From: a virus
Virus record (IMG/VR): IMGVR_UViG_3300042897_000994
Span: 96,938-160,937 of that record
DNA length: 64,000 bases
Direction: 5' to 3' (one strand)
Shown: positions 1 through 64,000 of the stretch, one piece after another
How the letters are laid out: each line of letters starts with the position of its first letter
How positions within the stretch are numbered: position 1 is the first letter of the stretch
Notes under the pieces: model-generated
Database searches by the model: none
Told to the model about the DNA's origin: nothing
What the model saw: only the letters and a program-made list of their open reading frames with translations
Translations under genes and position numbers: made by a program

Positions 1-425
1 TCTTCAATAATGCAAAAGAGATAGTTTCTTATTTTGTTAATCTTAGATTGGGTTACTATCAGAAAAGAAAAGACTATTTTATAGAACAAATAGAAAGAGA
101 ACTTATGATTCTTTCTAATAGAGCTCGCTTCATTAAGGGTATTTTAGAAGAAAAGATCAAAGTTAATAAAGTAAAGAGAGAAGATCTTATAGCTACTTTA
201 GAAAAAATGAAATTTGATAAAGTAGATGGAAGTTTTCAATATTTGATTGGAATGCCAATCTACTCTCTAACTTTAGAAAAGTACGAAGAGCTTCTAAAAC
301 AAGTTACAGACAAAGAATCTGAACTTGAATTAATGAAAAAGTCTGATATTACTGAAATGTATAAAAAGGACTTGAAAGAACTTGAAAAGAAAATCAAAGA
401 AACTTCTAATAACAATAACAAATGA
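1..425 (+). CDS. Type IIA DNA topoisomerase, C-terminal part (T4 gp52/TopoII-like), 5'-truncated by the window
   Basis: Frame open from the window start (FNNAKEIVSYFVNLRLGYYQKRK...LSNRARFI...YLIGMPIYSLT...DL), the typical topo II C-terminal pattern. Confidence 0.8.
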   Translation, partial: FNNAKEIVSYFVNLRLGYYQKRKDYFIEQIERELMILSNRARFIKGILEEKIKVNKVKREDLIATLEKMKFDKVDGSFQYLIGMPIYSLTLEKYEELLKQVTDKESELELMKKSDITEMYKKDLKELEKKIKETSNNNNK

Positions 426-1495
426 GCAAACTTGCTTTAACCTACGATGACATTCAGTTAGTACCTGCACTATCTACAGTTGCATCTAGACAAAAAATAA
501 AATTGCGTACTCTAGTGTCTAGAAGATACGGTATTTTGAATCCTTTCGTAGCTTCTCCGATGGACACGGTTTGTGAAGAAGAAATGGCATTCAAGATGTT
601 CTTAATGGGAGGTGTAGGATGCATTCATCGATTCATGTCGGTTGAAGATCAGATAAAAATAGTTCGTAGTTTGAACGGTAGAATCTATGGCGACGGTTTT
701 GGAGGACCTTATGAGGATTGGGGAATTATGTTGGATGATTGGCACTCAGAAATTCCACACATCCCAATTATGGCTGCAATTGGAGTGATGGCTTCTGACG
801 TAGAAAGAGCTAAGAAATTAGTAGAAGCAGGAGCAAATATTATTTTAATAGATGTTGCACACGGTCATCATCAAAATGTGATTGACATGATAAAAATATT
901 AAAAGAAGCTCTACCTCAGCATGTAGACATTATTGCAGGTAATATTGCAACTGCTCAAGCTGCAATTGATTTAGAAGAAGCAGGAGCAGACGGTCTCAGA
1001 GTAGGTATAGGGGGAGGATCTCTCTGTACTACTCGAGTTAAGACCGGATTTGGTATTCCAAACGTAACTTCAATTATGGAAATTGAAGCAGTTGCTAAAA
1101 CTCCAATTATGGCAGATGGGGGAATCAGAAGCAGCGGAGATATTGCCAAAGCATTAGCAGTCGGTGCATCTTCGGTAATGTTAGGTTCGTTATTGTCTGG
1201 TACTGATGAAGCACCCGGGCAAATTATCGAAAAGCCTAATGGTTTATACAAGAGATATAGAGGAGCAGCTTCATTAGAAACAAAAACGGTTCACGGTCAA
1301 GCTCAACGAAACGTAGAAGGAGAATCTACGGTTGTTCCGTATAAGGGTGGTGTTAAATTTATTTTGAACGGACTTATTGATGGAGTTAAATCTGCACTTT
1401 CTTATGCAGGTTCAGAATCTTTAAAAACTTATAATCCAGAATTTGTACAAGTTACAAACGCTGGAGCAGCAGAAGCAAAACCACATTTACTATGA
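422..1495 (+). CDS. guaB: IMP dehydrogenase / GMP reductase family (no CBS domains)
   Basis: ALTYDDIQLVP, SPMDTV, IDVAHGH, GIGGGSLCTTR catalytic Cys loop, ADGGIR, YRGAAS, EG. Confidence 0.85.
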   Translation: MSKLALTYDDIQLVPALSTVASRQKIKLRTLVSRRYGILNPFVASPMDTVCEEEMAFKMFLMGGVGCIHRFMSVEDQIKIVRSLNGRIYGDGFGGPYEDWGIMLDDWHSEIPHIPIMAAIGVMASDVERAKKLVEAGANIILIDVAHGHHQNVIDMIKILKEALPQHVDIIAGNIATAQAAIDLEEAGADGLRVGIGGGSLCTTRVKTGFGIPNVTSIMEIEAVAKTPIMADGGIRSSGDIAKALAVGASSVMLGSLLSGTDEAPGQIIEKPNGLYKRYRGAASLETKTVHGQAQRNVEGESTVVPYKGGVKFILNGLIDGVKSALSYAGSESLKTYNPEFVQVTNAGAAEAKPHLL

Positions 1496-1755
1496 TAGAA
1501 GTAGAATCAAGCACAATTAAAAAGATAGGATATAGTTATCCAGATAGAAAGCTTATTGTAGAGTTTAAGTCTGGTGGAATTTATCACTATAAAGATGTAC
1601 CCGAAGAAGTTTTTGAAGAGTTAAAAACTTCTGAATCTATGGGAAAGTTTTTAAATGAAAATATAAAGAAAAAATATGAATTCGAAGCTGTATATTTACC
1701 TGGACGACGTGAGGACTCCGAAGGATCCGAACTGGAAAGTAGTCCGAAATTATGA
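1492..1755 (+). CDS. KTSC domain protein
   Basis: VESSTIKKIGY...LIVEFKSGGIYHYKDVP...SESMGKFLNENIK. Confidence 0.85.
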   Translation: MIEVESSTIKKIGYSYPDRKLIVEFKSGGIYHYKDVPEEVFEELKTSESMGKFLNENIKKKYEFEAVYLPGRREDSEGSELESSPKL

Positions 1756-2134
1756 GGAATTTGTAGATCTAGTTTCTAAAACTGGACTAGAAAATATTGA
1801 AACAATATCCTTAGATCATGATCTAGGTCCTATAGCAATGTCAGAATATTTTAACAATGTTTCACCTAATTACAAACTTGACTATAATAATCTTATAGAA
1901 GAAAAGACAGGATATGATTGTGCAAAATGGTTAGTTGATTATTATTATGAAAAATATGATAAAGAAGTTTCTAGAAATGAAAAAAGAAACTCCGGAATAT
2001 TATTCCCTCGGATTTACACTCATTCTGCTAATCCGATTGGTTCTGCTAATATCATGGGATATGTAAATAATTTTTTAATGAATGAAGCTCAACCACAAGA
2101 TTGTGTTAGAGTACAAATAGAACATACAGTATGA
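1676..2134 (+). CDS. Cyclic-phosphate-processing receiver-like domain protein
   Basis: IYLDDVRTP, ISLDHDLG, TGYDCAKWL, HSANPIG motifs. Confidence 0.75.
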   Translation: MNSKLYIYLDDVRTPKDPNWKVVRNYEEFVDLVSKTGLENIETISLDHDLGPIAMSEYFNNVSPNYKLDYNNLIEEKTGYDCAKWLVDYYYEKYDKEVSRNEKRNSGILFPRIYTHSANPIGSANIMGYVNNFLMNEAQPQDCVRVQIEHTV

Positions 2135-2349
2135 ACCTAGTATTTGAAGCTACATTATCTGCACTAGAAACTCAGAGAAAAGAAGCGTTAGCAGAGCTTT
2201 CTGTATATTTTCTCAGAACTAATGAGTACGATAAATCCGCGATAATAGATGCAGTTAAAAAATTAAATGAAGCTGAAAGCTGTATCGAAACCTTGATGAA
2301 AAATTTCATAGAAGAAAATAATGAGCAACAGGATAATATTAGTGGGTAA
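2131..2349 (+). CDS. Hypothetical protein
   Basis: Overlap-coupled ORF. Confidence 0.6.
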   Translation: MNLVFEATLSALETQRKEALAELSVYFLRTNEYDKSAIIDAVKKLNEAESCIETLMKNFIEENNEQQDNISG

Positions 2350-2806
2350 GGCCGGGAGCGGTAAGGACCACATCAGAAAAAAATTCCAAAGGAGAGGCTT
2401 CGAGTATGCGATTTCATATACTACGAGGCCTCCTCGTGAAGGAGAAGTAGATGGTAAAGATTACTATTTTCTAAGTGATGAAGAGTTCACAGAGATGCAG
2501 AAAAATGATCTATGGTATGAGTGGGTTGAATTCAATGGTTGGAGATATGGAACCACGAAAGAGCAATTCTATTCAGAAAAGCCAATGGTCTTTATTATGA
2601 CTCCAGTAGGTCTTTCTCATGTAAAGGGTGAAGACAGAGAATCAAGCTTGGTAATTTATTTGGATATTGATAGACTTACGAGAATCAGAAGACTAGATGC
2701 CCGAAATATGCCAGGAGATTCAGTTTGGAGAAGAGTACAAGCTGATAGCGAAGACTTTAAAAACTTTAATAACTTTGATATTGTGATTAAAAACTCAGAT
2801 TTTTAG
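2321..2806 (+). CDS. gmk: Guanylate kinase
   Basis: P-loop GKAGSGKD; SYTTRPPREGEVDGKDYYF; YGT. Confidence 0.9.
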   Translation: MSNRIILVGKAGSGKDHIRKKFQRRGFEYAISYTTRPPREGEVDGKDYYFLSDEEFTEMQKNDLWYEWVEFNGWRYGTTKEQFYSEKPMVFIMTPVGLSHVKGEDRESSLVIYLDIDRLTRIRRLDARNMPGDSVWRRVQADSEDFKNFNNFDIVIKNSDF

Positions 2807-3192
2807 TGTTCACAATAGAAAATATCAAAGACAAAGATCTACTAAATAGAATAGTAGATGAAGAAACCGATCAAATATTCAAAAGACCGGGCAGAAGAGG
2901 CAGAAGCTATGATGAATTAAGAGCTTCAGTTTTGCAGGGTAAGGTTGCAGAACTTTACTTAGTCGAAACTGGAAAATATAAATTCTGCGATCTTAAATAT
3001 CATGATCTCTATAATCAAAAGAAACAGATTATAGAAGTTAAAGCTTATTCTTCTACTGAAATTCTCCCACCCTTCGTAATCAAAGATATCAGAAAGATTC
3101 AATCTTTAGATTGGAACAAATCTGATTGGTATTACTACTTTGGAGTTTTCGAAGGAGTGTACACTCTACATCAAAGAATAAAACTAAAGTAA
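2806..3192 (+). CDS. Hypothetical protein, possible PD-(D/E)XK nuclease fold
   Basis: GKVAE...HDLY...IIEVKAY pattern (E...D...EVK). Confidence 0.4.
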   Translation: MFTIENIKDKDLLNRIVDEETDQIFKRPGRRGRSYDELRASVLQGKVAELYLVETGKYKFCDLKYHDLYNQKKQIIEVKAYSSTEILPPFVIKDIRKIQSLDWNKSDWYYYFGVFEGVYTLHQRIKLK

Positions 3193-3219
3193 AAACAATT
3201 GTAAAAAAACTGATATAAC
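3193..3219 (+). promoter_or_regulatory. Phage promoter AAAC-N17-TATAAC heading the DNA-modification operon
   Basis: Same motif and spacing at eight other intergenic sites; ATG 4 nt downstream. Confidence 0.7.
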
Positions 3220-3223
3220 AAAT

Positions 3224-3793
3224 ATGCAAAAATATATTATCTTTGAAGGTCTAGATCGTTGTGGTAAAGACACTCAAGTTGGATTAGTACAAAAGTCTTT
3301 TTCGGATGAGACTTTTCATGTCTTCCATTATAGCAAAATCCCACTAGAAACTCCAGAACAAAACAGAGAATATAGTGAAAGAATGTATAGAGATATGTTC
3401 AATGTGATGATAGAGAATAAAGGTGAAAATAGAAATTTTATCTTCAATCGATCTCATCTCGGAGAATCTGTATATGCTCCTCTATATAGAAATTATTTAG
3501 GTGATTATGTTTTTAAGATTGAAGAAGAATATATCGAAGATCTAAAATCTAATCTTTATCTTGTAGTTTTGGTAAATGAACCTTCTATCTTAATCAGTAG
3601 AGAAGATGGAGATTCTTTAAGCAAAGGCGAAGAAGATATTGCTAAAGAAAAACAAATGTTTGAAAGAGCTTATTTTGAAAGCAAAATTCAAAATAAAATC
3701 TTGATCGACTGTGGAGTAGATAGCCCAACAGAAATTGCACAAATTATTAAAGACTTTATTTTAGATTCAGAAAATGAAAATATACCAGGGTAA
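3224..3793 (+). CDS. Thymidylate-kinase-like dNMP kinase
   Basis: IIFEGLDRCGKDTQ P-loop; FNRSHLGESVY. Confidence 0.8.
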   Translation: MQKYIIFEGLDRCGKDTQVGLVQKSFSDETFHVFHYSKIPLETPEQNREYSERMYRDMFNVMIENKGENRNFIFNRSHLGESVYAPLYRNYLGDYVFKIEEEYIEDLKSNLYLVVLVNEPSILISREDGDSLSKGEEDIAKEKQMFERAYFESKIQNKILIDCGVDSPTEIAQIIKDFILDSENENIPG

Positions 3794-4646
3794 TTCTTTC
3801 GCATCTGTATACAGAGATCTTCTGAACGATCTTTTAAATTCTCCTGAATATACATGTTCGCCTAGGGGAATGGAAATAAGAGAAATTACAGACTGTGCTC
3901 TAGTAATTGAAAATCCTGTCTTTGCAATGTATGAAAATGAGAGAAGATCTACTCAAGAAAAATATATTGCTGCAGAGTTTTTATGGTACTTTGCTGGTAG
4001 AAATGATTTAAGTTTTATCGAAAGATTCGCAAAGTTCTGGCAACATGTTGCAAATGAAGATGGAACTTTAAATTCTGCTTATGGAAATTTAATTTTCACA
4101 AAAAAGAATGAGCATAACATTTCACAGTGGGAATGGGCTTATAATTCATTAGTCGAAGATAAAGATACTCGTCAGGCAATTATGCATTTTAATATGCCTG
4201 AACACCAAAGACGTGGAAATAAAGATTTTGTTTGTACTCTAACTGGAATTTTTCAGATCAGAGAAAATAAATTGAATTTTACTGTGAACATGCGAAGTAA
4301 TGATGCCATCTTAGGAACTCCTACAGATATTCCTTTCTTCTGTGTTTTGCAGATCCAAATGTTAGAACTTTTAAAGTCTACATATCCAGATTTAGAACTC
4401 GGTACATATACACATTTTGCGCATTCTCTTCATATTTATGAAAGACATTTTCAACTGGTTGAAGAAATGTTAAAAGATGACAATTTTATTGCAAAAGATT
4501 TACCAAAAATCGATCAGACCCTGATATATAGATCAGGGAAACCCAACGAAAAAGTATTGGAAATGATTGATAAAATTGAAAAAGGCGAATCTGATGTAGA
4601 AGCAACAGGTGAAATTTTTAAATGGATTTATCAGAACATTTTCTGA
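3774..4646 (+). CDS. dCMP hydroxymethylase-type thymidylate synthase homolog (T4 gp42-like)
   Basis: SPRG, NSAYG, DTRQA, DFVCT catalytic Cys, MRSNDAILGTPTD with Asp at the pyrimidine-specificity position (Asn in ThyA), SLHIYERH. Confidence 0.8.
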   Translation: MKIYQGNSFASVYRDLLNDLLNSPEYTCSPRGMEIREITDCALVIENPVFAMYENERRSTQEKYIAAEFLWYFAGRNDLSFIERFAKFWQHVANEDGTLNSAYGNLIFTKKNEHNISQWEWAYNSLVEDKDTRQAIMHFNMPEHQRRGNKDFVCTLTGIFQIRENKLNFTVNMRSNDAILGTPTDIPFFCVLQIQMLELLKSTYPDLELGTYTHFAHSLHIYERHFQLVEEMLKDDNFIAKDLPKIDQTLIYRSGKPNEKVLEMIDKIEKGESDVEATGEIFKWIYQNIF

Positions 4647-4673
4647 TATCAATAAAAAAGATTATAATTTAAT

Positions 4674-5828
4674 ATGAACGTTACGAAATTTGAAAAGCCA
4701 GACACTTCCGTGAAATCGGTATATGTGTACTATTTTGGCAAGTATCCGAAGAAAACAAAACCAGCTAAAGATGTAACTTTACCTATCAGGCTTTGGCCAG
4801 AAGCTAAATTTTATATTAGATGTAATACTAAAGGAGGAATCGGAAAGAATAATCTGGAATATTTCTCTAATCTTTACAACGGAACTCAATTTGAGTTAGT
4901 AGAAGAAACTCTCGATCAAGTAGTAGATGCAGAAATGCTCTTTATCCATCATGAAAATTATAATGCATTTGGTGGAGTAGTTCGAGAATGCTGTATTCAT
5001 TTTGCTCAAATTCTAGGGAAATGGACGAAAAAGGCAACAGTTTTCTACAATGATGAATTATTCTCTGGTTTCTATGATATTAGGGATTGGTTAGAATCAA
5101 GATCAACAAATGAAAACTTCTTGAAAAATAATCCTCAAATTTTAGAAAGAGTTCCAAGAAGCGAAAATTGGGAAAATGTTACTCTGCTCATGAATGAAAA
5201 TAAAATCACAGACTGGGCTGATGTACATGTAAAAGACACTCTAACCGATAGAATTGAAGTTTCTTATCTATCAGATATTATTTTATATGATCTTCCTACC
5301 TCGGGAATGAAATATAAAAATAGTTATGAAAAGAAGGGAGTTTATGTTCCTCTGTTTACAGCAGAAAGAATTTCAGTTTGTAACAAACTTTTCAATGGAA
5401 ATGTAGAGATTACTTTTGCTGGATCTCGTTCAGATGAATTAAAAGAAAATATTGCAGGCGATGGAAAATACATTCAGAATTTTGAATTACCTGCATTCTT
5501 GAAAAAATTCGATTGGACTATTTATATCGGAAAGGGAAAGCAGTCTTCATATCTAGGAGCTACTTTTTACGAACCTCTATTAAAAGGTCTTCCTGTTTTT
5601 GTATGGACTGAAACCGACAAACAAAAGAAAGTTTTTGGTGATATCGATTGTTATTTCTCAACTGAAGATCAATTACAAAAGCTTGTTGAAAAGTGGGATA
5701 TGAAAGAACTTTACAAAACTCAAGTAGTACATATCTTCGGAAATGAACCTGAAGAAACTGGAGAATTTGAAAGTGTACAAGCTACAGAAATTCCAAAAGA
5801 AAAGCCTAAAGTAATTGCACTATTCTAA
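4674..5828 (+). CDS. Putative DNA glycosyltransferase, T4 beta-glucosyltransferase-like (GT-B)
   Basis: NYNAFGG...KWTKKATVFYND and IYIG...FYE...TETD...DCYF resemble remembered BGT motifs; directly follows the hydroxymethylase. Confidence 0.6.
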   Translation: MNVTKFEKPDTSVKSVYVYYFGKYPKKTKPAKDVTLPIRLWPEAKFYIRCNTKGGIGKNNLEYFSNLYNGTQFELVEETLDQVVDAEMLFIHHENYNAFGGVVRECCIHFAQILGKWTKKATVFYNDELFSGFYDIRDWLESRSTNENFLKNNPQILERVPRSENWENVTLLMNENKITDWADVHVKDTLTDRIEVSYLSDIILYDLPTSGMKYKNSYEKKGVYVPLFTAERISVCNKLFNGNVEITFAGSRSDELKENIAGDGKYIQNFELPAFLKKFDWTIYIGKGKQSSYLGATFYEPLLKGLPVFVWTETDKQKKVFGDIDCYFSTEDQLQKLVEKWDMKELYKTQVVHIFGNEPEETGEFESVQATEIPKEKPKVIALF

Positions 5829-6940
5829 TGATTGGAATAATTAGAACTCGACCATCTTTTGCAAGAGTAGAATATGAACCCTATCATTTTTTAAAATGGC
5901 TTGAGCTTTTTCCTCAAAATAGATTTTTGTGGTTGAGTAAAAATCCAGATAAAGTTAAAAAAAGATTCGGAGAAGAAAATTTTCCAGCAATAGAATCTTT
6001 TGATCTTGATGAATATTTTACAATTGAAAGTATCTCTGAACGTGAAAAGTATTTGGATGATTTAATTAAGAGTAAAAATCTAACTCAGATAATTACTATT
6101 CATAATGATATAAAGCAAAACTTTAAAAATGGAGCTGAAGAAAAGGGAACTTCCTTTTTTAACGGTATAGTAGAATCTGATAGTCTACCTACTTTTGTAT
6201 CAGTGAAAAATTTCTTTGAAGTTAATCACATTCCTTATTATCTTTCAAAGAAAATTCCAGTCGTTCATGTTTATGTAGATCCCCAAGAAGCATCTTGGAA
6301 TAGAATGACAGGATGCATTGAAGAAAAATATTTCTTCTATGAGAACTCAAGAATAGATGCAAAGTATCTACCTTTTGTAGAATGGAGTTTTTCAAAGCAG
6401 ATTAAAAAATATTCAAAGAAAAAGAAATTTGCATTTGGATTTACAGTAGTTACTGAAGACCGGGAACCTCTTTATTATCAATTAGCAGATATTAAAAATG
6501 TCAATTTTCTGGTTAAATTTCCGAAGATAGGAATTGATACCACGGTAAAAAGAGCCGATTATGCAGAAATGCTTAAAGAGAGTGAATTTACTCTTGTGAT
6601 TCCTTCGTATGAAGATACTGATTTTAGTAGTATTCGATTTTGGGATGCTATTACAAAAGCTTGCATTCCCTTTATTTTAGATACATGTAAATGGGAACAG
6701 GCTTTTGAGCAACATCCAGAAATAACAAAAATCATAAGTGAAGATCTTTTGGTGAATACTGATACCGTAAAAGAAAAGATTGAAAATACTGATTATGAAT
6801 CCTTGCTAAATAAAATCTGGAATACTCAAGACTGGAAAAATATTCAAGATCTAGAATGGTATCAAGATCAGATTAAGGGAATTTCATTTGCAGATTCTGA
6901 TAAACCTAAACCACCTTCCAAAAATATAGCTTTATTTTAA
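5828..6940 (+). CDS. Putative glycosyltransferase (GT-B), second DNA-modifying candidate
   Basis: FAFGFT...SEFTLVIPSY...SIRFWDAITKACIPFILD nucleotide-sugar-binding pattern. Confidence 0.6.
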   Translation: MIGIIRTRPSFARVEYEPYHFLKWLELFPQNRFLWLSKNPDKVKKRFGEENFPAIESFDLDEYFTIESISEREKYLDDLIKSKNLTQIITIHNDIKQNFKNGAEEKGTSFFNGIVESDSLPTFVSVKNFFEVNHIPYYLSKKIPVVHVYVDPQEASWNRMTGCIEEKYFFYENSRIDAKYLPFVEWSFSKQIKKYSKKKKFAFGFTVVTEDREPLYYQLADIKNVNFLVKFPKIGIDTTVKRADYAEMLKESEFTLVIPSYEDTDFSSIRFWDAITKACIPFILDTCKWEQAFEQHPEITKIISEDLLVNTDTVKEKIENTDYESLLNKIWNTQDWKNIQDLEWYQDQIKGISFADSDKPKPPSKNIALF

Positions 6941-7359
6941 TGGAATTACTCAACACCCACCCAATTAAAAAATCAGATTTAGGCTTTCATGGCAACCTTT
7001 TCGGAGGGAAATTGCTCGCCTGGATCGATGCAGCTGCTGCTGGGTATTCCATGCAATTATGTGACACCCCTAGAATGGTTACTGTATCAATTGATAAATG
7101 TATTTTTGAAAAGCCAGCAAGAGAAAGTCAGCTTTTAAAAATTTACGGAGAGCCAAGTGAATTAGGCAACACTTCAGTCACGATGTACCTAGAGGCAAGA
7201 GCTCATAATGTTTACACTGGCAGACAGACTCTTGTCTTAAAAACTCATATCAAATTTGTACATATTGATGAAGAAGGAAATCCAATTCCAATTGCAGAAA
7301 AAGGCAGAACTCGGGTACAAAAAATGATCGATTCAAAAACAAATATAGAAGAAAAATGA
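6940..7359 (+). CDS. Hotdog-fold acyl-CoA thioesterase (YciA-like)
   Basis: DLGFHGNLFGGKLLAWID, VTVSID, GNTS, FVHIDEEGNP. Confidence 0.85.
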   Translation: MELLNTHPIKKSDLGFHGNLFGGKLLAWIDAAAAGYSMQLCDTPRMVTVSIDKCIFEKPARESQLLKIYGEPSELGNTSVTMYLEARAHNVYTGRQTLVLKTHIKFVHIDEEGNPIPIAEKGRTRVQKMIDSKTNIEEK

Positions 7360-8375
7360 AAATATTAGTAGTAGGCGCAGGATTAAGCGGAGCAGTAGTT
7401 TCAAGACATTTAGCAGAAACTGGATGTAAAGTTACAGTTATCGATAAAAGAGATCACATTGCAGGAAACGCATTTGATTATACGAATGAACATGGAATAA
7501 GAGTTCATAAATATGGACCACATCTCTTTCATACTCGAAATGAAAAGATCTTTAAATATCTAAGTAGATTTACAGAATGGGTTCCTTACTTTCATAAAGT
7601 AAAAGCTCAGTTGGAAGATGGTAGATATGTCACACTCCCAGTGAATAAAGAAACAAAAGAGATTGTTGGTGAAGAAAACATTTTGGATATTTTCTTTAAA
7701 CCTTACACAAAGAAAATGTGGGGAAAGGAAATTGAAGAACTTGATCCGGGTATTGTAAACCGAGTGAAACAATTTACTCGAGATGATATGAATGATCTTT
7801 ATTTTCCGGACGATGAGTTTCAATGTATGCCAAAAGATGGTTATACTAAGATGGTAGAAAATATGTTTGAACATGAAAATATTCAAATCAATCTTTCAAC
7901 TGGATTTCATAAGAGTATGGAAGCTAATTTTGATTATGTTTTCAACAGTATGCCGATTGATGAATATTATGATTTTTGCTATGGTGAACTTCCCTATCGA
8001 TCAATCAAGTTTCATACTGTAGATCTTCCTGCACCAAAAATGTTACCTGCAGTTACTGTGAATTTTACTCATACTGGTAAATTTACTCGAATGACAGAGT
8101 GGAAAAATATTCCGGCACATGGAGAAAATCCCTCAATGACGACTTTGACTTATGAAGAGCCTTGCGATTATGCAGATAATGATAATGAAAGATATTATCC
8201 AGTCAAAGATGTTGAAGGTAAAAACAGAGAGCTCTTTAGTAAATATCAAGCAATAGAAAATCCAAAGACAATTTTTATGGGAAGATTAGGTCTTTATGTT
8301 TATATTGATATGCATCAATGTATCAGCTCTACTCTTACTATTGTGGAAAAATTCATTAAAGAGAAAAATGTATAA
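7356..8375 (+). CDS. glf: UDP-galactopyranose mutase
   Basis: VGAGLSG FAD motif, HIAGNAFD, HKYGPHLFHT, YTKKMWG, LPYRS, RYYP, GRLGLYVYIDM. Confidence 0.93.
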   Translation: MKILVVGAGLSGAVVSRHLAETGCKVTVIDKRDHIAGNAFDYTNEHGIRVHKYGPHLFHTRNEKIFKYLSRFTEWVPYFHKVKAQLEDGRYVTLPVNKETKEIVGEENILDIFFKPYTKKMWGKEIEELDPGIVNRVKQFTRDDMNDLYFPDDEFQCMPKDGYTKMVENMFEHENIQINLSTGFHKSMEANFDYVFNSMPIDEYYDFCYGELPYRSIKFHTVDLPAPKMLPAVTVNFTHTGKFTRMTEWKNIPAHGENPSMTTLTYEEPCDYADNDNERYYPVKDVEGKNRELFSKYQAIENPKTIFMGRLGLYVYIDMHQCISSTLTIVEKFIKEKNV

Positions 8376-9123
8376 AGATTTGTCAAGATTGCTATATGGC
8401 ACTTCTGATCCATATTCCGAATGGAAAAAAATTAATTTTCCCATTGAAAGAGACTATCCAATGACAAATATCTATTCTTCTTTAATACGAGAATCAATTG
8501 AAGAAACTAATACTAATTTTTGGTTAGAAATTGGCAGCATGTTTGGAGGTTCTGCGATTAAAACGGCTAAAGTTGCAAATAGTCTTAAGAAAGACATATC
8601 AATTATATGTATAGACCCTTTTTGCGGAGATGTTTCTATGTGGGAACACAATATTTTTTTAAAAAATCAAAGAGAACAAGGATTCATTGCAAAAAATTCT
8701 ATATATCTTGATCTAGATGGTTGCAGACCAACTTTAATGGATAAATTCCTCGGAAATGTAATTTCTGAAGGTTTCGAAAAAACTATCTTACCACTCCCTA
8801 CTACGAGTATGGTAGGAATGCGATTACTTGAAAGATTTAGAGAAGATAAAAAAATTGATAGAGGTCCGGGTGTAATCTATCTTGATTCTGCTCACGAATG
8901 GTATGAAACTTATATAGAATTAGTTACTGCATGGAGAATACTAGCTCCGGGTGGAATTTTAATAGGAGACGATTATGATTGGCCTGCAGTAAATCATGAT
9001 GTCAATAAATTTGCAAGAGACTATAAAGTTAAAATTTTAGAGAAAGAAAAAGCACATTGGATGATTAAAAAACCTCTAACTGTAGGATATTTAGCATCTC
9101 CTTTTTTTATGGGTGGGTATTAG
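8368..9123 (+). CDS. Class I SAM-dependent methyltransferase (Methyltransf_24-like); start probably ATG 8368
   Basis: LEIGSMFGGSA, CIDPF, IYLDSAH, LAPGGILIGDDY. Confidence 0.8.
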   Translation: MYKDLSRLLYGTSDPYSEWKKINFPIERDYPMTNIYSSLIRESIEETNTNFWLEIGSMFGGSAIKTAKVANSLKKDISIICIDPFCGDVSMWEHNIFLKNQREQGFIAKNSIYLDLDGCRPTLMDKFLGNVISEGFEKTILPLPTTSMVGMRLLERFREDKKIDRGPGVIYLDSAHEWYETYIELVTAWRILAPGGILIGDDYDWPAVNHDVNKFARDYKVKILEKEKAHWMIKKPLTVGYLASPFFMGGY

Positions 9124-9131
9124 ACACTCCG

Positions 9132-9161
9132 AGGAGATATATAAATAGAAAAATATCTCCT
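9132..9161 (+). promoter_or_regulatory. Late-type promoter (GATATATAAATA) inside an AGGAGATAT/ATATCTCCT hairpin
   Basis: Contains TATAAATA (T4 late consensus) at 9140-9147; 9-bp inverted repeat ending just before ATG 9164. Confidence 0.65.
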
Positions 9162-9163
9162 TG

Positions 9164-10651
9164 ATGCCACAAATTAAAAATCTAGACTCTTTCTTATCAG
9201 AAGGAGCTTCAGAACATAAGACAATATTAATTCTTACTGCAAGACCTAAGTCTTCTGATACCTCAGAAAGATTTGTCGAAGAGGCAAAGAAGAGAGGATT
9301 CAAAGCATATGTTGTAGATGTAAATTCAACTAAACTTGTTAAGATTGATGATAACAAGTTTAAAATAGAAAATACAGAAACAGGCAAAGGCCCAACGGTT
9401 AATAGATCAGAAACAGTAGTTCTCAGTAGAAGAGGAGTTCTCTCTAATACATTTACAAAAAATTTAGCGTATAGTTTAGAAAAAGCTAAATTTTTCTGCG
9501 TGAATAACATTCAATCTATGGAAACCTGCGAAAATAAGTATCTTGCAGGGGCACAGTTAGAAGCTGCGGGTATTCCAGTTCCTAAGACTGCGCTTCTACC
9601 AAATGATGAAAGCATAGATGAAGCTATCAAAAAGGTTGGAAGCAAATTTCCAGTTGTTGTAAAACTTCTTTCTGGCACTCAAGGTGTTGGAGTTTCGATA
9701 GTAGATTCTTATGCCTCTCTAAAATCAGTGTATCAGACTTTAAAGAAACTGGACAAGGGAGCAGAAATCCTGATTCAGGAAATGATTCCTTCTGATTATG
9801 ATATCAGAATACACGTTTTAAATAGAAGTTTTGATCCAGAAGATGATTCACCAGAGTCTTCTCAAATTATAGGAGCAATGAGGAGAAATAGAGTAAAGAA
9901 AGACTTTAGAACTAATTTTTCTCTTGGTGCAACAACACAAAAAATTAAACTAACTCCAGAGATCGAAGAAATTGCCAAAAAAGCAGCTAAAATCGTAGGA
10001 TGTGTTTGGTGTGGTGTAGATATTATCATCGACAAAAAGACAGGAAAGCCTTATGTTCTTGAAGTAAACTCTTCACCTGGAACGAAAGGTATCGAAAAAA
10101 CAACTGGAATTTCTGTGACTGGAAAAGTTCTTGATTTTCTTCAAGACCAAGGAAATTGGATGATGGACAGATTTGAAACAGGTTTTAGAGAAATTATCGA
10201 TATTCATGGAGTAGGAAAATTTGTAGCTAAATTCGATACCGGAAACGGTTCTAAGAGTAGTTCGATGCATGTCGATTCTTACGAAATAGAAGGAGATACT
10301 TTAATTTGGAAATTGAAAGGTAAAACTTATAAGAATCAGATCATAGGATATTCAAAAGCTGAAGTTGGAAAGCATACATTCAAAAGACCTATTATGCTTA
10401 TCGATATCAGTGTAGGTGGTAAAGTTCTTAGAGATGTTGAAGTAAGTCCAGTCGATAGATCAGGTAAAAGCACTCCTTTTCTTGCAAATAGAAAATTTAT
10501 GGAAAGAGCTGGTATCATGGTAAATCCTGATAGAGAATTCTATATTACTAACATTTCTTCAGTAGATAAAAACTTTAATGCAGTCGATGCTAAAGGAGAC
10601 AAACATGCTGGTATATCTGTAGACAATGATGTGGAGGACGAAGATGAATAA
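9164..10651 (+). CDS. RimK-family ATP-grasp ligase fused to a C-terminal RimB/retropepsin-like protease
   Basis: NK...IPVPKT, PVVVK..GTQGVGV, IQE, DIR, FRTNFSLG, GVDII, LEVNSSPG; C-terminal AKFDTGN...RP...DRS...FLANR. Confidence 0.85.
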   Translation: MPQIKNLDSFLSEGASEHKTILILTARPKSSDTSERFVEEAKKRGFKAYVVDVNSTKLVKIDDNKFKIENTETGKGPTVNRSETVVLSRRGVLSNTFTKNLAYSLEKAKFFCVNNIQSMETCENKYLAGAQLEAAGIPVPKTALLPNDESIDEAIKKVGSKFPVVVKLLSGTQGVGVSIVDSYASLKSVYQTLKKLDKGAEILIQEMIPSDYDIRIHVLNRSFDPEDDSPESSQIIGAMRRNRVKKDFRTNFSLGATTQKIKLTPEIEEIAKKAAKIVGCVWCGVDIIIDKKTGKPYVLEVNSSPGTKGIEKTTGISVTGKVLDFLQDQGNWMMDRFETGFREIIDIHGVGKFVAKFDTGNGSKSSSMHVDSYEIEGDTLIWKLKGKTYKNQIIGYSKAEVGKHTFKRPIMLIDISVGGKVLRDVEVSPVDRSGKSTPFLANRKFMERAGIMVNPDREFYITNISSVDKNFNAVDAKGDKHAGISVDNDVEDEDE

Positions 10652-11615
10652 GATTAAGCTGTTCGAAGAATTTATTCGAGAAGAAAAAAGTCCTAGAATT
10701 CTAGTCTTGAATTTTATGGTTGATAGTGTTTCTGCTGAAGGAACAGAAAAGAAATATGCAGACGGTTACAGAAGAGCAAATAATATTTTGGCTAGTAAGC
10801 TGAAAGAAAAGGGATTTACACCAGTTAACGCAGAGTATTCTGATCTCGTTTTTTCGAACTCGGATCTATTCGTAAACGAAGAGTCTCTATCTTCATTCGA
10901 CTTTGTATTTTTAGGCTTGATGGCCAAAAAAATGGAGTTAGCTAATATCGTAACCGATTATTTAAAAGATAAAAATATTCCTTATTTTTCCTATGGAACT
11001 CCTAGAGACAGGGGAAACAAGCTTGAAGATATGTGGAATCTTTCAAGAGAAGGTCTCCCTTATATTCCAACTTTCGTTTCTGCTTCATTTGAAGAATCAT
11101 TAAACTATATGAAAAATAACAAATGGGATTTTCCAGTAGTTGTTAAAGATATGGATAGTGCAGGCGGAGCAGGAGTTAGTAAAGCCGATGATGAAAAAGA
11201 ACTAAAAAAGCTTTTCGGCATTTCTGATGAAAAACACCAAGGAAACTTTGAAAGCTTTAAAATGATCCAAAAGTTTATTCCAAACGATGGAGATTATAGA
11301 GTTCTTATTTTTGATGGGAAGATTATAGCTATCGCAAAGCGTTGGACTGAAGACAAAAAGGAGTTCAGAAATAATATGTCTTTAGGCGGAAAGGGAAAGA
11401 TGGAAGACCTTCCCCAAAAAGAAAAAGATCTTGCACTAGCTGCAGCTCAAACCACCAGAAAACAGATGGCTGGTGTAGATTTAATACAGTCGAAAGATGA
11501 TAAAAAATGGTACATAATGGAAGTGAACAGCTCTCCACAGTATCACTATTTTTCTGAAATTCAGGACTTAGATTTTCCTCAATTACTTGCGGATTATATA
11601 GAAGACAAACTATGA
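10644..11615 (+). CDS. Second RimK-family ATP-grasp ligase; start probably ATG 10644
   Basis: FPVVVK..SAGGAGV, IQKFIP..GDYRV, FRNNMSLGG, AGVDLI, MEVNSSP. Confidence 0.85.
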   Translation: MNKIKLFEEFIREEKSPRILVLNFMVDSVSAEGTEKKYADGYRRANNILASKLKEKGFTPVNAEYSDLVFSNSDLFVNEESLSSFDFVFLGLMAKKMELANIVTDYLKDKNIPYFSYGTPRDRGNKLEDMWNLSREGLPYIPTFVSASFEESLNYMKNNKWDFPVVVKDMDSAGGAGVSKADDEKELKKLFGISDEKHQGNFESFKMIQKFIPNDGDYRVLIFDGKIIAIAKRWTEDKKEFRNNMSLGGKGKMEDLPQKEKDLALAAAQTTRKQMAGVDLIQSKDDKKWYIMEVNSSPQYHYFSEIQDLDFPQLLADYIEDKL

Positions 11616-11746
11616 CAAGTTGGAATATTACAATTCTAAAGGAAACTTCAGAAGGTTTTTTGTGCATGTCGCCGAATGGCGATACTCACTGGATGACTAG
11701 AAATGATTATGAAATCTATCTAGAGAACAGAAAGGAAAAATGTTGA
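11612..11746 (+). CDS. Small hypothetical protein (44 aa), not in the ORF track
   Basis: ATGA-coupled ORF MTSWNITILKETSEGFLCMSPNGDTHW...KEKC. Confidence 0.5.
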   Translation: MTSWNITILKETSEGFLCMSPNGDTHWMTRNDYEIYLENRKEKC

Positions 11747-11827
11747 AAATAGTTCAATCTAGACTTTTCATTCTCGTCCATTTTGATTATATTTTATTAT
11801 TAAACTTTATTACTACCTTAAATAAAT

Positions 11828-12358
11828 ATGTCGCAAACATACGTGACCTCGGATCATTTTATTGGAAGAACGAATATCCTAAAGATTAACAATAGGTCAT
11901 ATTCTTCTATAGAAGAAATGAACCAAGATTTTGTTAGACGTTGGAACTCTAAAGTTAAAAGCGAAGATACAGTTTATCATTTAGGAAATTTTATATGGGA
12001 TCCTCTTATAGGATCTGAGTATTTACAGTTACTAAATGGAAAGATAATCTTAATTCCAACTCAAAACGATAAAGCTTCAGTTGAACTATCTAGTATAGCT
12101 AAAAATCATCTTACATTAGCTAAAGATAAAATCGTAGAATTGCCTAAATATGGAATCGTAATGTCTCACTATCCACAAGAAGATTGGAATGGAAAGGATT
12201 CAGGGACTATACACCTACATGGCGGAAAATCAGAAATTAAAACAGATCTTACTCTTTCCAGAAGAGTAAATTGTTCTGTAGAACTTTGGGACTATTATCC
12301 GGTAGAAATAAACGCAATATTAGACTTTGTTAAAGAATTTGAAGAAAATAGAAAATGA
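11828..12358 (+). CDS. Calcineurin-like metallophosphoesterase (several motifs degenerate)
   Basis: TSDHF, YHLGNF, SHYP, HLHG; canonical GD and GNHD altered. Confidence 0.7.
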   Translation: MSQTYVTSDHFIGRTNILKINNRSYSSIEEMNQDFVRRWNSKVKSEDTVYHLGNFIWDPLIGSEYLQLLNGKIILIPTQNDKASVELSSIAKNHLTLAKDKIVELPKYGIVMSHYPQEDWNGKDSGTIHLHGGKSEIKTDLTLSRRVNCSVELWDYYPVEINAILDFVKEFEENRK

Positions 12359-13095
12359 ACGAAACCTACCGGCAACTGGCAATACATTTTAAGGAAACAA
12401 AAGACGAAAAGACATTCAACAAGCTCTATGCTCGTATCAAACCCGGTTTGACAAACTACATCTATAATATCGTTAAAGATAGAGAAGCTGCCAATGATAT
12501 CGTATCAGATACTCTAACTAAATTATACACCTTAATAGACACTTATAATCCCCAATATGAAGTTACAACTTGGCTCTATCGAATAGCTAAAAATGACGCA
12601 ATTCATTTCATTTATTATCGTAACTCTTTTACTTCTTTGAACGCTTTTGCAGATAAAGGATATGAAGCTATTGATAGTGATGATCTAAAAAGATTTGGGG
12701 GAAAATCTTTGAGTATAGACGAGTCTTATCAACAAACAAATGTAGAAAAAGAGCATCTAGAAAAAGAAGAAAATCTACAGAAAAAATATAATATTTGCGT
12801 AGATGCAATAAACTCTCTGAAGCCAAAATATCGCCAGATAATGATGGATCGTTTCTTTGGAAAAATGGCGTATCAAGATATTGAAGCAAAGATAAACAAT
12901 CCAATCTTTGAAAAAATCAAAGAGATAGAAGAAGATTCCAATTTAACTGAGGATGAGAGAAAATATGCTCTGAAGAAACTAAAATCTTCTCTTATAAATC
13001 TTCAAACTGTTAAAAATAGAATACATAGAGGGAGGAAGATTATCCAAGAAATTCTAGGCAATCATCCTATCTTCTGTGTGCGCGAAGATATATAA
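12355..13095 (+). CDS. ECF-type sigma-70 family factor
   Basis: Region 2 (AANDIVSDT...YNP...TTWLYRIAKN); region 4 (L.PKYR...TVKNRIHRGRK). Confidence 0.8.
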   Translation: MNETYRQLAIHFKETKDEKTFNKLYARIKPGLTNYIYNIVKDREAANDIVSDTLTKLYTLIDTYNPQYEVTTWLYRIAKNDAIHFIYYRNSFTSLNAFADKGYEAIDSDDLKRFGGKSLSIDESYQQTNVEKEHLEKEENLQKKYNICVDAINSLKPKYRQIMMDRFFGKMAYQDIEAKINNPIFEKIKEIEEDSNLTEDERKYALKKLKSSLINLQTVKNRIHRGRKIIQEILGNHPIFCVREDI

Positions 13096-13109
13096 AAAAA
13101 ATAAAAATT

Positions 13110-13580
13110 ATGCTCAAGAAGTTTCAAGAATACATTAAAGAAGGTGATTCAGGTGAAGCTCCTCACTATATGTTCTTTGGAAATCTTAAAACGATTCAGA
13201 AAGACGTAAATATGCTTTTATCTCTCCCAGAAGATCAAGTTGCCGCAATATTAGCGAACGGTCATGATTGGGCATCTGATCATATTGCCACATCTAAAGA
13301 TGACATTGAAGAAGTTACTAATTTTTTTTCCGGCGAATTTTCACCAATGATAGGTGAAGGTTTCATAGAAGGTGCTTTAACCGCCGCATTCGAAGACTAC
13401 ACTAAATCTATAAGCAAATTTACAGATCTTCAAAAGACTTTTATCACAATGTCTAAAGACAGAGTAACTGAAAGACAAAAAGTTAAAAATCAGTTGATAG
13501 AAGCTCTAAGAGATTTAAGAGCTAAAGAATCTTATTATAAAGAAGTTCTGCAAGAAGACGCAGACTTCTTTGAGATGTAA
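13110..13580 (+). CDS. Hypothetical, probable capsid-internal protein
   Basis: N-terminal KKFQEYIKE; GATATATA at 13087. Confidence 0.55.
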   Translation: MLKKFQEYIKEGDSGEAPHYMFFGNLKTIQKDVNMLLSLPEDQVAAILANGHDWASDHIATSKDDIEEVTNFFSGEFSPMIGEGFIEGALTAAFEDYTKSISKFTDLQKTFITMSKDRVTERQKVKNQLIEALRDLRAKESYYKEVLQEDADFFEM

Positions 13581-13616
13581 ACTTTATGCTCTTTCTTTCT
13601 ATAAAAAAGAAAGGTT

Positions 13617-14027
13617 ATGTACTGGATAAATTTCTTTAAAGAAATCTCGATATGGAGAATGGTTCGAAGAATCGCTCGCAGAAATCAAAATCTCCTCGAA
13701 GAGAATAATTTAAGAGTCGATTGGGTTGGTAGAATGTACACGGTAGTAAATCTGCCTGATGAGATTATCGAAAATCCCTATTTAGAACAGACTTATGTAA
13801 TTTCTCAATTGAGAGAGTATGACAAAATGTTAATATCCCTAGGATTAGCTGATGTTGTTTATCCTGAATTTTCAAAAATTGAAGGGGAAGCTGCCTATTT
13901 ACTTGTTCTTTATCCCGAATCAGATTATTTAAACTGGTCAAGATTCATCTTTAATCTTCTTATCACTGGATCTGTAATTACTTGTCTCTATTTTTTCTGG
14001 ACTCTCTATCTTTCTAAATATATTTAA
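13617..14027 (+). CDS. Hypothetical membrane-anchored protein
   Basis: C-terminal hydrophobic helix; AAAC-N17-TATAAA promoter at 13579. Confidence 0.6.
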   Translation: MYWINFFKEISIWRMVRRIARRNQNLLEENNLRVDWVGRMYTVVNLPDEIIENPYLEQTYVISQLREYDKMLISLGLADVVYPEFSKIEGEAAYLLVLYPESDYLNWSRFIFNLLITGSVITCLYFFWTLYLSKYI

Positions 14028-14779
14028 TGGGAAAGACCGTAAGTATTAACAACAAGAGATATTATGTTGTTGACGAAAACAATCTAATCTATTTACCTTC
14101 AGTAACTACTATTATAGGTTCAATGACTGATAAAACCGGTCTTGAACAATGGAGAAAAAGAATAGGAGAAGAAGAAGCAGACAAAATTTCAAAATTTAGT
14201 GCCAATCGAGGCACTCTAATGCATACGTATATAGAAAATTTTTTAACATCTGAAAAAGAAGAAAAGAGAGATAAACTGTTAGATTCTTTAGAAGTTACTA
14301 CTACATATGCAAGAAGAAATAATTTTACTGAAGATGAAATAAAAGTCGGTAGAATGCTTTTTTTCAATTTTTATAACGGAGGTCATTTCGATGTCATTAA
14401 AAGAGTAGTAATGCACGAAGAAATGTTATTCTCGCTTAACGGCGGAGGATATGCAGGTAGAGTAGATGATATTTACGAATCTTTGGATTCAAGTATAGTC
14501 ATAGCAGATTATAAGACAAGTAAAAAACCAAAGAAAGAAGAGTGGATAGAAGGATATAAAATGCAAATCAGTGCATATTTTGTAGCTTATTGGGAAATGT
14601 TTGGAATTAAACCCCAAAGAGCAGAAATTTGGATCAGTAATGAACAAGATCATTTTCCACAAATCTTTACAATGGATCAATCGGCTATTAAAGAATACTA
14701 TACAAAATTCATCGAATTAGTAAAAGGCTTTCATTCTAAATTTCCTGTCGAGGTTTCCGAATATATAAATAACAAATAA
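14027..14779 (+). CDS. PD-(D/E)XK exonuclease (Cas4-like/T4-like phage exonuclease)
   Basis: PSVTTI, WRKRIG, RGTLMH, YAGRVD, DYKTS, Q.SAY. Confidence 0.85.
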   Translation: MGKTVSINNKRYYVVDENNLIYLPSVTTIIGSMTDKTGLEQWRKRIGEEEADKISKFSANRGTLMHTYIENFLTSEKEEKRDKLLDSLEVTTTYARRNNFTEDEIKVGRMLFFNFYNGGHFDVIKRVVMHEEMLFSLNGGGYAGRVDDIYESLDSSIVIADYKTSKKPKKEEWIEGYKMQISAYFVAYWEMFGIKPQRAEIWISNEQDHFPQIFTMDQSAIKEYYTKFIELVKGFHSKFPVEVSEYINNK

Positions 14780-14791
14780 AAAAAATTTGTA

Positions 14792-15295
14792 ATGTCCGAA
14801 ATCAACGAGAACGAACAAGAACTTCTTAATACTTTTATGAAGAAGAAGTCTGCAGGCGAAGAACCACCAGTAGACAAAAATGCGGAAGAGATGATTTCCC
14901 GTTGGGACAAGAAAAAACAGGGAACTTGCCCACGTTGCGGCAATAAAGTAAAATATTGTTCTTGCCCAGAAGATGACTACTATAGCACAGTAAATGCATA
15001 CAGAATACCAAACACTAAAAAGGTAGAAGTAGAAGAAAACTACGTTAAAACCTTTGAACAGTTTGTAGATGATGGATCATCAAGGCTAGATTCTTACCCC
15101 AAGTCTGTTGCTCAAGTGAACGCTTTTTTAAAGAGTAAAAATGTAGAAGAAATATTGAATAGAGGTAAAGGCTATTTTTACTTTTCTAAAGGTAGATCAT
15201 ATGACTGGCCGTCAACATCGGTTTATGTTTATGGGATAAATGACATGACATTTGAAGAATGGTATGACGAATATAAAAAACTATCTAATTTTTAA
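14792..15295 (+). CDS. Hypothetical protein with Zn-finger-like Cys cluster
   Basis: CPRCG...CSC; internal VKTFEQF motif; TATAAATA at 14764. Confidence 0.6.
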   Translation: MSEINENEQELLNTFMKKKSAGEEPPVDKNAEEMISRWDKKKQGTCPRCGNKVKYCSCPEDDYYSTVNAYRIPNTKKVEVEENYVKTFEQFVDDGSSRLDSYPKSVAQVNAFLKSKNVEEILNRGKGYFYFSKGRSYDWPSTSVYVYGINDMTFEEWYDEYKKLSNF

Positions 15296-15298
15296 ACT

Positions 15299-15598
15299 AT
15301 GAATAAAATAGAAAATTTTCTAAACAAACACTTTCAAAAACTCGTAGCTGTTTTTTTGATTTTGATTTTTGTTCAAACATGCGGAGATGATGCTAAGCCT
15401 CTTCGTAAAAGAGTGGAAACTCTATCAGCTAAAATTGATTCTCTAGATCAAAAAGCTATCAGTAAAAAGGATCTTCAAATTGAAGGTTTAAAGGTTGAAA
15501 AAAGACTTATTCAAGCTACTGATAGAAAGTTGATGGACGTAAACAGACAATTTGAAATAGAAAAAGAGATCGAATCTCTACAGAAAAATAAAAAATAA
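15299..15598 (+). CDS. Membrane/lipoprotein-like coiled-coil protein
   Basis: Hydrophobic segment ending VQTCG, then coiled coil. Confidence 0.55.
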   Translation: MNKIENFLNKHFQKLVAVFLILIFVQTCGDDAKPLRKRVETLSAKIDSLDQKAISKKDLQIEGLKVEKRLIQATDRKLMDVNRQFEIEKEIESLQKNKK

Positions 15599-15599
15599 A

Positions 15600-16157
15600 A
15601 TGGCGACTATTGCTTCACTTTTAAAATCTGCAACCGGATGTGCTGCACCTTCAATGTGCGGAAAATACGGAGCGTTTGTAGATTGCATAGTGGACATAGT
15701 GCAGGGAGAATCTCCCTGCTTTTCTATTCAAATTTACGACGCAAATCTAGAAAGAGCTAATTTAGCAAACTTTGATCTAATTCAAGTTGTTGTAACTGAT
15801 ATTGGTGGAAATACAGTAGGGATTTTTTCAGATCCTAGATTGATAGGATCTGAATTAGATCAGCCCCTCACTGTAGATGATGTAGATGGAATCTTAAGTT
15901 TTTGTATTCCTGGGAGTTTAACTCTGTATGCAATGACTGGTAAATTATTAGCAGACATTAGGTTAACTTCACTAGATTCTGCTGGGAATTCTGATAATGT
16001 TTACATCACATGTCTTTGGATTGGAAACATTAAAGCTACTAGATTTAATAATATGTCTTCTAGTACTTCCTCTGGATCATCTGGTTCTGCTGGAACTAGT
16101 GGAATAGCTCCTGATTATCACGGAACAAGTGGTAATACCATAACAATACCAACATAA
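15600..16157 (+). CDS. Probable virion structural protein (beta-rich, Ser/Gly tail)
   Basis: Beta-strand pattern; ends SSGSSGSAGTSG...TITIPT. Confidence 0.5.
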   Translation: MATIASLLKSATGCAAPSMCGKYGAFVDCIVDIVQGESPCFSIQIYDANLERANLANFDLIQVVVTDIGGNTVGIFSDPRLIGSELDQPLTVDDVDGILSFCIPGSLTLYAMTGKLLADIRLTSLDSAGNSDNVYITCLWIGNIKATRFNNMSSSTSSGSSGSAGTSGIAPDYHGTSGNTITIPT

Positions 16158-16165
16158 GAAGAAAC

Positions 16166-17230
16166 ATGCCATATTCTGATATTTCGCTTATTACTGATTC
16201 ATATCTTTTATTTCAACCGCTTGATTTCATACAGTTGTCACATGATGAAAACAATTATATCATCGGAAGAGTTGTCAGCTATAATCCAAATACCGGAAAT
16301 CTTGTTTTTACTCCTATTCAGGTAAATGGATCGGGTACTTATAGTTCATGGACTGTAGCTCTGTCTGGTTCGCCAGGTTTGTCCGGTTCTTCTGGTCTTA
16401 GTGGTAGTTCAGGAACATCTGGTTCTTCAGGAACTTCAGGTTCTTCTGGTTCTTCAGGAACTTCAGGTTCTTCAGGATCTAGTGGTAGTTCAGGAACATC
16501 TGGTTCTTCAGGAACTTCAGGTTCTTCTGGTTCTTCAGGAACTTCAGGTTCTTCAGGATCTAGTGGAACTTCAGGTTCTTCGGGATCTTCAGGAACTTCA
16601 GGTTCTTCTGGTTCTTCAGGAACTTCAGGTTCTTCAGGATCTAGTGGAACTTCAGGTTCTTCGGGATCTTCCGGGACATCTGGTTCTTCAGGATCTAGTG
16701 GTTCATCAGGTTCATCAGGAACTAGCGGTACAGATGGTTCTAGCGGTTCTTCAGGAACAAGCGGTTCATCAGGTAGTTCAGGAAGCTCGGGTTCAAGTGG
16801 TTCTTCAGGTTCTTCAGGTTCATCTGGATCTTCAGGATCTTCAGGATCGTCTGGGACAAGTGGTACATCATTCAGTTCTCCATATTCAGGAAACATACAG
16901 ATCAACGGACAAGCTTGGGTAACGGCTGATGCTAACGGTAACACCTCGGCAAGCACCACTGTCAATTGGAATGATAGTAATATACAGACATTTACATTAA
17001 ACGCAGCAACTACAACATTTACTTTCAGTAACCCAAATGCTGGTGCCACATATATTCTTATTATAAGACAAAACGCAGAAGGATCTTATACGATTACATG
17101 GCCTGTAACCGTGGCTTGGGCTGGTGCATCTACGCCTACTATGACAGCAACAGCCAGCAGATACGATGTTTACACTTTTGTTTATGATGGATCTAAGTAC
17201 TTTGGATCATATGTACAAAACTTTACATAA
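16166..17230 (+). CDS. Gly-Ser/Thr repeat fiber-like virion protein
   Basis: (SGSSGT)n central region; C-terminal TYILIIRQ...ITWP...W.G...YDVYTF domain typical of fiber ends. Confidence 0.75.
   Translation: MPYSDISLITDSYLLFQPLDFIQLSHDENNYIIGRVVSYNPNTGNLVFTPIQVNGSGTYSSWTVALSGSPGLSGSSGLSGSSGTSGSSGTSGSSGSSGTSGSSGSSGSSGTSGSSGTSGSSGSSGTSGSSGSSGTSGSSGSSGTSGSSGSSGTSGSSGSSGTSGSSGSSGTSGSSGSSGSSGSSGTSGTDGSSGSSGTSGSSGSSGSSGSSGSSGSSGSSGSSGSSGSSGTSGTSFSSPYSGNIQINGQAWVTADANGNTSASTTVNWNDSNIQTFTLNAATTTFTFSNPNAGATYILIIRQNAEGSYTITWPVTVAWAGASTPTMTATASRYDVYTFVYDGSKYFGSYVQNFT
16399..16868 (+). repeat. Coding tandem repeat with 9-bp units and an 81-bp higher-order period
   Basis: TAGTGG-initiated units at 16399, 16480, 16561, 16642. 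Confidence 0.9.
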
Positions 17231-19230
17231 TGATAGTATTTCCATTTTCATTTATTAAGTCGATTTCAAATCTAGATGAAGGGCTTATTATTCATTTAGA
17301 TGCAAATGATCCTTCAAGTTATCCTGGTACTGGTACAGCAGTATTTGACTTGGCTGGCCCATACGATCACACTTTAACCGGTGCAACTTACACAGTTCTT
17401 AATGGCATAAGGTGTTTTGATTGCACAACAGGAACTAAAAGAGTTGTTGTGGATGGAACTGGTCCTACTTTACCAACTTCGGGATACACCTATATTACTT
17501 GGGCGAGATTGGAAGCTAATCCATCAGCATTCAGAACATTACTTTACACCAATTCACCTAGATACACACCAATCACAATTCTCGATGGAACTGATACTCT
17601 AGGTTATTGGGACAGTGCATTTAGAAGCTCTGGTTACAACACTGCATCTTCAGTCGGGGTTTGGGTTCAATATGCGATAGTCGGAGATAGTTCATCTCAA
17701 ACATTTTACATAAACGGATTACAAGTTGGAAGTTCAATCTCTTATGGAGCAGGGGGAACTGCACATTTCGGATGGGGAAATAATCATAATGTAACCCAAC
17801 CTTGGGGTTATGTTGCAAACTTGTACTTATACAATAGAAAATTATCCTTTCCTGAGATCGTAGAACAATATAACACACTTTCTCCAGCCTTTAATCTGGT
17901 TCTGGATTATAACACATTTAATACATCATCATATAGTGGTAGTGGAACAACTATCAATGATTTAAGTGGTAATAGTAGGAATGGAACAATCACAGGTTCT
18001 CCAACCTGGACTAGTAATTATTTTACTTTTAGTGATGATTATGTAACAACACCAAATTTAAGTTCAGTAATAACAGCACTTAACGAAGTTCATTCAGTAG
18101 AGGTATGGGTATATCCGACTAATAATGGAGTACTGGTTCAATATAATGGTACTCCGACTCCAAATAATACGGGATACCACGCTTCCGCAATAGAAATAGT
18201 TGGTGGTAATTTAGAAGTTGGACTTTGGGATGGAACTGTATTAGCTTCAACCGGCAACATAGGTGCAGTTTCATTTAATGAATGGCATCAAATAGTTTTA
18301 ACCTACAACGGTTCAGTATGTAGGGGATACCTTGATGGGGTATTTAAGGGTTCGGTGAATGTAGCATGGGATTCACCTATGGATTATTCTCTACCATTTT
18401 ATATGAACTTTGGTCCCCAAGATTCTACAAATCAGGGTGACGGAAGTTATTTTGATGGTAGATTTGGTATAATGCGAGTATATAATACCGCTTTAACCGA
18501 CGCACAGGTATTATCTAATTATAATTCTACCGTACCAACTATCGTTAATATAACCACCAATGGTTTGGTATTATATTACGACCCATCAAGTGCATCATCA
18601 TATCCAGGCAGTGGTACAACTATTACTGATTTAAGTGGTAACGGTAGAAATGGAACGATGTCAAATATAACATATACATCCCCTTACTTTGTATACAATG
18701 GTTCTTCGTCTCAAGTTAGTATTGCTGACAATGCATTATTAGAACCGGGGAGTGGGGATTGGACAATGGAAGTATGGGTTAACCAATCTGTTTCAGGTAA
18801 CGATGTTGTATTAGGAAAGTTCGATCCAGGCGGACTCGCAGTAGATGTGAGTTATAGTATAAGAACAACCAATACAACCTATTATGCTCAAATAGGTTCG
18901 GGCTCTGGATCAGGCTCAACACTATTCGTAAACAGTACAAATTATGTAGGAACTATTGGTTCTTGGTCCCAAATAGTTTATGTATTTACAAATGTTGCTG
19001 CTAATACACTTCAAACATTTGTCAACGGTTCAAGCATAGGTACTGTAAGTCACAGTTTACCAAGTATATTAAACACTTCTGCTAATTTATACATCGGTTC
19101 ATATAATAATGGTGAATCTCTACAATACTTTGACGGTAAAATTGGAATAACCCGCTTATACAATAGAGCATTAACTGCATCGGAAGTTTTGGATAATTAC
19201 AATGCAGATAGATCTAAGTATAGTTTATAA
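17230..19230 (+). CDS. Triple LamG/concanavalin-A-like domain protein (virion adhesin candidate)
   Basis: Three modules each beginning SSY(P/S)G(T/S)GT..DL(A/S)G and ending YN(R/T).L...E/Q...YN. Confidence 0.8.
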   Translation: MIVFPFSFIKSISNLDEGLIIHLDANDPSSYPGTGTAVFDLAGPYDHTLTGATYTVLNGIRCFDCTTGTKRVVVDGTGPTLPTSGYTYITWARLEANPSAFRTLLYTNSPRYTPITILDGTDTLGYWDSAFRSSGYNTASSVGVWVQYAIVGDSSSQTFYINGLQVGSSISYGAGGTAHFGWGNNHNVTQPWGYVANLYLYNRKLSFPEIVEQYNTLSPAFNLVLDYNTFNTSSYSGSGTTINDLSGNSRNGTITGSPTWTSNYFTFSDDYVTTPNLSSVITALNEVHSVEVWVYPTNNGVLVQYNGTPTPNNTGYHASAIEIVGGNLEVGLWDGTVLASTGNIGAVSFNEWHQIVLTYNGSVCRGYLDGVFKGSVNVAWDSPMDYSLPFYMNFGPQDSTNQGDGSYFDGRFGIMRVYNTALTDAQVLSNYNSTVPTIVNITTNGLVLYYDPSSASSYPGSGTTITDLSGNGRNGTMSNITYTSPYFVYNGSSSQVSIADNALLEPGSGDWTMEVWVNQSVSGNDVVLGKFDPGGLAVDVSYSIRTTNTTYYAQIGSGSGSGSTLFVNSTNYVGTIGSWSQIVYVFTNVAANTLQTFVNGSSIGTVSHSLPSILNTSANLYIGSYNNGESLQYFDGKIGITRLYNRALTASEVLDNYNADRSKYSL

Positions 19231-19275
19231 ATGTAACTATAAATGGCTTTAGGATATATAATTGAAATATAGTTG

Positions 19276-19659
19276 ATGAAACATATTATGTTATTCGAAG
19301 AATTCATCGGAGAAGCTGGACGCTATCCGTATGTGGATCCAGAAGAAGGTACTGGTAAAAAACCTGAAGGATCCGGTCGTAGACTATACACAGATGAAAA
19401 TCCAGATGATACAGTACCTGTAAAATTTAGAACAAAGGAAGATATAGTAGATACTCTTAACAGAGAAGACTTTAAGTCTAAACCTCATGTTAGACAGTCT
19501 CAAATAATTAATCTCATTCATCAAAGAACTCGAGCTGCTCATAAACACGCTAAAGATCCAAAAGTTATTAAAAGACTTGGAAGAGCTCTAGAATATATTG
19601 AAAAAGTTAAAGAGGAGTCAAAGAAGAAAACAATAGAATTAAACAAAGATAAAAAATGA
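19276..19659 (+). CDS. Hypothetical, probable capsid-internal protein
   Basis: MKHIMLFEEFIGE N-terminus; GATATATA at 19253. Confidence 0.6.
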   Translation: MKHIMLFEEFIGEAGRYPYVDPEEGTGKKPEGSGRRLYTDENPDDTVPVKFRTKEDIVDTLNREDFKSKPHVRQSQIINLIHQRTRAAHKHAKDPKVIKRLGRALEYIEKVKEESKKKTIELNKDKK

Positions 19660-20579
19660 AAAAAGAAAAAATAGTAAGAGGATCAGTAATCTCAACCTTT
19701 GTGATCCTTTATTTGATGGTTTCGATTATTTCGACTATTCACGTAATAGACTTTTTCGAACTTTCAAACCCGTATTGGCTAGCAGTCACTTTGGCTATTG
19801 CCTTTGAAGTTGGAGCTGCTGCTTCATTAGCTTCTTTGGTTATTTTAGATAAAATGAATAGAGGCTTGGTTTGGACTCTATTCAGCGCAATCACTCTGAT
19901 GCAAATGCAGGGTAATATGTACTACGCATTTACTAATCTTCAGGATTTTACTTCATGGTCAGAACTTTTTGGATTAATAGAAGAAGAAGTAATCTTTCAA
20001 AAGAGAATCATTGCTGCAGTGTCAGGAGCAATATTACCTCTTGTTGCATTAGGATTTATCAAATCCCTGGTAGATTATATCAAGCCAGAGTCTGAGAAAG
20101 AAAAACTAATAGAAGAGGAAGAGAAAGAAGTAAAAGAAGAAATTTTAGGATCAGAAGAATATCTTTTTAATTTACAAAAAAATGAGATAAAGGAAGAACC
20201 GAAAAAGGAATCCTTCGAAGATTATTTAGTAGATATCCCACTTAAGTACGCAGAATCATATTCAGAACCTTCAATAGAAGAAAATGTAGAAGATATGAGA
20301 AAGGTAGTAGAAGCATATGATGATTTAGAAGAAGAAATCAAAGAATGGGAAGAAGCTTCATTAACAGACTTTAACGAAGATGTCGAATGGGACGAATCAC
20401 ACGCTTTAGATCAAGTCCTAAACGATATTGCAGAAGAAGTTGAAGAAGAAGTTGAAGAAGAAGTTGGAGAGATTGAAGTTACTGAAGAACCGGAAGTTGT
20501 AGTCTCAGAAGAAAATGATTTCTCAGAATCTATTCAAACGGAAGAAGAAAACGAAAACGCCGAAGAAAAAAAAAGTTGA
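19656..20579 (+). CDS. Multi-pass membrane protein with long acidic tail
   Basis: About four TM helices then Glu-rich region; ends at an A9 run. Confidence 0.7.
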   Translation: MKKEKIVRGSVISTFVILYLMVSIISTIHVIDFFELSNPYWLAVTLAIAFEVGAAASLASLVILDKMNRGLVWTLFSAITLMQMQGNMYYAFTNLQDFTSWSELFGLIEEEVIFQKRIIAAVSGAILPLVALGFIKSLVDYIKPESEKEKLIEEEEKEVKEEILGSEEYLFNLQKNEIKEEPKKESFEDYLVDIPLKYAESYSEPSIEENVEDMRKVVEAYDDLEEEIKEWEEASLTDFNEDVEWDESHALDQVLNDIAEEVEEEVEEEVGEIEVTEEPEVVVSEENDFSESIQTEEENENAEEKKS

Positions 20580-20724
20580 TAGATCAAATACGAAAGAGAT
20601 ATTCAACCCCTTCGACAATAACGGAGGATTCTTCAGAAGATTCGACCACAAGACAGCGAGGTGGATCGATGTCAAATAGAACAAGAACTAATAAGTTCGT
20701 AGTTGGTAGTAGAAAAAGAAGATA

Positions 20725-20807
20725 ATGACATTTTGTCATAAAGTTTATTAGAAAAAATTATAAAATGAGACATTTTGTCTCATTTTTCTTTTTGGCATAC
20801 TTTTTGA
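20725..20807 (+). promoter_or_regulatory. Two GACA-TTT-TGTC palindromes plus a sigma54-like -24/-12 element upstream of hsp20
   Basis: ATGACA-TTT-TGTCAT 20725-20739; AAAATGAGACA-TTT-TGTCTCATTTT 20762-20786; TGGCATACTTTTTGA 20793-20807. Confidence 0.55.
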
Positions 20808-20849
20808 GATATTTAATAAACAAATCAAAATAAAAAAATATAAGAAAAT

Positions 20850-21221
20850 ATGTTTTACAATCCAATTAACTTAAGAGAAATGTTTGATCTTTTAGATCGC
20901 GGCCCTCTATGGAAAACTTCTTCAATTACCAAAACTAGAAATTGGGGGATAGAGGCCAGAGAAGTCGAAAACGGATTTGAAGTTGAAATGGCTCTTCCCG
21001 GATATGAAAAAGATGAAATTCATATAGATGCAGAGTCCACAGTCGTAAATGTTTACACCGAAAGGGCTAATAAATGGGGAGAAAAATTTTCACAAAGAAT
21101 TGCAGTTCCTGACCATTGTGAAATTAAAAACATTTCCGCAGAATACAAAAATGGAATTTTAACAATCTTATTTCCTGCCAAAGAAGAAAGAAACGAAAAG
21201 ATTTCTATTCAAATAAAATAA
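20850..21221 (+). CDS. Small heat shock protein (Hsp20/alpha-crystallin)
   Basis: MALPGYEKDEI...ISAEYKNGILTI.FP. Confidence 0.9.
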   Translation: MFYNPINLREMFDLLDRGPLWKTSSITKTRNWGIEAREVENGFEVEMALPGYEKDEIHIDAESTVVNVYTERANKWGEKFSQRIAVPDHCEIKNISAEYKNGILTILFPAKEERNEKISIQIK

Positions 21222-21250
21222 ACAAAAAAGCATTTTCTTATATAAAAACT

Positions 21251-21487
21251 ATGGAAAAACAATTAGAAATGAACGCATCTAGAGCAATAAGCGTCTTGAT
21301 TCAGGGCGTAGAAATTGCTCAGAAACAGGGTGCATACACTTTAGATGATGCAGAATTGCTGGCTAAAGCTGTTAAATTTTTCAAAAACGCGGCTAAAGTA
21401 ACCTCTGCAGAATCTGAAGAAAAAGCACCAGAAACACCGTCTGAAGAATCCTCAACCCCAACTAGAACAAGAAGCAAAGCAAAATGA
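21251..21487 (+). CDS. Hypothetical protein
   Basis: ORF with its own AAAC-N17-TATAAA promoter. Confidence 0.65.
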   Translation: MEKQLEMNASRAISVLIQGVEIAQKQGAYTLDDAELLAKAVKFFKNAAKVTSAESEEKAPETPSEESSTPTRTRSKAK

Positions 21488-22035
21488 TACAAGTAAGTAA
21501 TAAAAACCCAAAAGAAATGACTGCTCAAGAAATTGAAGCAGAAATCAAAGAACTTTCCGATATCTCTGGAAAGATTTTAATTGAAAATAGAGATAGAACA
21601 TACCCTATCAATGTAGCAGATTCTAAGGGATTGAATACAATGATTAAGCATGTCGAAAAAGCTAAATGGTCTCACACCGAAGCAGCGGCTCTTATAGCTC
21701 TAGTAATGGATCTTAGAGATCAAAAAGCTAAACTAGATGAGAATGGAAACATTCATTTGAGAACCGCTAATATTTCCAGTTTATATCAAACTATGCTGAA
21801 ATATACAGGTCAAGGTTTCTATGAGGCTAAAGAACATATTCAAATTTTAGCTACTGTAGGCGAAAGCATTTCAAATGCAATGGAAATTGTTGCTAAAGAT
21901 AATAATACTCTTAGAGAAATTCACACTCGTCTAAGCGTATTAGATGATGAAATGCAGTTACATACTGCAGCACCTCAATCAGAAATTTCACAAGAAACTC
22001 AAATTGAAGCTGAAGCTGAAGTAGTTAGTGAGTAA
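21484..22035 (+). CDS. Hypothetical protein
   Basis: ATGA-coupled; followed by a terminator. Confidence 0.65.
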   Translation: MIQVSNKNPKEMTAQEIEAEIKELSDISGKILIENRDRTYPINVADSKGLNTMIKHVEKAKWSHTEAAALIALVMDLRDQKAKLDENGNIHLRTANISSLYQTMLKYTGQGFYEAKEHIQILATVGESISNAMEIVAKDNNTLREIHTRLSVLDDEMQLHTAAPQSEISQETQIEAEAEVVSE

Positions 22036-22051
22036 TTTGATTTTCCATACT

Positions 22052-22078
22052 AAAGCGGGCTTTGGCCCGCTTTTTTTT
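22052..22078 (+). terminator. Intrinsic terminator
   Basis: AAAGCGGGC-TTTG-GCCCGC followed by T8. Confidence 0.9.
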
Positions 22079-22113
22079 GCTCTCGGAAAGATAAATAAAA
22101 AAACAAATCGGGT

Positions 22114-22725
22114 GTGGATATATCATCTTCAGTAACTGAAATACTTATAGCTTTTATTTCTGGTATTTTTGGTCCAATTGCGATCATGTATGCTAAAAAG
22201 AGATTTGAAAGCAAAAAACAAGATTTATTAACAGAGGCCTTTGAGTTTGGTGCTGTAGTAGATCAAGAAGTTGACGATTTACTTTTTGGTTTAGATCTTG
22301 ATAGAGTTTGGATTGCTCAATTTCACAATGGAGGACACTTTTATCCTACTGGAAAAAGCATCCAAAAATTTAGTATTTTTTATGAAACTGTGCATGACGG
22401 TATTCAAAAGATTACTCCACAGTTTCAAAACATTCCATGTTCTCTCTTTGCTAAAAGCTTTTCAGAAATAATAGCGAATGATGAACTTTTAGTTCAAAAT
22501 TTTAATGTTGACGAGAGAACCTACGGATTAAAAAACGTAGCAGATACAACAGGATGCAAATCTATTGTTATGGTTCCTCTAAAAACACATAACGGTAAAA
22601 TTTTCGGTTGTCTCGGTGTTGAAAGAGTGAGAAGAATCGGATTTGAAGATGAAGATTTAACTACAGTTAGAGAATCAGCTGCTTTTCTATCTGGATTGCT
22701 ATTTCAACATTTAAAAAATTCTTAA
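22114..22725 (+). CDS. N-terminal TM + GAF-like domain protein (T4 holin T-like architecture)
   Basis: TM residues ~8-27; DRVWIAQFHNG...KSIVMVPL...FGCLGV GAF pattern; GATAAATA at 22090. Confidence 0.55.
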   Translation: MDISSSVTEILIAFISGIFGPIAIMYAKKRFESKKQDLLTEAFEFGAVVDQEVDDLLFGLDLDRVWIAQFHNGGHFYPTGKSIQKFSIFYETVHDGIQKITPQFQNIPCSLFAKSFSEIIANDELLVQNFNVDERTYGLKNVADTTGCKSIVMVPLKTHNGKIFGCLGVERVRRIGFEDEDLTTVRESAAFLSGLLFQHLKNS

Positions 22726-22752
22726 AAATGGAAGGCGACAGTCATAAACGGA

Positions 22753-22947
22753 ATGAACAAGAAAGTAGCAACCCTGTGTCTTATATTAGCCACCTTTTTC
22801 AACCCTTTGGGCTTCGATGCCCTATTCGCGTTGACAACGAAGTGGACAGGGTCCTATTGGGTTACGGACTTAATTTTTTACCTTCTTTCGGGATTATTTT
22901 TTGGCTTATATTTCTTATTTTCTAAACTAAACAAAAAAGAAAGATAA
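22753..22947 (+). CDS. Small two-TM membrane protein
   Basis: Two hydrophobic helices. Confidence 0.55.
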   Translation: MNKKVATLCLILATFFNPLGFDALFALTTKWTGSYWVTDLIFYLLSGLFFGLYFLFSKLNKKER

Positions 22948-22956
22948 AATAGGTAT

Positions 22957-23199
22957 ATGGGTTTCAATAAAAGATATATCTCAAGAGAATCTCTTAAAAT
23001 TGTTTATAAAGAAAAAGGAGCAGAAGGAATTGAATGTTATTTAACTAAACCTGATGCCCTAATTATTGACAGCGACTGCAAGATCAATCTATGTTCAATA
23101 GCCGAAACTATTGAAAGTATTAAAGATTGGATATCGGAAGAACAAGAACAAGAACAACAATTAGAAAAAAATATTAATGTCGTAAATCATGGCGGTTAA
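22957..23199 (+). CDS. Hypothetical protein
   Basis: AAAC-N17-TAAAAT promoter at 22924. Confidence 0.6.
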   Translation: MGFNKRYISRESLKIVYKEKGAEGIECYLTKPDALIIDSDCKINLCSIAETIESIKDWISEEQEQEQQLEKNINVVNHGG

Positions 23200-23917
23200 A
23201 AGAGATAAAAACGCAAACGCACAAAGAGATTATACTATCGATTTAGATAATGTTAGACTAACCCCAAAACAACAAGAACTCTACGAAAATATATGTAGCA
23301 ATGAAGTAATATTTGCAACAGGCCCAGCCGGAACAAGCAAGACTTTTACTGCAATGTACAGTGCTCTTCGTCTATTGAGCAAAGGAGCCATTCGAAAAAT
23401 TATTTTAACGAAACCTATTCAAGAATCTGGAGAAAAATTAGGATATTTACCAGGTACTGTAGATGAGAAAATTGCTCCTTATTTAGAAAGTTTTATACTT
23501 ACTCTAAAAAAAATTATCCCAGAAGCAGCAGTAAATGAATTGTTCGCTTTTGGTATTATCGAATTTAGACCTCTTGCCTTTATGAGAGGAGCAACCTTCG
23601 ATCATTCTCTAATGATTTTAGATGAAGCCCAAAACACTATCGAAAGCCAGCTAATCTTGTATCTTACTCGTTTAGGAAATAAGAGTAAAATTCTAGTAAT
23701 GGGTGATACTAATCAGATTGATATTAGAGAAAAAGATTCTGCATTCGAAAACTTCATCGGAATGATTTCTGACGTAAAAGGAGTTACTCATCACAAATTT
23801 GATAGAGAAGATATCGTAAGAAATAAAATGATTGTAGAGATTACTGATCGATATGATGTTTGGAAATCTCAGCAACCTAAGGGCAGTAGTGGTTCTTCCG
23901 GAAATAGAGGCAGATGA
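23189..23917 (+). CDS. phoH: PhoH-like ATPase
   Basis: GPAGTSKT, LGYLPG, FMRGATF, ILDEAQN, GD..QID. Confidence 0.92.
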   Translation: MAVKRDKNANAQRDYTIDLDNVRLTPKQQELYENICSNEVIFATGPAGTSKTFTAMYSALRLLSKGAIRKIILTKPIQESGEKLGYLPGTVDEKIAPYLESFILTLKKIIPEAAVNELFAFGIIEFRPLAFMRGATFDHSLMILDEAQNTIESQLILYLTRLGNKSKILVMGDTNQIDIREKDSAFENFIGMISDVKGVTHHKFDREDIVRNKMIVEITDRYDVWKSQQPKGSSGSSGNRGR

Positions 23918-24570
23918 AAATAGCCACAATCACTCCTACTCGAGGTGATAGAAAAGATTTTTTAGCCCAGTGTAGACGAATGATTCATCGTCAAACACTT
24001 CCTCCTGACGAAGTTATATTTGTAAACTTTCAGAGTAGAGACGATGAGAAAGATATAACTCTTCGTTACAGAAGAGGAATTGCAGAAGCTATAAAAAGAG
24101 GCTGTGACATTGCTCTATTTATTGAAGATGATGATTGGTATCATCACGAGTACATTGAGTGGATGGTAAGGATGTGGGAATCTAGAGGACGTCCTGATCT
24201 TTTTGGCATAGAAGAGACTTATTACTATCATCTAAAACTACAAAATCTTTGGCATTCTAATCACGCAGATCGTTCTTCTGCTTTTTCTACTTTGGTTAAT
24301 CTCAAATTTACTGGGATGACTTGGCCCGCAGATAATGATCCTTTCACTGATTTGTGGATTTGGAGAGAATGGAAATGCAGAAAAGCCACTATTAAATTTG
24401 ATAGAGAGAAGATTTATACAATTGGTGTAAAACACGGAATCGGGTTGACTGGTGGGTCTGGGCATCGAAATAATCTCAAATGGACAATGCAGAAAGCTCA
24501 GTTCTGGTTCAACGGAAAAATAAACCAAATAGATGTCCAGTTCTATAATAGAATGAGAAATCTTATATAG
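23914..24570 (+). CDS. Glycosyltransferase, GT-A fold
   Basis: ITPTRGDR; FIEDDDWY DxD. Confidence 0.75.
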   Translation: MKIATITPTRGDRKDFLAQCRRMIHRQTLPPDEVIFVNFQSRDDEKDITLRYRRGIAEAIKRGCDIALFIEDDDWYHHEYIEWMVRMWESRGRPDLFGIEETYYYHLKLQNLWHSNHADRSSAFSTLVNLKFTGMTWPADNDPFTDLWIWREWKCRKATIKFDREKIYTIGVKHGIGLTGGSGHRNNLKWTMQKAQFWFNGKINQIDVQFYNRMRNLI

Positions 24571-24571
24571 A

Positions 24572-25240
24572 GTGCATCCAGATATTTTAGTCACAGTAGT
24601 TAATCACAATCACAATGAAAATGCTCTTAAATTGCTTACGCAATTTTCAAGAGATTTTAAAACAATCGTAATCGATTCTGGATCCGAAGTAAAGGATAAC
24701 CGATTTATCTTATTAGACAATGTTTATTATTCAGGTCTCTTTAATAAAGCATGTGAGCTTTTAAAAGAAACTGATAAAAAATGGCTTCTTTTTATCGCAT
24801 CTGATGTAAGAATAGACGAAGATAATTACTGGAAGCTAACACGTAGGCTCTGTGACCATCGATCATTTAGTGATATAGGTCTATATACTCCTAGTGTAGA
24901 AGGTCGCTCGCACCTTTTCTTAAAACAACAAACCGGAAGCCATAAATATCGAGATGTAAATTTCGTAGAAGGTTTTATGTTTTTAACAAGAAGATCCATA
25001 CTTTCAAAAATGCACCCAGTTGATGTAAGATTGAATAAAATCGGATGGGGCTTAGATGTAATGAAAGGATTCTTTTGTAGAGAACTAGGTCTTCGATCGG
25101 TGGTAGACGACTTGGTAAGTGTTTATCATCCACCCGAAGCTGGATATTCATATGAAGAAGCCGTTGAAAATTGCAAAAGATGGGCCAAAGTTCAAAGCCC
25201 AGAGTTTAGAAAATTCTTAAAAATAAATACAGGACTATGA
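24572..25240 (+). CDS. GT2-like glycosyltransferase
   Basis: VVNHN, VIDSGS, GWGLD, VYH. Confidence 0.65.
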   Translation: MHPDILVTVVNHNHNENALKLLTQFSRDFKTIVIDSGSEVKDNRFILLDNVYYSGLFNKACELLKETDKKWLLFIASDVRIDEDNYWKLTRRLCDHRSFSDIGLYTPSVEGRSHLFLKQQTGSHKYRDVNFVEGFMFLTRRSILSKMHPVDVRLNKIGWGLDVMKGFFCRELGLRSVVDDLVSVYHPPEAGYSYEEAVENCKRWAKVQSPEFRKFLKINTGL

Positions 25241-26208
25241 AAGCACTAATTACCGGAATTAACGGACAAGACGGATCATACTTATCAGAATTTCTTTTGG
25301 AAAAAGGTTATGAAGTGTATGGGATATTAAAAAGAAATTCAGTATCAGAAAATCAAACTTATCGACTAAATGGGGTATACTCCGAGTTAAAACTTTTTTA
25401 CGGTGACATGACTGACCTTTCATCTCTAATCAGAGTGATAGAAGAAGTTAGACCAGACGAAATTTATAATTTAGCAGCACAGTCTCATGTTAGAATTAGT
25501 TTTGATCAACCTATTTACACTGCAAATACTACAGGAATTGGAACCCTGAATTTATTAGAATCTGTAAAACTGATTAAGCCGAACACAAAAATTTATCAAG
25601 CTTCATCTTCTGAGATGTTCGGAAACTCTATTGATACTGACGGCTTTCAGAGAGAAAATACTCCACTAGTGCCAGTTTCTCCCTATGGTTGTGCAAAAGT
25701 TTATGCATATAATATCTCTAGAAATTATAGAAATTCTTATGGGATGTTTGTATCTAATGGAATTCTTTTCAATCACGAATCTCCCAGAAGAGGAACAAAT
25801 TTCGTTACAAACAAAGTAGTTAAAGAAGCCGTAAAGATAAAGCTATTCATGTCAGATTCTCTACGTCTTGGAAATTTAGAAGCTACTCGAGATTGGGGTC
25901 ATGCTAAAGATTACGTAAAAGCGATGTGGATGATTCTACAACAAGAAAGACCTGATGATTTTGTTTGTTCAACTGGAATATCTCATTCAGTTAAAGATTT
26001 GTGTGAATATGTTTTTTCCTCTTTAGATTTGAATTATAGAGACTATTTAAAAATAGATGAAAAATATTTTAGACCTGAAGAGTTACGTGATTTAAAAGGC
26101 GATTCTTCAAAACTTAGAAATCTTACCGGATGGGAACCTGAATATACATTTGAATCAATGTTAGACGAGATGATTGAATATTGGCTACAATACTACAAGA
26201 ATAAATAA
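25237..26208 (+). CDS. gmd: GDP-mannose 4,6-dehydratase
   Basis: ALITGINGQDGSYL, YNLAAQSHV, YQASSSEMFG, SPYGCAK, LFNHESPRRG, RDWGHA. Confidence 0.96.
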   Translation: MKALITGINGQDGSYLSEFLLEKGYEVYGILKRNSVSENQTYRLNGVYSELKLFYGDMTDLSSLIRVIEEVRPDEIYNLAAQSHVRISFDQPIYTANTTGIGTLNLLESVKLIKPNTKIYQASSSEMFGNSIDTDGFQRENTPLVPVSPYGCAKVYAYNISRNYRNSYGMFVSNGILFNHESPRRGTNFVTNKVVKEAVKIKLFMSDSLRLGNLEATRDWGHAKDYVKAMWMILQQERPDDFVCSTGISHSVKDLCEYVFSSLDLNYRDYLKIDEKYFRPEELRDLKGDSSKLRNLTGWEPEYTFESMLDEMIEYWLQYYKNK

Positions 26209-26211
26209 TTT

Positions 26212-27108
26212 ATGAAAATAATTACAGGAGGAAGCGGACTGATAGGATCTGAATTTTCAGAGGGAATGAAATTAAAAAGTTCTGACTACGATCTAAGAAA
26301 CAGATCAGAAGTAATTAGAATGATAGGAGACTTTGCTCCTACTACTATTATACACACTGCTGCAAAGGTAGGTGGTGTCTGGGCTAATATGAATTATAAA
26401 GCCAATTTTTTCTATGATAATATTACGATGAACTCGAATATTATTCATGAAGCAGCAATGAGAAAGGTTGAAAAACTGATAGTGTTTCTTTCGACTTGTG
26501 TTTTCCCAGATTCTGTAGAATATCCTCTAGATGAAACCAAGATTCATTTAGGTCCTCCGCACTCATCGAATGATGCTTATGCTTATGCCAAAAGAATGGC
26601 AGATGTTCAAGTGAGAGCGTACAATCAACAATATGGAACCAAATATTTTTGTGTAATTCCTACTAATGTATATGGTCCACAAGATAATTACAATCTCGAA
26701 AACAGTCATGTATTGCCAGCTCTTATTCATAAATGTTATTTAGCAAAAAAGAATAATACTGACTGGGAAATTTGGGGAGACGGTACACCCTTACGAGAAT
26801 TTATTTTTTCTAGAGATGTAGCTGAAATTTGTGATCTTTTATTAGAAAAATATGAAGATGATTCTCCCGTAATTCTTTCTACTTCTTCTGAAATTTCAAT
26901 CAGAGAAGTCGCAGAGATGATTGGAAAAATTATGAACTTTAAGGGAAAAATAAAGTGGCTTTCTGATAAACCTAATGGGCAATTTAGAAAACCTTCCGAT
27001 AATTCCAAGCTATTATCGATCATAAATTATAAGTTTACTCCGCTTGATGAAGGCTTGTCAGAAACAATAGAATATTTCATACAAAATTATGAGAAGGTGA
27101 GGAAATAA
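26212..27108 (+). CDS. fcl: GDP-L-fucose synthase
   Basis: GGSGLIG, AAKVGG, STCVFP, YAYAKR, PTNVYGP.DN, SHVLPALI, WGDGTPLREF. Confidence 0.93.
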   Translation: MKIITGGSGLIGSEFSEGMKLKSSDYDLRNRSEVIRMIGDFAPTTIIHTAAKVGGVWANMNYKANFFYDNITMNSNIIHEAAMRKVEKLIVFLSTCVFPDSVEYPLDETKIHLGPPHSSNDAYAYAKRMADVQVRAYNQQYGTKYFCVIPTNVYGPQDNYNLENSHVLPALIHKCYLAKKNNTDWEIWGDGTPLREFIFSRDVAEICDLLLEKYEDDSPVILSTSSEISIREVAEMIGKIMNFKGKIKWLSDKPNGQFRKPSDNSKLLSIINYKFTPLDEGLSETIEYFIQNYEKVRK

Positions 27109-27914
27109 TGACAATACATAGAAGACAAATATTAGTTCAGAAACAAGAAACCAAAAAGATAGTTTTGCCGCACAGCAAGCTAGGAGGAAAGATATTTGTC
27201 TATACTATTTGTTGGAATGAAGAAAAGCTTCTTCCTTTCTTTATTGAACATTACTCAGAATTTGCAGATAAGATCATTATTTATGATAATGAATCTACAG
27301 ATTCTTCTGCTCAAATTATGAGCAAATATCCTAAAGTTCAGCGCAGAGAATATTCAAGTAATAATCAGATCAGAGATGATCTTTACTTAAAGATCAAAAA
27401 TAATGCATGGAAAGAAGTCAGAGGCACTGCAGACTGGGTAATTGTTTGTGATATGGACGAATTTTTTTATCATCAAAATATCCAAAACTTTTTGAACACT
27501 ACAAAGAGCAGAGGCTTTACCATTATTAAGCCGCAGGGTTATAATATGGCTTCTTTTGAATTCCCCCAGTACGGAAACCCTTTAGTAGAAACTGTTAAAA
27601 CAGGTCTGCCTTTTGATCCAGAATCAAAGATGTGTGTTTTCAACCCGGGTGTGATTAAAGAAATGAATTATACCGCAGGATGTCACTACGCAAAGCCACA
27701 AGGAAATATAAAGATTCTAGAAGACAAAGAAGCTAAACTACTACATTACAAATTTCTGGGAAGGGATAACTTCTTAAATAGAAACATTCAATATAGAGGA
27801 AGACTGAGCGAAGCAAATAAGAGAAGAGGATGGGGAGCTCACTATTTACAGTCAATGGCTGATCATGAAAGTACTTTTGATGGAACTCTGGCTCAATCTA
27901 CTCAAGTAATATGA
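27108..27914 (+). CDS. GT2-family glycosyltransferase
   Basis: ICWNEE, YDNESTD, CDMDEF, GCH, LLHYK. Confidence 0.8.
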   Translation: MTIHRRQILVQKQETKKIVLPHSKLGGKIFVYTICWNEEKLLPFFIEHYSEFADKIIIYDNESTDSSAQIMSKYPKVQRREYSSNNQIRDDLYLKIKNNAWKEVRGTADWVIVCDMDEFFYHQNIQNFLNTTKSRGFTIIKPQGYNMASFEFPQYGNPLVETVKTGLPFDPESKMCVFNPGVIKEMNYTAGCHYAKPQGNIKILEDKEAKLLHYKFLGRDNFLNRNIQYRGRLSEANKRRGWGAHYLQSMADHESTFDGTLAQSTQVI

Positions 27915-28732
27915 AATCTCAAAGAATTTCAAAAATAGAAAAAAAACCTACATTTTCTCTCCCTAGAGATTTTAATTATGAGTCGTATCATCTGCTGAAT
28001 CCAGACGTTTCTACAGGCGGCTATGTAGGAAAGGAGGGAGCCATACAACACTGGCTTGCATACGGACAGTACGAAGGTAGAAAATATAAATTTGTTCAGC
28101 CACAGAGAAGAGGGAAGATTAGTGTAATTATGCCTTCTTATTTAGGAGAATATTCTACAGAATTAACTACATCAGCCAAGAACAGAGAAACAAAATTTGA
28201 AAGAGCAGTAAATTCTTTTCTTTATCAAACCTATAGAAATTCTGAATTGATAATTATCTCAGATGGGTGTCATAGAACTTCTGACATACTTAAGAGAAGA
28301 TTTTTACGGTATCTGGGAAATCAAATTATTCTTATTTCTTTAGAAAAGCAACCCCTATTCAGTGGAGAAGTTAGAAATGCAGGATTAAGAGTAGCCACCG
28401 GCAATCTTGTCTGCTATTTAGATACTGATGACATGTTTGGAGCTAAACATTTAGATTCTCTTTCTAAGGGATTTGATTATGATTCTGATTGGTGTTTTTT
28501 TGATGACTATTTATATGACGGAAAACAAAAGACTCTTAGAAATTCTACACTAGAATACTCGAGAATCGGAACAAGTAATTTTACACACAAAAGATCAGTA
28601 TCTGTAAATTGGGCCGACGGTTATGGACATGACTATGAAACAATTATGTCTCTTATCCAATTACGACATCGAAAAATTCAAACTCCTGAATATTTTGTCT
28701 GTCATCAGACATCAATCGGTTTAGATTTTTGA
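27911..28732 (+). CDS. GT2 glycosyltransferase with N-terminal NPDV...HW...EGR module
   Basis: ISVIMPSY, IISDGC, RNAG, YLDTDD. Confidence 0.8.
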   Translation: MKSQRISKIEKKPTFSLPRDFNYESYHLLNPDVSTGGYVGKEGAIQHWLAYGQYEGRKYKFVQPQRRGKISVIMPSYLGEYSTELTTSAKNRETKFERAVNSFLYQTYRNSELIIISDGCHRTSDILKRRFLRYLGNQIILISLEKQPLFSGEVRNAGLRVATGNLVCYLDTDDMFGAKHLDSLSKGFDYDSDWCFFDDYLYDGKQKTLRNSTLEYSRIGTSNFTHKRSVSVNWADGYGHDYETIMSLIQLRHRKIQTPEYFVCHQTSIGLDF

Positions 28733-28754
28733 TAAATAAATAATAAATAATAAA

Positions 28755-29846
28755 ATGAGGTATAGTAGACAAGTTAAAGGCCAAATCCCCCAGGATTTTG
28801 ACTATAGAGACTATCTAGAGCTGAATCCAGATGTTGCAGCGGGGGGTTTTCATGGAATAGAAGGAGCAATGAGGCACTGGATTAATCATGGAATGCATGA
28901 AGGCAGACAATATAAGAAACAACAACACACCAGAAAAAATATAACCGTGCAAAAAAATTTACTTAAGCCCAAGCTGATAAGTTATTATGCAGATTTTCAG
29001 CCAGGTGACTATTACAAGAATTTTGCTATCACTCTTATCGATAGATGTAATCAGTTTGGAATTGATTTTGATATCGTAGAAAAAATTTCAAAGGGAGGTT
29101 ACAGTGCAAACTGTTTAATGAAGCCTGAATTTATTCTTGAAAAAATGATAGAATACAAGAGGGATATTCTATGGATGGACTGTGACACAGACTTTAGAGA
29201 ACCTTTTGCAGAATTTAATTATCTTTCTCAAGATATTGGATTAGCTACTCACAGTGGAGATATGAATGGAATTAAGGCATCTCCGGTTCTCTTAAACTAT
29301 ACAGAAGGCGCATTCAGAATTGTTAGAGAGTGGGTAGTTCATACAAACTCTGCACTGAGAAAGGGAATTACCGAACTTGATCACGATGCCCTAAAACACT
29401 ATGTTCTTGAAAAGTTGAAAGGGCAATATAGTACATTTCTTCTTTCTCAAAACTGGTATGATTTTGTAAATGGCCGCTACATCTATAATGGAAATAGTGC
29501 AATCTTTGAGAAAAAACAAGTTCACATAGAAGTTCAAGCAATGACAAATGAACAGAGATGGAACATATCGAGTGATGTAAAAACTTTCATATTAGATGTA
29601 AAGATAGAAGGAATGGACGGTGTAGAAATTGCTTATAATTCATTGATGAATTTTTCAAATCATTCCAGAATAAAAATCTATCTACCAGAGTCTAGTAAAG
29701 ATATTTTAGGACCTTTTGTAGGAAAAATAAAGGCAGAATCCGGTGGAGAAGTATATTATGGTCTCGCTAATGCAGGTCATAATGAAATAAAAATAGAAGT
29801 TAAAAATACTTTAGAAAAAGATTGGGACAAGCATTATGGAAATTAA
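28755..29846 (+). CDS. GT-A glycosyltransferase with the same N-terminal module
   Basis: KPEFI, WMDCD DxD; GATAAATA at 28731. Confidence 0.7.
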   Translation: MRYSRQVKGQIPQDFDYRDYLELNPDVAAGGFHGIEGAMRHWINHGMHEGRQYKKQQHTRKNITVQKNLLKPKLISYYADFQPGDYYKNFAITLIDRCNQFGIDFDIVEKISKGGYSANCLMKPEFILEKMIEYKRDILWMDCDTDFREPFAEFNYLSQDIGLATHSGDMNGIKASPVLLNYTEGAFRIVREWVVHTNSALRKGITELDHDALKHYVLEKLKGQYSTFLLSQNWYDFVNGRYIYNGNSAIFEKKQVHIEVQAMTNEQRWNISSDVKTFILDVKIEGMDGVEIAYNSLMNFSNHSRIKIYLPESSKDILGPFVGKIKAESGGEVYYGLANAGHNEIKIEVKNTLEKDWDKHYGN

Positions 29847-30675
29847 AGGTATAGGTCTTCCGTTTCCTGCAGAATATTCTTCATGTTCAAACTTATCCCC
29901 AAAGGGATTCAGATGGACTCACGGAGATTCGGCATATCACATTTACATAGATGGAGATATTGAAAAGGGTCTTCATACTCCTAAACATGCTGGAAAATAT
30001 GGATGGCTTTGCGAATCTAGAGACATTTGTGATGAAATATACGGAAAGGTAAAATCAAACACCAGTTTGTACAAAAGATTCTTTTCTGGAATATTTACAT
30101 GTGACAGAGAATTGCTGTCTGATCCTTTTTTTATTTATGCGCCTCCGGGTTCCAATTTGTCTTGGACGAAACCAAACGAAATGCAAATTTTTGAAAAGTC
30201 TAAAAGATGTTCGATGATCTCTTCTCCGAAGGATAGAACACCAGGCCACAGATTTAGATTAGAAATTGCAGCTCAACTACAACCCCACCTGGATCTTTTT
30301 GGTGGAGCTCACGGATCACCCAGAATCGGAGAAGGGGTCGGTCCGACAGGAGACTGGTGGAGATCTAAATTACCTGCTTTACAAGACTATCGTTTTTCTG
30401 TAGTTTTTGAGAATGCAGTATATGAAAAGTACTACACTGAAAAAATTACAGATTGTTTTGCAACTGGAACAATTCCAATCTACTGGGGAACAAGGTCAGT
30501 CACTGAAGATTTTAACCCAGAAGGAATAATTTTTTGGGAAGATTTTAAAGGGATCGATACTCTCACAGAAGATTTATATAATTCAAAAATAGAAGCTTTA
30601 AAAGAAAATTTAGAAAGAGTTAAAAAATTAGAATCAGCTGATGATGTTCTCTTTAAACAAATAATTAGAAGATGA
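29836..30675 (+). CDS. GT10 alpha-1,3-fucosyltransferase-like
   Basis: YRFSVVFEN...YYTEKITDCF..GTIPIYWG. Confidence 0.85.
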   Translation: MEIKGIGLPFPAEYSSCSNLSPKGFRWTHGDSAYHIYIDGDIEKGLHTPKHAGKYGWLCESRDICDEIYGKVKSNTSLYKRFFSGIFTCDRELLSDPFFIYAPPGSNLSWTKPNEMQIFEKSKRCSMISSPKDRTPGHRFRLEIAAQLQPHLDLFGGAHGSPRIGEGVGPTGDWWRSKLPALQDYRFSVVFENAVYEKYYTEKITDCFATGTIPIYWGTRSVTEDFNPEGIIFWEDFKGIDTLTEDLYNSKIEALKENLERVKKLESADDVLFKQIIRR

Positions 30676-31328
30676 AATTAAATCTCAAAAGAGTAACAGC
30701 TGTATGTATTGACGGCAGAGAAATGACTTCAGATATATTGGAAAGATACAAGCTGATTATGTCATATATGACTTCAGTTGTAGACTTTCACGAAGTAAAA
30801 TTCTTTGGTACTTTTGATCCTCAAATTCCTGATGTGCAGTTTAATCAAATAGCTCCGATGGATGTTAATGGTTACTCAAAATTCTGTATATTTAGACTGA
30901 ATGAAGTTGTAAATTCAGATTTTTGTCTCGTATTTCAAGACGATGGATTTATTGTTAATCCTGAATTATGGGAAGATGAATTTTTTAACTATGATTGGAT
31001 AGGTTCTCCTTGGCCACTATATATGGGATGGCCCAGAGAAGGTCATCAAGTAGGAAACGGAGGATTCTCTCTTAGGAGCAAAAGACTATTAGAGTGGACA
31101 TCGACAATTACTGATTGGGCCGGACAAAACGAAGACACTTTTATTGTTAGCGGAAAAAAAGAAGAACTTGAAAATCAAGGTTTGAAAATAGCCCCAGTCG
31201 AAGTTGCAACTCGCTTCTCAGTTGAAAATGAAATGACCAGAGAACACGGTCTCCATAACGTGTTTGGCTTTCATGCCAAAAATAAAATGGATTTAGCACT
31301 TGAAAAAATAAAAAAACAATTATTATGA
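30672..31328 (+). CDS. DUF5672-like putative glycosyltransferase
   Basis: LVFQDDGF, YDWIGSPW, VGNGGFSLRS, NED, FSVE, FGFH. Confidence 0.8.
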   Translation: MKLNLKRVTAVCIDGREMTSDILERYKLIMSYMTSVVDFHEVKFFGTFDPQIPDVQFNQIAPMDVNGYSKFCIFRLNEVVNSDFCLVFQDDGFIVNPELWEDEFFNYDWIGSPWPLYMGWPREGHQVGNGGFSLRSKRLLEWTSTITDWAGQNEDTFIVSGKKEELENQGLKIAPVEVATRFSVENEMTREHGLHNVFGFHAKNKMDLALEKIKKQLL

Positions 31329-32059
31329 TAAAAACACTAGCATACTACCCTATTCATTATGGAGCTGAGTATTTAGAAGCTTCAATTCAATCTATATTTG
31401 ATAATGTTGATAAAATTGTAATTCTGTACACTTCTGAACCAAGTTACGGTCATCATACTAGCGTATCGTGCCCCGAAAGCGAAGAAGAAATTAAACAAGT
31501 TGCAATGAAAGCTGCAGGAGATAAACTCGAATGGGTTATTGTCAGGGCTCACGAGGAAGGATCACACAGAGATCAAATTTGGGAATATACTAGTGGGTAT
31601 GATGTATTACTTGCAGTTGATGCTGATGAAATATGGGAGCCTTCTGAATTGACAAAGGCGATTGAAGAAACATATAACGGAAAATCTTGGAGAAGAAATG
31701 TATCAGGCTTCATAAATTTTTGGAAATCTTTTAATTGGGCATGTTATGACGGATTTTTACCGGCTAGACTTTTTAAAGTGAATGCTGAAAACAGGGATGA
31801 AGAAACTATTGGAGGAAAAATTTATCATTTCGGATATGCTCAATCTAAAAAAATAATGGATTACAAATTTGAAATTCACGGGCATAAAAACGAAATAAAA
31901 CCAGGCTGGTTAGATAATACTTATTATGCTTGGCAACCTGGAGATAAAGATATTCATCCAACATGTACAGTTTGGGGAGAAGCTATACACTTTGACAAAA
32001 ATACAATGCCCGAATGTTTAAAAAATCATCCAAATTTTAATAAAGAAATAATAAGTTAA
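31325..32059 (+). CDS. GT2-like glycosyltransferase
   Basis: VDADEIW, HFGY. Confidence 0.7.
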   Translation: MIKTLAYYPIHYGAEYLEASIQSIFDNVDKIVILYTSEPSYGHHTSVSCPESEEEIKQVAMKAAGDKLEWVIVRAHEEGSHRDQIWEYTSGYDVLLAVDADEIWEPSELTKAIEETYNGKSWRRNVSGFINFWKSFNWACYDGFLPARLFKVNAENRDEETIGGKIYHFGYAQSKKIMDYKFEIHGHKNEIKPGWLDNTYYAWQPGDKDIHPTCTVWGEAIHFDKNTMPECLKNHPNFNKEIIS

Positions 32060-32062
32060 ATC

Positions 32063-32596
32063 ATGAAAGATAAAATAAAAAAATATTCGCTGCATTGGGC
32101 ATTAGGGGGAACAAACACGAGCGGTGGACTTGAACAAAATGCATATGAACTTGAAAAGCTTTGTGAATTTATATTAGAAAAAAATATTCAAACATATACA
32201 GAAATAGGCTGTGCTGCTGGCCAATTATTAAGATTTATGAGAGATGAACTTAACCTCGATGCAGTTGGAATTACGCTAGAACCTCGAGACTCTCACGCTG
32301 ACCTACCGATAGTACATGGAAATTCAACAGATCCTGAAATTATTAAAATTGCAAAGTCCTGTGATCTTTATTTTATAGACGGAGATCATTCTTATTCAGG
32401 AGTTAAATCTGATTATTTGAATTACAAGAGTTTTTGTAAATATATGGCATTTCATGATATATTAGGACAGCGAGATTGTGAAGGCGTTTCCAAGTTTTGG
32501 AATGAAATCAAGGATCAATATGAATTTTTTGAATTTATAGATTCTAATACCGAAATAGCTAGCGGGATAGGTATAATAAAAATACAAAATATATAA
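32063..32596 (+). CDS. SAM methyltransferase (Methyltransf_24-like)
   Basis: EIGCAAG, FIDGDHSYSGV..D, FHDI. Confidence 0.8.
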   Translation: MKDKIKKYSLHWALGGTNTSGGLEQNAYELEKLCEFILEKNIQTYTEIGCAAGQLLRFMRDELNLDAVGITLEPRDSHADLPIVHGNSTDPEIIKIAKSCDLYFIDGDHSYSGVKSDYLNYKSFCKYMAFHDILGQRDCEGVSKFWNEIKDQYEFFEFIDSNTEIASGIGIIKIQNI

Positions 32597-32608
32597 ACAA
32601 TAAGCAAT

Positions 32609-33262
32609 ATGTGTAGATCATTTAATAAAAAATACTTAAGTTTTGAGTATTTTAATCTAGGAAAGTATGGAATTAGCCCCTTTGAATTAGGAATAGAATC
32701 CGAAATAATTCATCATAAAAACAAAGCTACCCTTGGTGCGTATGAGTGGCTACTAGACCTATATGGGGTACCTACTTCTTTATTTGAGATTGGAACTAAA
32801 AACGGCGGTAGCATGGTGCTTTGGGATTTAATCTTAAACTCATTCGAGTTTAATACTAAGATTGTTGGAATTGATATTAATATTGAACAACTATCGGAAT
32901 GCGCAAAAGATTATATGAAAGAGAGAGGAATATCTGTTTATAATTGTGATAGTGGTAAGGTTATTGAGTTAGAGAAAATAATAGAAGATTCTCTAGAAAA
33001 TTCTATTGATATGTTAATAGATGATGGCGCTCATACAATCGACACTATAATTCCTAATTTCAAGCATTTATGGCCTTTTATAAAAAATAATGGTGTTTAT
33101 GTGATAGAAGATTGGTCTGCTTTACACCCAGATCATAGATTACTATTGTTCAATGAATTATTCAATTATTTAATAGGATCGTGGACTGAGTCCGACACTA
33201 CTAGTGAATATCCTTTTGTTATACATTTTCATAGAAATATCATAGCTATACAAAAAAAGTAA
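32609..33262 (+). CDS. SAM methyltransferase (CmcI/sugar O-methyltransferase-like)
   Basis: EIGTKNGGS, GIDI, IDDGAH, GVYVIED. Confidence 0.8.
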   Translation: MCRSFNKKYLSFEYFNLGKYGISPFELGIESEIIHHKNKATLGAYEWLLDLYGVPTSLFEIGTKNGGSMVLWDLILNSFEFNTKIVGIDINIEQLSECAKDYMKERGISVYNCDSGKVIELEKIIEDSLENSIDMLIDDGAHTIDTIIPNFKHLWPFIKNNGVYVIEDWSALHPDHRLLLFNELFNYLIGSWTESDTTSEYPFVIHFHRNIIAIQKK

Positions 33263-33271
33263 AATTTTTAA

Positions 33272-34306
33272 ATGGAAACTGTAATTATAACCGGATCCTG
33301 TGGATTAATCGGAAGTGAAGCTGTTAAATTCTTTCACAGCCACGGATTTAAGATAATAGGAATAGACGATGATTCAAGATCTAAATTTTTTGGAAAAGAA
33401 GCAAGTACAAACGGAATGCTTTCTCAATTAAAAGACCTTGAAAATTATCAGCATCTTTCAATTAATATTTCATCGTATCAAGACTTAGAAAATAATTTAT
33501 TAGGTATTAAAGATCTAAAGATGATTATTCATACGGCTGCTCAACCTTCTCATGACTGGGCAGCAACAAATCCATTTGAAGATTTTAATACAAATGCATT
33601 AGGAACGTTAAATATGTTGGAGATAACTAGAAATTACTTTCCTGATGCAGTTTTTATTTTTACTTCTACTAATAAAGTTTATGGAGATTTACCAAATAAC
33701 ATAACGGAATATACAGAGTCTGATTCTAGATTTAATCCAACTAATCTTGAATTTCTTACTAGTGGTATAGACGAAAATCTATCAATAGATCAATGTAAAC
33801 ATTCTCTATTCGGGGTATCAAAAGCTTATGGCGATCTAATAACTCAAGAATACGGAAAATATTTTGGATTAAAAACCGGTACTTTTAGAGGAGGGTGTTT
33901 AACTGGCCAAAATCATTCGGGGGTTAAGGCACACGGATTTCTCTCTTATTTAGTAAAATGCGCAATGACAGGGGAGAAATATTATATTAACGGATATAAA
34001 GGTAAGCAAGTAAGAGACAATATTCATTCTAGCGATGTTGTTTCTGCCTTTTATGAGTTTTACAAAAATCCTAAACCTGGGGAGGTTTATAATATAGGTG
34101 GAGGAAATCTTTCAAATTGCTCAATACTAGAAGCTATTGAATTAATTTACGAAATTTCAGGTAAAAGAGTAGACTATGAATTGCTCGAAACGCCAAGAGA
34201 AGGAGACCACATTTGGTACATTAGTGATATGACAAAATTTAGAAATCATTATCCAAATTGGATCCAAAAATACGATTTAATAAAAATAATAAAAGAAATG
34301 ATATGA
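33272..34306 (+). CDS. NAD-dependent epimerase, CDP-paratose 2-epimerase-like
   Basis: ITGSCGLIG, HTAAQPSHD, STNKVYG, FGVSK, GKQVRD, YNIGGG, R.GD. Confidence 0.85.
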   Translation: METVIITGSCGLIGSEAVKFFHSHGFKIIGIDDDSRSKFFGKEASTNGMLSQLKDLENYQHLSINISSYQDLENNLLGIKDLKMIIHTAAQPSHDWAATNPFEDFNTNALGTLNMLEITRNYFPDAVFIFTSTNKVYGDLPNNITEYTESDSRFNPTNLEFLTSGIDENLSIDQCKHSLFGVSKAYGDLITQEYGKYFGLKTGTFRGGCLTGQNHSGVKAHGFLSYLVKCAMTGEKYYINGYKGKQVRDNIHSSDVVSAFYEFYKNPKPGEVYNIGGGNLSNCSILEAIELIYEISGKRVDYELLETPREGDHIWYISDMTKFRNHYPNWIQKYDLIKIIKEMI

Positions 34307-34932
34307 TTAGTATAGTTTTTCCACACGCCATGAACTCCGAAAATGATGCAGTTCTTCAATTAAAATTAAAAATGTTGGAAGAAAATTCCACCTATCCGTA
34401 TGAAATATTAATGTTATCAAATACTGGCAGGCCCGATTTAGTTTATGAATCCTGGGATTGGATGATGCGGCGTGCTAAATATGATCTTATTTTATGGGAT
34501 AATTCAGATATAATATATGCCCCAAAATTTATGGATAATATCATTAAGCATAAAGACGATGCTGATTGGTTAGGACTAGAATTAGTTGAATGTGGAGCAA
34601 TTGGAGTAGCTGACACTAACATATGTAAAGATTTTGGAAGAACTGCCAGCTCGTTTGATAGGAGCAGCTTTGAAAAATGGGTAGAAGAATATTCAAGTAA
34701 TCGCTCATCAATTCGAAACGGTTTTTGCTGGTACTCTCCTTCTGTTTGGAAAAAATCGTGGTATATTAAAATGGGAGGATTTGATTTTACCAAGCCATTT
34801 CCTCACCCCAATGATTCAGAATTTAGAGATCGATGTATAGCTGCTGGATCAACATTCGCCGTTGTTAATTCTTTTGCATATCATTTTCAACGAGCTGGAG
34901 AAAATAGAGGAGAAAAACCGGAAAGAGAATGA
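34303..34932 (+). CDS. GT2-like glycosyltransferase; start probably ATG 34303
   Basis: AKYDLILWDNSD, GGFD, D.EF, YHF. Confidence 0.65.
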   Translation: MISIVFPHAMNSENDAVLQLKLKMLEENSTYPYEILMLSNTGRPDLVYESWDWMMRRAKYDLILWDNSDIIYAPKFMDNIIKHKDDADWLGLELVECGAIGVADTNICKDFGRTASSFDRSSFEKWVEEYSSNRSSIRNGFCWYSPSVWKKSWYIKMGGFDFTKPFPHPNDSEFRDRCIAAGSTFAVVNSFAYHFQRAGENRGEKPERE

Positions 34933-35055
34933 TTTTTCGGTGAAGAAGCTCTTGTACATACCACTAGATTATCACATACACTCTGGTCCATTAATAAAAA
35001 GTTATTTGTCAAATGATAGTTTAGATTTGGACTACTAATCAATTAAAGAATTTTT

Positions 35056-35676
35056 ATGGAAGAGTCTAAAATATCAAATAACTTTTGGATAAGTAAGAAA
35101 GAATATCCAAATTATCCGTTTATCAAAGAAAGAAGAAAGTACGAATTAGACTTTCTACTGGAAAATATACCAAAAGATACCAACACTTTGTTGGATATTG
35201 GGTGCGGTGACGGATCAACAGTAATTCTCCTTAGAGAAACTACATACATAAAAGATTTTTATTGTTATGATATAGCAGAAGGTTTAATGAGTGGAAATTG
35301 GGGAGAAAGAGATTCTAAAATAATCAAAAAAACGGTAGATTTTAATATTGATCGAAGTCTTCCAGTCACTGATGTTACTATATCTATGAATATCTTTCCC
35401 TGTATTTTTGATGATGCTGTTTTAGATTCGATAATAGGAAATATTAAGTCTGATATTTTTTTAACCAGAATAACATGCGAGCATTCAGAAAGACTAACCA
35501 TAAATAAATATTCAGAAGATCTTTCCGATCACATTGCCTCGGTGTATCGAACTGTTGAAGAATATTTAGAAGTTCTTAAAAAATATTACCCCTATGTTGA
35601 ATATAGAAGATCTTTTCCGGACAAGATAGAAAGTAAGTATGGTACCAAGCAATATTTTTTTATTTGTAAAAGATGA
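35056..35676 (+). CDS. Class I SAM methyltransferase
   Basis: LLDIGCGDG. Confidence 0.75.
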   Translation: MEESKISNNFWISKKEYPNYPFIKERRKYELDFLLENIPKDTNTLLDIGCGDGSTVILLRETTYIKDFYCYDIAEGLMSGNWGERDSKIIKKTVDFNIDRSLPVTDVTISMNIFPCIFDDAVLDSIIGNIKSDIFLTRITCEHSERLTINKYSEDLSDHIASVYRTVEEYLEVLKKYYPYVEYRRSFPDKIESKYGTKQYFFICKR

Positions 35677-36074
35677 AAAGAGTTTATATTCCGGGAGTTT
35701 GGGATCTTTTTCATATCGGGCATTTGAATGTTCTAAGAGAGGCTAAAAAGTTAGGAGATTATCTCGTAGTAGGTGTATGTTCTGATGATATATGCATAAA
35801 TACTAAATGTAAGCCAATTATAAAGGAAGATTGGAGATTAGAAGTAATAGAAAATATTAAATTTGTTGATTATGCACTAGTATATAGAAACTTAGATTAT
35901 TTTCAGTATATTAAAGATCAAGAGATATCAATCTTTGCAGTCGGAGAAGAATTCGGATATCTAGAAGAACATCAAAGGGCTATCGCACTCTGTAAAGAAA
36001 ATAAGATTGAAATGGTTAAAATACCTAGATACCCTGGGATATCTTCTACTATAATAAAGGAAAAGATTTTATGA
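35673..36074 (+). CDS. Cytidylyl/adenylyltransferase (TagD/RfaE domain II-like)
   Basis: PGVWDLFHIGH, VGVCSD, R..GISSTIIK. Confidence 0.88.
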   Translation: MKRVYIPGVWDLFHIGHLNVLREAKKLGDYLVVGVCSDDICINTKCKPIIKEDWRLEVIENIKFVDYALVYRNLDYFQYIKDQEISIFAVGEEFGYLEEHQRAIALCKENKIEMVKIPRYPGISSTIIKEKIL

Positions 36075-36511
36075 ATATAGGAGCAGACTTTCATGACACA
36101 ATTTCGTACAATCCAGATTTTTTTAGGAATCTTTTTTCTTCTTGGAAATCAGGAAAGATCTATATAGTAACTGGAACTCCAGAAAAAAATAGATTAGAAA
36201 TTGAAAAAGAATTAGAAATAATGGGATTATGTGATCTTTATGATGAAATAATCTATGGATTTGAATATTCAAAAGAAAATATGGATCACAATCATTTTCT
36301 CAGAATGAGAGAACATAAATTAAATGCAGTAAAAGATAAAAAAATAGAAGTATATTTCGATGATAATCCGTATTATGTAGATTATTTGAGAAATGAAGGA
36401 ATAACAGTTTTTCAAACTATTCTTAGCGATAAATATATGCAAGAATTTGAGAAGAAAGATCCATTTTTTACTTCCAACCTACAAAGATTTCAATTCCAAT
36501 ATTTAAAATGA
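36071..36511 (+). CDS. HAD-superfamily phosphatase-like protein
   Basis: DFHDT, IVTG, K...YFDDN. Confidence 0.7.
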   Translation: MNIGADFHDTISYNPDFFRNLFSSWKSGKIYIVTGTPEKNRLEIEKELEIMGLCDLYDEIIYGFEYSKENMDHNHFLRMREHKLNAVKDKKIEVYFDDNPYYVDYLRNEGITVFQTILSDKYMQEFEKKDPFFTSNLQRFQFQYLK

Positions 36512-37410
36512 AAGAAAAAATTTATCTCTTCAAAGATGGAAGTTCATCCACTGATGTGTTTGATAATTTGTATCAAAAAATGAACAGGGAATTCAAATGC
36601 TTTAAACTTATAGACGATGATGAAGATATAAGCGATAAGATAAATTCACTTATAGGCGAACGGGTAGTTCTGATAACAACTGATCATTTTTCTACCGGAT
36701 TTACGATTGATAGAATTATTTCAATACTAAATCCTATTAAAAAATACTATAGTCTACATGATTTAGGTATACATACGAGGTCCGAAATTGAAATGCAAGA
36801 TTGGAACTTATTACTACCTACCATGAAATGGGATTATTTTTTTAAGGATCTACCAAACAAAAAAATTCCAATAGGATATCCAAAATATTATAAGTCTGAA
36901 GTCGAGGTTAAATATGAAACTATATTTTTTCCATCTTTGATCTACATTTATAAAGATAGAGACTACAGCAGTTTTTATAAAGATTACAAGTACATTTTTG
37001 ATAATAACATTCCGATTAAATTTCCTGCATATTCAGGTTCGTATGTTCTTATAGAAAAACTTAAAAGGGCTGGAATAAAAATGAATTTATTAGACACTGA
37101 ATCAAGTTCTTTCGATCTTCTTTTCAAATGTAATAATGCTATCACTAATTCAAATTCTTCTATTGCAGTAGAAGCTGTAATAGCAGGAGCTAACTCTATA
37201 AATATAGGCGGTGAATACGAACCCGCAGAATTTTACAAAGAATTTAAAATTAATATGGTTAATCCATATACTGCTGGATCTACAGATGGTGTAAATAACA
37301 TAAATTTTATGCTTGGGGATTATATAATCGATAGTAGAAATTCGCCTATGGAAGAATACGAATTCAAAATAGAAGAGTGTATTCATGAAATAACATCAGA
37401 TGAACTGTAA
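36508..37410 (+). CDS. Putative GT-B/glycerophosphotransferase-like enzyme
   Basis: PIGYPK, IFFPS, ITNSNSSIAVEA. Confidence 0.5.
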   Translation: MKEKIYLFKDGSSSTDVFDNLYQKMNREFKCFKLIDDDEDISDKINSLIGERVVLITTDHFSTGFTIDRIISILNPIKKYYSLHDLGIHTRSEIEMQDWNLLLPTMKWDYFFKDLPNKKIPIGYPKYYKSEVEVKYETIFFPSLIYIYKDRDYSSFYKDYKYIFDNNIPIKFPAYSGSYVLIEKLKRAGIKMNLLDTESSSFDLLFKCNNAITNSNSSIAVEAVIAGANSINIGGEYEPAEFYKEFKINMVNPYTAGSTDGVNNINFMLGDYIIDSRNSPMEEYEFKIEECIHEITSDEL

Positions 37411-37993
37411 GAAATATGTAATTCATCTCGAAGAGAGAAAAGATAGGTACGAACTGATGAAAAAAGATCTATTCGTCCAATATCCAGAATGCAATATCTT
37501 TAATGCTCTGAAGGACCCTGAAGATGGCTGTAGAGCTTTATCTAAAGGATTTAGGAATCTATTTATGGAATCTTTGCGTACCGGAGAGGACATGATATTG
37601 ACTTTCGAGGATGATGTAAAATTTACTTCACCCCAAAGTAGAAAAAGATTCGAAGAAGTTTATCAGACTCTCCCTGACGACTGGGACATATTCTTAGGTG
37701 GGATTTATATCTGGGACAAACCTCAAATTATAAATGATTCTCTAGCTAAATGTAGGGACTTTTCAGGTTTACACATGGCCTTATGGAGAAATACAGCATT
37801 TCAGAAGATGTTAGAACATCAACCAGAGAATGGCATAAAGCCAGCAGACATTGATAGATTTATAAGTAGAACAGATTTAAACGTCTACATCTGCTATCCG
37901 ATGGTAGCTGTTCAATATCAAACTGATTCTAATATTGCTAAAGTCGCCAGAGATCTTGATTCTATTCTAGGCGATAAAAAGCTTTTCTCCTGA
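37400..37993 (+). CDS. GT25-family glycosyltransferase
   Basis: YVIHLEERKDR, LTFEDDV, DWDIFLGG. Confidence 0.8.
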   Translation: MNCKKYVIHLEERKDRYELMKKDLFVQYPECNIFNALKDPEDGCRALSKGFRNLFMESLRTGEDMILTFEDDVKFTSPQSRKRFEEVYQTLPDDWDIFLGGIYIWDKPQIINDSLAKCRDFSGLHMALWRNTAFQKMLEHQPENGIKPADIDRFISRTDLNVYICYPMVAVQYQTDSNIAKVARDLDSILGDKKLFS

Positions 37994-38023
37994 AACTAAA
38001 TCACACGTCTTCATATAATCTAT

Positions 38024-40036
38024 ATGAGTTTTGGAGACGTATACGATGATTCTGAGGATCAGCCAAGAGAAAGGAAGAAGGAAAGAACTAAAACACCAGT
38101 TCTTAATTCCTTCGGGAGAGATTTAACTAAGCTTGCGAAAGAAGGTAAGCTCGACCCCATTATAGGGAGAGAAAGAGAAATAGAAAGAATTACCCAAATT
38201 CTAGGAAGGAGAAAAAAGAACAACCCAGTTCTGATTGGAGAATCAGGTACCGGAAAAACTGCAATCGTTGAGGGTTTGGCAAATAGAATTGTTGAAGGAA
38301 ATGTTCCATTAAGTCTTCAAGAAAAGCAGATCTATATGTTAGATATGACTTCGATGGTGGCTGGCACGAAATATAGAGGTCAGTTTGAAGAACGGATTAA
38401 AGCTGTAGTTGAAGAGCTTTTACAGAATCCGCATATCATTATTTTCTTGGATGAGATTCATACAATGGTAGGAGCGGGAAATTCTTCTGGATCTCTAGAT
38501 GCAGCGAATATTTTAAAACCTGCTCTGGCTAGAGGTGAAATTCAGTGTATCGGAGCAACTACTTTCGATGAATATAGAAAATCAATTGAAAGTGATTCTG
38601 CACTCGAAAGAAGATTTCAAAAGGTAGTAGTAGAAGCTCCATCAGTTTCAGAGACCATTGAAATTATCAAGAATATTAGAAACAAATATGAAGATCATCA
38701 CTTTGTAACATATTCTGATGTAATTATTGAGAAGAGCGTAATTTTAAGCGAAAGATACATCACAGATAGACAATTACCCGATAAAGCTATTGATATTATT
38801 GATGAAGTAGGATCTAGAGTTTATCTAAAGAAGAACAATCTCCCAGCTGAAATTTTGGAAATGGAAACAGATTTAAAAATCGTAGAGTCTAAAAAAATGG
38901 AGAGTGTCCAGAGACAGCAATATGAAAAAGCTGCTCAGCTCAGAGATGAAGTTAAAAATCTAAAGCATGCGATCGAAGATCAAAAAGCAGCATGGAAAGA
39001 CAGGACTCGAAAAAATAAAACCCCAGTAACTGAAAGAGATATCTATGAAGTCATTTCGCATATGACAGGAATTCCGGTAAATGAAATGGGTGAAGATGAA
39101 GCAAGAAGACTACTAGGTCTTACAGAATTTCTGAAATCGCGAGTGATAGGGCAAGATGAAGCAGTAGAAAAAATAGCAGTTACGATTCAAAGAAATAAAA
39201 TAGGCCTGGGTAAGAATAGTCGACCAATTGGAAATTTTATTTTTACTGGAAGTACTGGAGTCGGAAAAACAGAGTTAGCAAAAGCCGTTGCTCGATATAT
39301 GTTTCACGGGGATGATTCGCTGATCAGAGTTGATATGAGTGAATATATGGAAAAGCACTCCATCTCTAAACTTATTGGAGCTCCTCCGGGCTATGTTGGA
39401 TATGATGAAGCTGGAGTGCTTACCGAAAAAGTAAGAAAAAAGCCATACTCAGTAATTCTTTTTGATGAGATTGAAAAAGCACACCCTGATATCTTTAATA
39501 TTCTTCTTCAAGTTCTAGATGAAGGTTTCTTGACAGATAATCATAATAGAAAGATTAACTTTAGAAACACTCTGATCATTATGACTTCAAATCTTGGAGC
39601 TCGAATGGCTTCAGAATCAAAAAATCTTGGCTTCGGATCATCTTCACAACCTGACGATACAAAGAAAAAAGAGATTATGGATAAAGCAATTGAAAAATTC
39701 TTTTCTCCTGAATTTATTAATCGATTAGATGAAGTTATCTATTTCAATACTCTTACAAAAGAAGATATGAGAAAAATTCTTGAAATTCATCTTGTAGATT
39801 TAAAGTCTAGAGTTGAAGAGATTGGATATAAGATTCAACTTACAGATAAAGCAAAAGATCTTATTGTTGAAAGAGGAACAAACGAAAAATTCGGAGCCCG
39901 TATCCTGGGAAGAACTCTACAAAAAATAGTAGAAGATAAGCTCTCAGAAGTTATTCTGAAAGAGAATCCAGAAAAAGGAAAGACTCTTAAAATTGATGAA
40001 AAGAACGAAGAAATCATAGTTACTTTTAAAAAATGA
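38024..40036 (+). CDS. ClpC/ClpA-like AAA+ ATPase lacking the Clp N-domain
   Basis: LDPIIGRE, GESGTGKT, RGQFEER, UVR-like middle (YEKAAQLRD), GSTGVGKT, GAPPGYVGY. Confidence 0.92.
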   Translation: MSFGDVYDDSEDQPRERKKERTKTPVLNSFGRDLTKLAKEGKLDPIIGREREIERITQILGRRKKNNPVLIGESGTGKTAIVEGLANRIVEGNVPLSLQEKQIYMLDMTSMVAGTKYRGQFEERIKAVVEELLQNPHIIIFLDEIHTMVGAGNSSGSLDAANILKPALARGEIQCIGATTFDEYRKSIESDSALERRFQKVVVEAPSVSETIEIIKNIRNKYEDHHFVTYSDVIIEKSVILSERYITDRQLPDKAIDIIDEVGSRVYLKKNNLPAEILEMETDLKIVESKKMESVQRQQYEKAAQLRDEVKNLKHAIEDQKAAWKDRTRKNKTPVTERDIYEVISHMTGIPVNEMGEDEARRLLGLTEFLKSRVIGQDEAVEKIAVTIQRNKIGLGKNSRPIGNFIFTGSTGVGKTELAKAVARYMFHGDDSLIRVDMSEYMEKHSISKLIGAPPGYVGYDEAGVLTEKVRKKPYSVILFDEIEKAHPDIFNILLQVLDEGFLTDNHNRKINFRNTLIIMTSNLGARMASESKNLGFGSSSQPDDTKKKEIMDKAIEKFFSPEFINRLDEVIYFNTLTKEDMRKILEIHLVDLKSRVEEIGYKIQLTDKAKDLIVERGTNEKFGARILGRTLQKIVEDKLSEVILKENPEKGKTLKIDEKNEEIIVTFKK

Positions 40037-40596
40037 TCAACTTGTATTGGAAAATCTACAGATGGTTTAAGTGGGAAGGTAAATATCTTCACCGCGATAT
40101 TGCAAAAGGATTTAAAAATCTTTGGAGATGGTTTCCTATTGTCTGGAAAGACCGTGATTGTGATAATCACTTTATATTTGAACCACTAAAGTTCAAGATT
40201 AAAAACACTGCAGACTATTTCGAAAAAAATCAAAGATTTGTAGGATGGGAAAGAGAAGTATTCTATATGCGAATCTGCGTTAAACTGATTGAACGTATCC
40301 AAGAAGAATACTATCAAGGTGAATATTTCGACTATTATGAATTTGAAAGCAGATTTGAAAAGATTGAAAATAGCGATTTAACAGAATGGAAATCTGAAAC
40401 TACAAGGGATGAATTAGAAATCTTTATTGCAAAATATCCGCACGCTAAAAGAGTTGTGATGAAAGACTTTACTTTAGAAAATTACAGATCTAGCAATCAG
40501 GGTCTAGGGTTAGCGATTGGTATTGTGAGACATAGGAAAGCGAAAAACTTACTGTTTAGAATTTTACATGAAAGAATAGAATACTGGTGGGACTAG
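40033..40596 (+). CDS. Hypothetical phage protein
   Basis: Coupled ORF ending WWD. Confidence 0.65.
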   Translation: MINLYWKIYRWFKWEGKYLHRDIAKGFKNLWRWFPIVWKDRDCDNHFIFEPLKFKIKNTADYFEKNQRFVGWEREVFYMRICVKLIERIQEEYYQGEYFDYYEFESRFEKIENSDLTEWKSETTRDELEIFIAKYPHAKRVVMKDFTLENYRSSNQGLGLAIGIVRHRKAKNLLFRILHERIEYWWD

Positions 40597-40628
40597 TTGT
40601 TGGTGAGATATATAAAATAAATTCCAAA

Positions 40629-41213
40629 ATGAAAAAACTAACATTCATATTACTCGCACTCCTTTTATTTTCAAGTGCAACCCCTCCAAAACTTAGAGAC
40701 AACGTTATTGTAAAGACTAATATGTTTACGATTGTATATTCAGAAGTTCTTGAACAGCCAAAGAAAGTTGAATATACGGTGCAATGTACAGAATCTAAAT
40801 TTTCAAGAGAAGGGTTAGATTTTTTTAATTGTGACAGTATCAAAACATCTGACAATGCAGATTACGCAAATAATGAATATGACAAAGGCCACATGGCACC
40901 TGCTGCAGATTTTGCATGTGATAAAGACAAACTAAAAAATACTTTTACATATCTGAATTGCGCACTCCAACAAGAAAATTTAAACCGTGGTGTTTGGAGA
41001 TTTTTAGAAACCTACGAAAGAACTCTTGCTAAAGCCGGAACTGTAAAAGTGATAATTGATGTTCATTATAGTTCAAATTCAAAAGTATTACCCACAGGCG
41101 CAACAATCCCAGACGGATTTACAAAAACGATTATAACCGGAAATAAAACTGAAAAGTTTTATTTCCCGAATATTAAGCCTACAAAAAAATCTTATACCGA
41201 ATATAAGCTTTAA
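40629..41213 (+). CDS. DNA/RNA non-specific endonuclease (His-Me finger) with signal peptide; start probably ATG 40629
   Basis: YDKGHMAPAAD, N..LQ...LNRG.W..LE; MKKLTFILLALLLFSS. Confidence 0.88.
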   Translation: MKKLTFILLALLLFSSATPPKLRDNVIVKTNMFTIVYSEVLEQPKKVEYTVQCTESKFSREGLDFFNCDSIKTSDNADYANNEYDKGHMAPAADFACDKDKLKNTFTYLNCALQQENLNRGVWRFLETYERTLAKAGTVKVIIDVHYSSNSKVLPTGATIPDGFTKTIITGNKTEKFYFPNIKPTKKSYTEYKL

Positions 41214-41246
41214 GAAAACTTATCTGAGTTTCTAACTATAATATTT

Positions 41247-41468
41247 ATGAACGAGAAACAAAGCGGTGGAGGGCAGACTCTACTTTTTATCGGGGTATTC
41301 GCACTGATTCAACTTTTATTTTTATCTCTATTTATGTTATATTCAGCTCATGAGAAGTCTTTTTCTCTATGGTGGGATATCATCGAGAGCGTGACAGTTC
41401 CTCTCGTTCTTTCTAGTATTATTTCAATTCCATTTTCAGCAGTACTCGTTAAGAAGCTAGAAAAATGA
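41247..41468 (+). CDS. Small membrane protein
   Basis: Two hydrophobic helices; own promoter. Confidence 0.55.
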   Translation: MNEKQSGGGQTLLFIGVFALIQLLFLSLFMLYSAHEKSFSLWWDIIESVTVPLVLSSIISIPFSAVLVKKLEK

Positions 41469-41698
41469 AACCCGAATTAGACGAGTTTCACTATCATGAG
41501 ATGTTAGATCGCATCCACATGATTACTTCTATTATTGACGATCATTTACACCAGCACCCTGTAGGAAAACTTGAACCTAAAGTTAAAGATTTAATAGAAA
41601 TCGCTCAGGAGAATTTATTAGAAGCATATCAGCTAGTCGGAAATATATCATACGAAAAATTTGATGGAATTGATACAAGATCAAAAAAAGAAAAATAG
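41465..41698 (+). CDS. Hypothetical phage protein
   Basis: LDEFHYHEMLDR...HP. Confidence 0.6.
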   Translation: MKPELDEFHYHEMLDRIHMITSIIDDHLHQHPVGKLEPKVKDLIEIAQENLLEAYQLVGNISYEKFDGIDTRSKKEK

Positions 41699-42263
41699 AG
41701 TACTCGTTCTTGGGGAAGATGTTACTCAAGATTCAGTTAGAGAAATCATAAGATCTATCTATGAGCTAAACATGGAAGATGAGCAGGCAGAAGCTCTTTT
41801 TACAGAATATGAAAGACAACCTATTCACTTGATTTTAAATACATACGGAGGAAGTGTGTATGATGGTTTAGGTTTAATTGGAGCTATGGATATTTCTCGT
41901 ACTCCGGTAGTAGTTACTTGTATAGGTTCAGCTATGAGTATGGGTCTTTTAATTTTAGCCTCTGGTGACTTCAGAAGAATACATGCATATTCCACTGCAA
42001 TGTATCATCAGATCAGCTCATTATCTTATGACAAACTGGAAGGTTTGAAAAAAGACATACAAGAAATCGAAAGACTCGAAAAAATATTTGACTCTGTTCT
42101 GCTTAAAAAGACAAAGTTGAAAGATGAAGATTTGTTAAAGCATAAACATTCCAAGAGTGAGTGGTACATTACTCCCAAAGAAGCTCTGAAATATGGAATA
42201 GTTGATGAAATCTTAGGAGAAGTTCCCATATTGAAAAAAACTAGAGCAAAAAAGGCTTCTTAA
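41664..42263 (+). CDS. clpP: ClpP-like protease
   Basis: LNTYGGSV, AMSMG (Ser), MYHQ (His), EALKYGIVDEI. Confidence 0.85.
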   Translation: MELIQDQKKKNRVLVLGEDVTQDSVREIIRSIYELNMEDEQAEALFTEYERQPIHLILNTYGGSVYDGLGLIGAMDISRTPVVVTCIGSAMSMGLLILASGDFRRIHAYSTAMYHQISSLSYDKLEGLKKDIQEIERLEKIFDSVLLKKTKLKDEDLLKHKHSKSEWYITPKEALKYGIVDEILGEVPILKKTRAKKAS

Positions 42264-42298
42264 TTTTTTCTTTTCATTTTTTTTGATTAAAATAGTAC

Positions 42299-42787
42299 AT
42301 GACGATATTTCTACTTATAATTATGTATGCTTCGGTAGGAGGCTTATGCTGGATTCTTTTTAAAATGATCACAAATCTTGCTCAAATTCACAACATCACA
42401 CCCTATCAAGTTTATCACAAATATATTAAGAGACCTGTGTGTAAGGTTCATATTAAAGCTTTGAGAATACAAAGAAATCTTGCAGGATTAGATGATCCGA
42501 ATTATACCCTTCGTTTCCACGCTAAAGAAAAAGTAGATTCTTACAGCAAATATTCCCATAGCGGAAATTTAGAAGATTCAATGATGGGCTCTGAAGATTT
42601 TAGAAGAGACCTTTTGAAAGCTAAACTTATGGAATTAAAAACGAGAGTATCTGACTATTTACCAGAAAGCGGTGGTAGATTAAGACCTGCCGATATCTAT
42701 TGGTTAGAACTATTCAGAAAAGAACTTAGAATGCTAGGATGGACTCCAGAACCTATAGATAAAAGTAAACTTTGGATTAAAAAATAG
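42299..42787 (+). CDS. Hypothetical membrane-anchored protein
   Basis: N-terminal TM. Confidence 0.55.
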   Translation: MTIFLLIIMYASVGGLCWILFKMITNLAQIHNITPYQVYHKYIKRPVCKVHIKALRIQRNLAGLDDPNYTLRFHAKEKVDSYSKYSHSGNLEDSMMGSEDFRRDLLKAKLMELKTRVSDYLPESGGRLRPADIYWLELFRKELRMLGWTPEPIDKSKLWIKK

Positions 42788-42793
42788 ATAAAT

Positions 42794-43537
42794 ATGATTA
42801 ATCTTCAACTCGCACACTCCTTTAAGACTAGTTACCGGACTGCCTATCCTTTCCCTTGTATTATCATTGATAATTTTTTACAAGAAGATACTGCAAATCA
42901 AATTGCACAAGAAATACAAAGATTCGAACACTGGGGATACGATGCGTCGGAGTATTCTGCAAAACACCAAGTTAATAAATTTTTTAGTCCCTGGTGTGAA
43001 GAGAACCTATACGACATACAAGAAGGTGCACCGACAGCTTGGAAAGCTTTAAACTACTTAAATTCTAAAGAAGTTACAACTTTCTTAGAAAATCTAACAG
43101 GAATTGAAAATGTTATACCTGATAATACTTTTGCTGGGGGAGGAATGCATAAAATCAATACTGGAGGTCGCCTTGCGGTTCACGCAGATTACAATATACA
43201 TCCTGTAACTAAACTACACCGTAGAATCAACCTACTTGTATATTTGAATAAAGATTGGGATTTAACATGGGGAGGAAATTTAGAACTTTGGGAAAAAGAC
43301 ATGTCTAAGAACACTCACAGTATTGAACCAGTTTTTAACCGGGCAGTTATTTTTAACATTACGGATGATGCATTTCACGGTCACCCACAACCATTACAGT
43401 GCCCCGAAGAGGTTTCTCGTTACTCTTTAGCTCTGTACTACTTTACAAATACTAGACCTGAGCACGAAATTTCAGAACAGCATGCAGCTCTTTGGCAAGA
43501 CCACATTCATAACACTCAGAACTATACAAAATTTTAA
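42794..43537 (+). CDS. 2OG-Fe(II) oxygenase
   Basis: GGGMH...LAVHAD, YLN..W..WGG.LELW, FHGHP, R.SLALYY. Confidence 0.88.
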   Translation: MINLQLAHSFKTSYRTAYPFPCIIIDNFLQEDTANQIAQEIQRFEHWGYDASEYSAKHQVNKFFSPWCEENLYDIQEGAPTAWKALNYLNSKEVTTFLENLTGIENVIPDNTFAGGGMHKINTGGRLAVHADYNIHPVTKLHRRINLLVYLNKDWDLTWGGNLELWEKDMSKNTHSIEPVFNRAVIFNITDDAFHGHPQPLQCPEEVSRYSLALYYFTNTRPEHEISEQHAALWQDHIHNTQNYTKF

Positions 43538-44836
43538 ATGAATAACTTAGATAAACAATATCAAGCACTCCTTCAAGACATTCTTGATAGCGGAATTAAA
43601 AAATCAGATCGTACCGGAACAGGTACGATTTCTGTTTTCGGTAGACAGATAAGACATAAGATGTCTGAAGGCTTCCCGTTATTAACAACCAAAAAGATGG
43701 CTTGGAAGACGATGGTGACTGAGTTACTCTGGTTTCTTCGTGGAGATACAAACATCAAATTTCTTGTTGATAACGATTGTCATATTTGGGATGGAGATTG
43801 TTATAAAGCGTATATTAAAAGATATAATAAAGGTGAATATGTTGGTAAAACCAAATTATTAGAAAATTCTAAGAAAAATAGAACATTGACTGAACCATTC
43901 ACACAAGAAGAATTCATCAACAAAATTAAAACAGATGATGAATTTGCTAAGAAGTGGGGTGAGTTAGGTCCGGTATATGGTAAGCAGTGGAGAAAATGGA
44001 GAGGAGAAGATGGATATGATTGGAATACAAAAGTTAGTGAAACCCAAATAGACCAAATCCAAAACCTAATCCAAGACCTTAAAACAAATCCAGACTCAAG
44101 GAGACTAATGGTTTCTGCTTGGAATGTAGGTGAATTAGACCAAATGGTTCTTCCACCTTGTCATTATGGATTTCAAGTTTATACAAGAGAGTTGAGTTTG
44201 GAAGAACGTAGAGCCTTGGTTTTAAAAGATACACAATATACTCTGCCTCCATCAACAAATTGGACAGAAGATGAAATAAAAGAAGGTAAACGACAATTAG
44301 AGGAAGCAAATATCCCAACCAGAGCAATCTCTTTAATGTGGAATCAACGTTCAGTAGATACATTCTTAGGATTACCATTCAACATTGCTTCTTATGGTTT
44401 ATTACTTGAAATTATTGCCAAAGTAGTAAATATGGTTCCTGATGAATTGATTGGTAATCTCGGAGACGTACACCTATATTCAAACCATGTTGAGCAGGCT
44501 AAAGAGCAAATTCGTAGAGAGATGACATGGGAAGAACAAGTTCAATGGGTTATAAAGAACACCGACGTAGAGATGGAGAATCTTTATATAGTAGAAGAAA
44601 TTGCTAAAGATAGTACGCCTAAATATACAAGAGAACCTTTTCCATTACCAACACTGAACATTAATACTGAGTTCTGGCCTTATGAAGGCGGAGAATGCGG
44701 AGAAGGCCCATTGGATGCTATTGCAGTATTTAATGGATTTCGGGATAGTAACTTTTGTAAATGTTTATTAGAAGCCGATATTCAACTCGCAAACTACCAA
44801 TCCCACCCGGCAATCAAAGCACCTTTATCAAATTAA
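43538..44836 (+). CDS. thyA: Thymidylate synthase with insertions
   Basis: DRTGTGT, FPLLTTK, ELLWF, LPPCH, QRSVDTFLGLPFNIASY (Asn, dUMP-specific), HLYSNH. Confidence 0.95.
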   Translation: MNNLDKQYQALLQDILDSGIKKSDRTGTGTISVFGRQIRHKMSEGFPLLTTKKMAWKTMVTELLWFLRGDTNIKFLVDNDCHIWDGDCYKAYIKRYNKGEYVGKTKLLENSKKNRTLTEPFTQEEFINKIKTDDEFAKKWGELGPVYGKQWRKWRGEDGYDWNTKVSETQIDQIQNLIQDLKTNPDSRRLMVSAWNVGELDQMVLPPCHYGFQVYTRELSLEERRALVLKDTQYTLPPSTNWTEDEIKEGKRQLEEANIPTRAISLMWNQRSVDTFLGLPFNIASYGLLLEIIAKVVNMVPDELIGNLGDVHLYSNHVEQAKEQIRREMTWEEQVQWVIKNTDVEMENLYIVEEIAKDSTPKYTREPFPLPTLNINTEFWPYEGGECGEGPLDAIAVFNGFRDSNFCKCLLEADIQLANYQSHPAIKAPLSN

Positions 44837-44839
44837 ATT

Positions 44840-45664
44840 ATGAATAAACTCATTGGGATATTTAAGCAATACAAAACCCAATTAACATGGATATACTTGT
44901 TTATGTTACTTACAGAACTTTCCATTTTATCAACACCTTTCTTATTGGGGAAGAGTATAGATGGATTGATTGCTGGTAATTGGTATTGGATTGTGCTTTT
45001 AGGTATTTCATATTTTTTATCGAACTTCTTCAATTACAAGCGAATGGTTTATGACACAAAAGTCTACACCACCATTTATAATGACATAGCGTTAAAATTT
45101 CTTAAAAAGGATGACGTTGATGTCTCAACTAAGATAGCCAGAACAGGTATGGCGCATGAAATTGTTAATGTCTTAGAAGGTTATGTGCATTATTATATCG
45201 CAACAATTGTAACTATAATTGGCTCCTTTATTTTTATCTTTTCCGAGAATTGGCAAGTTGGTGTGCTCGTTAGCGTCTCAATTATTTTTATCGTAAGTTC
45301 AGTATTTATACTTTATAAAAAAATAAAGCAAGGGATTGTTATAGCAAATAATCACTACGAAACTCAAGCAAAATCAATTGAATGTGGATATGCAAGTTCC
45401 GAATCTTTCTTTAACAGGAGAAGAAAGATTGAAATCTGCCAATCAACAATCCAGGGTAAAAATTGGTTTCTTATAAACGGCATCAAGTATGTCTTTTTAA
45501 TTTTATCGATTATACTTCTAATAACCACAACAAAAGACATCACAATAGGTAGTGTGATAACTGTATACTCATATGTAAACAACTTTCTAATCGCACTACT
45601 ATCAGCACCAGTTGCGATTGAAATGTTTTTACGCATCAGCGATGTATTAAAAAGATTAGACTAA
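44840..45664 (+). CDS. Stand-alone ABC transporter-like transmembrane domain protein
   Basis: Six hydrophobic helices; PFLLGKSIDGL, R..YDT.VYT.IY. Confidence 0.65.
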   Translation: MNKLIGIFKQYKTQLTWIYLFMLLTELSILSTPFLLGKSIDGLIAGNWYWIVLLGISYFLSNFFNYKRMVYDTKVYTTIYNDIALKFLKKDDVDVSTKIARTGMAHEIVNVLEGYVHYYIATIVTIIGSFIFIFSENWQVGVLVSVSIIFIVSSVFILYKKIKQGIVIANNHYETQAKSIECGYASSESFFNRRRKIEICQSTIQGKNWFLINGIKYVFLILSIILLITTTKDITIGSVITVYSYVNNFLIALLSAPVAIEMFLRISDVLKRLD

Positions 45665-45755
45665 CAATATCCACCACCCAGATCGAGAGACAGCAGAAAA
45701 GTACCTTCTAGATAACTACACAGGAGATGGGGAATGCTGGGTGGTAGGAAACTAA
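45663..45755 (+). pseudogene. Start-less 3' gene remnant
   Basis: NNIHHPDRETAEKYLLDNYTGDGECWVVGN* with an upstream in-frame TAG and no start codon. Confidence 0.4.
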
Positions 45756-45811
45756 TACAGATACACACACTACACTTATTAAACATTTCTTATATTTTCC
45801 ATAAAATAGAT

Positions 45812-46021
45812 ATGGAATCTTCATATTTTGAAATTTGGCTTGAAGTCAAATCAAAACAGTTTATAAATTCTACCATCTTTTCTACAGATTCTTCTCTTGA
45901 AGAAGACATTATGCTGTTTCTAGATGCTGATCCCGGGCTTACTGAAATATTCTCCAGAGAGTTAAAATTCTCTAATGTTTTTGAAGAATTAAAGAAAAAG
46001 ATTACAGAAAAGATCTCGTGA
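45812..46021 (+). CDS. Hypothetical protein; start reassigned to ATG 45812
   Basis: AAAC-N17-TAAAAT-N4-ATG places the start. Confidence 0.6.
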   Translation: MESSYFEIWLEVKSKQFINSTIFSTDSSLEEDIMLFLDADPGLTEIFSRELKFSNVFEELKKKITEKIS

Positions 46022-46797
46022 AAAAGCGTATTTTAGTGATCGGTGATTCATGCACCGATGAATTTGTGTATGGAGAGTGTAAAAGACTAAATCCCGAAGC
46101 TCCTACTCCAGTTTTTACTCCTACTCACACTTCCTCTAATAGAGGAATGGCTGGAAATGTGGTAGAAAATCTCGAAAGTCTGGGAGTTTTTAGTGTAGAT
46201 TTTATCTCAAATAAAAATCAAATCACGAAGACTCGGTACGTTGAAAAAAATTCAAACTATATTCTTTTGCGTGTTGATCAGAATGATAGAGCAGAAGAAG
46301 TTTCGATGAATGATTTGAGCAATGCAGAAATCGAAAAATATGATGCTGTGATAGTATCTGATTATAACAAAGGATTCTTGCACGAAGAAGCAATAGATTA
46401 TATTCTCAGAATGGCTAAATGCAGTTTTATTGACACAAAGAAACCGTTTGGTGAATGGATTAAGTTCGCATCTTGGGTTAAAGTTAATAAATCTGAATCT
46501 CTAAATTCTGCCCATAATATAGATATTCTAAAAGAAATTAAAAATAGAATGATTGTTACGCTGGGATCTGAGGGGGCTTCTTGGAATGACAGAATCTTTC
46601 CTACTAAACCTGCTGAAGTTAGAGATGTAGCAGGAGCCGGAGATACCTTTATTTCTGCCCTGGTTGCGGCTTATACAAAAACAGTTGACATCAAGAAGTC
46701 TATTAAATTTGCAAATGATTGCGCTTCTAGAGTTGTTAGAAAGCGAGGAGTTACTGATATGTCAGAGATGATAAACTACTACGTTCAACTTAAATGA
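46018..46797 (+). CDS. RfaE/HldA-like heptose-7-phosphate kinase (PfkB family)
   Basis: ILVIGD..TD, RLNPEAP.PV, GMAGNV, KTR, LLRVD, SDYNKG, DVAGAGDTF. Confidence 0.85.
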   Translation: MKKRILVIGDSCTDEFVYGECKRLNPEAPTPVFTPTHTSSNRGMAGNVVENLESLGVFSVDFISNKNQITKTRYVEKNSNYILLRVDQNDRAEEVSMNDLSNAEIEKYDAVIVSDYNKGFLHEEAIDYILRMAKCSFIDTKKPFGEWIKFASWVKVNKSESLNSAHNIDILKEIKNRMIVTLGSEGASWNDRIFPTKPAEVRDVAGAGDTFISALVAAYTKTVDIKKSIKFANDCASRVVRKRGVTDMSEMINYYVQLK

Positions 46798-47081
46798 TGA
46801 TCTTTATATTGGCATATCTCTCTCTTGTAATATTTTACTTTTTCCGGGTAATGAAGAGCGAGAGAAACGAAATAGCAGAAAAAATAGTTAAAGAAGTTGA
46901 TAATCACAATTTAGAAACTCTAAAGGAATTTTCTGAAAGAAAAATATCTCCAATTGAGTACAACAGACAAATAAAAAACTACAAAAGAGAAGTTTCAAAT
47001 GCTCTTTTATCTAGAGCAATTACTTATCCATTTTCTTTGATTCTTAAACTTTTTAAGAAACTTTTATATAAAAATAAATAA
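46794..47081 (+). CDS. Hypothetical membrane protein
   Basis: N-terminal TM. Confidence 0.55.
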   Translation: MMIFILAYLSLVIFYFFRVMKSERNEIAEKIVKEVDNHNLETLKEFSERKISPIEYNRQIKNYKREVSNALLSRAITYPFSLILKLFKKLLYKNK

Positions 47082-47087
47082 TATTAG

Positions 47088-48554
47088 ATGCAGGATATTA
47101 TTAGAAAATATTCAGAAGAAATTCTGGAATTCTATTCTCAGGGACTTAATTACTCGCAAATCTCGCGAAAGCTTATCGAAGATTTCTCGCTAGAGATTTC
47201 TAACATGGATTCATTCAGAAGAGCGATTTCTACATTTATCAACAAAGCTGTTGAATCAGCTCCGTTTCAGGAGATTTCTGAAGAGCTTGAAAAAGAAGAA
47301 AGCACTTTCGCAGATAGATACCAACATGAACAAAGTTATTATTATGATGAGATTAAAGATCTCTACATAGTACATATCAAAAATAAGCCTTACAGATTTA
47401 CTGGTACGATTGTTAGAGATATGAAAGCGAGATATTCAAACATGGATGGATCGCCAGAAACAATCAATGAAATCTGTAGGAACTTTGAAATACCCAGAAA
47501 TATTTTTGTTCATATAAAAACCACTTTCGGCTGGACTCACGATTCAGAGCCAGTTACCGAGGAAGAATTGATGAACAAAGACTTGGACGAAATGGTTAAC
47601 GATCTTCTACAGAAGAGAAAATTTTCCTATTTTCAAAAGTACACTCGAAAAGAAGAAAAAATGCTTCAAGATGCAGCTTCTAATTGGTGGGCTTTTCAGG
47701 GATTAAAGGTGAATCCTTTCATAGAAAAAATGAAAGACTATCTTTTAAGCTACAAAGTTGAAAAGCTAAAGCTTCCAGAAGGTGAACCTCATGCAGTAGT
47801 TATTTCTCCCTACGATCTACACTATGGAAAATATTCATGGTCAGGTGAAGTAATGGAGCAATATAATCGCCAGATTGCTAAAGAGCTTTTACTCGAAAAG
47901 ACAAGAAGCCTGATTCCAGATATTATCAAGTATAGTGTAGAAAAGGTTATTATTCCAGTAGGCTCTGACTTTTTTCATATTGATACTCTGGGTGGAACTA
48001 CCACAAAAGGTACTCCTCAAGACTGTGATGGAACTTATGTTCAGATAATGGTAGAAGGAAACCAGTTGATGGTAGAATTTATCGATATCATGAGACAGGT
48101 GGCTAACGTGGAAATTGTATTAGCTGCAGGAAACCACGACTTTAAATTATCACATGCTCTTTTACAATTCTTGGGTGCATACTATCGGAATGCAGACGAT
48201 GTTAATGTTTTAGAGTCTCATCGTTTTAGACAGTATTTTACCTACGGAAAAACTTTAATGGGATTCACTCACGGTGATGGGGCAAAACATTCAGATTTAC
48301 CAATGTTGATGGCAAATGAGGCTCCGGAAGAATGGTCTAAGTGTTCGAACAAAGTCTTCTTTACCGGACATTTACATCATGAAGTAGTAAAAGATTATAA
48401 TGGAGTTAGAGTATTCCAAATGCCAAGCCTATCTGGCAGCGATAGATGGCATCATAATCATGGGTATGAAGGTTCAACTAGAGCTCTTCATGCTTATGTT
48501 ATACATAAAGAAACGGGTGTTAAGGCTACTTTGATGGCAAACGTAGTCAAATAA
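47088..48554 (+). CDS. Metallophosphoesterase with N-terminal HTH-like region
   Basis: DLHYGK, GSDFFH, GNHD, HGD, TGHLHH. Confidence 0.8.
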   Translation: MQDIIRKYSEEILEFYSQGLNYSQISRKLIEDFSLEISNMDSFRRAISTFINKAVESAPFQEISEELEKEESTFADRYQHEQSYYYDEIKDLYIVHIKNKPYRFTGTIVRDMKARYSNMDGSPETINEICRNFEIPRNIFVHIKTTFGWTHDSEPVTEEELMNKDLDEMVNDLLQKRKFSYFQKYTRKEEKMLQDAASNWWAFQGLKVNPFIEKMKDYLLSYKVEKLKLPEGEPHAVVISPYDLHYGKYSWSGEVMEQYNRQIAKELLLEKTRSLIPDIIKYSVEKVIIPVGSDFFHIDTLGGTTTKGTPQDCDGTYVQIMVEGNQLMVEFIDIMRQVANVEIVLAAGNHDFKLSHALLQFLGAYYRNADDVNVLESHRFRQYFTYGKTLMGFTHGDGAKHSDLPMLMANEAPEEWSKCSNKVFFTGHLHHEVVKDYNGVRVFQMPSLSGSDRWHHNHGYEGSTRALHAYVIHKETGVKATLMANVVK

Positions 48555-48614
48555 CGAAGAAATATTGCATGTTATAGCTGTAAGTATCTTCCCCTGATCT
48601 AGCTTTTCATGCAC

Positions 48615-48641
48615 AGGAGCCTCAAAAGAGGCTCCTTTTTT
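48615..48641 (+). terminator. Intrinsic terminator
   Basis: AGGAGCCTC-AAAA-GAGGCTCCT followed by T-run. Confidence 0.88.
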
Positions 48642-48770
48642 GTCTCAGAAGCTCAAATGTATTAATTTTTATACATTAAATAAAAATGTTTAAAACATGT
48701 TAATATTACCTATTTACTTTTCTAAAACTTTTATTATTTTTGAATTAATATTTAACTTACCTAAAATACA

Positions 48771-49463
48771 ATGGAAAATTATTACAAAGAAATCAGGAAA
48801 ATTAGATTACTTTCTTATGAAGAAGAAGTAATCTTATCTAGAGAAATTAAAAAGGGCGATAAAGCTTCTCTAGAAATTTTGATTAAGCACAATCTTAGAT
48901 TAGTTCTTAAGATAGCTCAATCATATCAAAATGCAGGTTTGGATTTTGAAGACATCGTAGCAGAAGGAAATCTAGGTTTAATCGAAGCTGCAACTCGTTA
49001 CGATGGAGACAAAGGAAACAGATTTTCTACCTATGCTTCATGGTGGATAAGACAAGCTATTCTTTTCGCAATATCTCAAAAAGGAAGACAAGTTAGACTT
49101 CCGATGAATGTTATCAATGACATGAGGAAAATATTAGGAAAGGTGGAAATTGAAAAATCAATCAGTCTTGATACCAATGTTAGCGAAGACGATGATAGGT
49201 CAAATGAAAACTTCTTTCCAGCTGAATGCGAATACACAAAAGGAGAAAATCTCGAATATGCAAAATTCTTCGTTAAAAAGTGTATTGATTGTATAAATGA
49301 AAGAGATAGAGAAATTGTTCTTGCATATTATGGAATTGATAGAGAATACGAACTATCCAAAGATCTTATTTCAGAAAGATATGGTTTAACTCGTACTCGA
49401 GTTAATCAAATCATAAAATCTTCTCTTCAGTCTATTAGAACTAAACTTGGAGTAAGATCTTAA
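48771..49463 (+). CDS. RpoD/RpoH-like sigma-70 factor (short)
   Basis: NLRLVLKIA, EGNLGLIEAA.RYD, RFSTYASWWIRQAI, VRLP, TRTRVNQI. Confidence 0.9.
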   Translation: MENYYKEIRKIRLLSYEEEVILSREIKKGDKASLEILIKHNLRLVLKIAQSYQNAGLDFEDIVAEGNLGLIEAATRYDGDKGNRFSTYASWWIRQAILFAISQKGRQVRLPMNVINDMRKILGKVEIEKSISLDTNVSEDDDRSNENFFPAECEYTKGENLEYAKFFVKKCIDCINERDREIVLAYYGIDREYELSKDLISERYGLTRTRVNQIIKSSLQSIRTKLGVRS

Positions 49464-49492
49464 ACTCTTCTTCCCTTTCTTATATAATACTT

Positions 49493-49825
49493 ATGGAAGA
49501 TGAATTTGTGAATCCAACCTTTATCAGAGATCTACCCTCAGATACTAAAGCCTCCGCAGTCCATATCAAATGGAAAAATAGACACTTTCGAATTACGATT
49601 GCAGATCATAGAAGATATGGAATCCATACTTCATGTTTTGAAGCATCTAATCGAGGTAAAGCTGATCAGACAAAAATGATCTTTTCTTACCGTGGAAATG
49701 ACATGGACGAAGGAATAGATTATTTGCTTGATATCTTACACGGAAAGATTGAAAGCCCGAAGAAAGAACCAATTTACCAAAAACTCGATTACGATCAGTA
49801 CAATGATTCTTCAAAGAAGGGATGA
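49493..49825 (+). CDS. Hypothetical protein
   Basis: AAAC-N17-TATAAT-N4-ATG. Confidence 0.6.
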   Translation: MEDEFVNPTFIRDLPSDTKASAVHIKWKNRHFRITIADHRRYGIHTSCFEASNRGKADQTKMIFSYRGNDMDEGIDYLLDILHGKIESPKKEPIYQKLDYDQYNDSSKKG

Positions 49826-50093
49826 TGAGAGCGTAGAGGAACTTGTTCATCGCTACTCAGATGATATGCACATTAACGTGTGTAAGAAAATATGCGAAGC
49901 TTTAAGAAGCAAAGTCGATAAAGTAACTTTGGCCACTATCGAACCAGATGGCCTTGATATTTATTGCACTAAAGAAAATTATTTAGATACTCTCGAAACA
50001 AATCTTCCAGCTATCGAAGAAATGGAAGAATATGAATTGTGTACAGAAGTTCACGATTGGATCTCGAAATTAAGATACGATAAATGGAAATAA
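49803..50093 (+). CDS. Hypothetical protein with UVR-like C-terminus; start probably ATG 49803
   Basis: EEMEEYELC. Confidence 0.5.
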   Translation: MILQRRDDESVEELVHRYSDDMHINVCKKICEALRSKVDKVTLATIEPDGLDIYCTKENYLDTLETNLPAIEEMEEYELCTEVHDWISKLRYDKWK

Positions 50094-53000
50094 AAATAAG
50101 AGCACATACATGTTATATTGGCAAAACTGGATTTGCCGCACATGCTAGAGGATTTTTTAGAAATCTTTCATACCACACAGATTTACGAGTTCGAAATTAC
50201 ACGTGGGATGATAAACCCGAAAGTCACCTCGTCGATAGAGATTATCAAATTCTAGAAACTATCAGTTTAAATACTTCAGGTATACACGAATTGGAAGAAG
50301 GGGGTGGAGGAAGTTTTGAAGATTTTCCAATGCAGCACGTAGAAGCCTGGTCTCATCTAAGCTTTAAAGATTTTAGAGGAGAGAGCGAATTTGTACCAGA
50401 TATTGATATTGTGTTGATGGACACTAATCACTATTACTATTATGAAAAGCCCGATCCCAGAGTAAAGATCAGAATTGCATATCTTGTATGGGAGACAACT
50501 CGCTTAGAAGACAATTTCTACAGAGCAATTCAGAATAATTTTACTCACATCTTTGTTCCTACAAAATGGCACAGAGAAATGTTGCTAGAACAGGGATATC
50601 CCCTACACCGAATATTTGTAGTCCCAGAAGGAATTGATGAGGAGTTTCATAATAGTACAGTTACTGAAATTCTACCAGATTATTCTGATAATAGATTTAA
50701 GTTTCTTTTCTTCGGTAGATGGGATTATAGAAAAGCGGTACCTGAAATTCTCAAGTCTTTTCTAGAAGAATTCAAACCCGAAGAAGAGGTAGACTTTATT
50801 TTAAGTGCTGATAACTTGTTCTCTATTGATGGAATGAATTCTACCGAAGAGAGATTAGAATTTCATGGCTTACAGGACGATAGGATAAAGATAAAACACT
50901 TTCCTTCTAGATCTGATTATGCAAATTTTGTAAAGACAGGACATGTTCTTGTAACATGTGCTCGAAGTGAAGGTTGGAATATTCCATTAGCAGAAGCAAT
51001 TGCAGCTGGAACACCAGTCATCTATTCAAATTACGGAGCTCAGCTAGAATTTGCAGAAGGTATCGGAACTCCAGTTCAGTACACAGAAATGCGTAAAGCT
51101 GAACTAGGTACTGGTAAGTCTTGGTTTCAAGGATACTTACCAGGTGACTATTGTGAGCCAGACTATGATGATCTAAAGAGAGCATTAAGAGAAACTTACG
51201 AGAATTGGAATGAAAAGAAAGCTGAAGCGATGGAACAAGTACTTCGTATCAGAGAAGAATTTTCATGGTCAAGAGTTGCAAAAACCGGCTTCGAATACTT
51301 GAAGCTCTTAATGAATCAAGAAGACGCAACTGGAAAGTCCGGGACTAAAGATCTTGTAGTTATTCTATCGCACCCCGATAACGAGGAGAGAGAAGCATAT
51401 CTAAAAATATGTAATCATGAGATCAAACGTCAAGGATATAAAACTCTAGTAATGAGTCATATCCCTACCAATGTAGATTCAAATTATACCCTGGTAGTTA
51501 AAGAGAATCCTGTCTTTACTCTTGAAGAGTGGGGTAATAGGAAACCCTTTCCTCGGCTTTTGCTTAAAGGAGAGGCCTTCGAATTAACTCATACACAAAG
51601 AAATGACTATGGATATGCAGTTTATGATCTTCTAAAAAGAGCACTAAGATTTGCGTTTGTTGAAGGATTCGAGAGAATATATTTTGTGAATTATGATTAT
51701 CTTCTTTTTGATGAAAAGACTCTAAAGACTCTAGAAGAACAAGTCGAAGAGAGTAGTGACTTTTTTGTGGGTACTCATTGGAAAGACAATCTCATAAACA
51801 CCGGTCTTTTTTCGGTAGATGTTCAAAAATTCATGAATCTTCTATTTAAGATTAACACACCAGAAGAATATGTAAATTATTCTCCAGAAAGCTCTTCTAT
51901 AGAAAATGTTATTACAAAACTGGTAAATTCTTCACCTTATACTCGATCAATTTTGCAAACATCTGAAGTACAAGGTCATAGTAAATTTGATCTTCTTTCT
52001 TCTTTTGAAGTTACTTCTTTGTCAGGTTCAATAGTTCTTCCCTGTATCAATCAATCTGGAGATCTTTTCCTTTATCTAAGCGGAAAGCCTGGATCTGAAT
52101 CGAGTTTTAGAATTTTACAAGGTGACAAATATTTAGACTTGGATTTTAGCACTCAGAAATTTGTTAAGTTAGAAAGAGAAGCAAGCATACCCGAAGAAAT
52201 CAGAGTAGAGGATCTGAAGACAAAGAATCGGTTGATAGTTTCTCTAGATAATCCCGGAAGACTAAAAACATCTGAAGAATTTGAATCAGAATCCCTAATA
52301 GAAGATTCAGAGATTATTTCATTTCATTTTGTTAAAGGCCCTTGGTTAGAACTAACTACTCGAGTAAAGAAAGGAAAATATCGAGTAGAATTTATCGATA
52401 AAAAAGAGAACAAAGCTGTTTATACACATAATATCGAAAATAACTGTTGGGTAGGATGTAGCAGAGAATACTATGTAGATTGGTTGGTAAAAGTCACTGA
52501 CTTAAGTAAAGACAAAGTAATATTCGAACATCATTTCGATCTAAATGAAAAGAGAGTATTTATTTCTTTAGAATCTGAATCTTTAGGAGATACTATCGCT
52601 TGGTTTGCACCAATAGAAGAATTCCAGAAGAAGCATAATTGCAAATTAATAGTCAGTACTTTTAAAAATGATCTTTTCAGATCTGAATATCCTAGCATCC
52701 AGTTTGTAGAAAGAGGAGTTGGAGTACCTAATATTTATGCAGGATATAAAATCGGATGGTTCTATGAAAGAGATTCTGATACTTATAATACTTCAATGCA
52801 CCCGTGCCATTTTAGAGATATTCCTATGCAACAAGCTGCATCAGATATTTTAGGATTAGATTTAAAGACGTACAAACCAAGATTAGTCAAGCCCCAAACT
52901 GGAAGACCAATTGAAGGAAAATATATTTGCATTGGAATCCATGCAACCGCACAAGCTAAATATTGGAATCATCCACATGGATGGCAAACTGTAGTAGACT

Positions 53001-53425
53001 ATTTGAAATCTGAAGGATACGAAGTAGTCCTTATTTCCAAAGAAACTGGAACTTATATGGGCAATGCGGCGCCTGAAGGAATTATCGATAGATCTGGTAA
53101 TTTTCCTCTAAGCGATCGAATTAATTATCTGGCTCATGCAGATGCATTTATTGGAGTTGGATCAGGTTTAAGTTGGTTGGCCTGGGCATCAGGAACTAAA
53201 GTAGTAATGATCTCTGGATTCAGTAAACCACATACTGAATTTGAAGATGAAAATCTTCTCAGAATTTGGAATCCAAATGTCTGCAATGGATGTTTCAATA
53301 GATTTAGATTAGATGCAGGTGATTGGAATTGGTGTCCAGATCAGAAAGGAACTACGAGACAATTTGAATGTAGCAAATCTATTCAACCCGAAGATGTAAT
53401 CTATCAACTAAAAAACTTTTTATAA
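50084..53425 (+). CDS. Multidomain glycosyltransferase: GT4 + middle GT-like domain + Aah/TibC-type protein O-heptosyltransferase
   Basis: FFGRWDYRK, RSEGWNIPLAEA; SLGDTIAW, FIGVGSGLSWLAW, CNGCFN...WNWCP...FECSKSI. Confidence 0.85.
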   Translation: MEIKIRAHTCYIGKTGFAAHARGFFRNLSYHTDLRVRNYTWDDKPESHLVDRDYQILETISLNTSGIHELEEGGGGSFEDFPMQHVEAWSHLSFKDFRGESEFVPDIDIVLMDTNHYYYYEKPDPRVKIRIAYLVWETTRLEDNFYRAIQNNFTHIFVPTKWHREMLLEQGYPLHRIFVVPEGIDEEFHNSTVTEILPDYSDNRFKFLFFGRWDYRKAVPEILKSFLEEFKPEEEVDFILSADNLFSIDGMNSTEERLEFHGLQDDRIKIKHFPSRSDYANFVKTGHVLVTCARSEGWNIPLAEAIAAGTPVIYSNYGAQLEFAEGIGTPVQYTEMRKAELGTGKSWFQGYLPGDYCEPDYDDLKRALRETYENWNEKKAEAMEQVLRIREEFSWSRVAKTGFEYLKLLMNQEDATGKSGTKDLVVILSHPDNEEREAYLKICNHEIKRQGYKTLVMSHIPTNVDSNYTLVVKENPVFTLEEWGNRKPFPRLLLKGEAFELTHTQRNDYGYAVYDLLKRALRFAFVEGFERIYFVNYDYLLFDEKTLKTLEEQVEESSDFFVGTHWKDNLINTGLFSVDVQKFMNLLFKINTPEEYVNYSPESSSIENVITKLVNSSPYTRSILQTSEVQGHSKFDLLSSFEVTSLSGSIVLPCINQSGDLFLYLSGKPGSESSFRILQGDKYLDLDFSTQKFVKLEREASIPEEIRVEDLKTKNRLIVSLDNPGRLKTSEEFESESLIEDSEIISFHFVKGPWLELTTRVKKGKYRVEFIDKKENKAVYTHNIENNCWVGCSREYYVDWLVKVTDLSKDKVIFEHHFDLNEKRVFISLESESLGDTIAWFAPIEEFQKKHNCKLIVSTFKNDLFRSEYPSIQFVERGVGVPNIYAGYKIGWFYERDSDTYNTSMHPCHFRDIPMQQAASDILGLDLKTYKPRLVKPQTGRPIEGKYICIGIHATAQAKYWNHPHGWQTVVDYLKSEGYEVVLISKETGTYMGNAAPEGIIDRSGNFPLSDRINYLAHADAFIGVGSGLSWLAWASGTKVVMISGFSKPHTEFEDENLLRIWNPNVCNGCFNRFRLDAGDWNWCPDQKGTTRQFECSKSIQPEDVIYQLKNFL

Positions 53426-53428
53426 AAA

Positions 53429-54076
53429 ATGGCTAACGGAATTTACAAAATCACTGAAGATTTTGAACAAAAACTTGCTGAGTATACAGGAGCAAAATTC
53501 GCAATAACTGTAGATAATCAGTCTAATGCTCTTTTTCTTGCTCTTATGTACGAGGGAGTAAAAGGAATAGAAATTACAATCCCTTCCCGAACTTACCCAT
53601 CAGTTCCTTGTGAAATTATTCACGCAGGAGCAAAGGTTAACTTTACTCCCGTGAAAGGAAAAAAAATTAAAGGTGCATATCAGCTTGAACCTACTAATGT
53701 TTGGGATTCGGCTCTGGCTTTTACTGCTGATATGTACAAACCTGGAACTCATATGTGTATTTCTTTTACAGGTCCCTACAAACATTTTAAGTTGTCAAAG
53801 GGTGGAGCTATTCTAACTGATAACTACGATGCATATCTGTGGTTCAAGAGAGCACGTTATTCAGGTCGAAGGGAAACTTCTTATCATGATGATCACTTCG
53901 ATATGTTGGGTTGGAATTTCTATATGATGCCTGAACTAGCAGCTCGAGGTCTCCTCTTGATTAACCAATTCTACAACACAGATGGAACAAAGAAGCACAA
54001 TCCTGATCTAGAGCTTCCATATCCAGATCTCTCTAAATTTGAGATTTATACAAAAGCAAACAGAGAAGATGAGTAA
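53429..54076 (+). CDS. DegT/DnrJ-family PLP aminotransferase-like (short)
   Basis: FE..LAEYTGAKFA, WDSA, SF...K...GGAILT, GWNFYM. Confidence 0.8.
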   Translation: MANGIYKITEDFEQKLAEYTGAKFAITVDNQSNALFLALMYEGVKGIEITIPSRTYPSVPCEIIHAGAKVNFTPVKGKKIKGAYQLEPTNVWDSALAFTADMYKPGTHMCISFTGPYKHFKLSKGGAILTDNYDAYLWFKRARYSGRRETSYHDDHFDMLGWNFYMMPELAARGLLLINQFYNTDGTKKHNPDLELPYPDLSKFEIYTKANREDE

Positions 54077-54680
54077 GAGTCTGGCAATATATGGATTCGG
54101 TGGCCATGCTAGAGAGGTTTCTTTTCAGATGAAAGACATCATTGAGAAAGAAAATCTAGAATTACAGTTCTATGTAGATGATGAGTATGCGAATGATCTA
54201 GCTAAGCCGATTTCAGAATTCAATCCAGAAGAAATGATGATGATGGTAGCAGTCGCAGATCCTAAAGATAGAGAAATGATGGTTAAAAGGCTACCTGCCG
54301 AAACTGAATTTTTTACCTTTATTCATAATGCTGCTATTGTTTTTGATTTTGGAAATTTCAGTATCGGAGAAGGTTCTTTTATCGGAGCTTTTTCGATAAT
54401 TACCACAAATGTGCATCTTGGAAATCATGCAATCTTAAACAGAGGTAATCATATCGGTCACGATACTGTAGTAGGTGACTATTTAAGCATGATGCCCGGA
54501 GCAATTATATCAGGTAATGTAACAGCGGGAAACCGGTTATATATGGGATCAAATTCATCAATTAGAGAAAAATTAAAAGTTTGTGATGATGTGACTCTGG
54601 GTTTGAACTGTGGTTTAGTTAAAAATGTAATGGAGCCTGGAATTTATGTAGGGTTGCCAGCAAAAAAATTAAAAATATGA
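54069..54680 (+). CDS. NeuD/PglD-like sugar acetyltransferase; start probably ATG 54069
   Basis: YGFGGHAREV, hexapeptide repeats, IGHD, VGLPAK. Confidence 0.85.
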   Translation: MSKSLAIYGFGGHAREVSFQMKDIIEKENLELQFYVDDEYANDLAKPISEFNPEEMMMMVAVADPKDREMMVKRLPAETEFFTFIHNAAIVFDFGNFSIGEGSFIGAFSIITTNVHLGNHAILNRGNHIGHDTVVGDYLSMMPGAIISGNVTAGNRLYMGSNSSIREKLKVCDDVTLGLNCGLVKNVMEPGIYVGLPAKKLKI

Positions 54681-54713
54681 AAGAATTTAATTTTATCGAG
54701 TTCAAGAAAAATT

Positions 54714-55694
54714 ATGAAAAAGATCGCGCTTATAAGTACTTTTTGTGATACAGAAGAAAAGCAAAATGTTTTAAGGGAAACTATCATTAAAATCAAGAGT
54801 CTGGGAGTAGATGTAATGGCACTCGGACCAAATTTCATTCCTATTAAAAATGATATTATAGATTTATGTGACTTTTTCTTTTATACTAAAGAAAATCCTG
54901 TATTAAAATGGCCTGATAAAGCATTTACTCACTGGAGAAGAAGACCTTTAGAAGACGGTAGATCTATTATGTTTCATGAATGTTTACCAGATTATGGATG
55001 GTCTGCATTATATCAAACAAAAAAATTATCACAAATTGCGCTGACATTCGATTATGATATTTTCTATCATATGATCTATGATGTTGAAATTGATGAAATT
55101 ATCGAAAGTGAATTGATAGGTTCAGAAGTAAATTTAATACACCCTAGAAGAGATCCTAGAGATCCTACAAAACTTTGGGAAACTACTTTACACTTTATGA
55201 TTTTTGATAGAGAAATAATGGAAAGTATAGAGAAAGAAATAGATCTCAATTCATATCGAAATGATTATGGATTTGCAGAAAATGAAGCTTCAAAATGGAC
55301 TAAGAAATTTCCAATCAAAATTTCAAATCATTGTGTAAAAGATAGAATATATTACTATGAAAATTTCGATTTTTTTAATTATTCAATGTTCGATGATTTT
55401 AAAATGTTTTTATCAAAAAATGATAAAACTCAACATGAGCATGATACTTTAGGTTGGATTGATTTAACTGATAATTTAAGAATTTGTCTTTATGACTTTA
55501 ATCATGAAATTGAAATTGAAATTGAAATCAATGGAGAAAAATTTATAAAAAATATTAAAGAATGGGAAATTATTGAATTTCCTTACAGTTCTACAAATAT
55601 TAGGAGCATAATCTTTACTTATAACAATAAAGTGGTAGACTTTACTGATAGATACGAAAAAATCTCAATGAATCAAGTGTATTATAACAGATAA
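54714..55694 (+). CDS. Hypothetical putative glycosyltransferase (paralog family)
   Basis: ALISTFCDT...ENP...FYHMIYD. Confidence 0.55.
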   Translation: MKKIALISTFCDTEEKQNVLRETIIKIKSLGVDVMALGPNFIPIKNDIIDLCDFFFYTKENPVLKWPDKAFTHWRRRPLEDGRSIMFHECLPDYGWSALYQTKKLSQIALTFDYDIFYHMIYDVEIDEIIESELIGSEVNLIHPRRDPRDPTKLWETTLHFMIFDREIMESIEKEIDLNSYRNDYGFAENEASKWTKKFPIKISNHCVKDRIYYYENFDFFNYSMFDDFKMFLSKNDKTQHEHDTLGWIDLTDNLRICLYDFNHEIEIEIEINGEKFIKNIKEWEIIEFPYSSTNIRSIIFTYNNKVVDFTDRYEKISMNQVYYNR

Positions 55695-56710
55695 TGTATA
55701 TGCAGAAGAAAAAAGATCTTATAATTATAACTGCTCATTGTCCATCCGAAGACAGAAGAGCAATTCTTCTTGATTTAGTGATAGGTCTACAACCAGTTAG
55801 AAAGGATTTTGATCTTATGGTAATAAGTCACACTCCAATAAGCACAGACGTTCAAGAAAGAGTAAACTGGTCTATATATGATGAAGACAATGAGCTGTTG
55901 AAAGATTGGATATATCAGAATGAGCCGTGGTTTTCTCCTAATGATACTATGAGAATTCAATCTATCTTTTTTGGGAGTGGAAATACTTACTTAACTCTGC
56001 ATAAACAACTAATTACGGGATATGCAATGTCTAAAGCATTTGGATATGAAAAAGTACAATTTATTGAATATGATGCATACTTCCAAGATTTTACAGAATT
56101 TTACAATAATTCTCGTGCATTAGATGAATATGATGCTATTCTATATACCAAAAATGATTCAGTTTTTGATACCTTAGAATATGGAATCGGTAATTTTCAT
56201 GCAGCGAAAATATCAAGTATGCCAGAAAGCATATTTAAGTTTGACAGAGAAGAAATTTTAAATGAAATTGAAAATAGTGCTTCTAAAACTACAGAAGTAA
56301 GAACTCACCGAATATACACTTCTGAAAATAGAAAAGTTCTCTTTAAAGATCACAATTTGATAATGAAGAACGGAAATATACTTAGAATGGTGGATTTTCA
56401 TAAAGGCGAATTTGAAATGCAGTGGGCAATTCCTTTTTATGATCATTCTTCAGATGAAATTAGATTTTTAGTTTGGAATGAAGCTTCAGAAAAACCTACA
56501 GATGTAGTTGTAATAGTCAATAATGAAAAAATAGTAAATTTTAATAAAATAGAAAAATTTCAGTGGTCTATTAAAACACTAGGTCATCCAAATGATATAA
56601 AGAATATCACAATTTTGATTAACAATAAAATGAAAAGACATATAGAATTAAATGAAAATAATATAGATCTTTTCAAAGAACTAAATAGAATTTACTATCA
56701 GAATGAATGA
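55694..56710 (+). CDS. Hypothetical putative glycosyltransferase (paralog family)
   Basis: DLIIITAH...ISH...FGYEKVQFIEYD. Confidence 0.55.
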   Translation: MYMQKKKDLIIITAHCPSEDRRAILLDLVIGLQPVRKDFDLMVISHTPISTDVQERVNWSIYDEDNELLKDWIYQNEPWFSPNDTMRIQSIFFGSGNTYLTLHKQLITGYAMSKAFGYEKVQFIEYDAYFQDFTEFYNNSRALDEYDAILYTKNDSVFDTLEYGIGNFHAAKISSMPESIFKFDREEILNEIENSASKTTEVRTHRIYTSENRKVLFKDHNLIMKNGNILRMVDFHKGEFEMQWAIPFYDHSSDEIRFLVWNEASEKPTDVVVIVNNEKIVNFNKIEKFQWSIKTLGHPNDIKNITILINNKMKRHIELNENNIDLFKELNRIYYQNE

Positions 56711-56856
56711 AATTGAAAGGGATTTGATACTATTAAAGTTAAAAAATGAAAATTGATAAAGTAATTTTTAGTATGGATGATAATCCGACTTACGCTGACT
56801 TTTGGCCTATCCAAGCTGACCTTGTAAAAACCATACTTAAAGCAGATCCTATATAA
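56707..56856 (+). pseudogene. Truncated duplicate of the gene junction at ~58425-58575
   Basis: MKIDKVIFSMDDNPTYADFWPIQA... vs MKISKVIFGLDDNPIYADFWPIQA; shared TTTGATACTATTAAAGTTAAAAA. Confidence 0.8.
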
Positions 56857-56950
56857 TGATAAATTACCTTATTATGATAATGAATATGATGAAAATGGGG
56901 AGTTTATTGGATGGTTAAGGAAAAAATATCCTAAAAATATACAACATTAA

Positions 56951-57889
56951 ATGAAGGATCTGATTCTTATAACAGCATATACGCCAGACGCAGAAAGAAT
57001 TTCTATATTAGATGATCTTTTAGAAAGTATAGACAGAGAACATTTTGATGTGATGATCTCTTCACACAGTTCTATTTCAGATGAAGTAGTTGAAAAATCT
57101 GACTATTTTATCTTTCAGAAAAAGAATGTTTTATTGACAGATTTAGATCAAAAAATCAAATGGTGGTTTGGAAACGAATCTCTGGAAATTTCAACAACCG
57201 AATTTAAAAACTTTAATCATTTAATAGCAGCTGGATCTCTCATTTTAAATGGCCTTTCTGCAGCTAAATCTTTTGGATACGAAAAGGTTCATTTTTTAGA
57301 GTATGATGGTCTTATAATAGATGATACTGAATTTAGAGAGAACTCTCAAATATTAGAAGAATATTCAGTGGTATGGTATGAACATCATGATTTACATACT
57401 TCCTTTCCGTTAATTTCTTTTAATGTTAAAAAAATCAAAGAAAATTGGTTTGATCTTAGCGATAATATTTTCTATTTATTTTTAGAAGAATCAGAAGATA
57501 ATATTCTTGAATCTTTTAATTTTAAAATGATAAGAGAAGAAAAAGCTTTCTGTAAAGGTGTTTCTTCTTTATTAAGCGGAAAAATAGAAACAAATAAATA
57601 TACTACAAACGAAGAAGACTGGATAACAGTAGTTTCTGATGGAAACAATTTTGTCCTTTTTGATTTTAATCATACTGGAATAAACGATATTAGCGTAATA
57701 ATAAACGATGATACTGTAAAAGTTTTTAGCAATCACAACAAAGGAACTTGGATGACTCGCACCCTCGGTAGAACTGAAGAAATCAATAAAATAAAAATAT
57801 TTCTTAATGACGCTTTAATACGTTCATATGATTTTAGTATTATTGATAAAGAAAAATACATCAAAAAAAATTGGATAAAGAACAAATGA
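56951..57889 (+). CDS. Hypothetical putative glycosyltransferase (paralog family)
   Basis: DLILITAY...SSH...FGYEKVHFLEYD. Confidence 0.55.
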   Translation: MKDLILITAYTPDAERISILDDLLESIDREHFDVMISSHSSISDEVVEKSDYFIFQKKNVLLTDLDQKIKWWFGNESLEISTTEFKNFNHLIAAGSLILNGLSAAKSFGYEKVHFLEYDGLIIDDTEFRENSQILEEYSVVWYEHHDLHTSFPLISFNVKKIKENWFDLSDNIFYLFLEESEDNILESFNFKMIREEKAFCKGVSSLLSGKIETNKYTTNEEDWITVVSDGNNFVLFDFNHTGINDISVIINDDTVKVFSNHNKGTWMTRTLGRTEEINKIKIFLNDALIRSYDFSIIDKEKYIKKNWIKNK

Positions 57890-58470
57890 AGTATGACTTT
57901 ATAGAAATAGGAACTAGCGATTTTGATACTCTGCTAGAAACTACAACAGGTAAAATTGGAATATCTATAGAACCTCTAAAATATTATTTAGATAACTTAC
58001 CGAATAATGACAATGTCATTAAAGTTAATTGCGCGATTAGCGATTCAAACTTTGAAACTGACGTTTTTTGGATATCTCCAGATGATATAAAAAAATATGA
58101 TCTCCCCCATTGGTTAAGAGGTTGTAATTCTATTATAAATCCTCACCCTACAGCGTTTAAAGAGTTAGCAGAACATAATTTATCTACAATATACAAAACT
58201 TCTAAGTGTAAATGTATTACTTGGTCTACATTGATAGATATTTACGACATAACTTCTGTCTATTTATTAAAAATAGATACTGAAGGACACGACTGTAAAA
58301 TAATTCAAAATATTTTATCGTCCAACTCAATATTACCTAACGAAATACTATTTGAATATAATTCTTTGACCGATGAAAATGAATTTCAAAGTATTATGGA
58401 TTCATTAAGAAATCACGGTTATTATAAAATTGAAAGTGGTTTTGATACTATTAAAGTTAAAAAGCAATGA
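57886..58470 (+). CDS. FkbM-family methyltransferase; start probably ATG 57886
   Basis: FIEIGTSD, SIEP, NCAIS, LKIDTEGHD. Confidence 0.8.
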   Translation: MKYDFIEIGTSDFDTLLETTTGKIGISIEPLKYYLDNLPNNDNVIKVNCAISDSNFETDVFWISPDDIKKYDLPHWLRGCNSIINPHPTAFKELAEHNLSTIYKTSKCKCITWSTLIDIYDITSVYLLKIDTEGHDCKIIQNILSSNSILPNEILFEYNSLTDENEFQSIMDSLRNHGYYKIESGFDTIKVKKQ

Positions 58471-60026
58471 AAATAAGTAAAGTAATTTTTGGGTTAGACG
58501 ATAATCCAATATATGCTGATTTTTGGCCAATACAGGCTAAATTGGTTAGAGAAGTTTTAAAAGCAGAACCCGTATTATTTCACATTACGAATGAAGATAG
58601 CGACTTTTACAAAGATGCACATGGAGGAATAGTTAAAAAGATAAACAAAAATAATTGCTCAGATATTATAACTTCATTTCAAAGTCAGGTGGTTCGTATG
58701 TATGCCACAAAATACTTCCCTGATGAAATTTGCTTAACCGCAGATATTGATATGTTGATGATAAGCGAAGATTATTTCGTAAAGCAAATAGAAAACATTG
58801 ACGATGAGTCTTTAATTATTATGGATTCCAAGGCTTATGATTTAGAAAGAATTGAGTGCCAAAATCACAATGAATCATGTGAAAACAGATATCCAATTTG
58901 TTATATTATAGGCAAAGGAAAAAATTTCAATAAAGTATTAAACACTGATAGGAGTTTTGAAGAATATGTTGATGCATTACAAAAACTTAATTTGGGGTGG
59001 GGGACAGATGAATTATATTTCGGTGACAAAGTAGATAATACTAATCACGGAATAAATGTTGTTAAATTAGTTAGAAATTGGACAACTCCGTGGAAATCGG
59101 AAAAAAGAATCGATAGACATAATTTTCCTACAGCAAATCTAAATTCTATTTTAATAGAGTCTCAGAAGAGAGACGGTATTTATGACATTGACAAACTAAA
59201 ATCAGGATATTACATCGATGCGCATTGTCCTAGGACATATAATGATTATAAAAAAGAAATAAACGAATTAGTAGATATAATACTAAAAAACAAACCTATG
59301 AACATAGAAAATTTTGAATGGGGTTGGATGGATGAACCTTCTAATGTATATCACATTTACCCTGACGGTTCTCATAAACACATGGGCCAATATCACAAAG
59401 AATCATTAACCAAAGAAATATTCATCGACAAATGTTATGAAAGATTTTTTGAAGTAGAAAAAGATGATATAGTAGTCGACATCGGAGCCAGTGTAGGACC
59501 TTTTACATACTCAATTCTACACAAAAAACCCAAACATGTTTTTTGTTTTGAGCCTAGCGAAAGAGAATTTAAAATCTTAGTTAAGAATATCATTGGTAGT
59601 CCCGCAACTCCTATCAATAAAGGCATATCTAGTGTAAATTCCACAGTAGAAAATGACCATCTATTCGGCGGAGAAAGCTCAATGGAAGCTATTACATTTC
59701 AAAAATTCATAGAATTATACAGTATAGAAAAAATTGATTTTTTGAAAGTAGACTGTGAAGGAGGAGAATTTGATATTTTTACACAGGAAAATCTAGAATG
59801 GATTAAAAATAATGTGAAAAAAATAACAGGCGAGTGGCATATACGTCTACATAATCATGATTATGTTGAAAAGTTCAGATTTTTTAGAGATGTATTTTTA
59901 AAAGAATTCCCAAATCATGAAGTCTATTCTATAGATAATGTCAACATCAAATGGGATTTGTGGAATGAACATTTTTTAGAACACTACAAACAAGTTATTA
60001 TTCACATAGATAACCGCAAAGACTAG
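58467..60026 (+). CDS. Putative GT-A domain fused to FkbM methyltransferase
   Basis: TADIDM DxD; VDIGASVG, FEP, LKVDCEGGE. Confidence 0.75.
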   Translation: MKISKVIFGLDDNPIYADFWPIQAKLVREVLKAEPVLFHITNEDSDFYKDAHGGIVKKINKNNCSDIITSFQSQVVRMYATKYFPDEICLTADIDMLMISEDYFVKQIENIDDESLIIMDSKAYDLERIECQNHNESCENRYPICYIIGKGKNFNKVLNTDRSFEEYVDALQKLNLGWGTDELYFGDKVDNTNHGINVVKLVRNWTTPWKSEKRIDRHNFPTANLNSILIESQKRDGIYDIDKLKSGYYIDAHCPRTYNDYKKEINELVDIILKNKPMNIENFEWGWMDEPSNVYHIYPDGSHKHMGQYHKESLTKEIFIDKCYERFFEVEKDDIVVDIGASVGPFTYSILHKKPKHVFCFEPSEREFKILVKNIIGSPATPINKGISSVNSTVENDHLFGGESSMEAITFQKFIELYSIEKIDFLKVDCEGGEFDIFTQENLEWIKNNVKKITGEWHIRLHNHDYVEKFRFFRDVFLKEFPNHEVYSIDNVNIKWDLWNEHFLEHYKQVIIHIDNRKD

Positions 60027-60055
60027 ACTGTAGATATATAAAAAAAATCTACACA

Positions 60056-60667
60056 ATGTCCCAAAGATCTAGAAGTTTTCTAAAACAAAGATTCGAAACA
60101 GGAGATAAACCTCTTGCTGATGATTACTCAGATTGGTTAGACTCCAATCTAATTAAAGGAGAAGACTCTGTTGGCGATCTAGTAGATGTAGATTTGACAG
60201 GTATTTCTGTGGGAGAAGTTTTACAATGGGATGGAACTAAATTTGTTAGATCTAATATAGCAGGAACTTCAGGTTCTTCAGGAACTAGCGGAACTAGCGG
60301 AACTAACGGTACTTCCGGTACAAACGGCACTTCTGGTACAAACGGAACTTCTGGGACTTCGGGAGCAACCGGAGCACCTGGAACTTCGGGATCATCTGGA
60401 ACTAGTGGATCCGGGACAAGTGGATCTTCGGGATCTTCTGGTACGAGTGGAAGTACTCCTACATATACAAAAATATTTGAACAAATCTATTTAACGGGTT
60501 TAGGAGCACCTTACAACTTACCAGCTATTGGACCTGATCCATTAGCACCTTATAGTATTAGATATGTACCTGATCCTAGCGTAGGAAACATAATGTTCTG
60601 GGCAGTCGTTACTGACAATCCATCACCCAATACTATTGTCTTTAAACTCTATCCTACTTCTCCCTAA
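60056..60667 (+). CDS. Second Gly-Ser/Thr repeat virion-like protein
   Basis: (GTS/GTN/GSS)n; L.DVD...GEVLQWDGT motif; GATATATA at 60033. Confidence 0.7.
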   Translation: MSQRSRSFLKQRFETGDKPLADDYSDWLDSNLIKGEDSVGDLVDVDLTGISVGEVLQWDGTKFVRSNIAGTSGSSGTSGTSGTNGTSGTNGTSGTNGTSGTSGATGAPGTSGSSGTSGSGTSGSSGSSGTSGSTPTYTKIFEQIYLTGLGAPYNLPAIGPDPLAPYSIRYVPDPSVGNIMFWAVVTDNPSPNTIVFKLYPTSP

Positions 60668-60697
60668 ACCTTTTTCTTTCTCTAATATATAAACTAC

Positions 60698-60770
60698 ATA
60701 GAGCCCTTCTAATGTTTGTCTTGGGTTTACAGCCCTAGAGTAGCTCCAACAAGCTACAAAAAGATTAACA
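60698..60770 (+). ncRNA. Candidate structured 5' leader RNA
   Basis: Hairpins GGGT/GCCC and GTAGCT/AGCTAC enclosed by TGTTTGTCTT/AAGATTAACA; 5' segment complementary to 61535-61548. Confidence 0.45.
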
Positions 60771-60782
60771 AAAAGAAAAAAT

Positions 60783-61529
60783 ATGAAATCAAACACCTCT
60801 GCGCATATTGCGCTCAACCGAAATCGTCTTCGTTCGTACGAAAAATCAGTCTATCTGAAAGATGGCAGTAATTTTGAAATCGAACTATTCAATGGTGAAA
60901 CTGTAAATGTTCTCGCCAAAATTTGGCTAAACGGAAATCTCATTAGCAATTCAGGTTTAATTCTAAAACCTGGGCAAAGATTCTTTCTTGACAGATTTAT
61001 CGACACTAACAATAAGTTTCTCTTTGAGACTTATAAAGTCGATGCTTCAATCGAGACGGCATCAGCTATTGCGAACAATGGGCTGATAAGGGTTGAATTT
61101 TTTAGAGAACAACAACTTACAGTTCCTAAATGGTCTACTGGAATAGATTGGACATACAAACCAACTTACACATACGGAACAGGAACTCCGTATATTCCAG
61201 TTACTCACCCAGACCCCAACAACATCCAGTTTTTTTCAAATGCTAATATAGCAACCTCGGTAGCTGGATCATTCACAACTACAGTTTCTAATACATGTAG
61301 CCTAGAAACCGGTAGAGTAGAAATGGGAGAATCCTCTGATCAGTCATTTGGAGTTAGTAACATGAATTTTGATACTTTTTATTTTCAGAGTTCAGAGTGG
61401 AAAATTTTACCTGAATCTACTAAACCAGTGGAAGTTTCTAAGATTAGAAATTATTGTTCTGATTGTGGAACTCGTGTTAAAAAACAAACTTGGAAATTCT
61501 GCCCTAGCTGCGGAGAAAAATTAGATTAA
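60783..61529 (+). CDS. Hypothetical protein with C-terminal zinc ribbon
   Basis: CSDCG...FCPSCG. Confidence 0.75.
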   Translation: MKSNTSAHIALNRNRLRSYEKSVYLKDGSNFEIELFNGETVNVLAKIWLNGNLISNSGLILKPGQRFFLDRFIDTNNKFLFETYKVDASIETASAIANNGLIRVEFFREQQLTVPKWSTGIDWTYKPTYTYGTGTPYIPVTHPDPNNIQFFSNANIATSVAGSFTTTVSNTCSLETGRVEMGESSDQSFGVSNMNFDTFYFQSSEWKILPESTKPVEVSKIRNYCSDCGTRVKKQTWKFCPSCGEKLD

Positions 61530-61583
61530 ACAAATAGAAGGGCTCTATTTTTTGTTTTCGATTTTTTTAATTAAATTTATAAT

Positions 61584-61880
61584 ATGCCAAAACTTATCAA
61601 AATACACCCAGACGGTAGAGAAGAATTTAAAGAGCAGGGTGGTCGCATTCAAGCAATAGCTTGGAATGAAGATGGAACCTTTAAAGAAATTGTAGATCAC
61701 AAACCCGTAGTCGGATGTTCTCTTTTAGTAGGTTCAGTTACCGCAAGATCTTATTCCAATCAAGATTATTGGTTGACTACTAAAGTCACAGAAATTATTG
61801 AAGAAAAAAAGAATGAAGAAGGACTATTAGAATTTGTCAGATTCAAAACTCAAAACTCAGAATATATTGTAAGAGAGTGA
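61584..61880 (+). CDS. Hypothetical phage protein
   Basis: WLTT.VTEI...FKT.NSEY pattern. Confidence 0.6.
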   Translation: MPKLIKIHPDGREEFKEQGGRIQAIAWNEDGTFKEIVDHKPVVGCSLLVGSVTARSYSNQDYWLTTKVTEIIEEKKNEEGLLEFVRFKTQNSEYIVRE

Positions 61881-62443
61881 AAGTAATATTTTTAGATCAT
61901 GATGGTGTAATCTGTTTATCCACAGAGTGGGGTAATAGATTTAAGAAACAAAATAAGTGGGGTGGTCGTAAATTATCTATGACCACATTAGAAATGCCGG
62001 TTGAGTACCGGTTTGATAATTTTAATCAAAAGGCTGTTAAAGTTCTAAATGAAATCTTAGAAAAAACAGGAGCAGAGATTGTAGTAAGCTCTGATTGGAA
62101 ACTTTGGGCAACTTGCGAAGAAATGGGAGAGTACTATGAGTCAAAGGGTATTATTAAAAAACCGATTGCTCTTACACCAAATTTAGGTCAGTGTACGTGG
62201 TATAATAATTGGATCTGGTCACCTGAGTGGGATTTAGAAATGACACGAGTAATCGAAATTAAACAATACTTGCATGACCATCCGGAAATTACACATTGGG
62301 TTTCAATTGATGACTTGAACATGGGTAAAACTGGCGAGGATTGGAAAGACTGGGGTTTAGATAATTTTGTTTTAACCCCGTCATCAGTTGAAGGTATTAA
62401 ACAATCTGGAATTAAAGATAAAATTTTAAAATTTCTATTATGA
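61877..62443 (+). CDS. HAD-domain protein (Swiss-Army-knife RNA-repair type)
   Basis: FLDHDGV, VVSSDWK, WVSIDD. Confidence 0.8.
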   Translation: MKVIFLDHDGVICLSTEWGNRFKKQNKWGGRKLSMTTLEMPVEYRFDNFNQKAVKVLNEILEKTGAEIVVSSDWKLWATCEEMGEYYESKGIIKKPIALTPNLGQCTWYNNWIWSPEWDLEMTRVIEIKQYLHDHPEITHWVSIDDLNMGKTGEDWKDWGLDNFVLTPSSVEGIKQSGIKDKILKFLL

Positions 62444-62817
62444 GAGAAAAACCTGTAGTAACCTGTGGATGTCAAGTACCGAAGGGTTGGGGAGAAGAGC
62501 TAATCATTGAAAATAACGAGCTCTATTGTGGAAAGCTTTTGATATTTAAAGCTGGTTGCAAGTTTTCAATGCACTATCACATGATCAAAGACGAAACTTG
62601 GTATGTGGATAAAGGAGAATTCATCTATCGATGGATTGATACTGAAAGCGCAGAAACTGTAGAAGTTAAACTTAAACCCGGTGATGTAGTAAGACAAAAA
62701 CCTGGACAACCTCACCAGTTAGAAGCTCTTACTGATGGTGTAGTCTTTGAAGTTTCTACTCAACATTTCGATTCAGATTCTTATCGAGTATGGAAGGGAG
62801 ATTCCCAAATAAAATAA
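62440..62817 (+). CDS. Cupin sugar-isomerase-like protein
   Basis: VPKGWG.E, SMHYH..KDET, H...EVST, DSYR. Confidence 0.8.
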   Translation: MREKPVVTCGCQVPKGWGEELIIENNELYCGKLLIFKAGCKFSMHYHMIKDETWYVDKGEFIYRWIDTESAETVEVKLKPGDVVRQKPGQPHQLEALTDGVVFEVSTQHFDSDSYRVWKGDSQIK

Positions 62818-62820
62818 AGT

Positions 62821-63627
62821 ATGATAAAAAGTATATTAAGCATAGGAGATGTTCACGGTCTTTCGAATTGGAAAGATTTTATATTCAGCGGCGGATATGA
62901 GAAATGGAGATCTGACCAAGATCATTCGGTAATCAAGCATGACAAAATTATCTTCGTCGGAGACTATTTTGATTCTTTCACGGTTTCAAATGCTGAAATG
63001 AAGCATAACATAATGGAGATTATTCATCTGAAAGAGACTTTAGGCGATAAAGTAGTTCTCTTGTTGGGAAATCATGATATTCACTATATTGATAAGAAAT
63101 ATCGCTGTAGTGGAATAAGACCTGAGATGTGGTTTGATTTTAATGAAATTATGAGAATGAATTCTCATCTTTTTCAAGCTGCATATCAACACGAAGATAT
63201 TTTATGGAGTCATGCAGGACTGACTCGCGGAAGCTGGGAAATTTATAAAAGATTTCTAGATGAAGAGGGTATCGGATACGAAAACTACGCAGATGCTCTT
63301 AATATTCTCTATAAGATGAATTATGAACCTATCTTTTATGCAGGATATGGTAGAGGTGGTTCAAGCAGAAATCCTGGAATTTTCTGGGCAGACAAAAGAG
63401 AATTGATAAACGATCCTGAAGTAGTTTCGCAAGTTGTAGGACATACTCCAGTCTCTGATATTGAAATTCATATAGCTGGAACCCATAGATCAAACAGCGG
63501 GAACCAAGTAGTTTGTCATCTCGCCTTTATCGACTGTGTGGAGAGAGGATCTAAATCTCCCTATGCAATTGATTTTAATGGAAAACCTCAAAAGAGATCC
63601 TTAAAGAGGATGAGGTATGATAAATAA
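62821..63627 (+). CDS. Calcineurin-like metallophosphoesterase
   Basis: GDVHG, GDYFD, GNHD, SHAG, VVGHT. Confidence 0.88.
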   Translation: MIKSILSIGDVHGLSNWKDFIFSGGYEKWRSDQDHSVIKHDKIIFVGDYFDSFTVSNAEMKHNIMEIIHLKETLGDKVVLLLGNHDIHYIDKKYRCSGIRPEMWFDFNEIMRMNSHLFQAAYQHEDILWSHAGLTRGSWEIYKRFLDEEGIGYENYADALNILYKMNYEPIFYAGYGRGGSSRNPGIFWADKRELINDPEVVSQVVGHTPVSDIEIHIAGTHRSNSGNQVVCHLAFIDCVERGSKSPYAIDFNGKPQKRSLKRMRYDK

Positions 63628-63630
63628 AAC

Positions 63631-63792
63631 ATGAAAGACAAACTGCTCAAATTAGCAAAAGGAAGAGAAAGATATTCCGCTAAGGAGCAGGGTTTTTTTG
63701 ACGGTCGATTCAGACCCAGGGTTATAAAAGACAAAAAGAAAGAAAAGTCCCGAAAAAAGTCTCGAGAAAGGATTAAATTCTGGGATATTTAA
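63631..63792 (+). CDS. Small very basic protein (53 aa), not in the ORF track
   Basis: MKDKLLKLAKGRERYSAKEQGFFDGRFRPRVIKDKKKEKSRKKSRERIKFWDI. Confidence 0.6.
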   Translation: MKDKLLKLAKGRERYSAKEQGFFDGRFRPRVIKDKKKEKSRKKSRERIKFWDI

Positions 63793-63842
63793 AGCAATAA
63801 TTTTCACTCTCCAAAGATAAATAAAAAAAAATCTTGGGGAAG

Positions 63843-64000
63843 ATGAAAAAATTACTTACAGCTGTAACTGTACTATTTATGAGTGCAATGTCATTTGCAC
63901 AAACTCTCCCAACTCCTTCTTCGGGAGTATGGGCGTTAATCGACACAAGCTACAATATTGGTAGCGTTTCTGCCGGTGAAACAAAAGCTAAAATTCACTA
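63843..64000 (+). CDS. Secreted protein, 3'-truncated by the window
   Basis: Signal peptide MKKLLTAVTVLFMSAMSFA-Q; GATAAATA at 63816. Confidence 0.65.
   Translation, partial: MKKLLTAVTVLFMSAMSFAQTLPTPSSGVWALIDTSYNIGSVSAGETKAKIH

Follow-up and report, generated by a model that had tools for sequence, protein, structure and literature searches.

Sugar-coated cytosines are a major means by which phages escape restriction enzymes and CRISPR nucleases, and they have been a source of tools such as the T4 beta-glucosyltransferase (BGT), which is used for mapping 5-hydroxymethylcytosine (hmC). In the T-even phages the pathway to glucosyl-hmC comprises the gp56 dCTPase, the gp42 dCMP hydroxymethylase, the gp1 kinase and the alpha- and beta-glucosyltransferases. 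A pathway to glycosylated 5-hydroxycytosine was recently described for Rhizobium phage RL38J1 and the Pootjesviridae (Lee et al., NAR 2026, PMC13326640), and UDP-galactofuranose (UDP-Galf) was proposed as a phage-made donor in RL38J1. The statement in the initial annotation of the present locus that no Galf-modified DNA base had been described must be tempered in view of that 2026 proposal (PMC13326640). In the same work an acidic residue at the position of ThyA L143 was the criterion for water access and a hydroxymethyl product in homologs of thymidylate synthase (TS), whereas D169N marked the 5-hydroxycytosine synthases RB69 gp48, DLP3 gp80 and RL38J1 gp216 (PMC13326640). In the phage MT/TET-dependent clusters, glycosyltransferases decorate 5hmC with glycans of one to three sugar units, and the tailoring varies (Pyle et al., bioRxiv 10.1101/2023.12.21.572611).

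The gene block and its nucleotide enzymes

The window analysed here is a stretch of 64,000 nucleotides from an uncultured phage. The block that it contains occupies 3224-9123 on the + strand and consists of seven genes that abut or overlap, with intergenic gaps of at most 31 nt and overlaps of 1-20 nt. All seven open reading frames of the operon originally proposed were found again, at the coordinates given with each gene below; the single promoter claimed for it was without support in a sigma-70 scan, which gave fewer sites than in shuffled sequence. Genes for a GMP reductase-like protein and a guanylate kinase abut the block upstream, and the block may therefore be part of a larger transcription unit. 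Downstream the boundary is marked by TATAAATA (9140-9147, +), a T4-type late-promoter word lying between the block and two ATP-grasp genes, which is weak alone, words of this type occurring six times in the window against 9.6 expected by chance.

The second gene (3774-4646, +) encodes a TS homolog (Thymidylat_synt, PF00303, 1.2e-22) whose best PDB sequence matches were the CMP hydroxymethylase MilA (1.3e-24) and T4 gp42 (1.9e-21), with ThyA at ~1e-9 to 1e-11. In alignment A3 its catalytic Cys154 (ThyA C146) lies in KDFVCT, opposite SDFMCT of T4 gp42, and is preceded by three residues by an Asp (L143D), as it is in T4 gp42 and MilA. At the position governing cytosine specificity there is also an Asp (N177D; GTPTD against GLPFN in ThyA and GFRND in T4). 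Both motifs named in the initial annotation, KDFVCT and MRSNDAILGTPTD, are present, the Asp of MRSNDAILGTPTD aligning with the Asn of ThyA GLPFN, and the separate canonical ThyA that it reported, with a dUMP-specific GLPFN motif, was confirmed at 43538-44836 (+; PF00303, 5.8e-88). Alignment A3 further revealed that Asp is retained at D169 (MRSND), as is Gly173, and that the D169N of RB69 gp48 and RL38J1 gp216 (MRSQN) is absent. The choice of hmC rather than 5-hydroxycytosine as precursor is borne out by this Asp, the residue being Asn in the 5-hydroxycytosine synthases (PMC13326640). The L143D/D169/N177D signature was found in all nine linked TS homologs examined. The predicted activity of the protein is therefore most likely that of a dCMP hydroxymethylase of the T4 gp42 type.

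The dCTPase that the annotation had suggested seeking was found in the same genome 46 kb upstream (G000:C1:50284-50763), as a gp56-like gene (phmmer against T4 gp56, 5.2e-23, 77 bits) abutting the N-terminal half of PolB; it also gives a weak match to dUTPase_2. The first gene of the block (3224-3793, +) encodes a thymidylate-kinase-like P-loop nucleotide kinase, a candidate 5hm-dCMP kinase. It matched phrog_761 'thymidylate kinase' (1.2e-11) and, below the cut-off, the N-terminal P-loop of PF02223 (3.6e-5), and its weak PDB matches were to thymidylate kinases only. A kinase of this kind adjoins the TS homolog in six related loci and also in RB69, DLP3 and RL38J1, and a search of the 161 kb contig for a T4 gp1-like kinase found none.

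The transferases, Glf and a shared C-terminal tail

The third gene, GT1 (4674-5828, +), matched no Pfam family at E 0.01, PF09198 included, and no PDB entry at the sequence level. At the level of structure its best solved match was T4 BGT, with generic GT-B enzymes clearly behind, and the BGT-like GT-B structure spans the whole chain. The BGT catalytic base D100 was placed by hhalign on D127 of GT1, in an FYNDE motif, at an alignment probability of only 70%; in the family alignment (A1) N126 is invariant and E128 nearly so. These observations support remote homology of GT1 to T4 BGT, an inverting enzyme, and GT1 is probably an hmC galactofuranosyltransferase, although it could use UDP-glucose as BGT does, since the structure does not reveal donor specificity. 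GT2 (5828-6940, +) has a GT47-like C-terminal domain (weak Exostosin_GT47 match, 1e-5) and is also GT-B in structure, its top two matches being T4 BGT and the DNA glycosyltransferase of phage HY126, without separation from the rest. It is probably a second-sugar or tailoring transferase, and homology to RL38J1 gp215 was not detectable. Of the BGT-like folds first attributed to both proteins, that of GT1 stood out, whereas for GT2 the GT-B fold held and the match to BGT was not set apart.

Both transferases end in a conserved IALF tail (KVIALF in GT1, KNIALF in GT2), and the pattern K-x-x-[IVT]-[AS]-L-F is shared with the C-terminal half of PolB, the FEN nuclease and topoisomerase II of the phage. 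Of 179 genes, seven encode products ending in LF where 0.75 would be expected: those for the C-terminal half of PolB, FEN/RNase H, the large subunit of topoisomerase II, GT1, GT2 and two small replication-region proteins. Among the homologs of GT1, GT2 and the topoisomerase, the closer ones preserve the tail, which follows a variable linker of low pLDDT; it is missing from the kinase, the TS homolog, Glf, the thioesterase and the methyltransferase. Because it is common to polymerase, FEN nuclease and topoisomerase, it suggests that GT1 and GT2 are docked at the replisome. The candidate binding partner is most likely the sliding clamp; a search for a clamp gene found none.

The sixth gene (7356-8375, +) encodes a UDP-galactopyranose mutase, Glf (PF03275, 3.7e-51, 174 bits against a cut-off of 26.3), with an N-terminal FAD Rossmann domain (PF13450, 68.8 bits, above the Pfam cut-off; NAD_binding_8, 5e-19) and matches to UGMs in the PDB at 1.1e-70. 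Its motifs YGPHxFHT, YTxKxWG, MPKxGYT, TRxTExK, YYPV and GRLGxYxYxDM can be aligned to those of the UGMs from Deinococcus and Klebsiella, and we take them to belong to the flavin and substrate sites. The helical domain is incomplete, ~35-40 residues being missing (query 102-108 against 130-170 of the 3hdq chain), whereas the proteins of two related loci, L004 and L005, are full length. By sequence it is a bona fide UGM. Glf lies in the cluster at 11 of the 12 loci that carry GT1-family genes (32-85% identity), and the TS homolog at ten, with a cut open reading frame in its place at one more, although gene order is shuffled among them. The synteny of glf with gp42-like genes on which the first reading depended, and with GT1, thus persists among relatives with identities as low as 32%, in varied gene orders. 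One GT1 locus (L027) had neither Glf nor a TS homolog within 8 kb, and GT1 relatives that are farther removed (E 1e-19 or weaker) lay in other gene contexts. At L005 the only sugar genes are GT1 and Glf.

Two accessory genes complete the block. A 4HBT hotdog acyl-CoA thioesterase (6940-7359, +; PF03061, 3.5e-15; PDB acyl-CoA hydrolases, 4.9e-16) is limited to the window and its relative of 80% identity, L028, and has no place in any step of the proposed pathway. A class I SAM methyltransferase (PF13578, Methyltransf_24, 6.3e-9; weak matches to RMNT_CmcI and O-methyltransferases) was annotated at 8296-9123, and its more likely start is the ATG at 8368, overlapping the Glf stop (8368-9123, +). 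It is absent from L028 and is possibly a sugar O-methyltransferase. An unrelated Methyltransf_24 gene lies in the cluster at L026. The tailoring slot varies among relatives, containing a GT47-like GT, a methyltransferase, a sulfotransferase, a C5-methyltransferase-like protein or a 426-aa tail-bearing protein.

Proposed pathway and alternative readings

From the gene content, active-site signatures, folds, linkage and tail we infer, with a probability of about 60%, a T4-type pre- plus post-replicative cytosine hypermodification pathway with a different sugar, in which hmC takes the place of C and receives a galactofuranose, the tailoring being variable. The gp56-like dCTPase, encoded beside the DNA polymerase, would remove dCTP by converting it to dCMP, the TS homolog would convert dCMP to 5-hydroxymethyl-dCMP, and the adjacent thymidylate-kinase-like enzyme together with the host NDP kinase would yield the triphosphate, which the phage polymerase would put into DNA instead of C. 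Glf would convert host UDP-galactopyranose to UDP-Galf, from which GT1, acting on duplex DNA, would place the sugar on the hydroxymethyl of hmC, the product, by analogy with BGT, probably being beta-Galf-hmC. GT2 would attach a further sugar, which the methyltransferase may O-methylate, both tailoring steps differing between relatives. GT1 and GT2 would act on newly made DNA, probably kept at the replisome via the tail, most likely by the sliding clamp. The initial annotation had read the block as hmC bearing an added furanose; the GT1 fold, the Glf linkage and the dCTPase speak for that reading, here put at Galf as the predicted sugar. More tentatively, the base may be beta-galactofuranosyl-5-hydroxymethylcytosine, with extension and O-methylation in some of the relatives, and be made by replisome-riding transferases with a clamp-binding-type tail, glycosylation being coupled to replication and the tailoring slot reflecting an arms race with modification-dependent nucleases. 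To our knowledge this base has not yet been described chemically.

The structure closest to GT1 is that of a glucosyltransferase, and the DNA might, like that of T4, carry hmC with glucose, or with another pyranose, the transferases using host UDP-sugars while Glf serves a virion or host-surface glycan or the depletion of UDP-galactopyranose. Elsewhere in the genome, glycan-type gene islands do encode epimerases and dehydratases, and there are temperate Streptococcus phages that have Glf in records apparently lacking a TS homolog. This reading is nevertheless unlikely, given that Glf adjoins GT1 and the TS homolog at those 11 of 12 loci despite the shuffling, that the linkage recurs in the unrelated Lactobacillus phage ATCCB and that L005 has no other sugar genes. 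It is also conceivable that the transferases act on a protein, a lipid or a small molecule and lie beside nucleotide genes incidentally. Many non-DNA enzymes have GT-B folds, and the GT2 matches do not divide DNA enzymes from TarM and others. The specific match of GT1 to BGT with its catalytic Asp aligned (hhalign 70%), the linkage to gp42-type genes across several unrelated phage lineages and the replisome-type tail that polymerase, FEN and topoisomerase also bear make it highly improbable.

Some UGMs accept UDP-arabinose, so that Glf might act as a UDP-arabinopyranose mutase and the product be Araf-hmC. RB69 and DLP3 have arabinofuranosyl cytosines (PMC13326640); the earlier mention of RB69-like phages was correct as to arabinose, but the carrier base is 5-hydroxycytosine, not hmC. 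The RB69/DLP3 donor genes (arabinose-5-P isomerase, phosphatase, kinase and nucleotidyltransferase) are all absent from the block, UDP-arabinopyranose is uncommon as a bacterial metabolite and Glf matches classical UGMs at 1e-70, which leaves arabinofuranose very unlikely. Equally slight is the chance that, like RB69, DLP3 and RL38J1, the phage uses 5-hydroxycytosine as the precursor, with the sugar ether-linked directly at C5. The set of TS homolog, kinase, GT and Glf does parallel RL38J1 gp216, gp214, gp215 and gp84, but the diagnostic D169N is missing (MRSND against MRSQN of RB69 gp48 and RL38J1 gp216) and Gly173 is kept. The TS homolog is also far nearer to T4 gp42 (1.9e-21) than to 9iqu and 9iqc (~5e-7), 234-238 aa 'thymidylate synthase' entries that presumably represent the HY126 enzyme.

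Comparison with known systems

Hydroxymethyl galactofuranosylation of cytosine is most likely, as a prediction, a new variation on T4-type DNA camouflage against host nucleases. If true, a furanose on hmC would be a new chemical class beside the glucose, gentiobiose and arabinose decorations, would provide new substrates for studies of type IV restriction and would define a new family of DNA glycosyltransferases with a different donor. As in T4, a gp56 homolog accompanies a gp42-type TS homolog with a matching active-site signature, the hydroxymethylase gene is followed by a BGT-like GT-B gene, as are T4 genes 42 and beta-gt, and the replisome genes are T4-like. Unlike in T4, a Glf encoded by the phage would supply the sugar, GT1 is related to BGT only remotely and has no match to PF09198 (CAZy GT63), the kinase is thymidylate-kinase-like rather than gp1-like and there are extra tailoring genes (the GT47-like GT, methyltransferase and thioesterase). 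At ~320 kb the carrier counts among the huge phages, LR756500 and the Lak phages being its relatives, and both of its transferases bear the replisome-type tail, which suggests how post-replicative modification could keep up with the fork; we know of no description of such a tail on the glucosyltransferases of T4.

RL38J1 shares the TS homolog, the thymidylate-kinase-like kinase, a glycosyltransferase and a phage Glf, but its TS homolog carries D169N and is a 5-hydroxy-dCMP synthase of the flavin type, Asp169 being kept here, and its Glf lies far from its TS/GT cluster. The MT/TET clusters likewise combine phage GTs acting on 5hmC with variable tailoring. In those clusters, however, hmC is formed on DNA by a C5-methyltransferase and a TET-like oxygenase, whereas here it is predicted to form at the nucleotide level, and their sugars are hexose, HexNAc and heptose, with no mention of a furanose supply gene (bioRxiv 10.1101/2023.12.21.572611).

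Among cultured phages for which this chemistry is predicted, the nearest is Lactobacillus phage ATCCB (MK504445), in which genes 45-47 contiguously encode a gp42-type TS (MRSND...D), a BGT-family transferase (PF09198 T4-Gluco-transf, 9e-22) and Glf. The paper on its isolation was found to mention neither these genes nor any DNA modification. ATCCB, whose genome is 80 kb and whose host is Gram-positive, is not related to the present phage; its transferase belongs to PF09198 proper, and it has no GT2, methyltransferase or thioesterase. The trio of gp42-type TS, BGT-like GT and Glf therefore spans huge Lak-related phages and a cultured Lactobacillus phage, and its recurrence in the latter makes the prediction directly testable.

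A seven-gene block and its surroundings

The window is the 64 kb at the end of an IMG/VR contig of 160,937 bp (G000:C1), with a CheckV completeness of about 50%. The tight gene block described in the initial annotation was borne out by the ORF listing, in which seven plus-strand ORFs at 3224-9123 are separated by gaps of no more than 31 nt or by small overlaps. Pfam and PHROGs named five of the seven: a thymidylate-kinase-like P-loop kinase, a thymidylate-synthase (TS) homolog, a 4HBT thioesterase, the UDP-galactopyranose mutase Glf (GLF, 3.7e-51) and a Methyltransf_24 SAM methyltransferase, whose probable start at 8368 overlaps the Glf stop. In the same searches GT1 (ORF 4674-5828) was without a family match and the sole match of GT2 (ORF 5828-6940) was to GT47 and sub-threshold. 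The block had no DNA-level match among GenBank phages, and a promoter and terminator scan around it was uninformative, fewer sites being found than in shuffled sequence, and gave no confirmation of a single promoter.

Upstream lie nucleotide metabolism genes (422-2806) encoding an IMPDH/GMP-reductase family protein, a KTSC protein, a cREC_REC (cyclic-phosphate processing receiver) protein and a guanylate kinase, an arrangement kept in the relative L028. On the 3' side the word TATAAATA at 9140 is followed by two tandem RimK-like ATP-grasp genes (9161-11615) and a sigma factor. The ATP-grasp pair was considered for membership of the pathway, being downstream of the block in all close relatives (L004, L005, L028 and L029), but was set aside because this late-promoter word precedes it and because neither the more distant L021-L026 clusters nor Lactobacillus phage ATCCB has it.

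The predicted base

The closest solved relatives of the TS homolog are the CMP hydroxymethylase MilA (1.3e-24) and T4 gp42 (1.9e-21), with true thymidylate synthases weaker at about 1e-9 to 1e-11. Three positions, in E. coli ThyA numbering, are informative: N177D confers dCMP specificity, L143D/E marks a product other than methyl and D169N is a hallmark specific to 5-hydroxy-dCMP synthases (PMC13326640). When the window protein was aligned with T4 gp42, RB69 gp48, RL38J1 gp216 and the phage's own ThyA, the earlier assignment to the dCMP type held, KDFVCT, MRSND and GTPTD being present exactly as in T4 gp42, whereas RB69 gp48 and the Rhizobium phage protein RL38J1 gp216 have MRSQN at the D169 region. 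The gp42-type pattern was common to all nine TS homologs examined (eight adjoining a GT1-family gene, plus that of the huge-phage relative LR756500). From these diagnostic residues the product is therefore predicted to be 5hm-dCMP. A TS homolog of Agathobaculum phage AB434P2 (L007, OP172633; 3838-5582) is annotated 'deoxyuridylate hydroxymethyltransferase'; it has Asp at the N177 position (MRSCD...PYD) and therefore looks dCMP-specific.

The search for a dCTPase in the rest of the contig was successful, locating a T4 gp56-like gene at contig position 50284-50763 (phmmer 5.2e-23) that abuts the gene for the N-terminal part of the family-B polymerase, which is split in two; such an enzyme would fit complete substitution of C. 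The separate canonical ThyA was also confirmed, at 43538-44836 of the window, and covers dTMP. At 432 aa it far exceeds the usual length of about 264-320 aa, and the alignment shows extensive insertions together with an extended C-terminus.

Glf and its partner transferases

The window Glf matches solved UGMs at 1e-70 with its site motifs intact and about 35-40 residues of the helical domain missing. Linkage was surveyed at 12 loci with a GT1-family gene (32-85% identity to the window GT1). The suggested synteny of glf with gp42-like genes was upheld: Glf lies within the cluster at 11 of the 12, ten being called by a GLF Pfam match and one (L003) by size, position and an L004-Glf-like C-terminus only. 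The gp42-type TS homolog is present at ten loci, with a cut ORF in that place at an eleventh. The linkage claim is restricted to the core GT1 family, as its more distant relatives (E 1e-19 or weaker) have different gene neighbourhoods. Gene order runs kinase-TS-GT1-GT2-thioesterase-Glf in the window and L028, kinase-TS-Glf-GT1 in L003, L004 and L029, GT1-Glf-sulfotransferase-kinase-TS in L005 and TS-x-x-Glf-GT1 in L025. The slot 3' of this core differs between loci, holding GT2, a thioesterase, a methyltransferase, a sulfotransferase, a C5-methyltransferase-like protein or a 426-aa protein, or alternatively a kinase-like protein with a nucleotidyltransferase. The methyltransferases of the window and L026 have nothing in common beyond the Pfam family. 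In L004 the slot carries a C5 cytosine DNA methylase-like gene (12282-13478; PF00145, 2.7e-18) alongside the nucleotide-level hydroxymethylase. A distant lineage of Logan contigs (L021-L025) has Glf, the TS homolog, a 145-aa ORF and one or two unnamed GT-sized ORFs adjoining GT1. It further encodes a choline-kinase/RIO-like protein and a nucleotidyltransferase of the CTP_transf_like type, to which L025 adds an epimerase/dehydratase; these genes suggest synthesis of a second NDP-sugar in this lineage.

Relatives of GT1 and GT2 are metagenomic only (41 and 17 clusters at 90% identity, respectively). A GT1 profile search found 52 representatives among 1.84 billion proteins, tblastn with GT1 gave zero matches and a pattern scan of IMG/VR gave zero relatives of GT2. 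A distant GT2 relative lies directly 3' of the TS homolog in AB434P2. The homology of GT1 to BGT appears remote but specific. The view of GT2 as BGT-like was sustained in part: its usable predicted structure (pLDDT 81) is GT-B, and its top two matches are T4 BGT (16.9) and the HY126 enzyme, a phage DNA glycosyltransferase (15.2), but TarM is close behind at 15.0. Pairwise profile comparisons detected no homology of GT1 with GT2 or the ATCCB BGT, of GT2 with RL38J1 gp215 or T4 BGT, or of either with the protein adjoining Glf in Aeromonas phage 25. Thus Glf is partnered by different GT families in different phages. The cultured phage ATCCB is an independent case: consecutive genes encode its TS homolog, of gp42 type, a bona fide T4-Gluco-transf protein (PF09198) and Glf. 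In Aeromonas phage 25 (L030, 5001-7182) and Erwinia phage FBB1 (L031, 5001-7126) Glf stands beside an uncharacterised protein of about 355 aa; this Straboviridae (T4-like) partner is unrelated to GT1 and GT2, its gene lies just 3' of motA, and the pair may be a further Galf-DNA cassette, here in phages that have been cultured.

A replisome-type tail and the overall reading

The phage carries the T4-like replication genes gp41, gp43, gp44, gp46, gp47, gp61 and UvsX, the last closest to that of LR756500, a 462 kb uncultured phage (53%), with the Lak megaphages of Prevotella at 38%; a contig of 326 kb comes from one relative. Two genes share the family-B DNA polymerase (G000:C1:50763-57368, about 40-46 kb upstream of the window's start): one of 468 aa encodes the N-terminal part, with the exonuclease and the beginning of the polymerase domain, and one of 378 aa the C-terminal part. 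They are separated by a 330-aa ORF, the gene for the large subunit of ribonucleotide reductase and an unassigned ORF of 250 aa. On the minus strand, at G000:C1:75191-76054, a sialyltransferase-like gene (phrog_4603, 1.2e-34) sits as an insertion just upstream of the oppositely oriented gp44 clamp-loader gene.

Of the 179 genes of the contig, seven have products that terminate in LF, where composition would predict 0.75. These are the C-terminal half of PolB, a FEN/RNase H homolog, the topoisomerase II large subunit, two small genes of the replication region (a 188-aa ORF after the gp41 helicase and a 70-aa ORF after the primase), GT1 (..KVIALF) and GT2 (..KNIALF). The tail is kept on GT1, GT2 and topoisomerase of relatives and occurs on the 426-aa protein that takes the place of GT2 in L029; the linker before it is variable and of low confidence in models. 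It is absent from the kinase, TS homolog, Glf, thioesterase and methyltransferase of the block. In form it is a candidate short docking motif for the replisome or a clamp, the putative partner, and it resembles motifs for clamp binding, among them bacterial QL[SD]LF and the T4 gp43 C-terminus. Pfam families for gp45 (N- and C-terminal) and two for DnaN found no sliding clamp in the contig (about half the genome) or the complete LR756500. A PHROGs search of five candidate ORFs was also negative, as was the comparison of every ORF of 170-420 aa with T4 gp45 by single-sequence hhalign, and an atlas search started from the 234-aa ORF that follows the FEN gene gave nothing informative. Because the clamp gene was not found, the partner of the tail is one that we infer.

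In the proposed pathway dCTP would be removed and hm-dCMP synthesised at the nucleotide level, hmC would be incorporated into phage DNA, and the BGT-like GT1 would then move galactofuranose from phage-made UDP-Galf, with extension by GT2 and methylation both optional. That the DNA is glycosylated hmC DNA is very probable, and the full reading, in which that sugar is Galf, is given a probability of about 0.6. The main rival, an ordinary pyranose with another purpose for Glf, sits less easily with Glf in 11 of 12 clusters and is considered unlikely. RB69 and DLP3 DNA contains arabinofuranosyl-5-hydroxycytosine, made by flavin-dependent TS homologs (PMC13326640, 2026), a precedent for two further alternatives. 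Of these, 5-hydroxycytosine as the precursor base is opposed by MRSND at the D169 region and is very improbable, and arabinofuranose, set against the 1e-70 match of Glf to classical UGMs, has only a slim chance. A non-DNA target, for which the TarM score might be cited, is also highly doubtful given the tail that both transferases share with replication proteins. Glycosylated hmC with Galf is the best-supported reading.

A literature search found no description of a Galf-hmC base or of the GT1 family. T4 already offers the same kind of system, as does RL38J1, for which a UDP-Galf supply is proposed. To these the window adds an explicit argument against the 5-hydroxycytosine route, the remote yet specific BGT homology of GT1, the pattern of a constant core with changeable tailoring and a tail of replisome type.

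Follow-up and report, generated by a model that had tools for sequence, protein, structure and literature searches.

Two adjacent glycosyltransferase genes of an uncultured T4-like phage, designated here GT1 and GT2, encode unrelated proteins that end in the same short tail, K-x-I-A-L-F. Our analysis makes it likely that both are DNA glycosyltransferases whose Leu-Phe (LF) tails dock on the sliding clamp of the phage, and that they glycosylate nascent DNA. The tether to the replication clamp that had been proposed from the letters of the DNA alone is supported.

Results

Two unrelated glycosyltransferases share a C-terminal tail

The window, that is, the whole stretch of DNA analysed here (64 kb), is the right-hand part of a ~161-kb (160,937 bp) uncultured T4-like phage genome. 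The tailed genes and their neighbours within it are as follows.

2321-2806, plus strand: guanylate-kinase-like dNMP kinase
2806-3192, plus strand: ORF between the two nucleotide kinases
3224-3793, plus strand: thymidylate-kinase-like protein
3774-4646, plus strand: thymidylate-synthase-family enzyme (PF00303, E 1e-22), likely dCMP hydroxymethylase
4674-5828, plus strand: GT1, 384 aa; beta-glucosyltransferase-like catalytic domain (aa 1 to ~355), then linker and tail
5739-5801, plus strand: GT1 linker NEPEETGEFESVQATEIPKEK (aa 356-376), acidic/Pro-rich, hypervariable in length and sequence in the family alignment
5802-5825, plus strand: GT1 terminal octapeptide KPKVIALF, the putative clamp-docking tail
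5828-6940, plus strand: GT2, 370 aa; GT47/exostosin-like domain, then linker and tail
6914-6937, plus strand: GT2 terminal octapeptide PSKNIALF, the putative clamp-docking tail; a short variable linker precedes it from ~6884
6940-11615, plus strand: remaining genes of the putative modification operon (hotdog thioesterase, UDP-galactopyranose mutase, methyltransferase, two RimK-type ATP-grasp ligases)

GT1 ends in ...PKEKPKVIALF (longer stretch IPKEKPKVIALF) and GT2 in ...KPKPPSKNIALF (also given as DKPKPPSKNIALF), and the two genes overlap by one base (TAATG). The sequence-only reading had described a common tail behind a Pro/Lys/acidic linker in two otherwise dissimilar proteins, and had stated that no other ORF in the window ends this way. 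All of this is borne out: the tails are ...KVIALF and ...KNIALF, a linker precedes each of them and no further ORF in the window has an LF end. The hhalign probability between GT1 and GT2 is 0.3%, which marks them as unrelated and rules out that they are paralogues.

Homology and gene context point to a DNA substrate

GT1 gave no match in Pfam, PHROG or NCBIfam, the profile of its family retrieved nothing useful from PDB sequences, and a search of the phage genome with PF09198 found no match. Comparison of the GT1 family with a seven-sequence T4 beta-glucosyltransferase alignment using hhalign gave a probability of 95.3% (E 2.1e-8, 288 columns), and one of the 36 GT1 homologues matched PF09198 weakly (E 0.0019). 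GT1 is accordingly placed by profile alignment as a predicted remote homologue of T4 beta-glucosyltransferase, outside PF09198 by the curated cut-off. GT2 matches Pfam PF03016 at E 1e-5 with 25.5 bits, under the 33.4-bit gathering cut-off, and PF03016 is present in the precomputed Pfam annotation of 13 of 17 GT2 homologues.

The ORF at 3774-4646 scores 63 bits against the NCBIfam thymidylate synthase, for which the cut-off is 327. When it is aligned pairwise to T4 gp42, Cys and Asp fall at the equivalents of Cys148 and Asp179, which we take to be the catalytic and the cytosine-specifying residues of gp42, respectively. Judged by these residues the ORF most likely encodes a dCMP hydroxymethylase. 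Its position next to GT1 supports a DNA substrate, and together with the predicted homology of GT1 to T4 beta-glucosyltransferase it gives independent backing to the earlier suggestion that the enzymes act on DNA. The remaining operon genes (6940-11615) all lack an LF tail, and the synteny of this part is kept in a related 164-kb contig.

LF ends are enriched on replication proteins

Across the whole 160,937-bp genome, 7 of the 167 plus-strand ORFs end in LF where 0.69-0.71 would be expected (Poisson P ~1e-5). Four of the same 167 end in [AS]LF against an expectation of ~0.09 (P ~3e-6). Chance is excluded as the source of the enrichment. Besides GT1 and GT2 the carriers are the C-terminal half of the DNA polymerase (...YTTTLF), an RNase H/FEN nuclease (...PSDSLF), the large subunit of topoisomerase II (...KSISLF) and two small replication-region proteins. 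Three of the seven are hence core replisome enzymes and none is a virion protein.

The sequence-only reading had expected such tails on replication proteins, naming the polymerase, the ligase and the late sigma factor. The general expectation holds, as does that for the polymerase; no ligase with an LF tail was seen among the proteins scanned, and the 120-aa gp55-like late sigma factor ends in ...GIYTI.

The tail is conserved and modular

All 21 tail-bearing GT1 homologues and all 14 tail-bearing GT2 homologues have L and F as their last two residues, so the motif is conserved in both families. Neither of two outcomes that the earlier reading had named as refuting, a lack of conservation in homologues and absence from replication proteins, is observed. 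In GT1-family tails position -3 is S, A or Q and positions -6 to -8 are mostly K, and positions -9 to -14 are freely variable in both families. A profile of 53 tails has S (23 tails) or A (17 tails) at -3, L at -2 in 52 and F at -1 in all 53; position -5 is I, T, K, V or S and position -4 is I, T, N or K. The consensus end in GT1 and GT2 homologues is K-rich and reads x-x-[S/A]-L-F, following a hypervariable acidic/Pro linker. Both the linker and the tail are absent from 17 of the 36 GT1 homologues and from the four most distant GT2 homologues. This joint absence from distant homologues identifies the tail as a grafted short linear motif.

Replication proteins of related phages carry comparable ends. 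Polymerase orthologues from four genomes terminate in ...IYT[TN][ST]LF or ...IYSSSLF, among them ...TNSLF, ...TTSLF and ...SSSLF. The topoisomerase of the five closest relatives ends in ...KQLF, ...KSLF, ...NALF or ...KAIF, and that of 17 more distant ones is without the tail. A search of related loci with the RNase H gave no match; its orthologue (~43% identity), reached later through a related contig, ends in ...KEKLF. In the phage database GT1 had no protein match and the DNA of its region had none either, and GT2 had one weak match.

The phage encodes a PCNA-like sliding clamp

A candidate clamp gene lies outside the window, directly upstream of the polymerase C-half.

genome 55480-56232 (L003:17480-18232): sliding clamp by predicted fold, 250 aa

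The AF2 model (pLDDT 90.5, pTM 0.85) has a two-domain clamp fold, and Foldseek matches it to PCNA, African swine fever virus (ASFV) PCNA and beta clamps at probability 1.0 with TM 0.60-0.68. Searches of Pfam and PHROG with this protein gave no match, including to the gp45 families PF02916, PF09116 and phrog_223, and its hhalign probability against T4 gp45 is 0.1%. The Pfam gp45 models, the beta-clamp model and phrog_223 found no match anywhere in the genome, and phmmer with the gp45 proteins of HTVC008M and P-SSM2 returned only noise. A gp44-like clamp loader is also encoded by the phage. From the predicted fold we are confident that the 250-aa protein is the phage's own sliding clamp of the PCNA/beta-clamp fold. 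A 234-aa ORF (genome 78732-79436) that follows the genes of the clamp loader and RNase H had been the first clamp candidate and is not a clamp; its AF2 model (pLDDT 91.4) is an alpha/beta fold with no PDB match at E 0.001 (best 0.4), and sequence searches with it were also empty.

A clamp of the same family (52% identity) occurs in the 462-kb phage LR756500.1, whose beta-glucosyltransferase homologue carries a 65-aa extension ending in ...KSKKNKVESKSVDNIIEDLF. Going by these sequences, this pair would be an independent case in favour of a tail that addresses the clamp.

Co-folding of the GT1 tail with the clamp

The 40 C-terminal residues of GT1 and the 250-aa clamp were co-folded in three runs, alongside three controls. 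The median ipSAE was 0.41 (runs 0.41, 0.00 and 0.54) against 0.00 for the best control, to be read with a calibration in which 58 of 80 solved complexes attained the mark, as did 2 of 110 mismatched pairs, and in which the passes at scores of 0.60 or below comprised only 7 of the 80 solved complexes plus both mismatches. Agreement between the runs covers 47% or more of the contacts, and the partner has a pLDDT of 33 or higher. PCNA-peptide complexes are plentiful among solved structures, so a pass may mean likeness and not binding. With the median above the control and one of the three runs at 0.00, the models lend weak in silico support to docking of the GT1 tail on the phage clamp, the contact foreseen in the sequence-only reading.

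Enrichment and conservation imply a common partner without naming which, and with a clamp co-fold that is itself weak they would also suit a tail that targets another replisome hub (a gp32-like SSB, the helicase or a scaffold) or acts as a localisation signal. Such a tail would likewise mark DNA-acting proteins, without the clamp. We consider this unlikely. To our knowledge no such hub has a reader of C-terminal LF, the clamp apart. FEN-type nucleases use C-terminal clamp motifs, and the structure 1rxm, 'C-terminal region of FEN-1 bound to A. fulgidus PCNA', is among the fold matches. Moreover, the extreme C-terminus of the T4-type polymerase is a clamp ligand (PMC2988020).

Codons and gene junctions

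Five of the seven LF ends sit where the gene overlaps the next one in TAATG or TGATG, and LF precedes 5 of the 17 overlaps of this kind, a hint that a confounder at the nucleotide level may be involved. On this basis the LF end might have no binding role, being a by-product of nucleotide constraints at coupled junctions or else a degradation or stability signal. Several observations make this improbable. The polymerase and RNase H tails lie outside the overlaps. Relatives with different junction types retain LF: 11 of 14 of their junctions after LF are non-overlapping, and the Leu codons there are CTT, CTC, CTA, TTA and TTG. A linker of 20-40 aa is gained and lost with the tail, for which a junction signal would have no need, and the LF carriers are all DNA-acting enzymes. 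Both the Leu and the Phe codons of the LF end vary between copies, and this variation, together with that in junction types, points to selection at the protein level. An origin of the LF end in a DNA repeat or a gene-junction artefact was rejected for the same reason.

Discussion

Collectively, our data are consistent with a model in which GT1 and GT2 would glycosylate a hydroxymethylated pyrimidine, probably hmC, in phage DNA, the hydroxymethyl pyrimidine being made by the dCMP hydroxymethylase-like product of ORF 3774-4646 and then decorated by the two enzymes. Each would consist of a catalytic domain, a disordered and fast-evolving linker, a lysine-rich patch and a terminal x-x-[S/A]-L-F-COOH, with the final Leu-Phe entering a hydrophobic pocket of the putatively trimeric PCNA-like clamp. 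The clamp, acting as a tool-belt, would carry both enzymes to newly replicated DNA, so that glycosylation would take place during synthesis. We infer that the LF tail binds the clamp and that glycosylation is co-replicative.

Bacterial beta-clamp ligands follow the pentapeptide consensus QL[S/D]LF of Dalrymple. The tails described here have the [S/D]-L-F-type end (S at -3 in 23 of 53, L in 52 of 53, F in 53 of 53) but not the Gln and Leu of positions 1 and 2, positions -5 and -4 being variable. Docking on the host beta clamp (DnaN) instead of the phage clamp could be argued from the resemblance of RNase H ...SDSLF and topoisomerase ...SISLF to this consensus, and from the entry 4k3l, 'E. coli sliding clamp in complex with AcLF dipeptide', among the clamp fold matches, which indicates that LF alone can fill the beta-clamp pocket, but it is very improbable given that the phage has its own clamp and clamp loader, that its polymerase bears the same tail, which would not be expected on the host clamp, and that the tails lack the Gln and the first Leu of the bacterial motif.

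Docking on the phage clamp has its closest parallel in T4, where gp43, gp33 and gp55 bind the clamp through interchangeable C-termini on divergent flexible linkers (PMC2988020). In both systems a short epitope with a hydrophobic/aromatic core stands at the extreme C-terminus behind a divergent linker of variable length, is common to the polymerase and non-polymerase proteins, and is found with a phage-encoded clamp and loader. The T4 epitope is hydrophobic-acidic (gp43 ends in ...ASLDFLFG in the sequence we inspected), whereas the tail here is lysine-rich and ends in [S/A]LF-COOH, so the analogy is functional and not sequence-based. Unlike T4 gp55, the late sigma factor here has no tail, the carriers instead being topoisomerase II, RNase H and the two glycosyltransferases, and unlike in T4 the clamp is not recognisable as gp45 from its sequence.

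The archaeal FEN-1 C-terminal PIP, the PIP box in general and QL[S/D]LF share with our tails a short, often C-terminal motif with a Leu-Phe or aromatic end, a clamp tool-belt and a FEN-family carrier. The PCNA PIP box QxxLxxFF (Q-x-x-[LIM]-x-x-[FY]-[FY]) differs in that our tails have a single aromatic residue, no Gln and basic residues upstream. In eukaryotes DNMT1 is recruited to PCNA through an internal PIP box and places its mark on nascent DNA. The proposed tethering of a DNA-modifying enzyme to the clamp is similar, although here the modification would be glycosylation and not methylation and the enzymes are unrelated.

A DNA glycosyltransferase tied to the replicative clamp has a precedent: the alpha-glucosyltransferase of T4 co-purifies with gp45 (Sommer 2004, cited and re-tested in PMC13216743), a finding read as glucosylation immediately behind the fork, as predicted here. 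The text consulted reports no gp45 binding by T4 beta-glucosyltransferase and describes no defined C-terminal motif for the alpha enzyme. In contrast to the alpha enzyme as described there, the beta-glucosyltransferase-like GT1 and the unrelated GT47-like GT2 carry an explicit modular tail.

Beyond the two enzymes, we regard as evenly balanced the wider proposal that abundant marine T4-like phages of one clade, whose PCNA-like clamp is divergent, share a clade-specific code, a basic linker plus [S/A]LF-COOH, that has been grafted repeatedly. The recipients would be beta-glucosyltransferase-like and GT47-like enzymes, topoisomerase II and FEN/RNase H, and perhaps further proteins in relatives.

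The predicted fold would add a family of sliding clamps that escapes the profile libraries now in use. As a clamp ligand, if it is one, the tail would provide a sequence-only marker of proteins of replicating DNA in a large and abundant group of uncultured marine phages, and two orphan families of glycosyltransferases would be assigned DNA as their substrate. The T4 alpha-glucosyltransferase/gp45 finding would then widen to a modular, transferable co-replicative hypermodification of DNA, which bears on the evasion of restriction and CRISPR, and a clamp-topoisomerase II link, unreported so far, would be predicted. If the code is real, a physical link would tie DNA hypermodification and the control of topology to the advancing fork, and the tail by itself could serve to predict which of the orphan enzymes of phages have DNA as their target.

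A tail common to two unrelated enzymes

The source genome is a single 160,937-bp virus contig of 34% GC, and almost every gene lies on its plus strand. The window spans bases 96938-160937 of this contig. A sequence-only reading had proposed that two putative DNA glycosyltransferases, otherwise dissimilar, share a C-terminal tail found on no other ORF of the window, and each of these points is borne out.

Window 4674-5828, plus strand: GT1, 384 aa, ending ...QATEIPKEKPKVIALF
Window 5828-6940, plus strand: GT2, 370 aa, ending ...ADSDKPKPPSKNIALF

The two genes overlap by a single base (TAATG), and a scan of the window ORFs found LF ends on these two only. Profile-profile comparison of GT1 with GT2 gives a probability of 0.3% and, judged by sequence, the proteins are unrelated.

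A census of the 167 plus-strand ORFs of 50 aa or longer across the whole genome found seven LF ends (P about 1e-5); composition predicts 0.69, and the frequency of internal LF dipeptides predicts 0.71. Four ORFs end in [AS]LF, where about 0.09 would be expected (P about 3e-6, whole-genome scan). The remaining carriers, with L003 and L004 denoting sections of the genome, are:

Genome 56232-57368 (L003:18232-19368), plus strand: C-terminal half of a split family-B DNA polymerase, ending ...NLIYTTTLF
Genome 77101-78315, plus strand: 5'-3' exonuclease/RNase H of the FEN type, ending ...KSKPSDSLF
Genome 94058-95998, plus strand: gp39-like topoisomerase II large subunit, ending ...KKEKKSISLF
L003:4660-4872, plus strand: 70-aa ORF beside the primase, without family, ending ...KDSKDNLF
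L004:3209-3775, plus strand: 188-aa ORF between the gp41-like helicase and gp47, without family, ending ...KKKIRRLF; as in the 70-aa ORF, basic residues precede the LF

The expectation that replication proteins would carry the tail thus held for the polymerase and failed for the late sigma, since the 120-aa gp55-like protein (L004:9440-9802) lacks it. For the 188-aa protein, a role as a gp33-like transcription factor that depends on the clamp is possible. The whole-genome scan found no LF end on any virion protein. The end ...EDWEDIF of the small ribonucleotide reductase subunit is the familiar large-subunit-binding tail and is distinct from the LF tails.

Selection on the peptide

An LF end might instead reflect the DNA at gene junctions, and 5 of the 17 TAATG/TGATG junctions are indeed preceded by one. 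The tail DNA of GT1 and GT2, however, has only 15 of 27 bases in common, and the Leu and Phe codons vary between copies. Among relatives retaining LF, 11 of 14 junctions are non-overlapping and five different Leu codons are used. Because codons differ and LF is kept at non-overlapping junctions, selection acts on the peptide.

Homologues of GT1 (n = 41) and GT2 (n = 17) came solely from metagenomes. Every one of the 21 GT1 and 14 GT2 tail-bearing sequences has L and F as its final two residues. S or A occupies position -3 in nearly all of them, and K predominates at positions -6 to -8. Between the catalytic domain and this K patch lies an acidic, Pro-rich linker of 20-40 residues that varies freely in sequence and length. 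Linker and tail are jointly absent from 17/36 GT1 and 4/18 GT2 homologues, and most of the more distant ones terminate directly past the catalytic domain, which argues that the tail is a grafted short linear motif. Copies without the tail come from a different T4-like lineage, one that has a canonical Gp23 capsid gene and also keeps the mutase-GT1-GT2 gene module.

Orthologues of the other carriers behave similarly. Polymerases end ...TNSLF, ...TTSLF or ...SSSLF, an RNase H of about 43% identity ends ...KKEKLF, and the 188-aa protein has orthologues ending ...NKLF and ...RKLF. Topoisomerases of the five closest relatives end ...KQLF, ...KSLF, ...NALF or ...KAIF, and 17 more distant topoisomerases have no tail.

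Relatives with a different sugar-modification cassette (ENA contigs L033:4354-6655 and 8695-9975, and L034:8691-9953) encode uncharacterised proteins of 454 and 311 aa ending ...KTKNIGLF and ...ESKKLF, and C5 DNA methyltransferases with Lys-rich ends ...KYKVNSTF and ...KYKTNSVI; all of these may be additional tail carriers.

Putative modification genes

GT1 has no curated family match. Its family profile matches a seven-sequence T4-type beta-glucosyltransferase alignment at 95.3% probability (E 2.1e-8, 288 columns), against 50.8% for T4 beta-glucosyltransferase alone; PF09198 touches 1 of 36 GT1 homologues. GT2 is GT47-like, with a score under the Pfam threshold. Just upstream of GT1, a thymidylate-synthase-family protein lies far under the thymidylate synthase cut-offs and aligns to T4 dCMP hydroxymethylase with equivalents of Cys148 and Asp179, and two nucleotide kinases are nearby. 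hmC would be made at the nucleotide level and then glycosylated on DNA. Downstream lie a UDP-galactopyranose mutase, a methyltransferase, a thioesterase and two ATP-grasp ligases, which suggests further decoration.

The ligases are a RimK-type tandem pair (window 9161-11615) kept in a related 164-kb contig; the first (496 aa) has a C-terminal extension of roughly 170 aa with an acidic final run, ...DNDVEDEDE. Their role may be to attach amino acids, either to the modified base or to a protein. Just upstream of the kinases are an IMPDH/GMP-reductase-like gene (window 422-1495), a KTSC-domain gene (1492-1755) and a cREC_REC receiver-like gene (1676-2134). At the left end of the genome (159-2828, section L001) the longest ORFs give odd Val/Leu/Glu-rich strings (MVLMEVLVLVV...), perhaps because a repetitive gene, e.g. 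a collagen-like one, is being read in the wrong frame.

A candidate sliding clamp

PHROG and Pfam scans showed a T4-like gene set, with a gp32-like SSB, primase, helicases, UvsX, gp46/47 and a gp44-like clamp loader, as well as portal, prohead protease, major capsid protein and gp55-like late sigma. Profiles for gp45 or beta clamps matched nothing anywhere in the genome. The polymerase halves (L003:12763-14169 and 18232-19368) lie about 4 kb apart, separated by nrdB, nrdA, an Hc1 histone-like gene and the following candidate.

Genome 55480-56232 (L003:17480-18232), outside the window: clamp candidate, 250 aa, directly upstream of the polymerase C-half

This protein has no Pfam, PHROG, NCBIfam or PDB-sequence match. 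It has 161 homologues (54-91% identity among the 120 matches listed), and the family is highly conserved across many marine metagenome contigs. Its fold, predicted with an alignment of 41 homologues (pLDDT 90.5), has four beta-alpha-beta-beta-beta units, and Foldseek matched it to PCNAs, the ASFV clamp and bacterial beta clamps (probability 1.0, TM 0.60-0.68). Given this fold and these matches, the phage has its own two-domain clamp, presumably trimeric, and by its model the protein represents a sliding-clamp family missed by current profile libraries.

A 234-aa ORF past the clamp loader was rejected as the clamp because its fold, although confident (alpha/beta, pLDDT 91.4), had a best PDB match of E 0.4 and none at E 0.001. 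It pairs with a 139-aa gene (genome 78329-79436, section L005:2329-3436), and both lie past the clamp loader and RNase H genes. In a related contig, too, the pair adjoins the clamp loader, and Sphingomonas phage PAU carries two ORFs of comparable size (131 and 248 aa) at the equivalent place. The pair may represent the missing gp62-like loader subunit.

Predicted docking of the tails

Co-folding the clamp with the last 40 residues of GT1, with alignments for both, gave a median score of 0.41 (runs 0.41, 0.00 and 0.54) against 0.00 for the best of three controls; runs shared at least 47% of contacts, with partner pLDDT at least 33. The pass mark is met by 58/80 solved complexes and 2/110 mismatched pairs, and at scores up to 0.60 only 7 of the 80 solved complexes passed, plus both mismatches. 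Because solved structures include many PCNA-peptide complexes, a pass may show likeness and not binding. The modelling weakly favours docking on the phage clamp, one run of 0.00 notwithstanding.

The comparative argument is stronger: the phage polymerase shares the GT1/GT2 end, and in T4 the clamp ligands of gp43, gp33 and gp55 are extreme C-termini that can replace one another and are joined on by divergent, flexible linkers (PMC2988020). An independent case is LR756500.1, a 462-kb uncultured phage with a clamp of the same family (52% identity) adjoining a polymerase that ends ...IYSSSLF. Its beta-GT homologue (418 aa, 148817-150481; 26% identity to T4, no BLAST match from GT1) has a Lys-rich 65-aa C-terminal extension ending ...KSKKNKVESKSVDNIIEDLF, the last residues being IIEDLF.

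In T4, gp45 co-purifies with alpha-GT but not with beta-GT (PMC13216743, citing Sommer 2004; compare PMC6024577). The literature searched describes neither a phage DNA glycosyltransferase with a defined clamp motif nor a link between clamp and topoisomerase II. The tail differs in sequence from the acidic and hydrophobic T4 epitope (gp43 ...ASLDFLFG), the bacterial QL[S/D]LF motif and the PIP box; it is a member of none of them and is predicted to work like all three.

The proposal that both enzymes are tethered to the clamp is thus supported, as a prediction, by the comparative evidence, and the GT1 and GT2 tails probably dock on the phage sliding clamp. With the shared tail confirmed and its clamp reading supported, it would be a variant on the known clamp-ligand theme.
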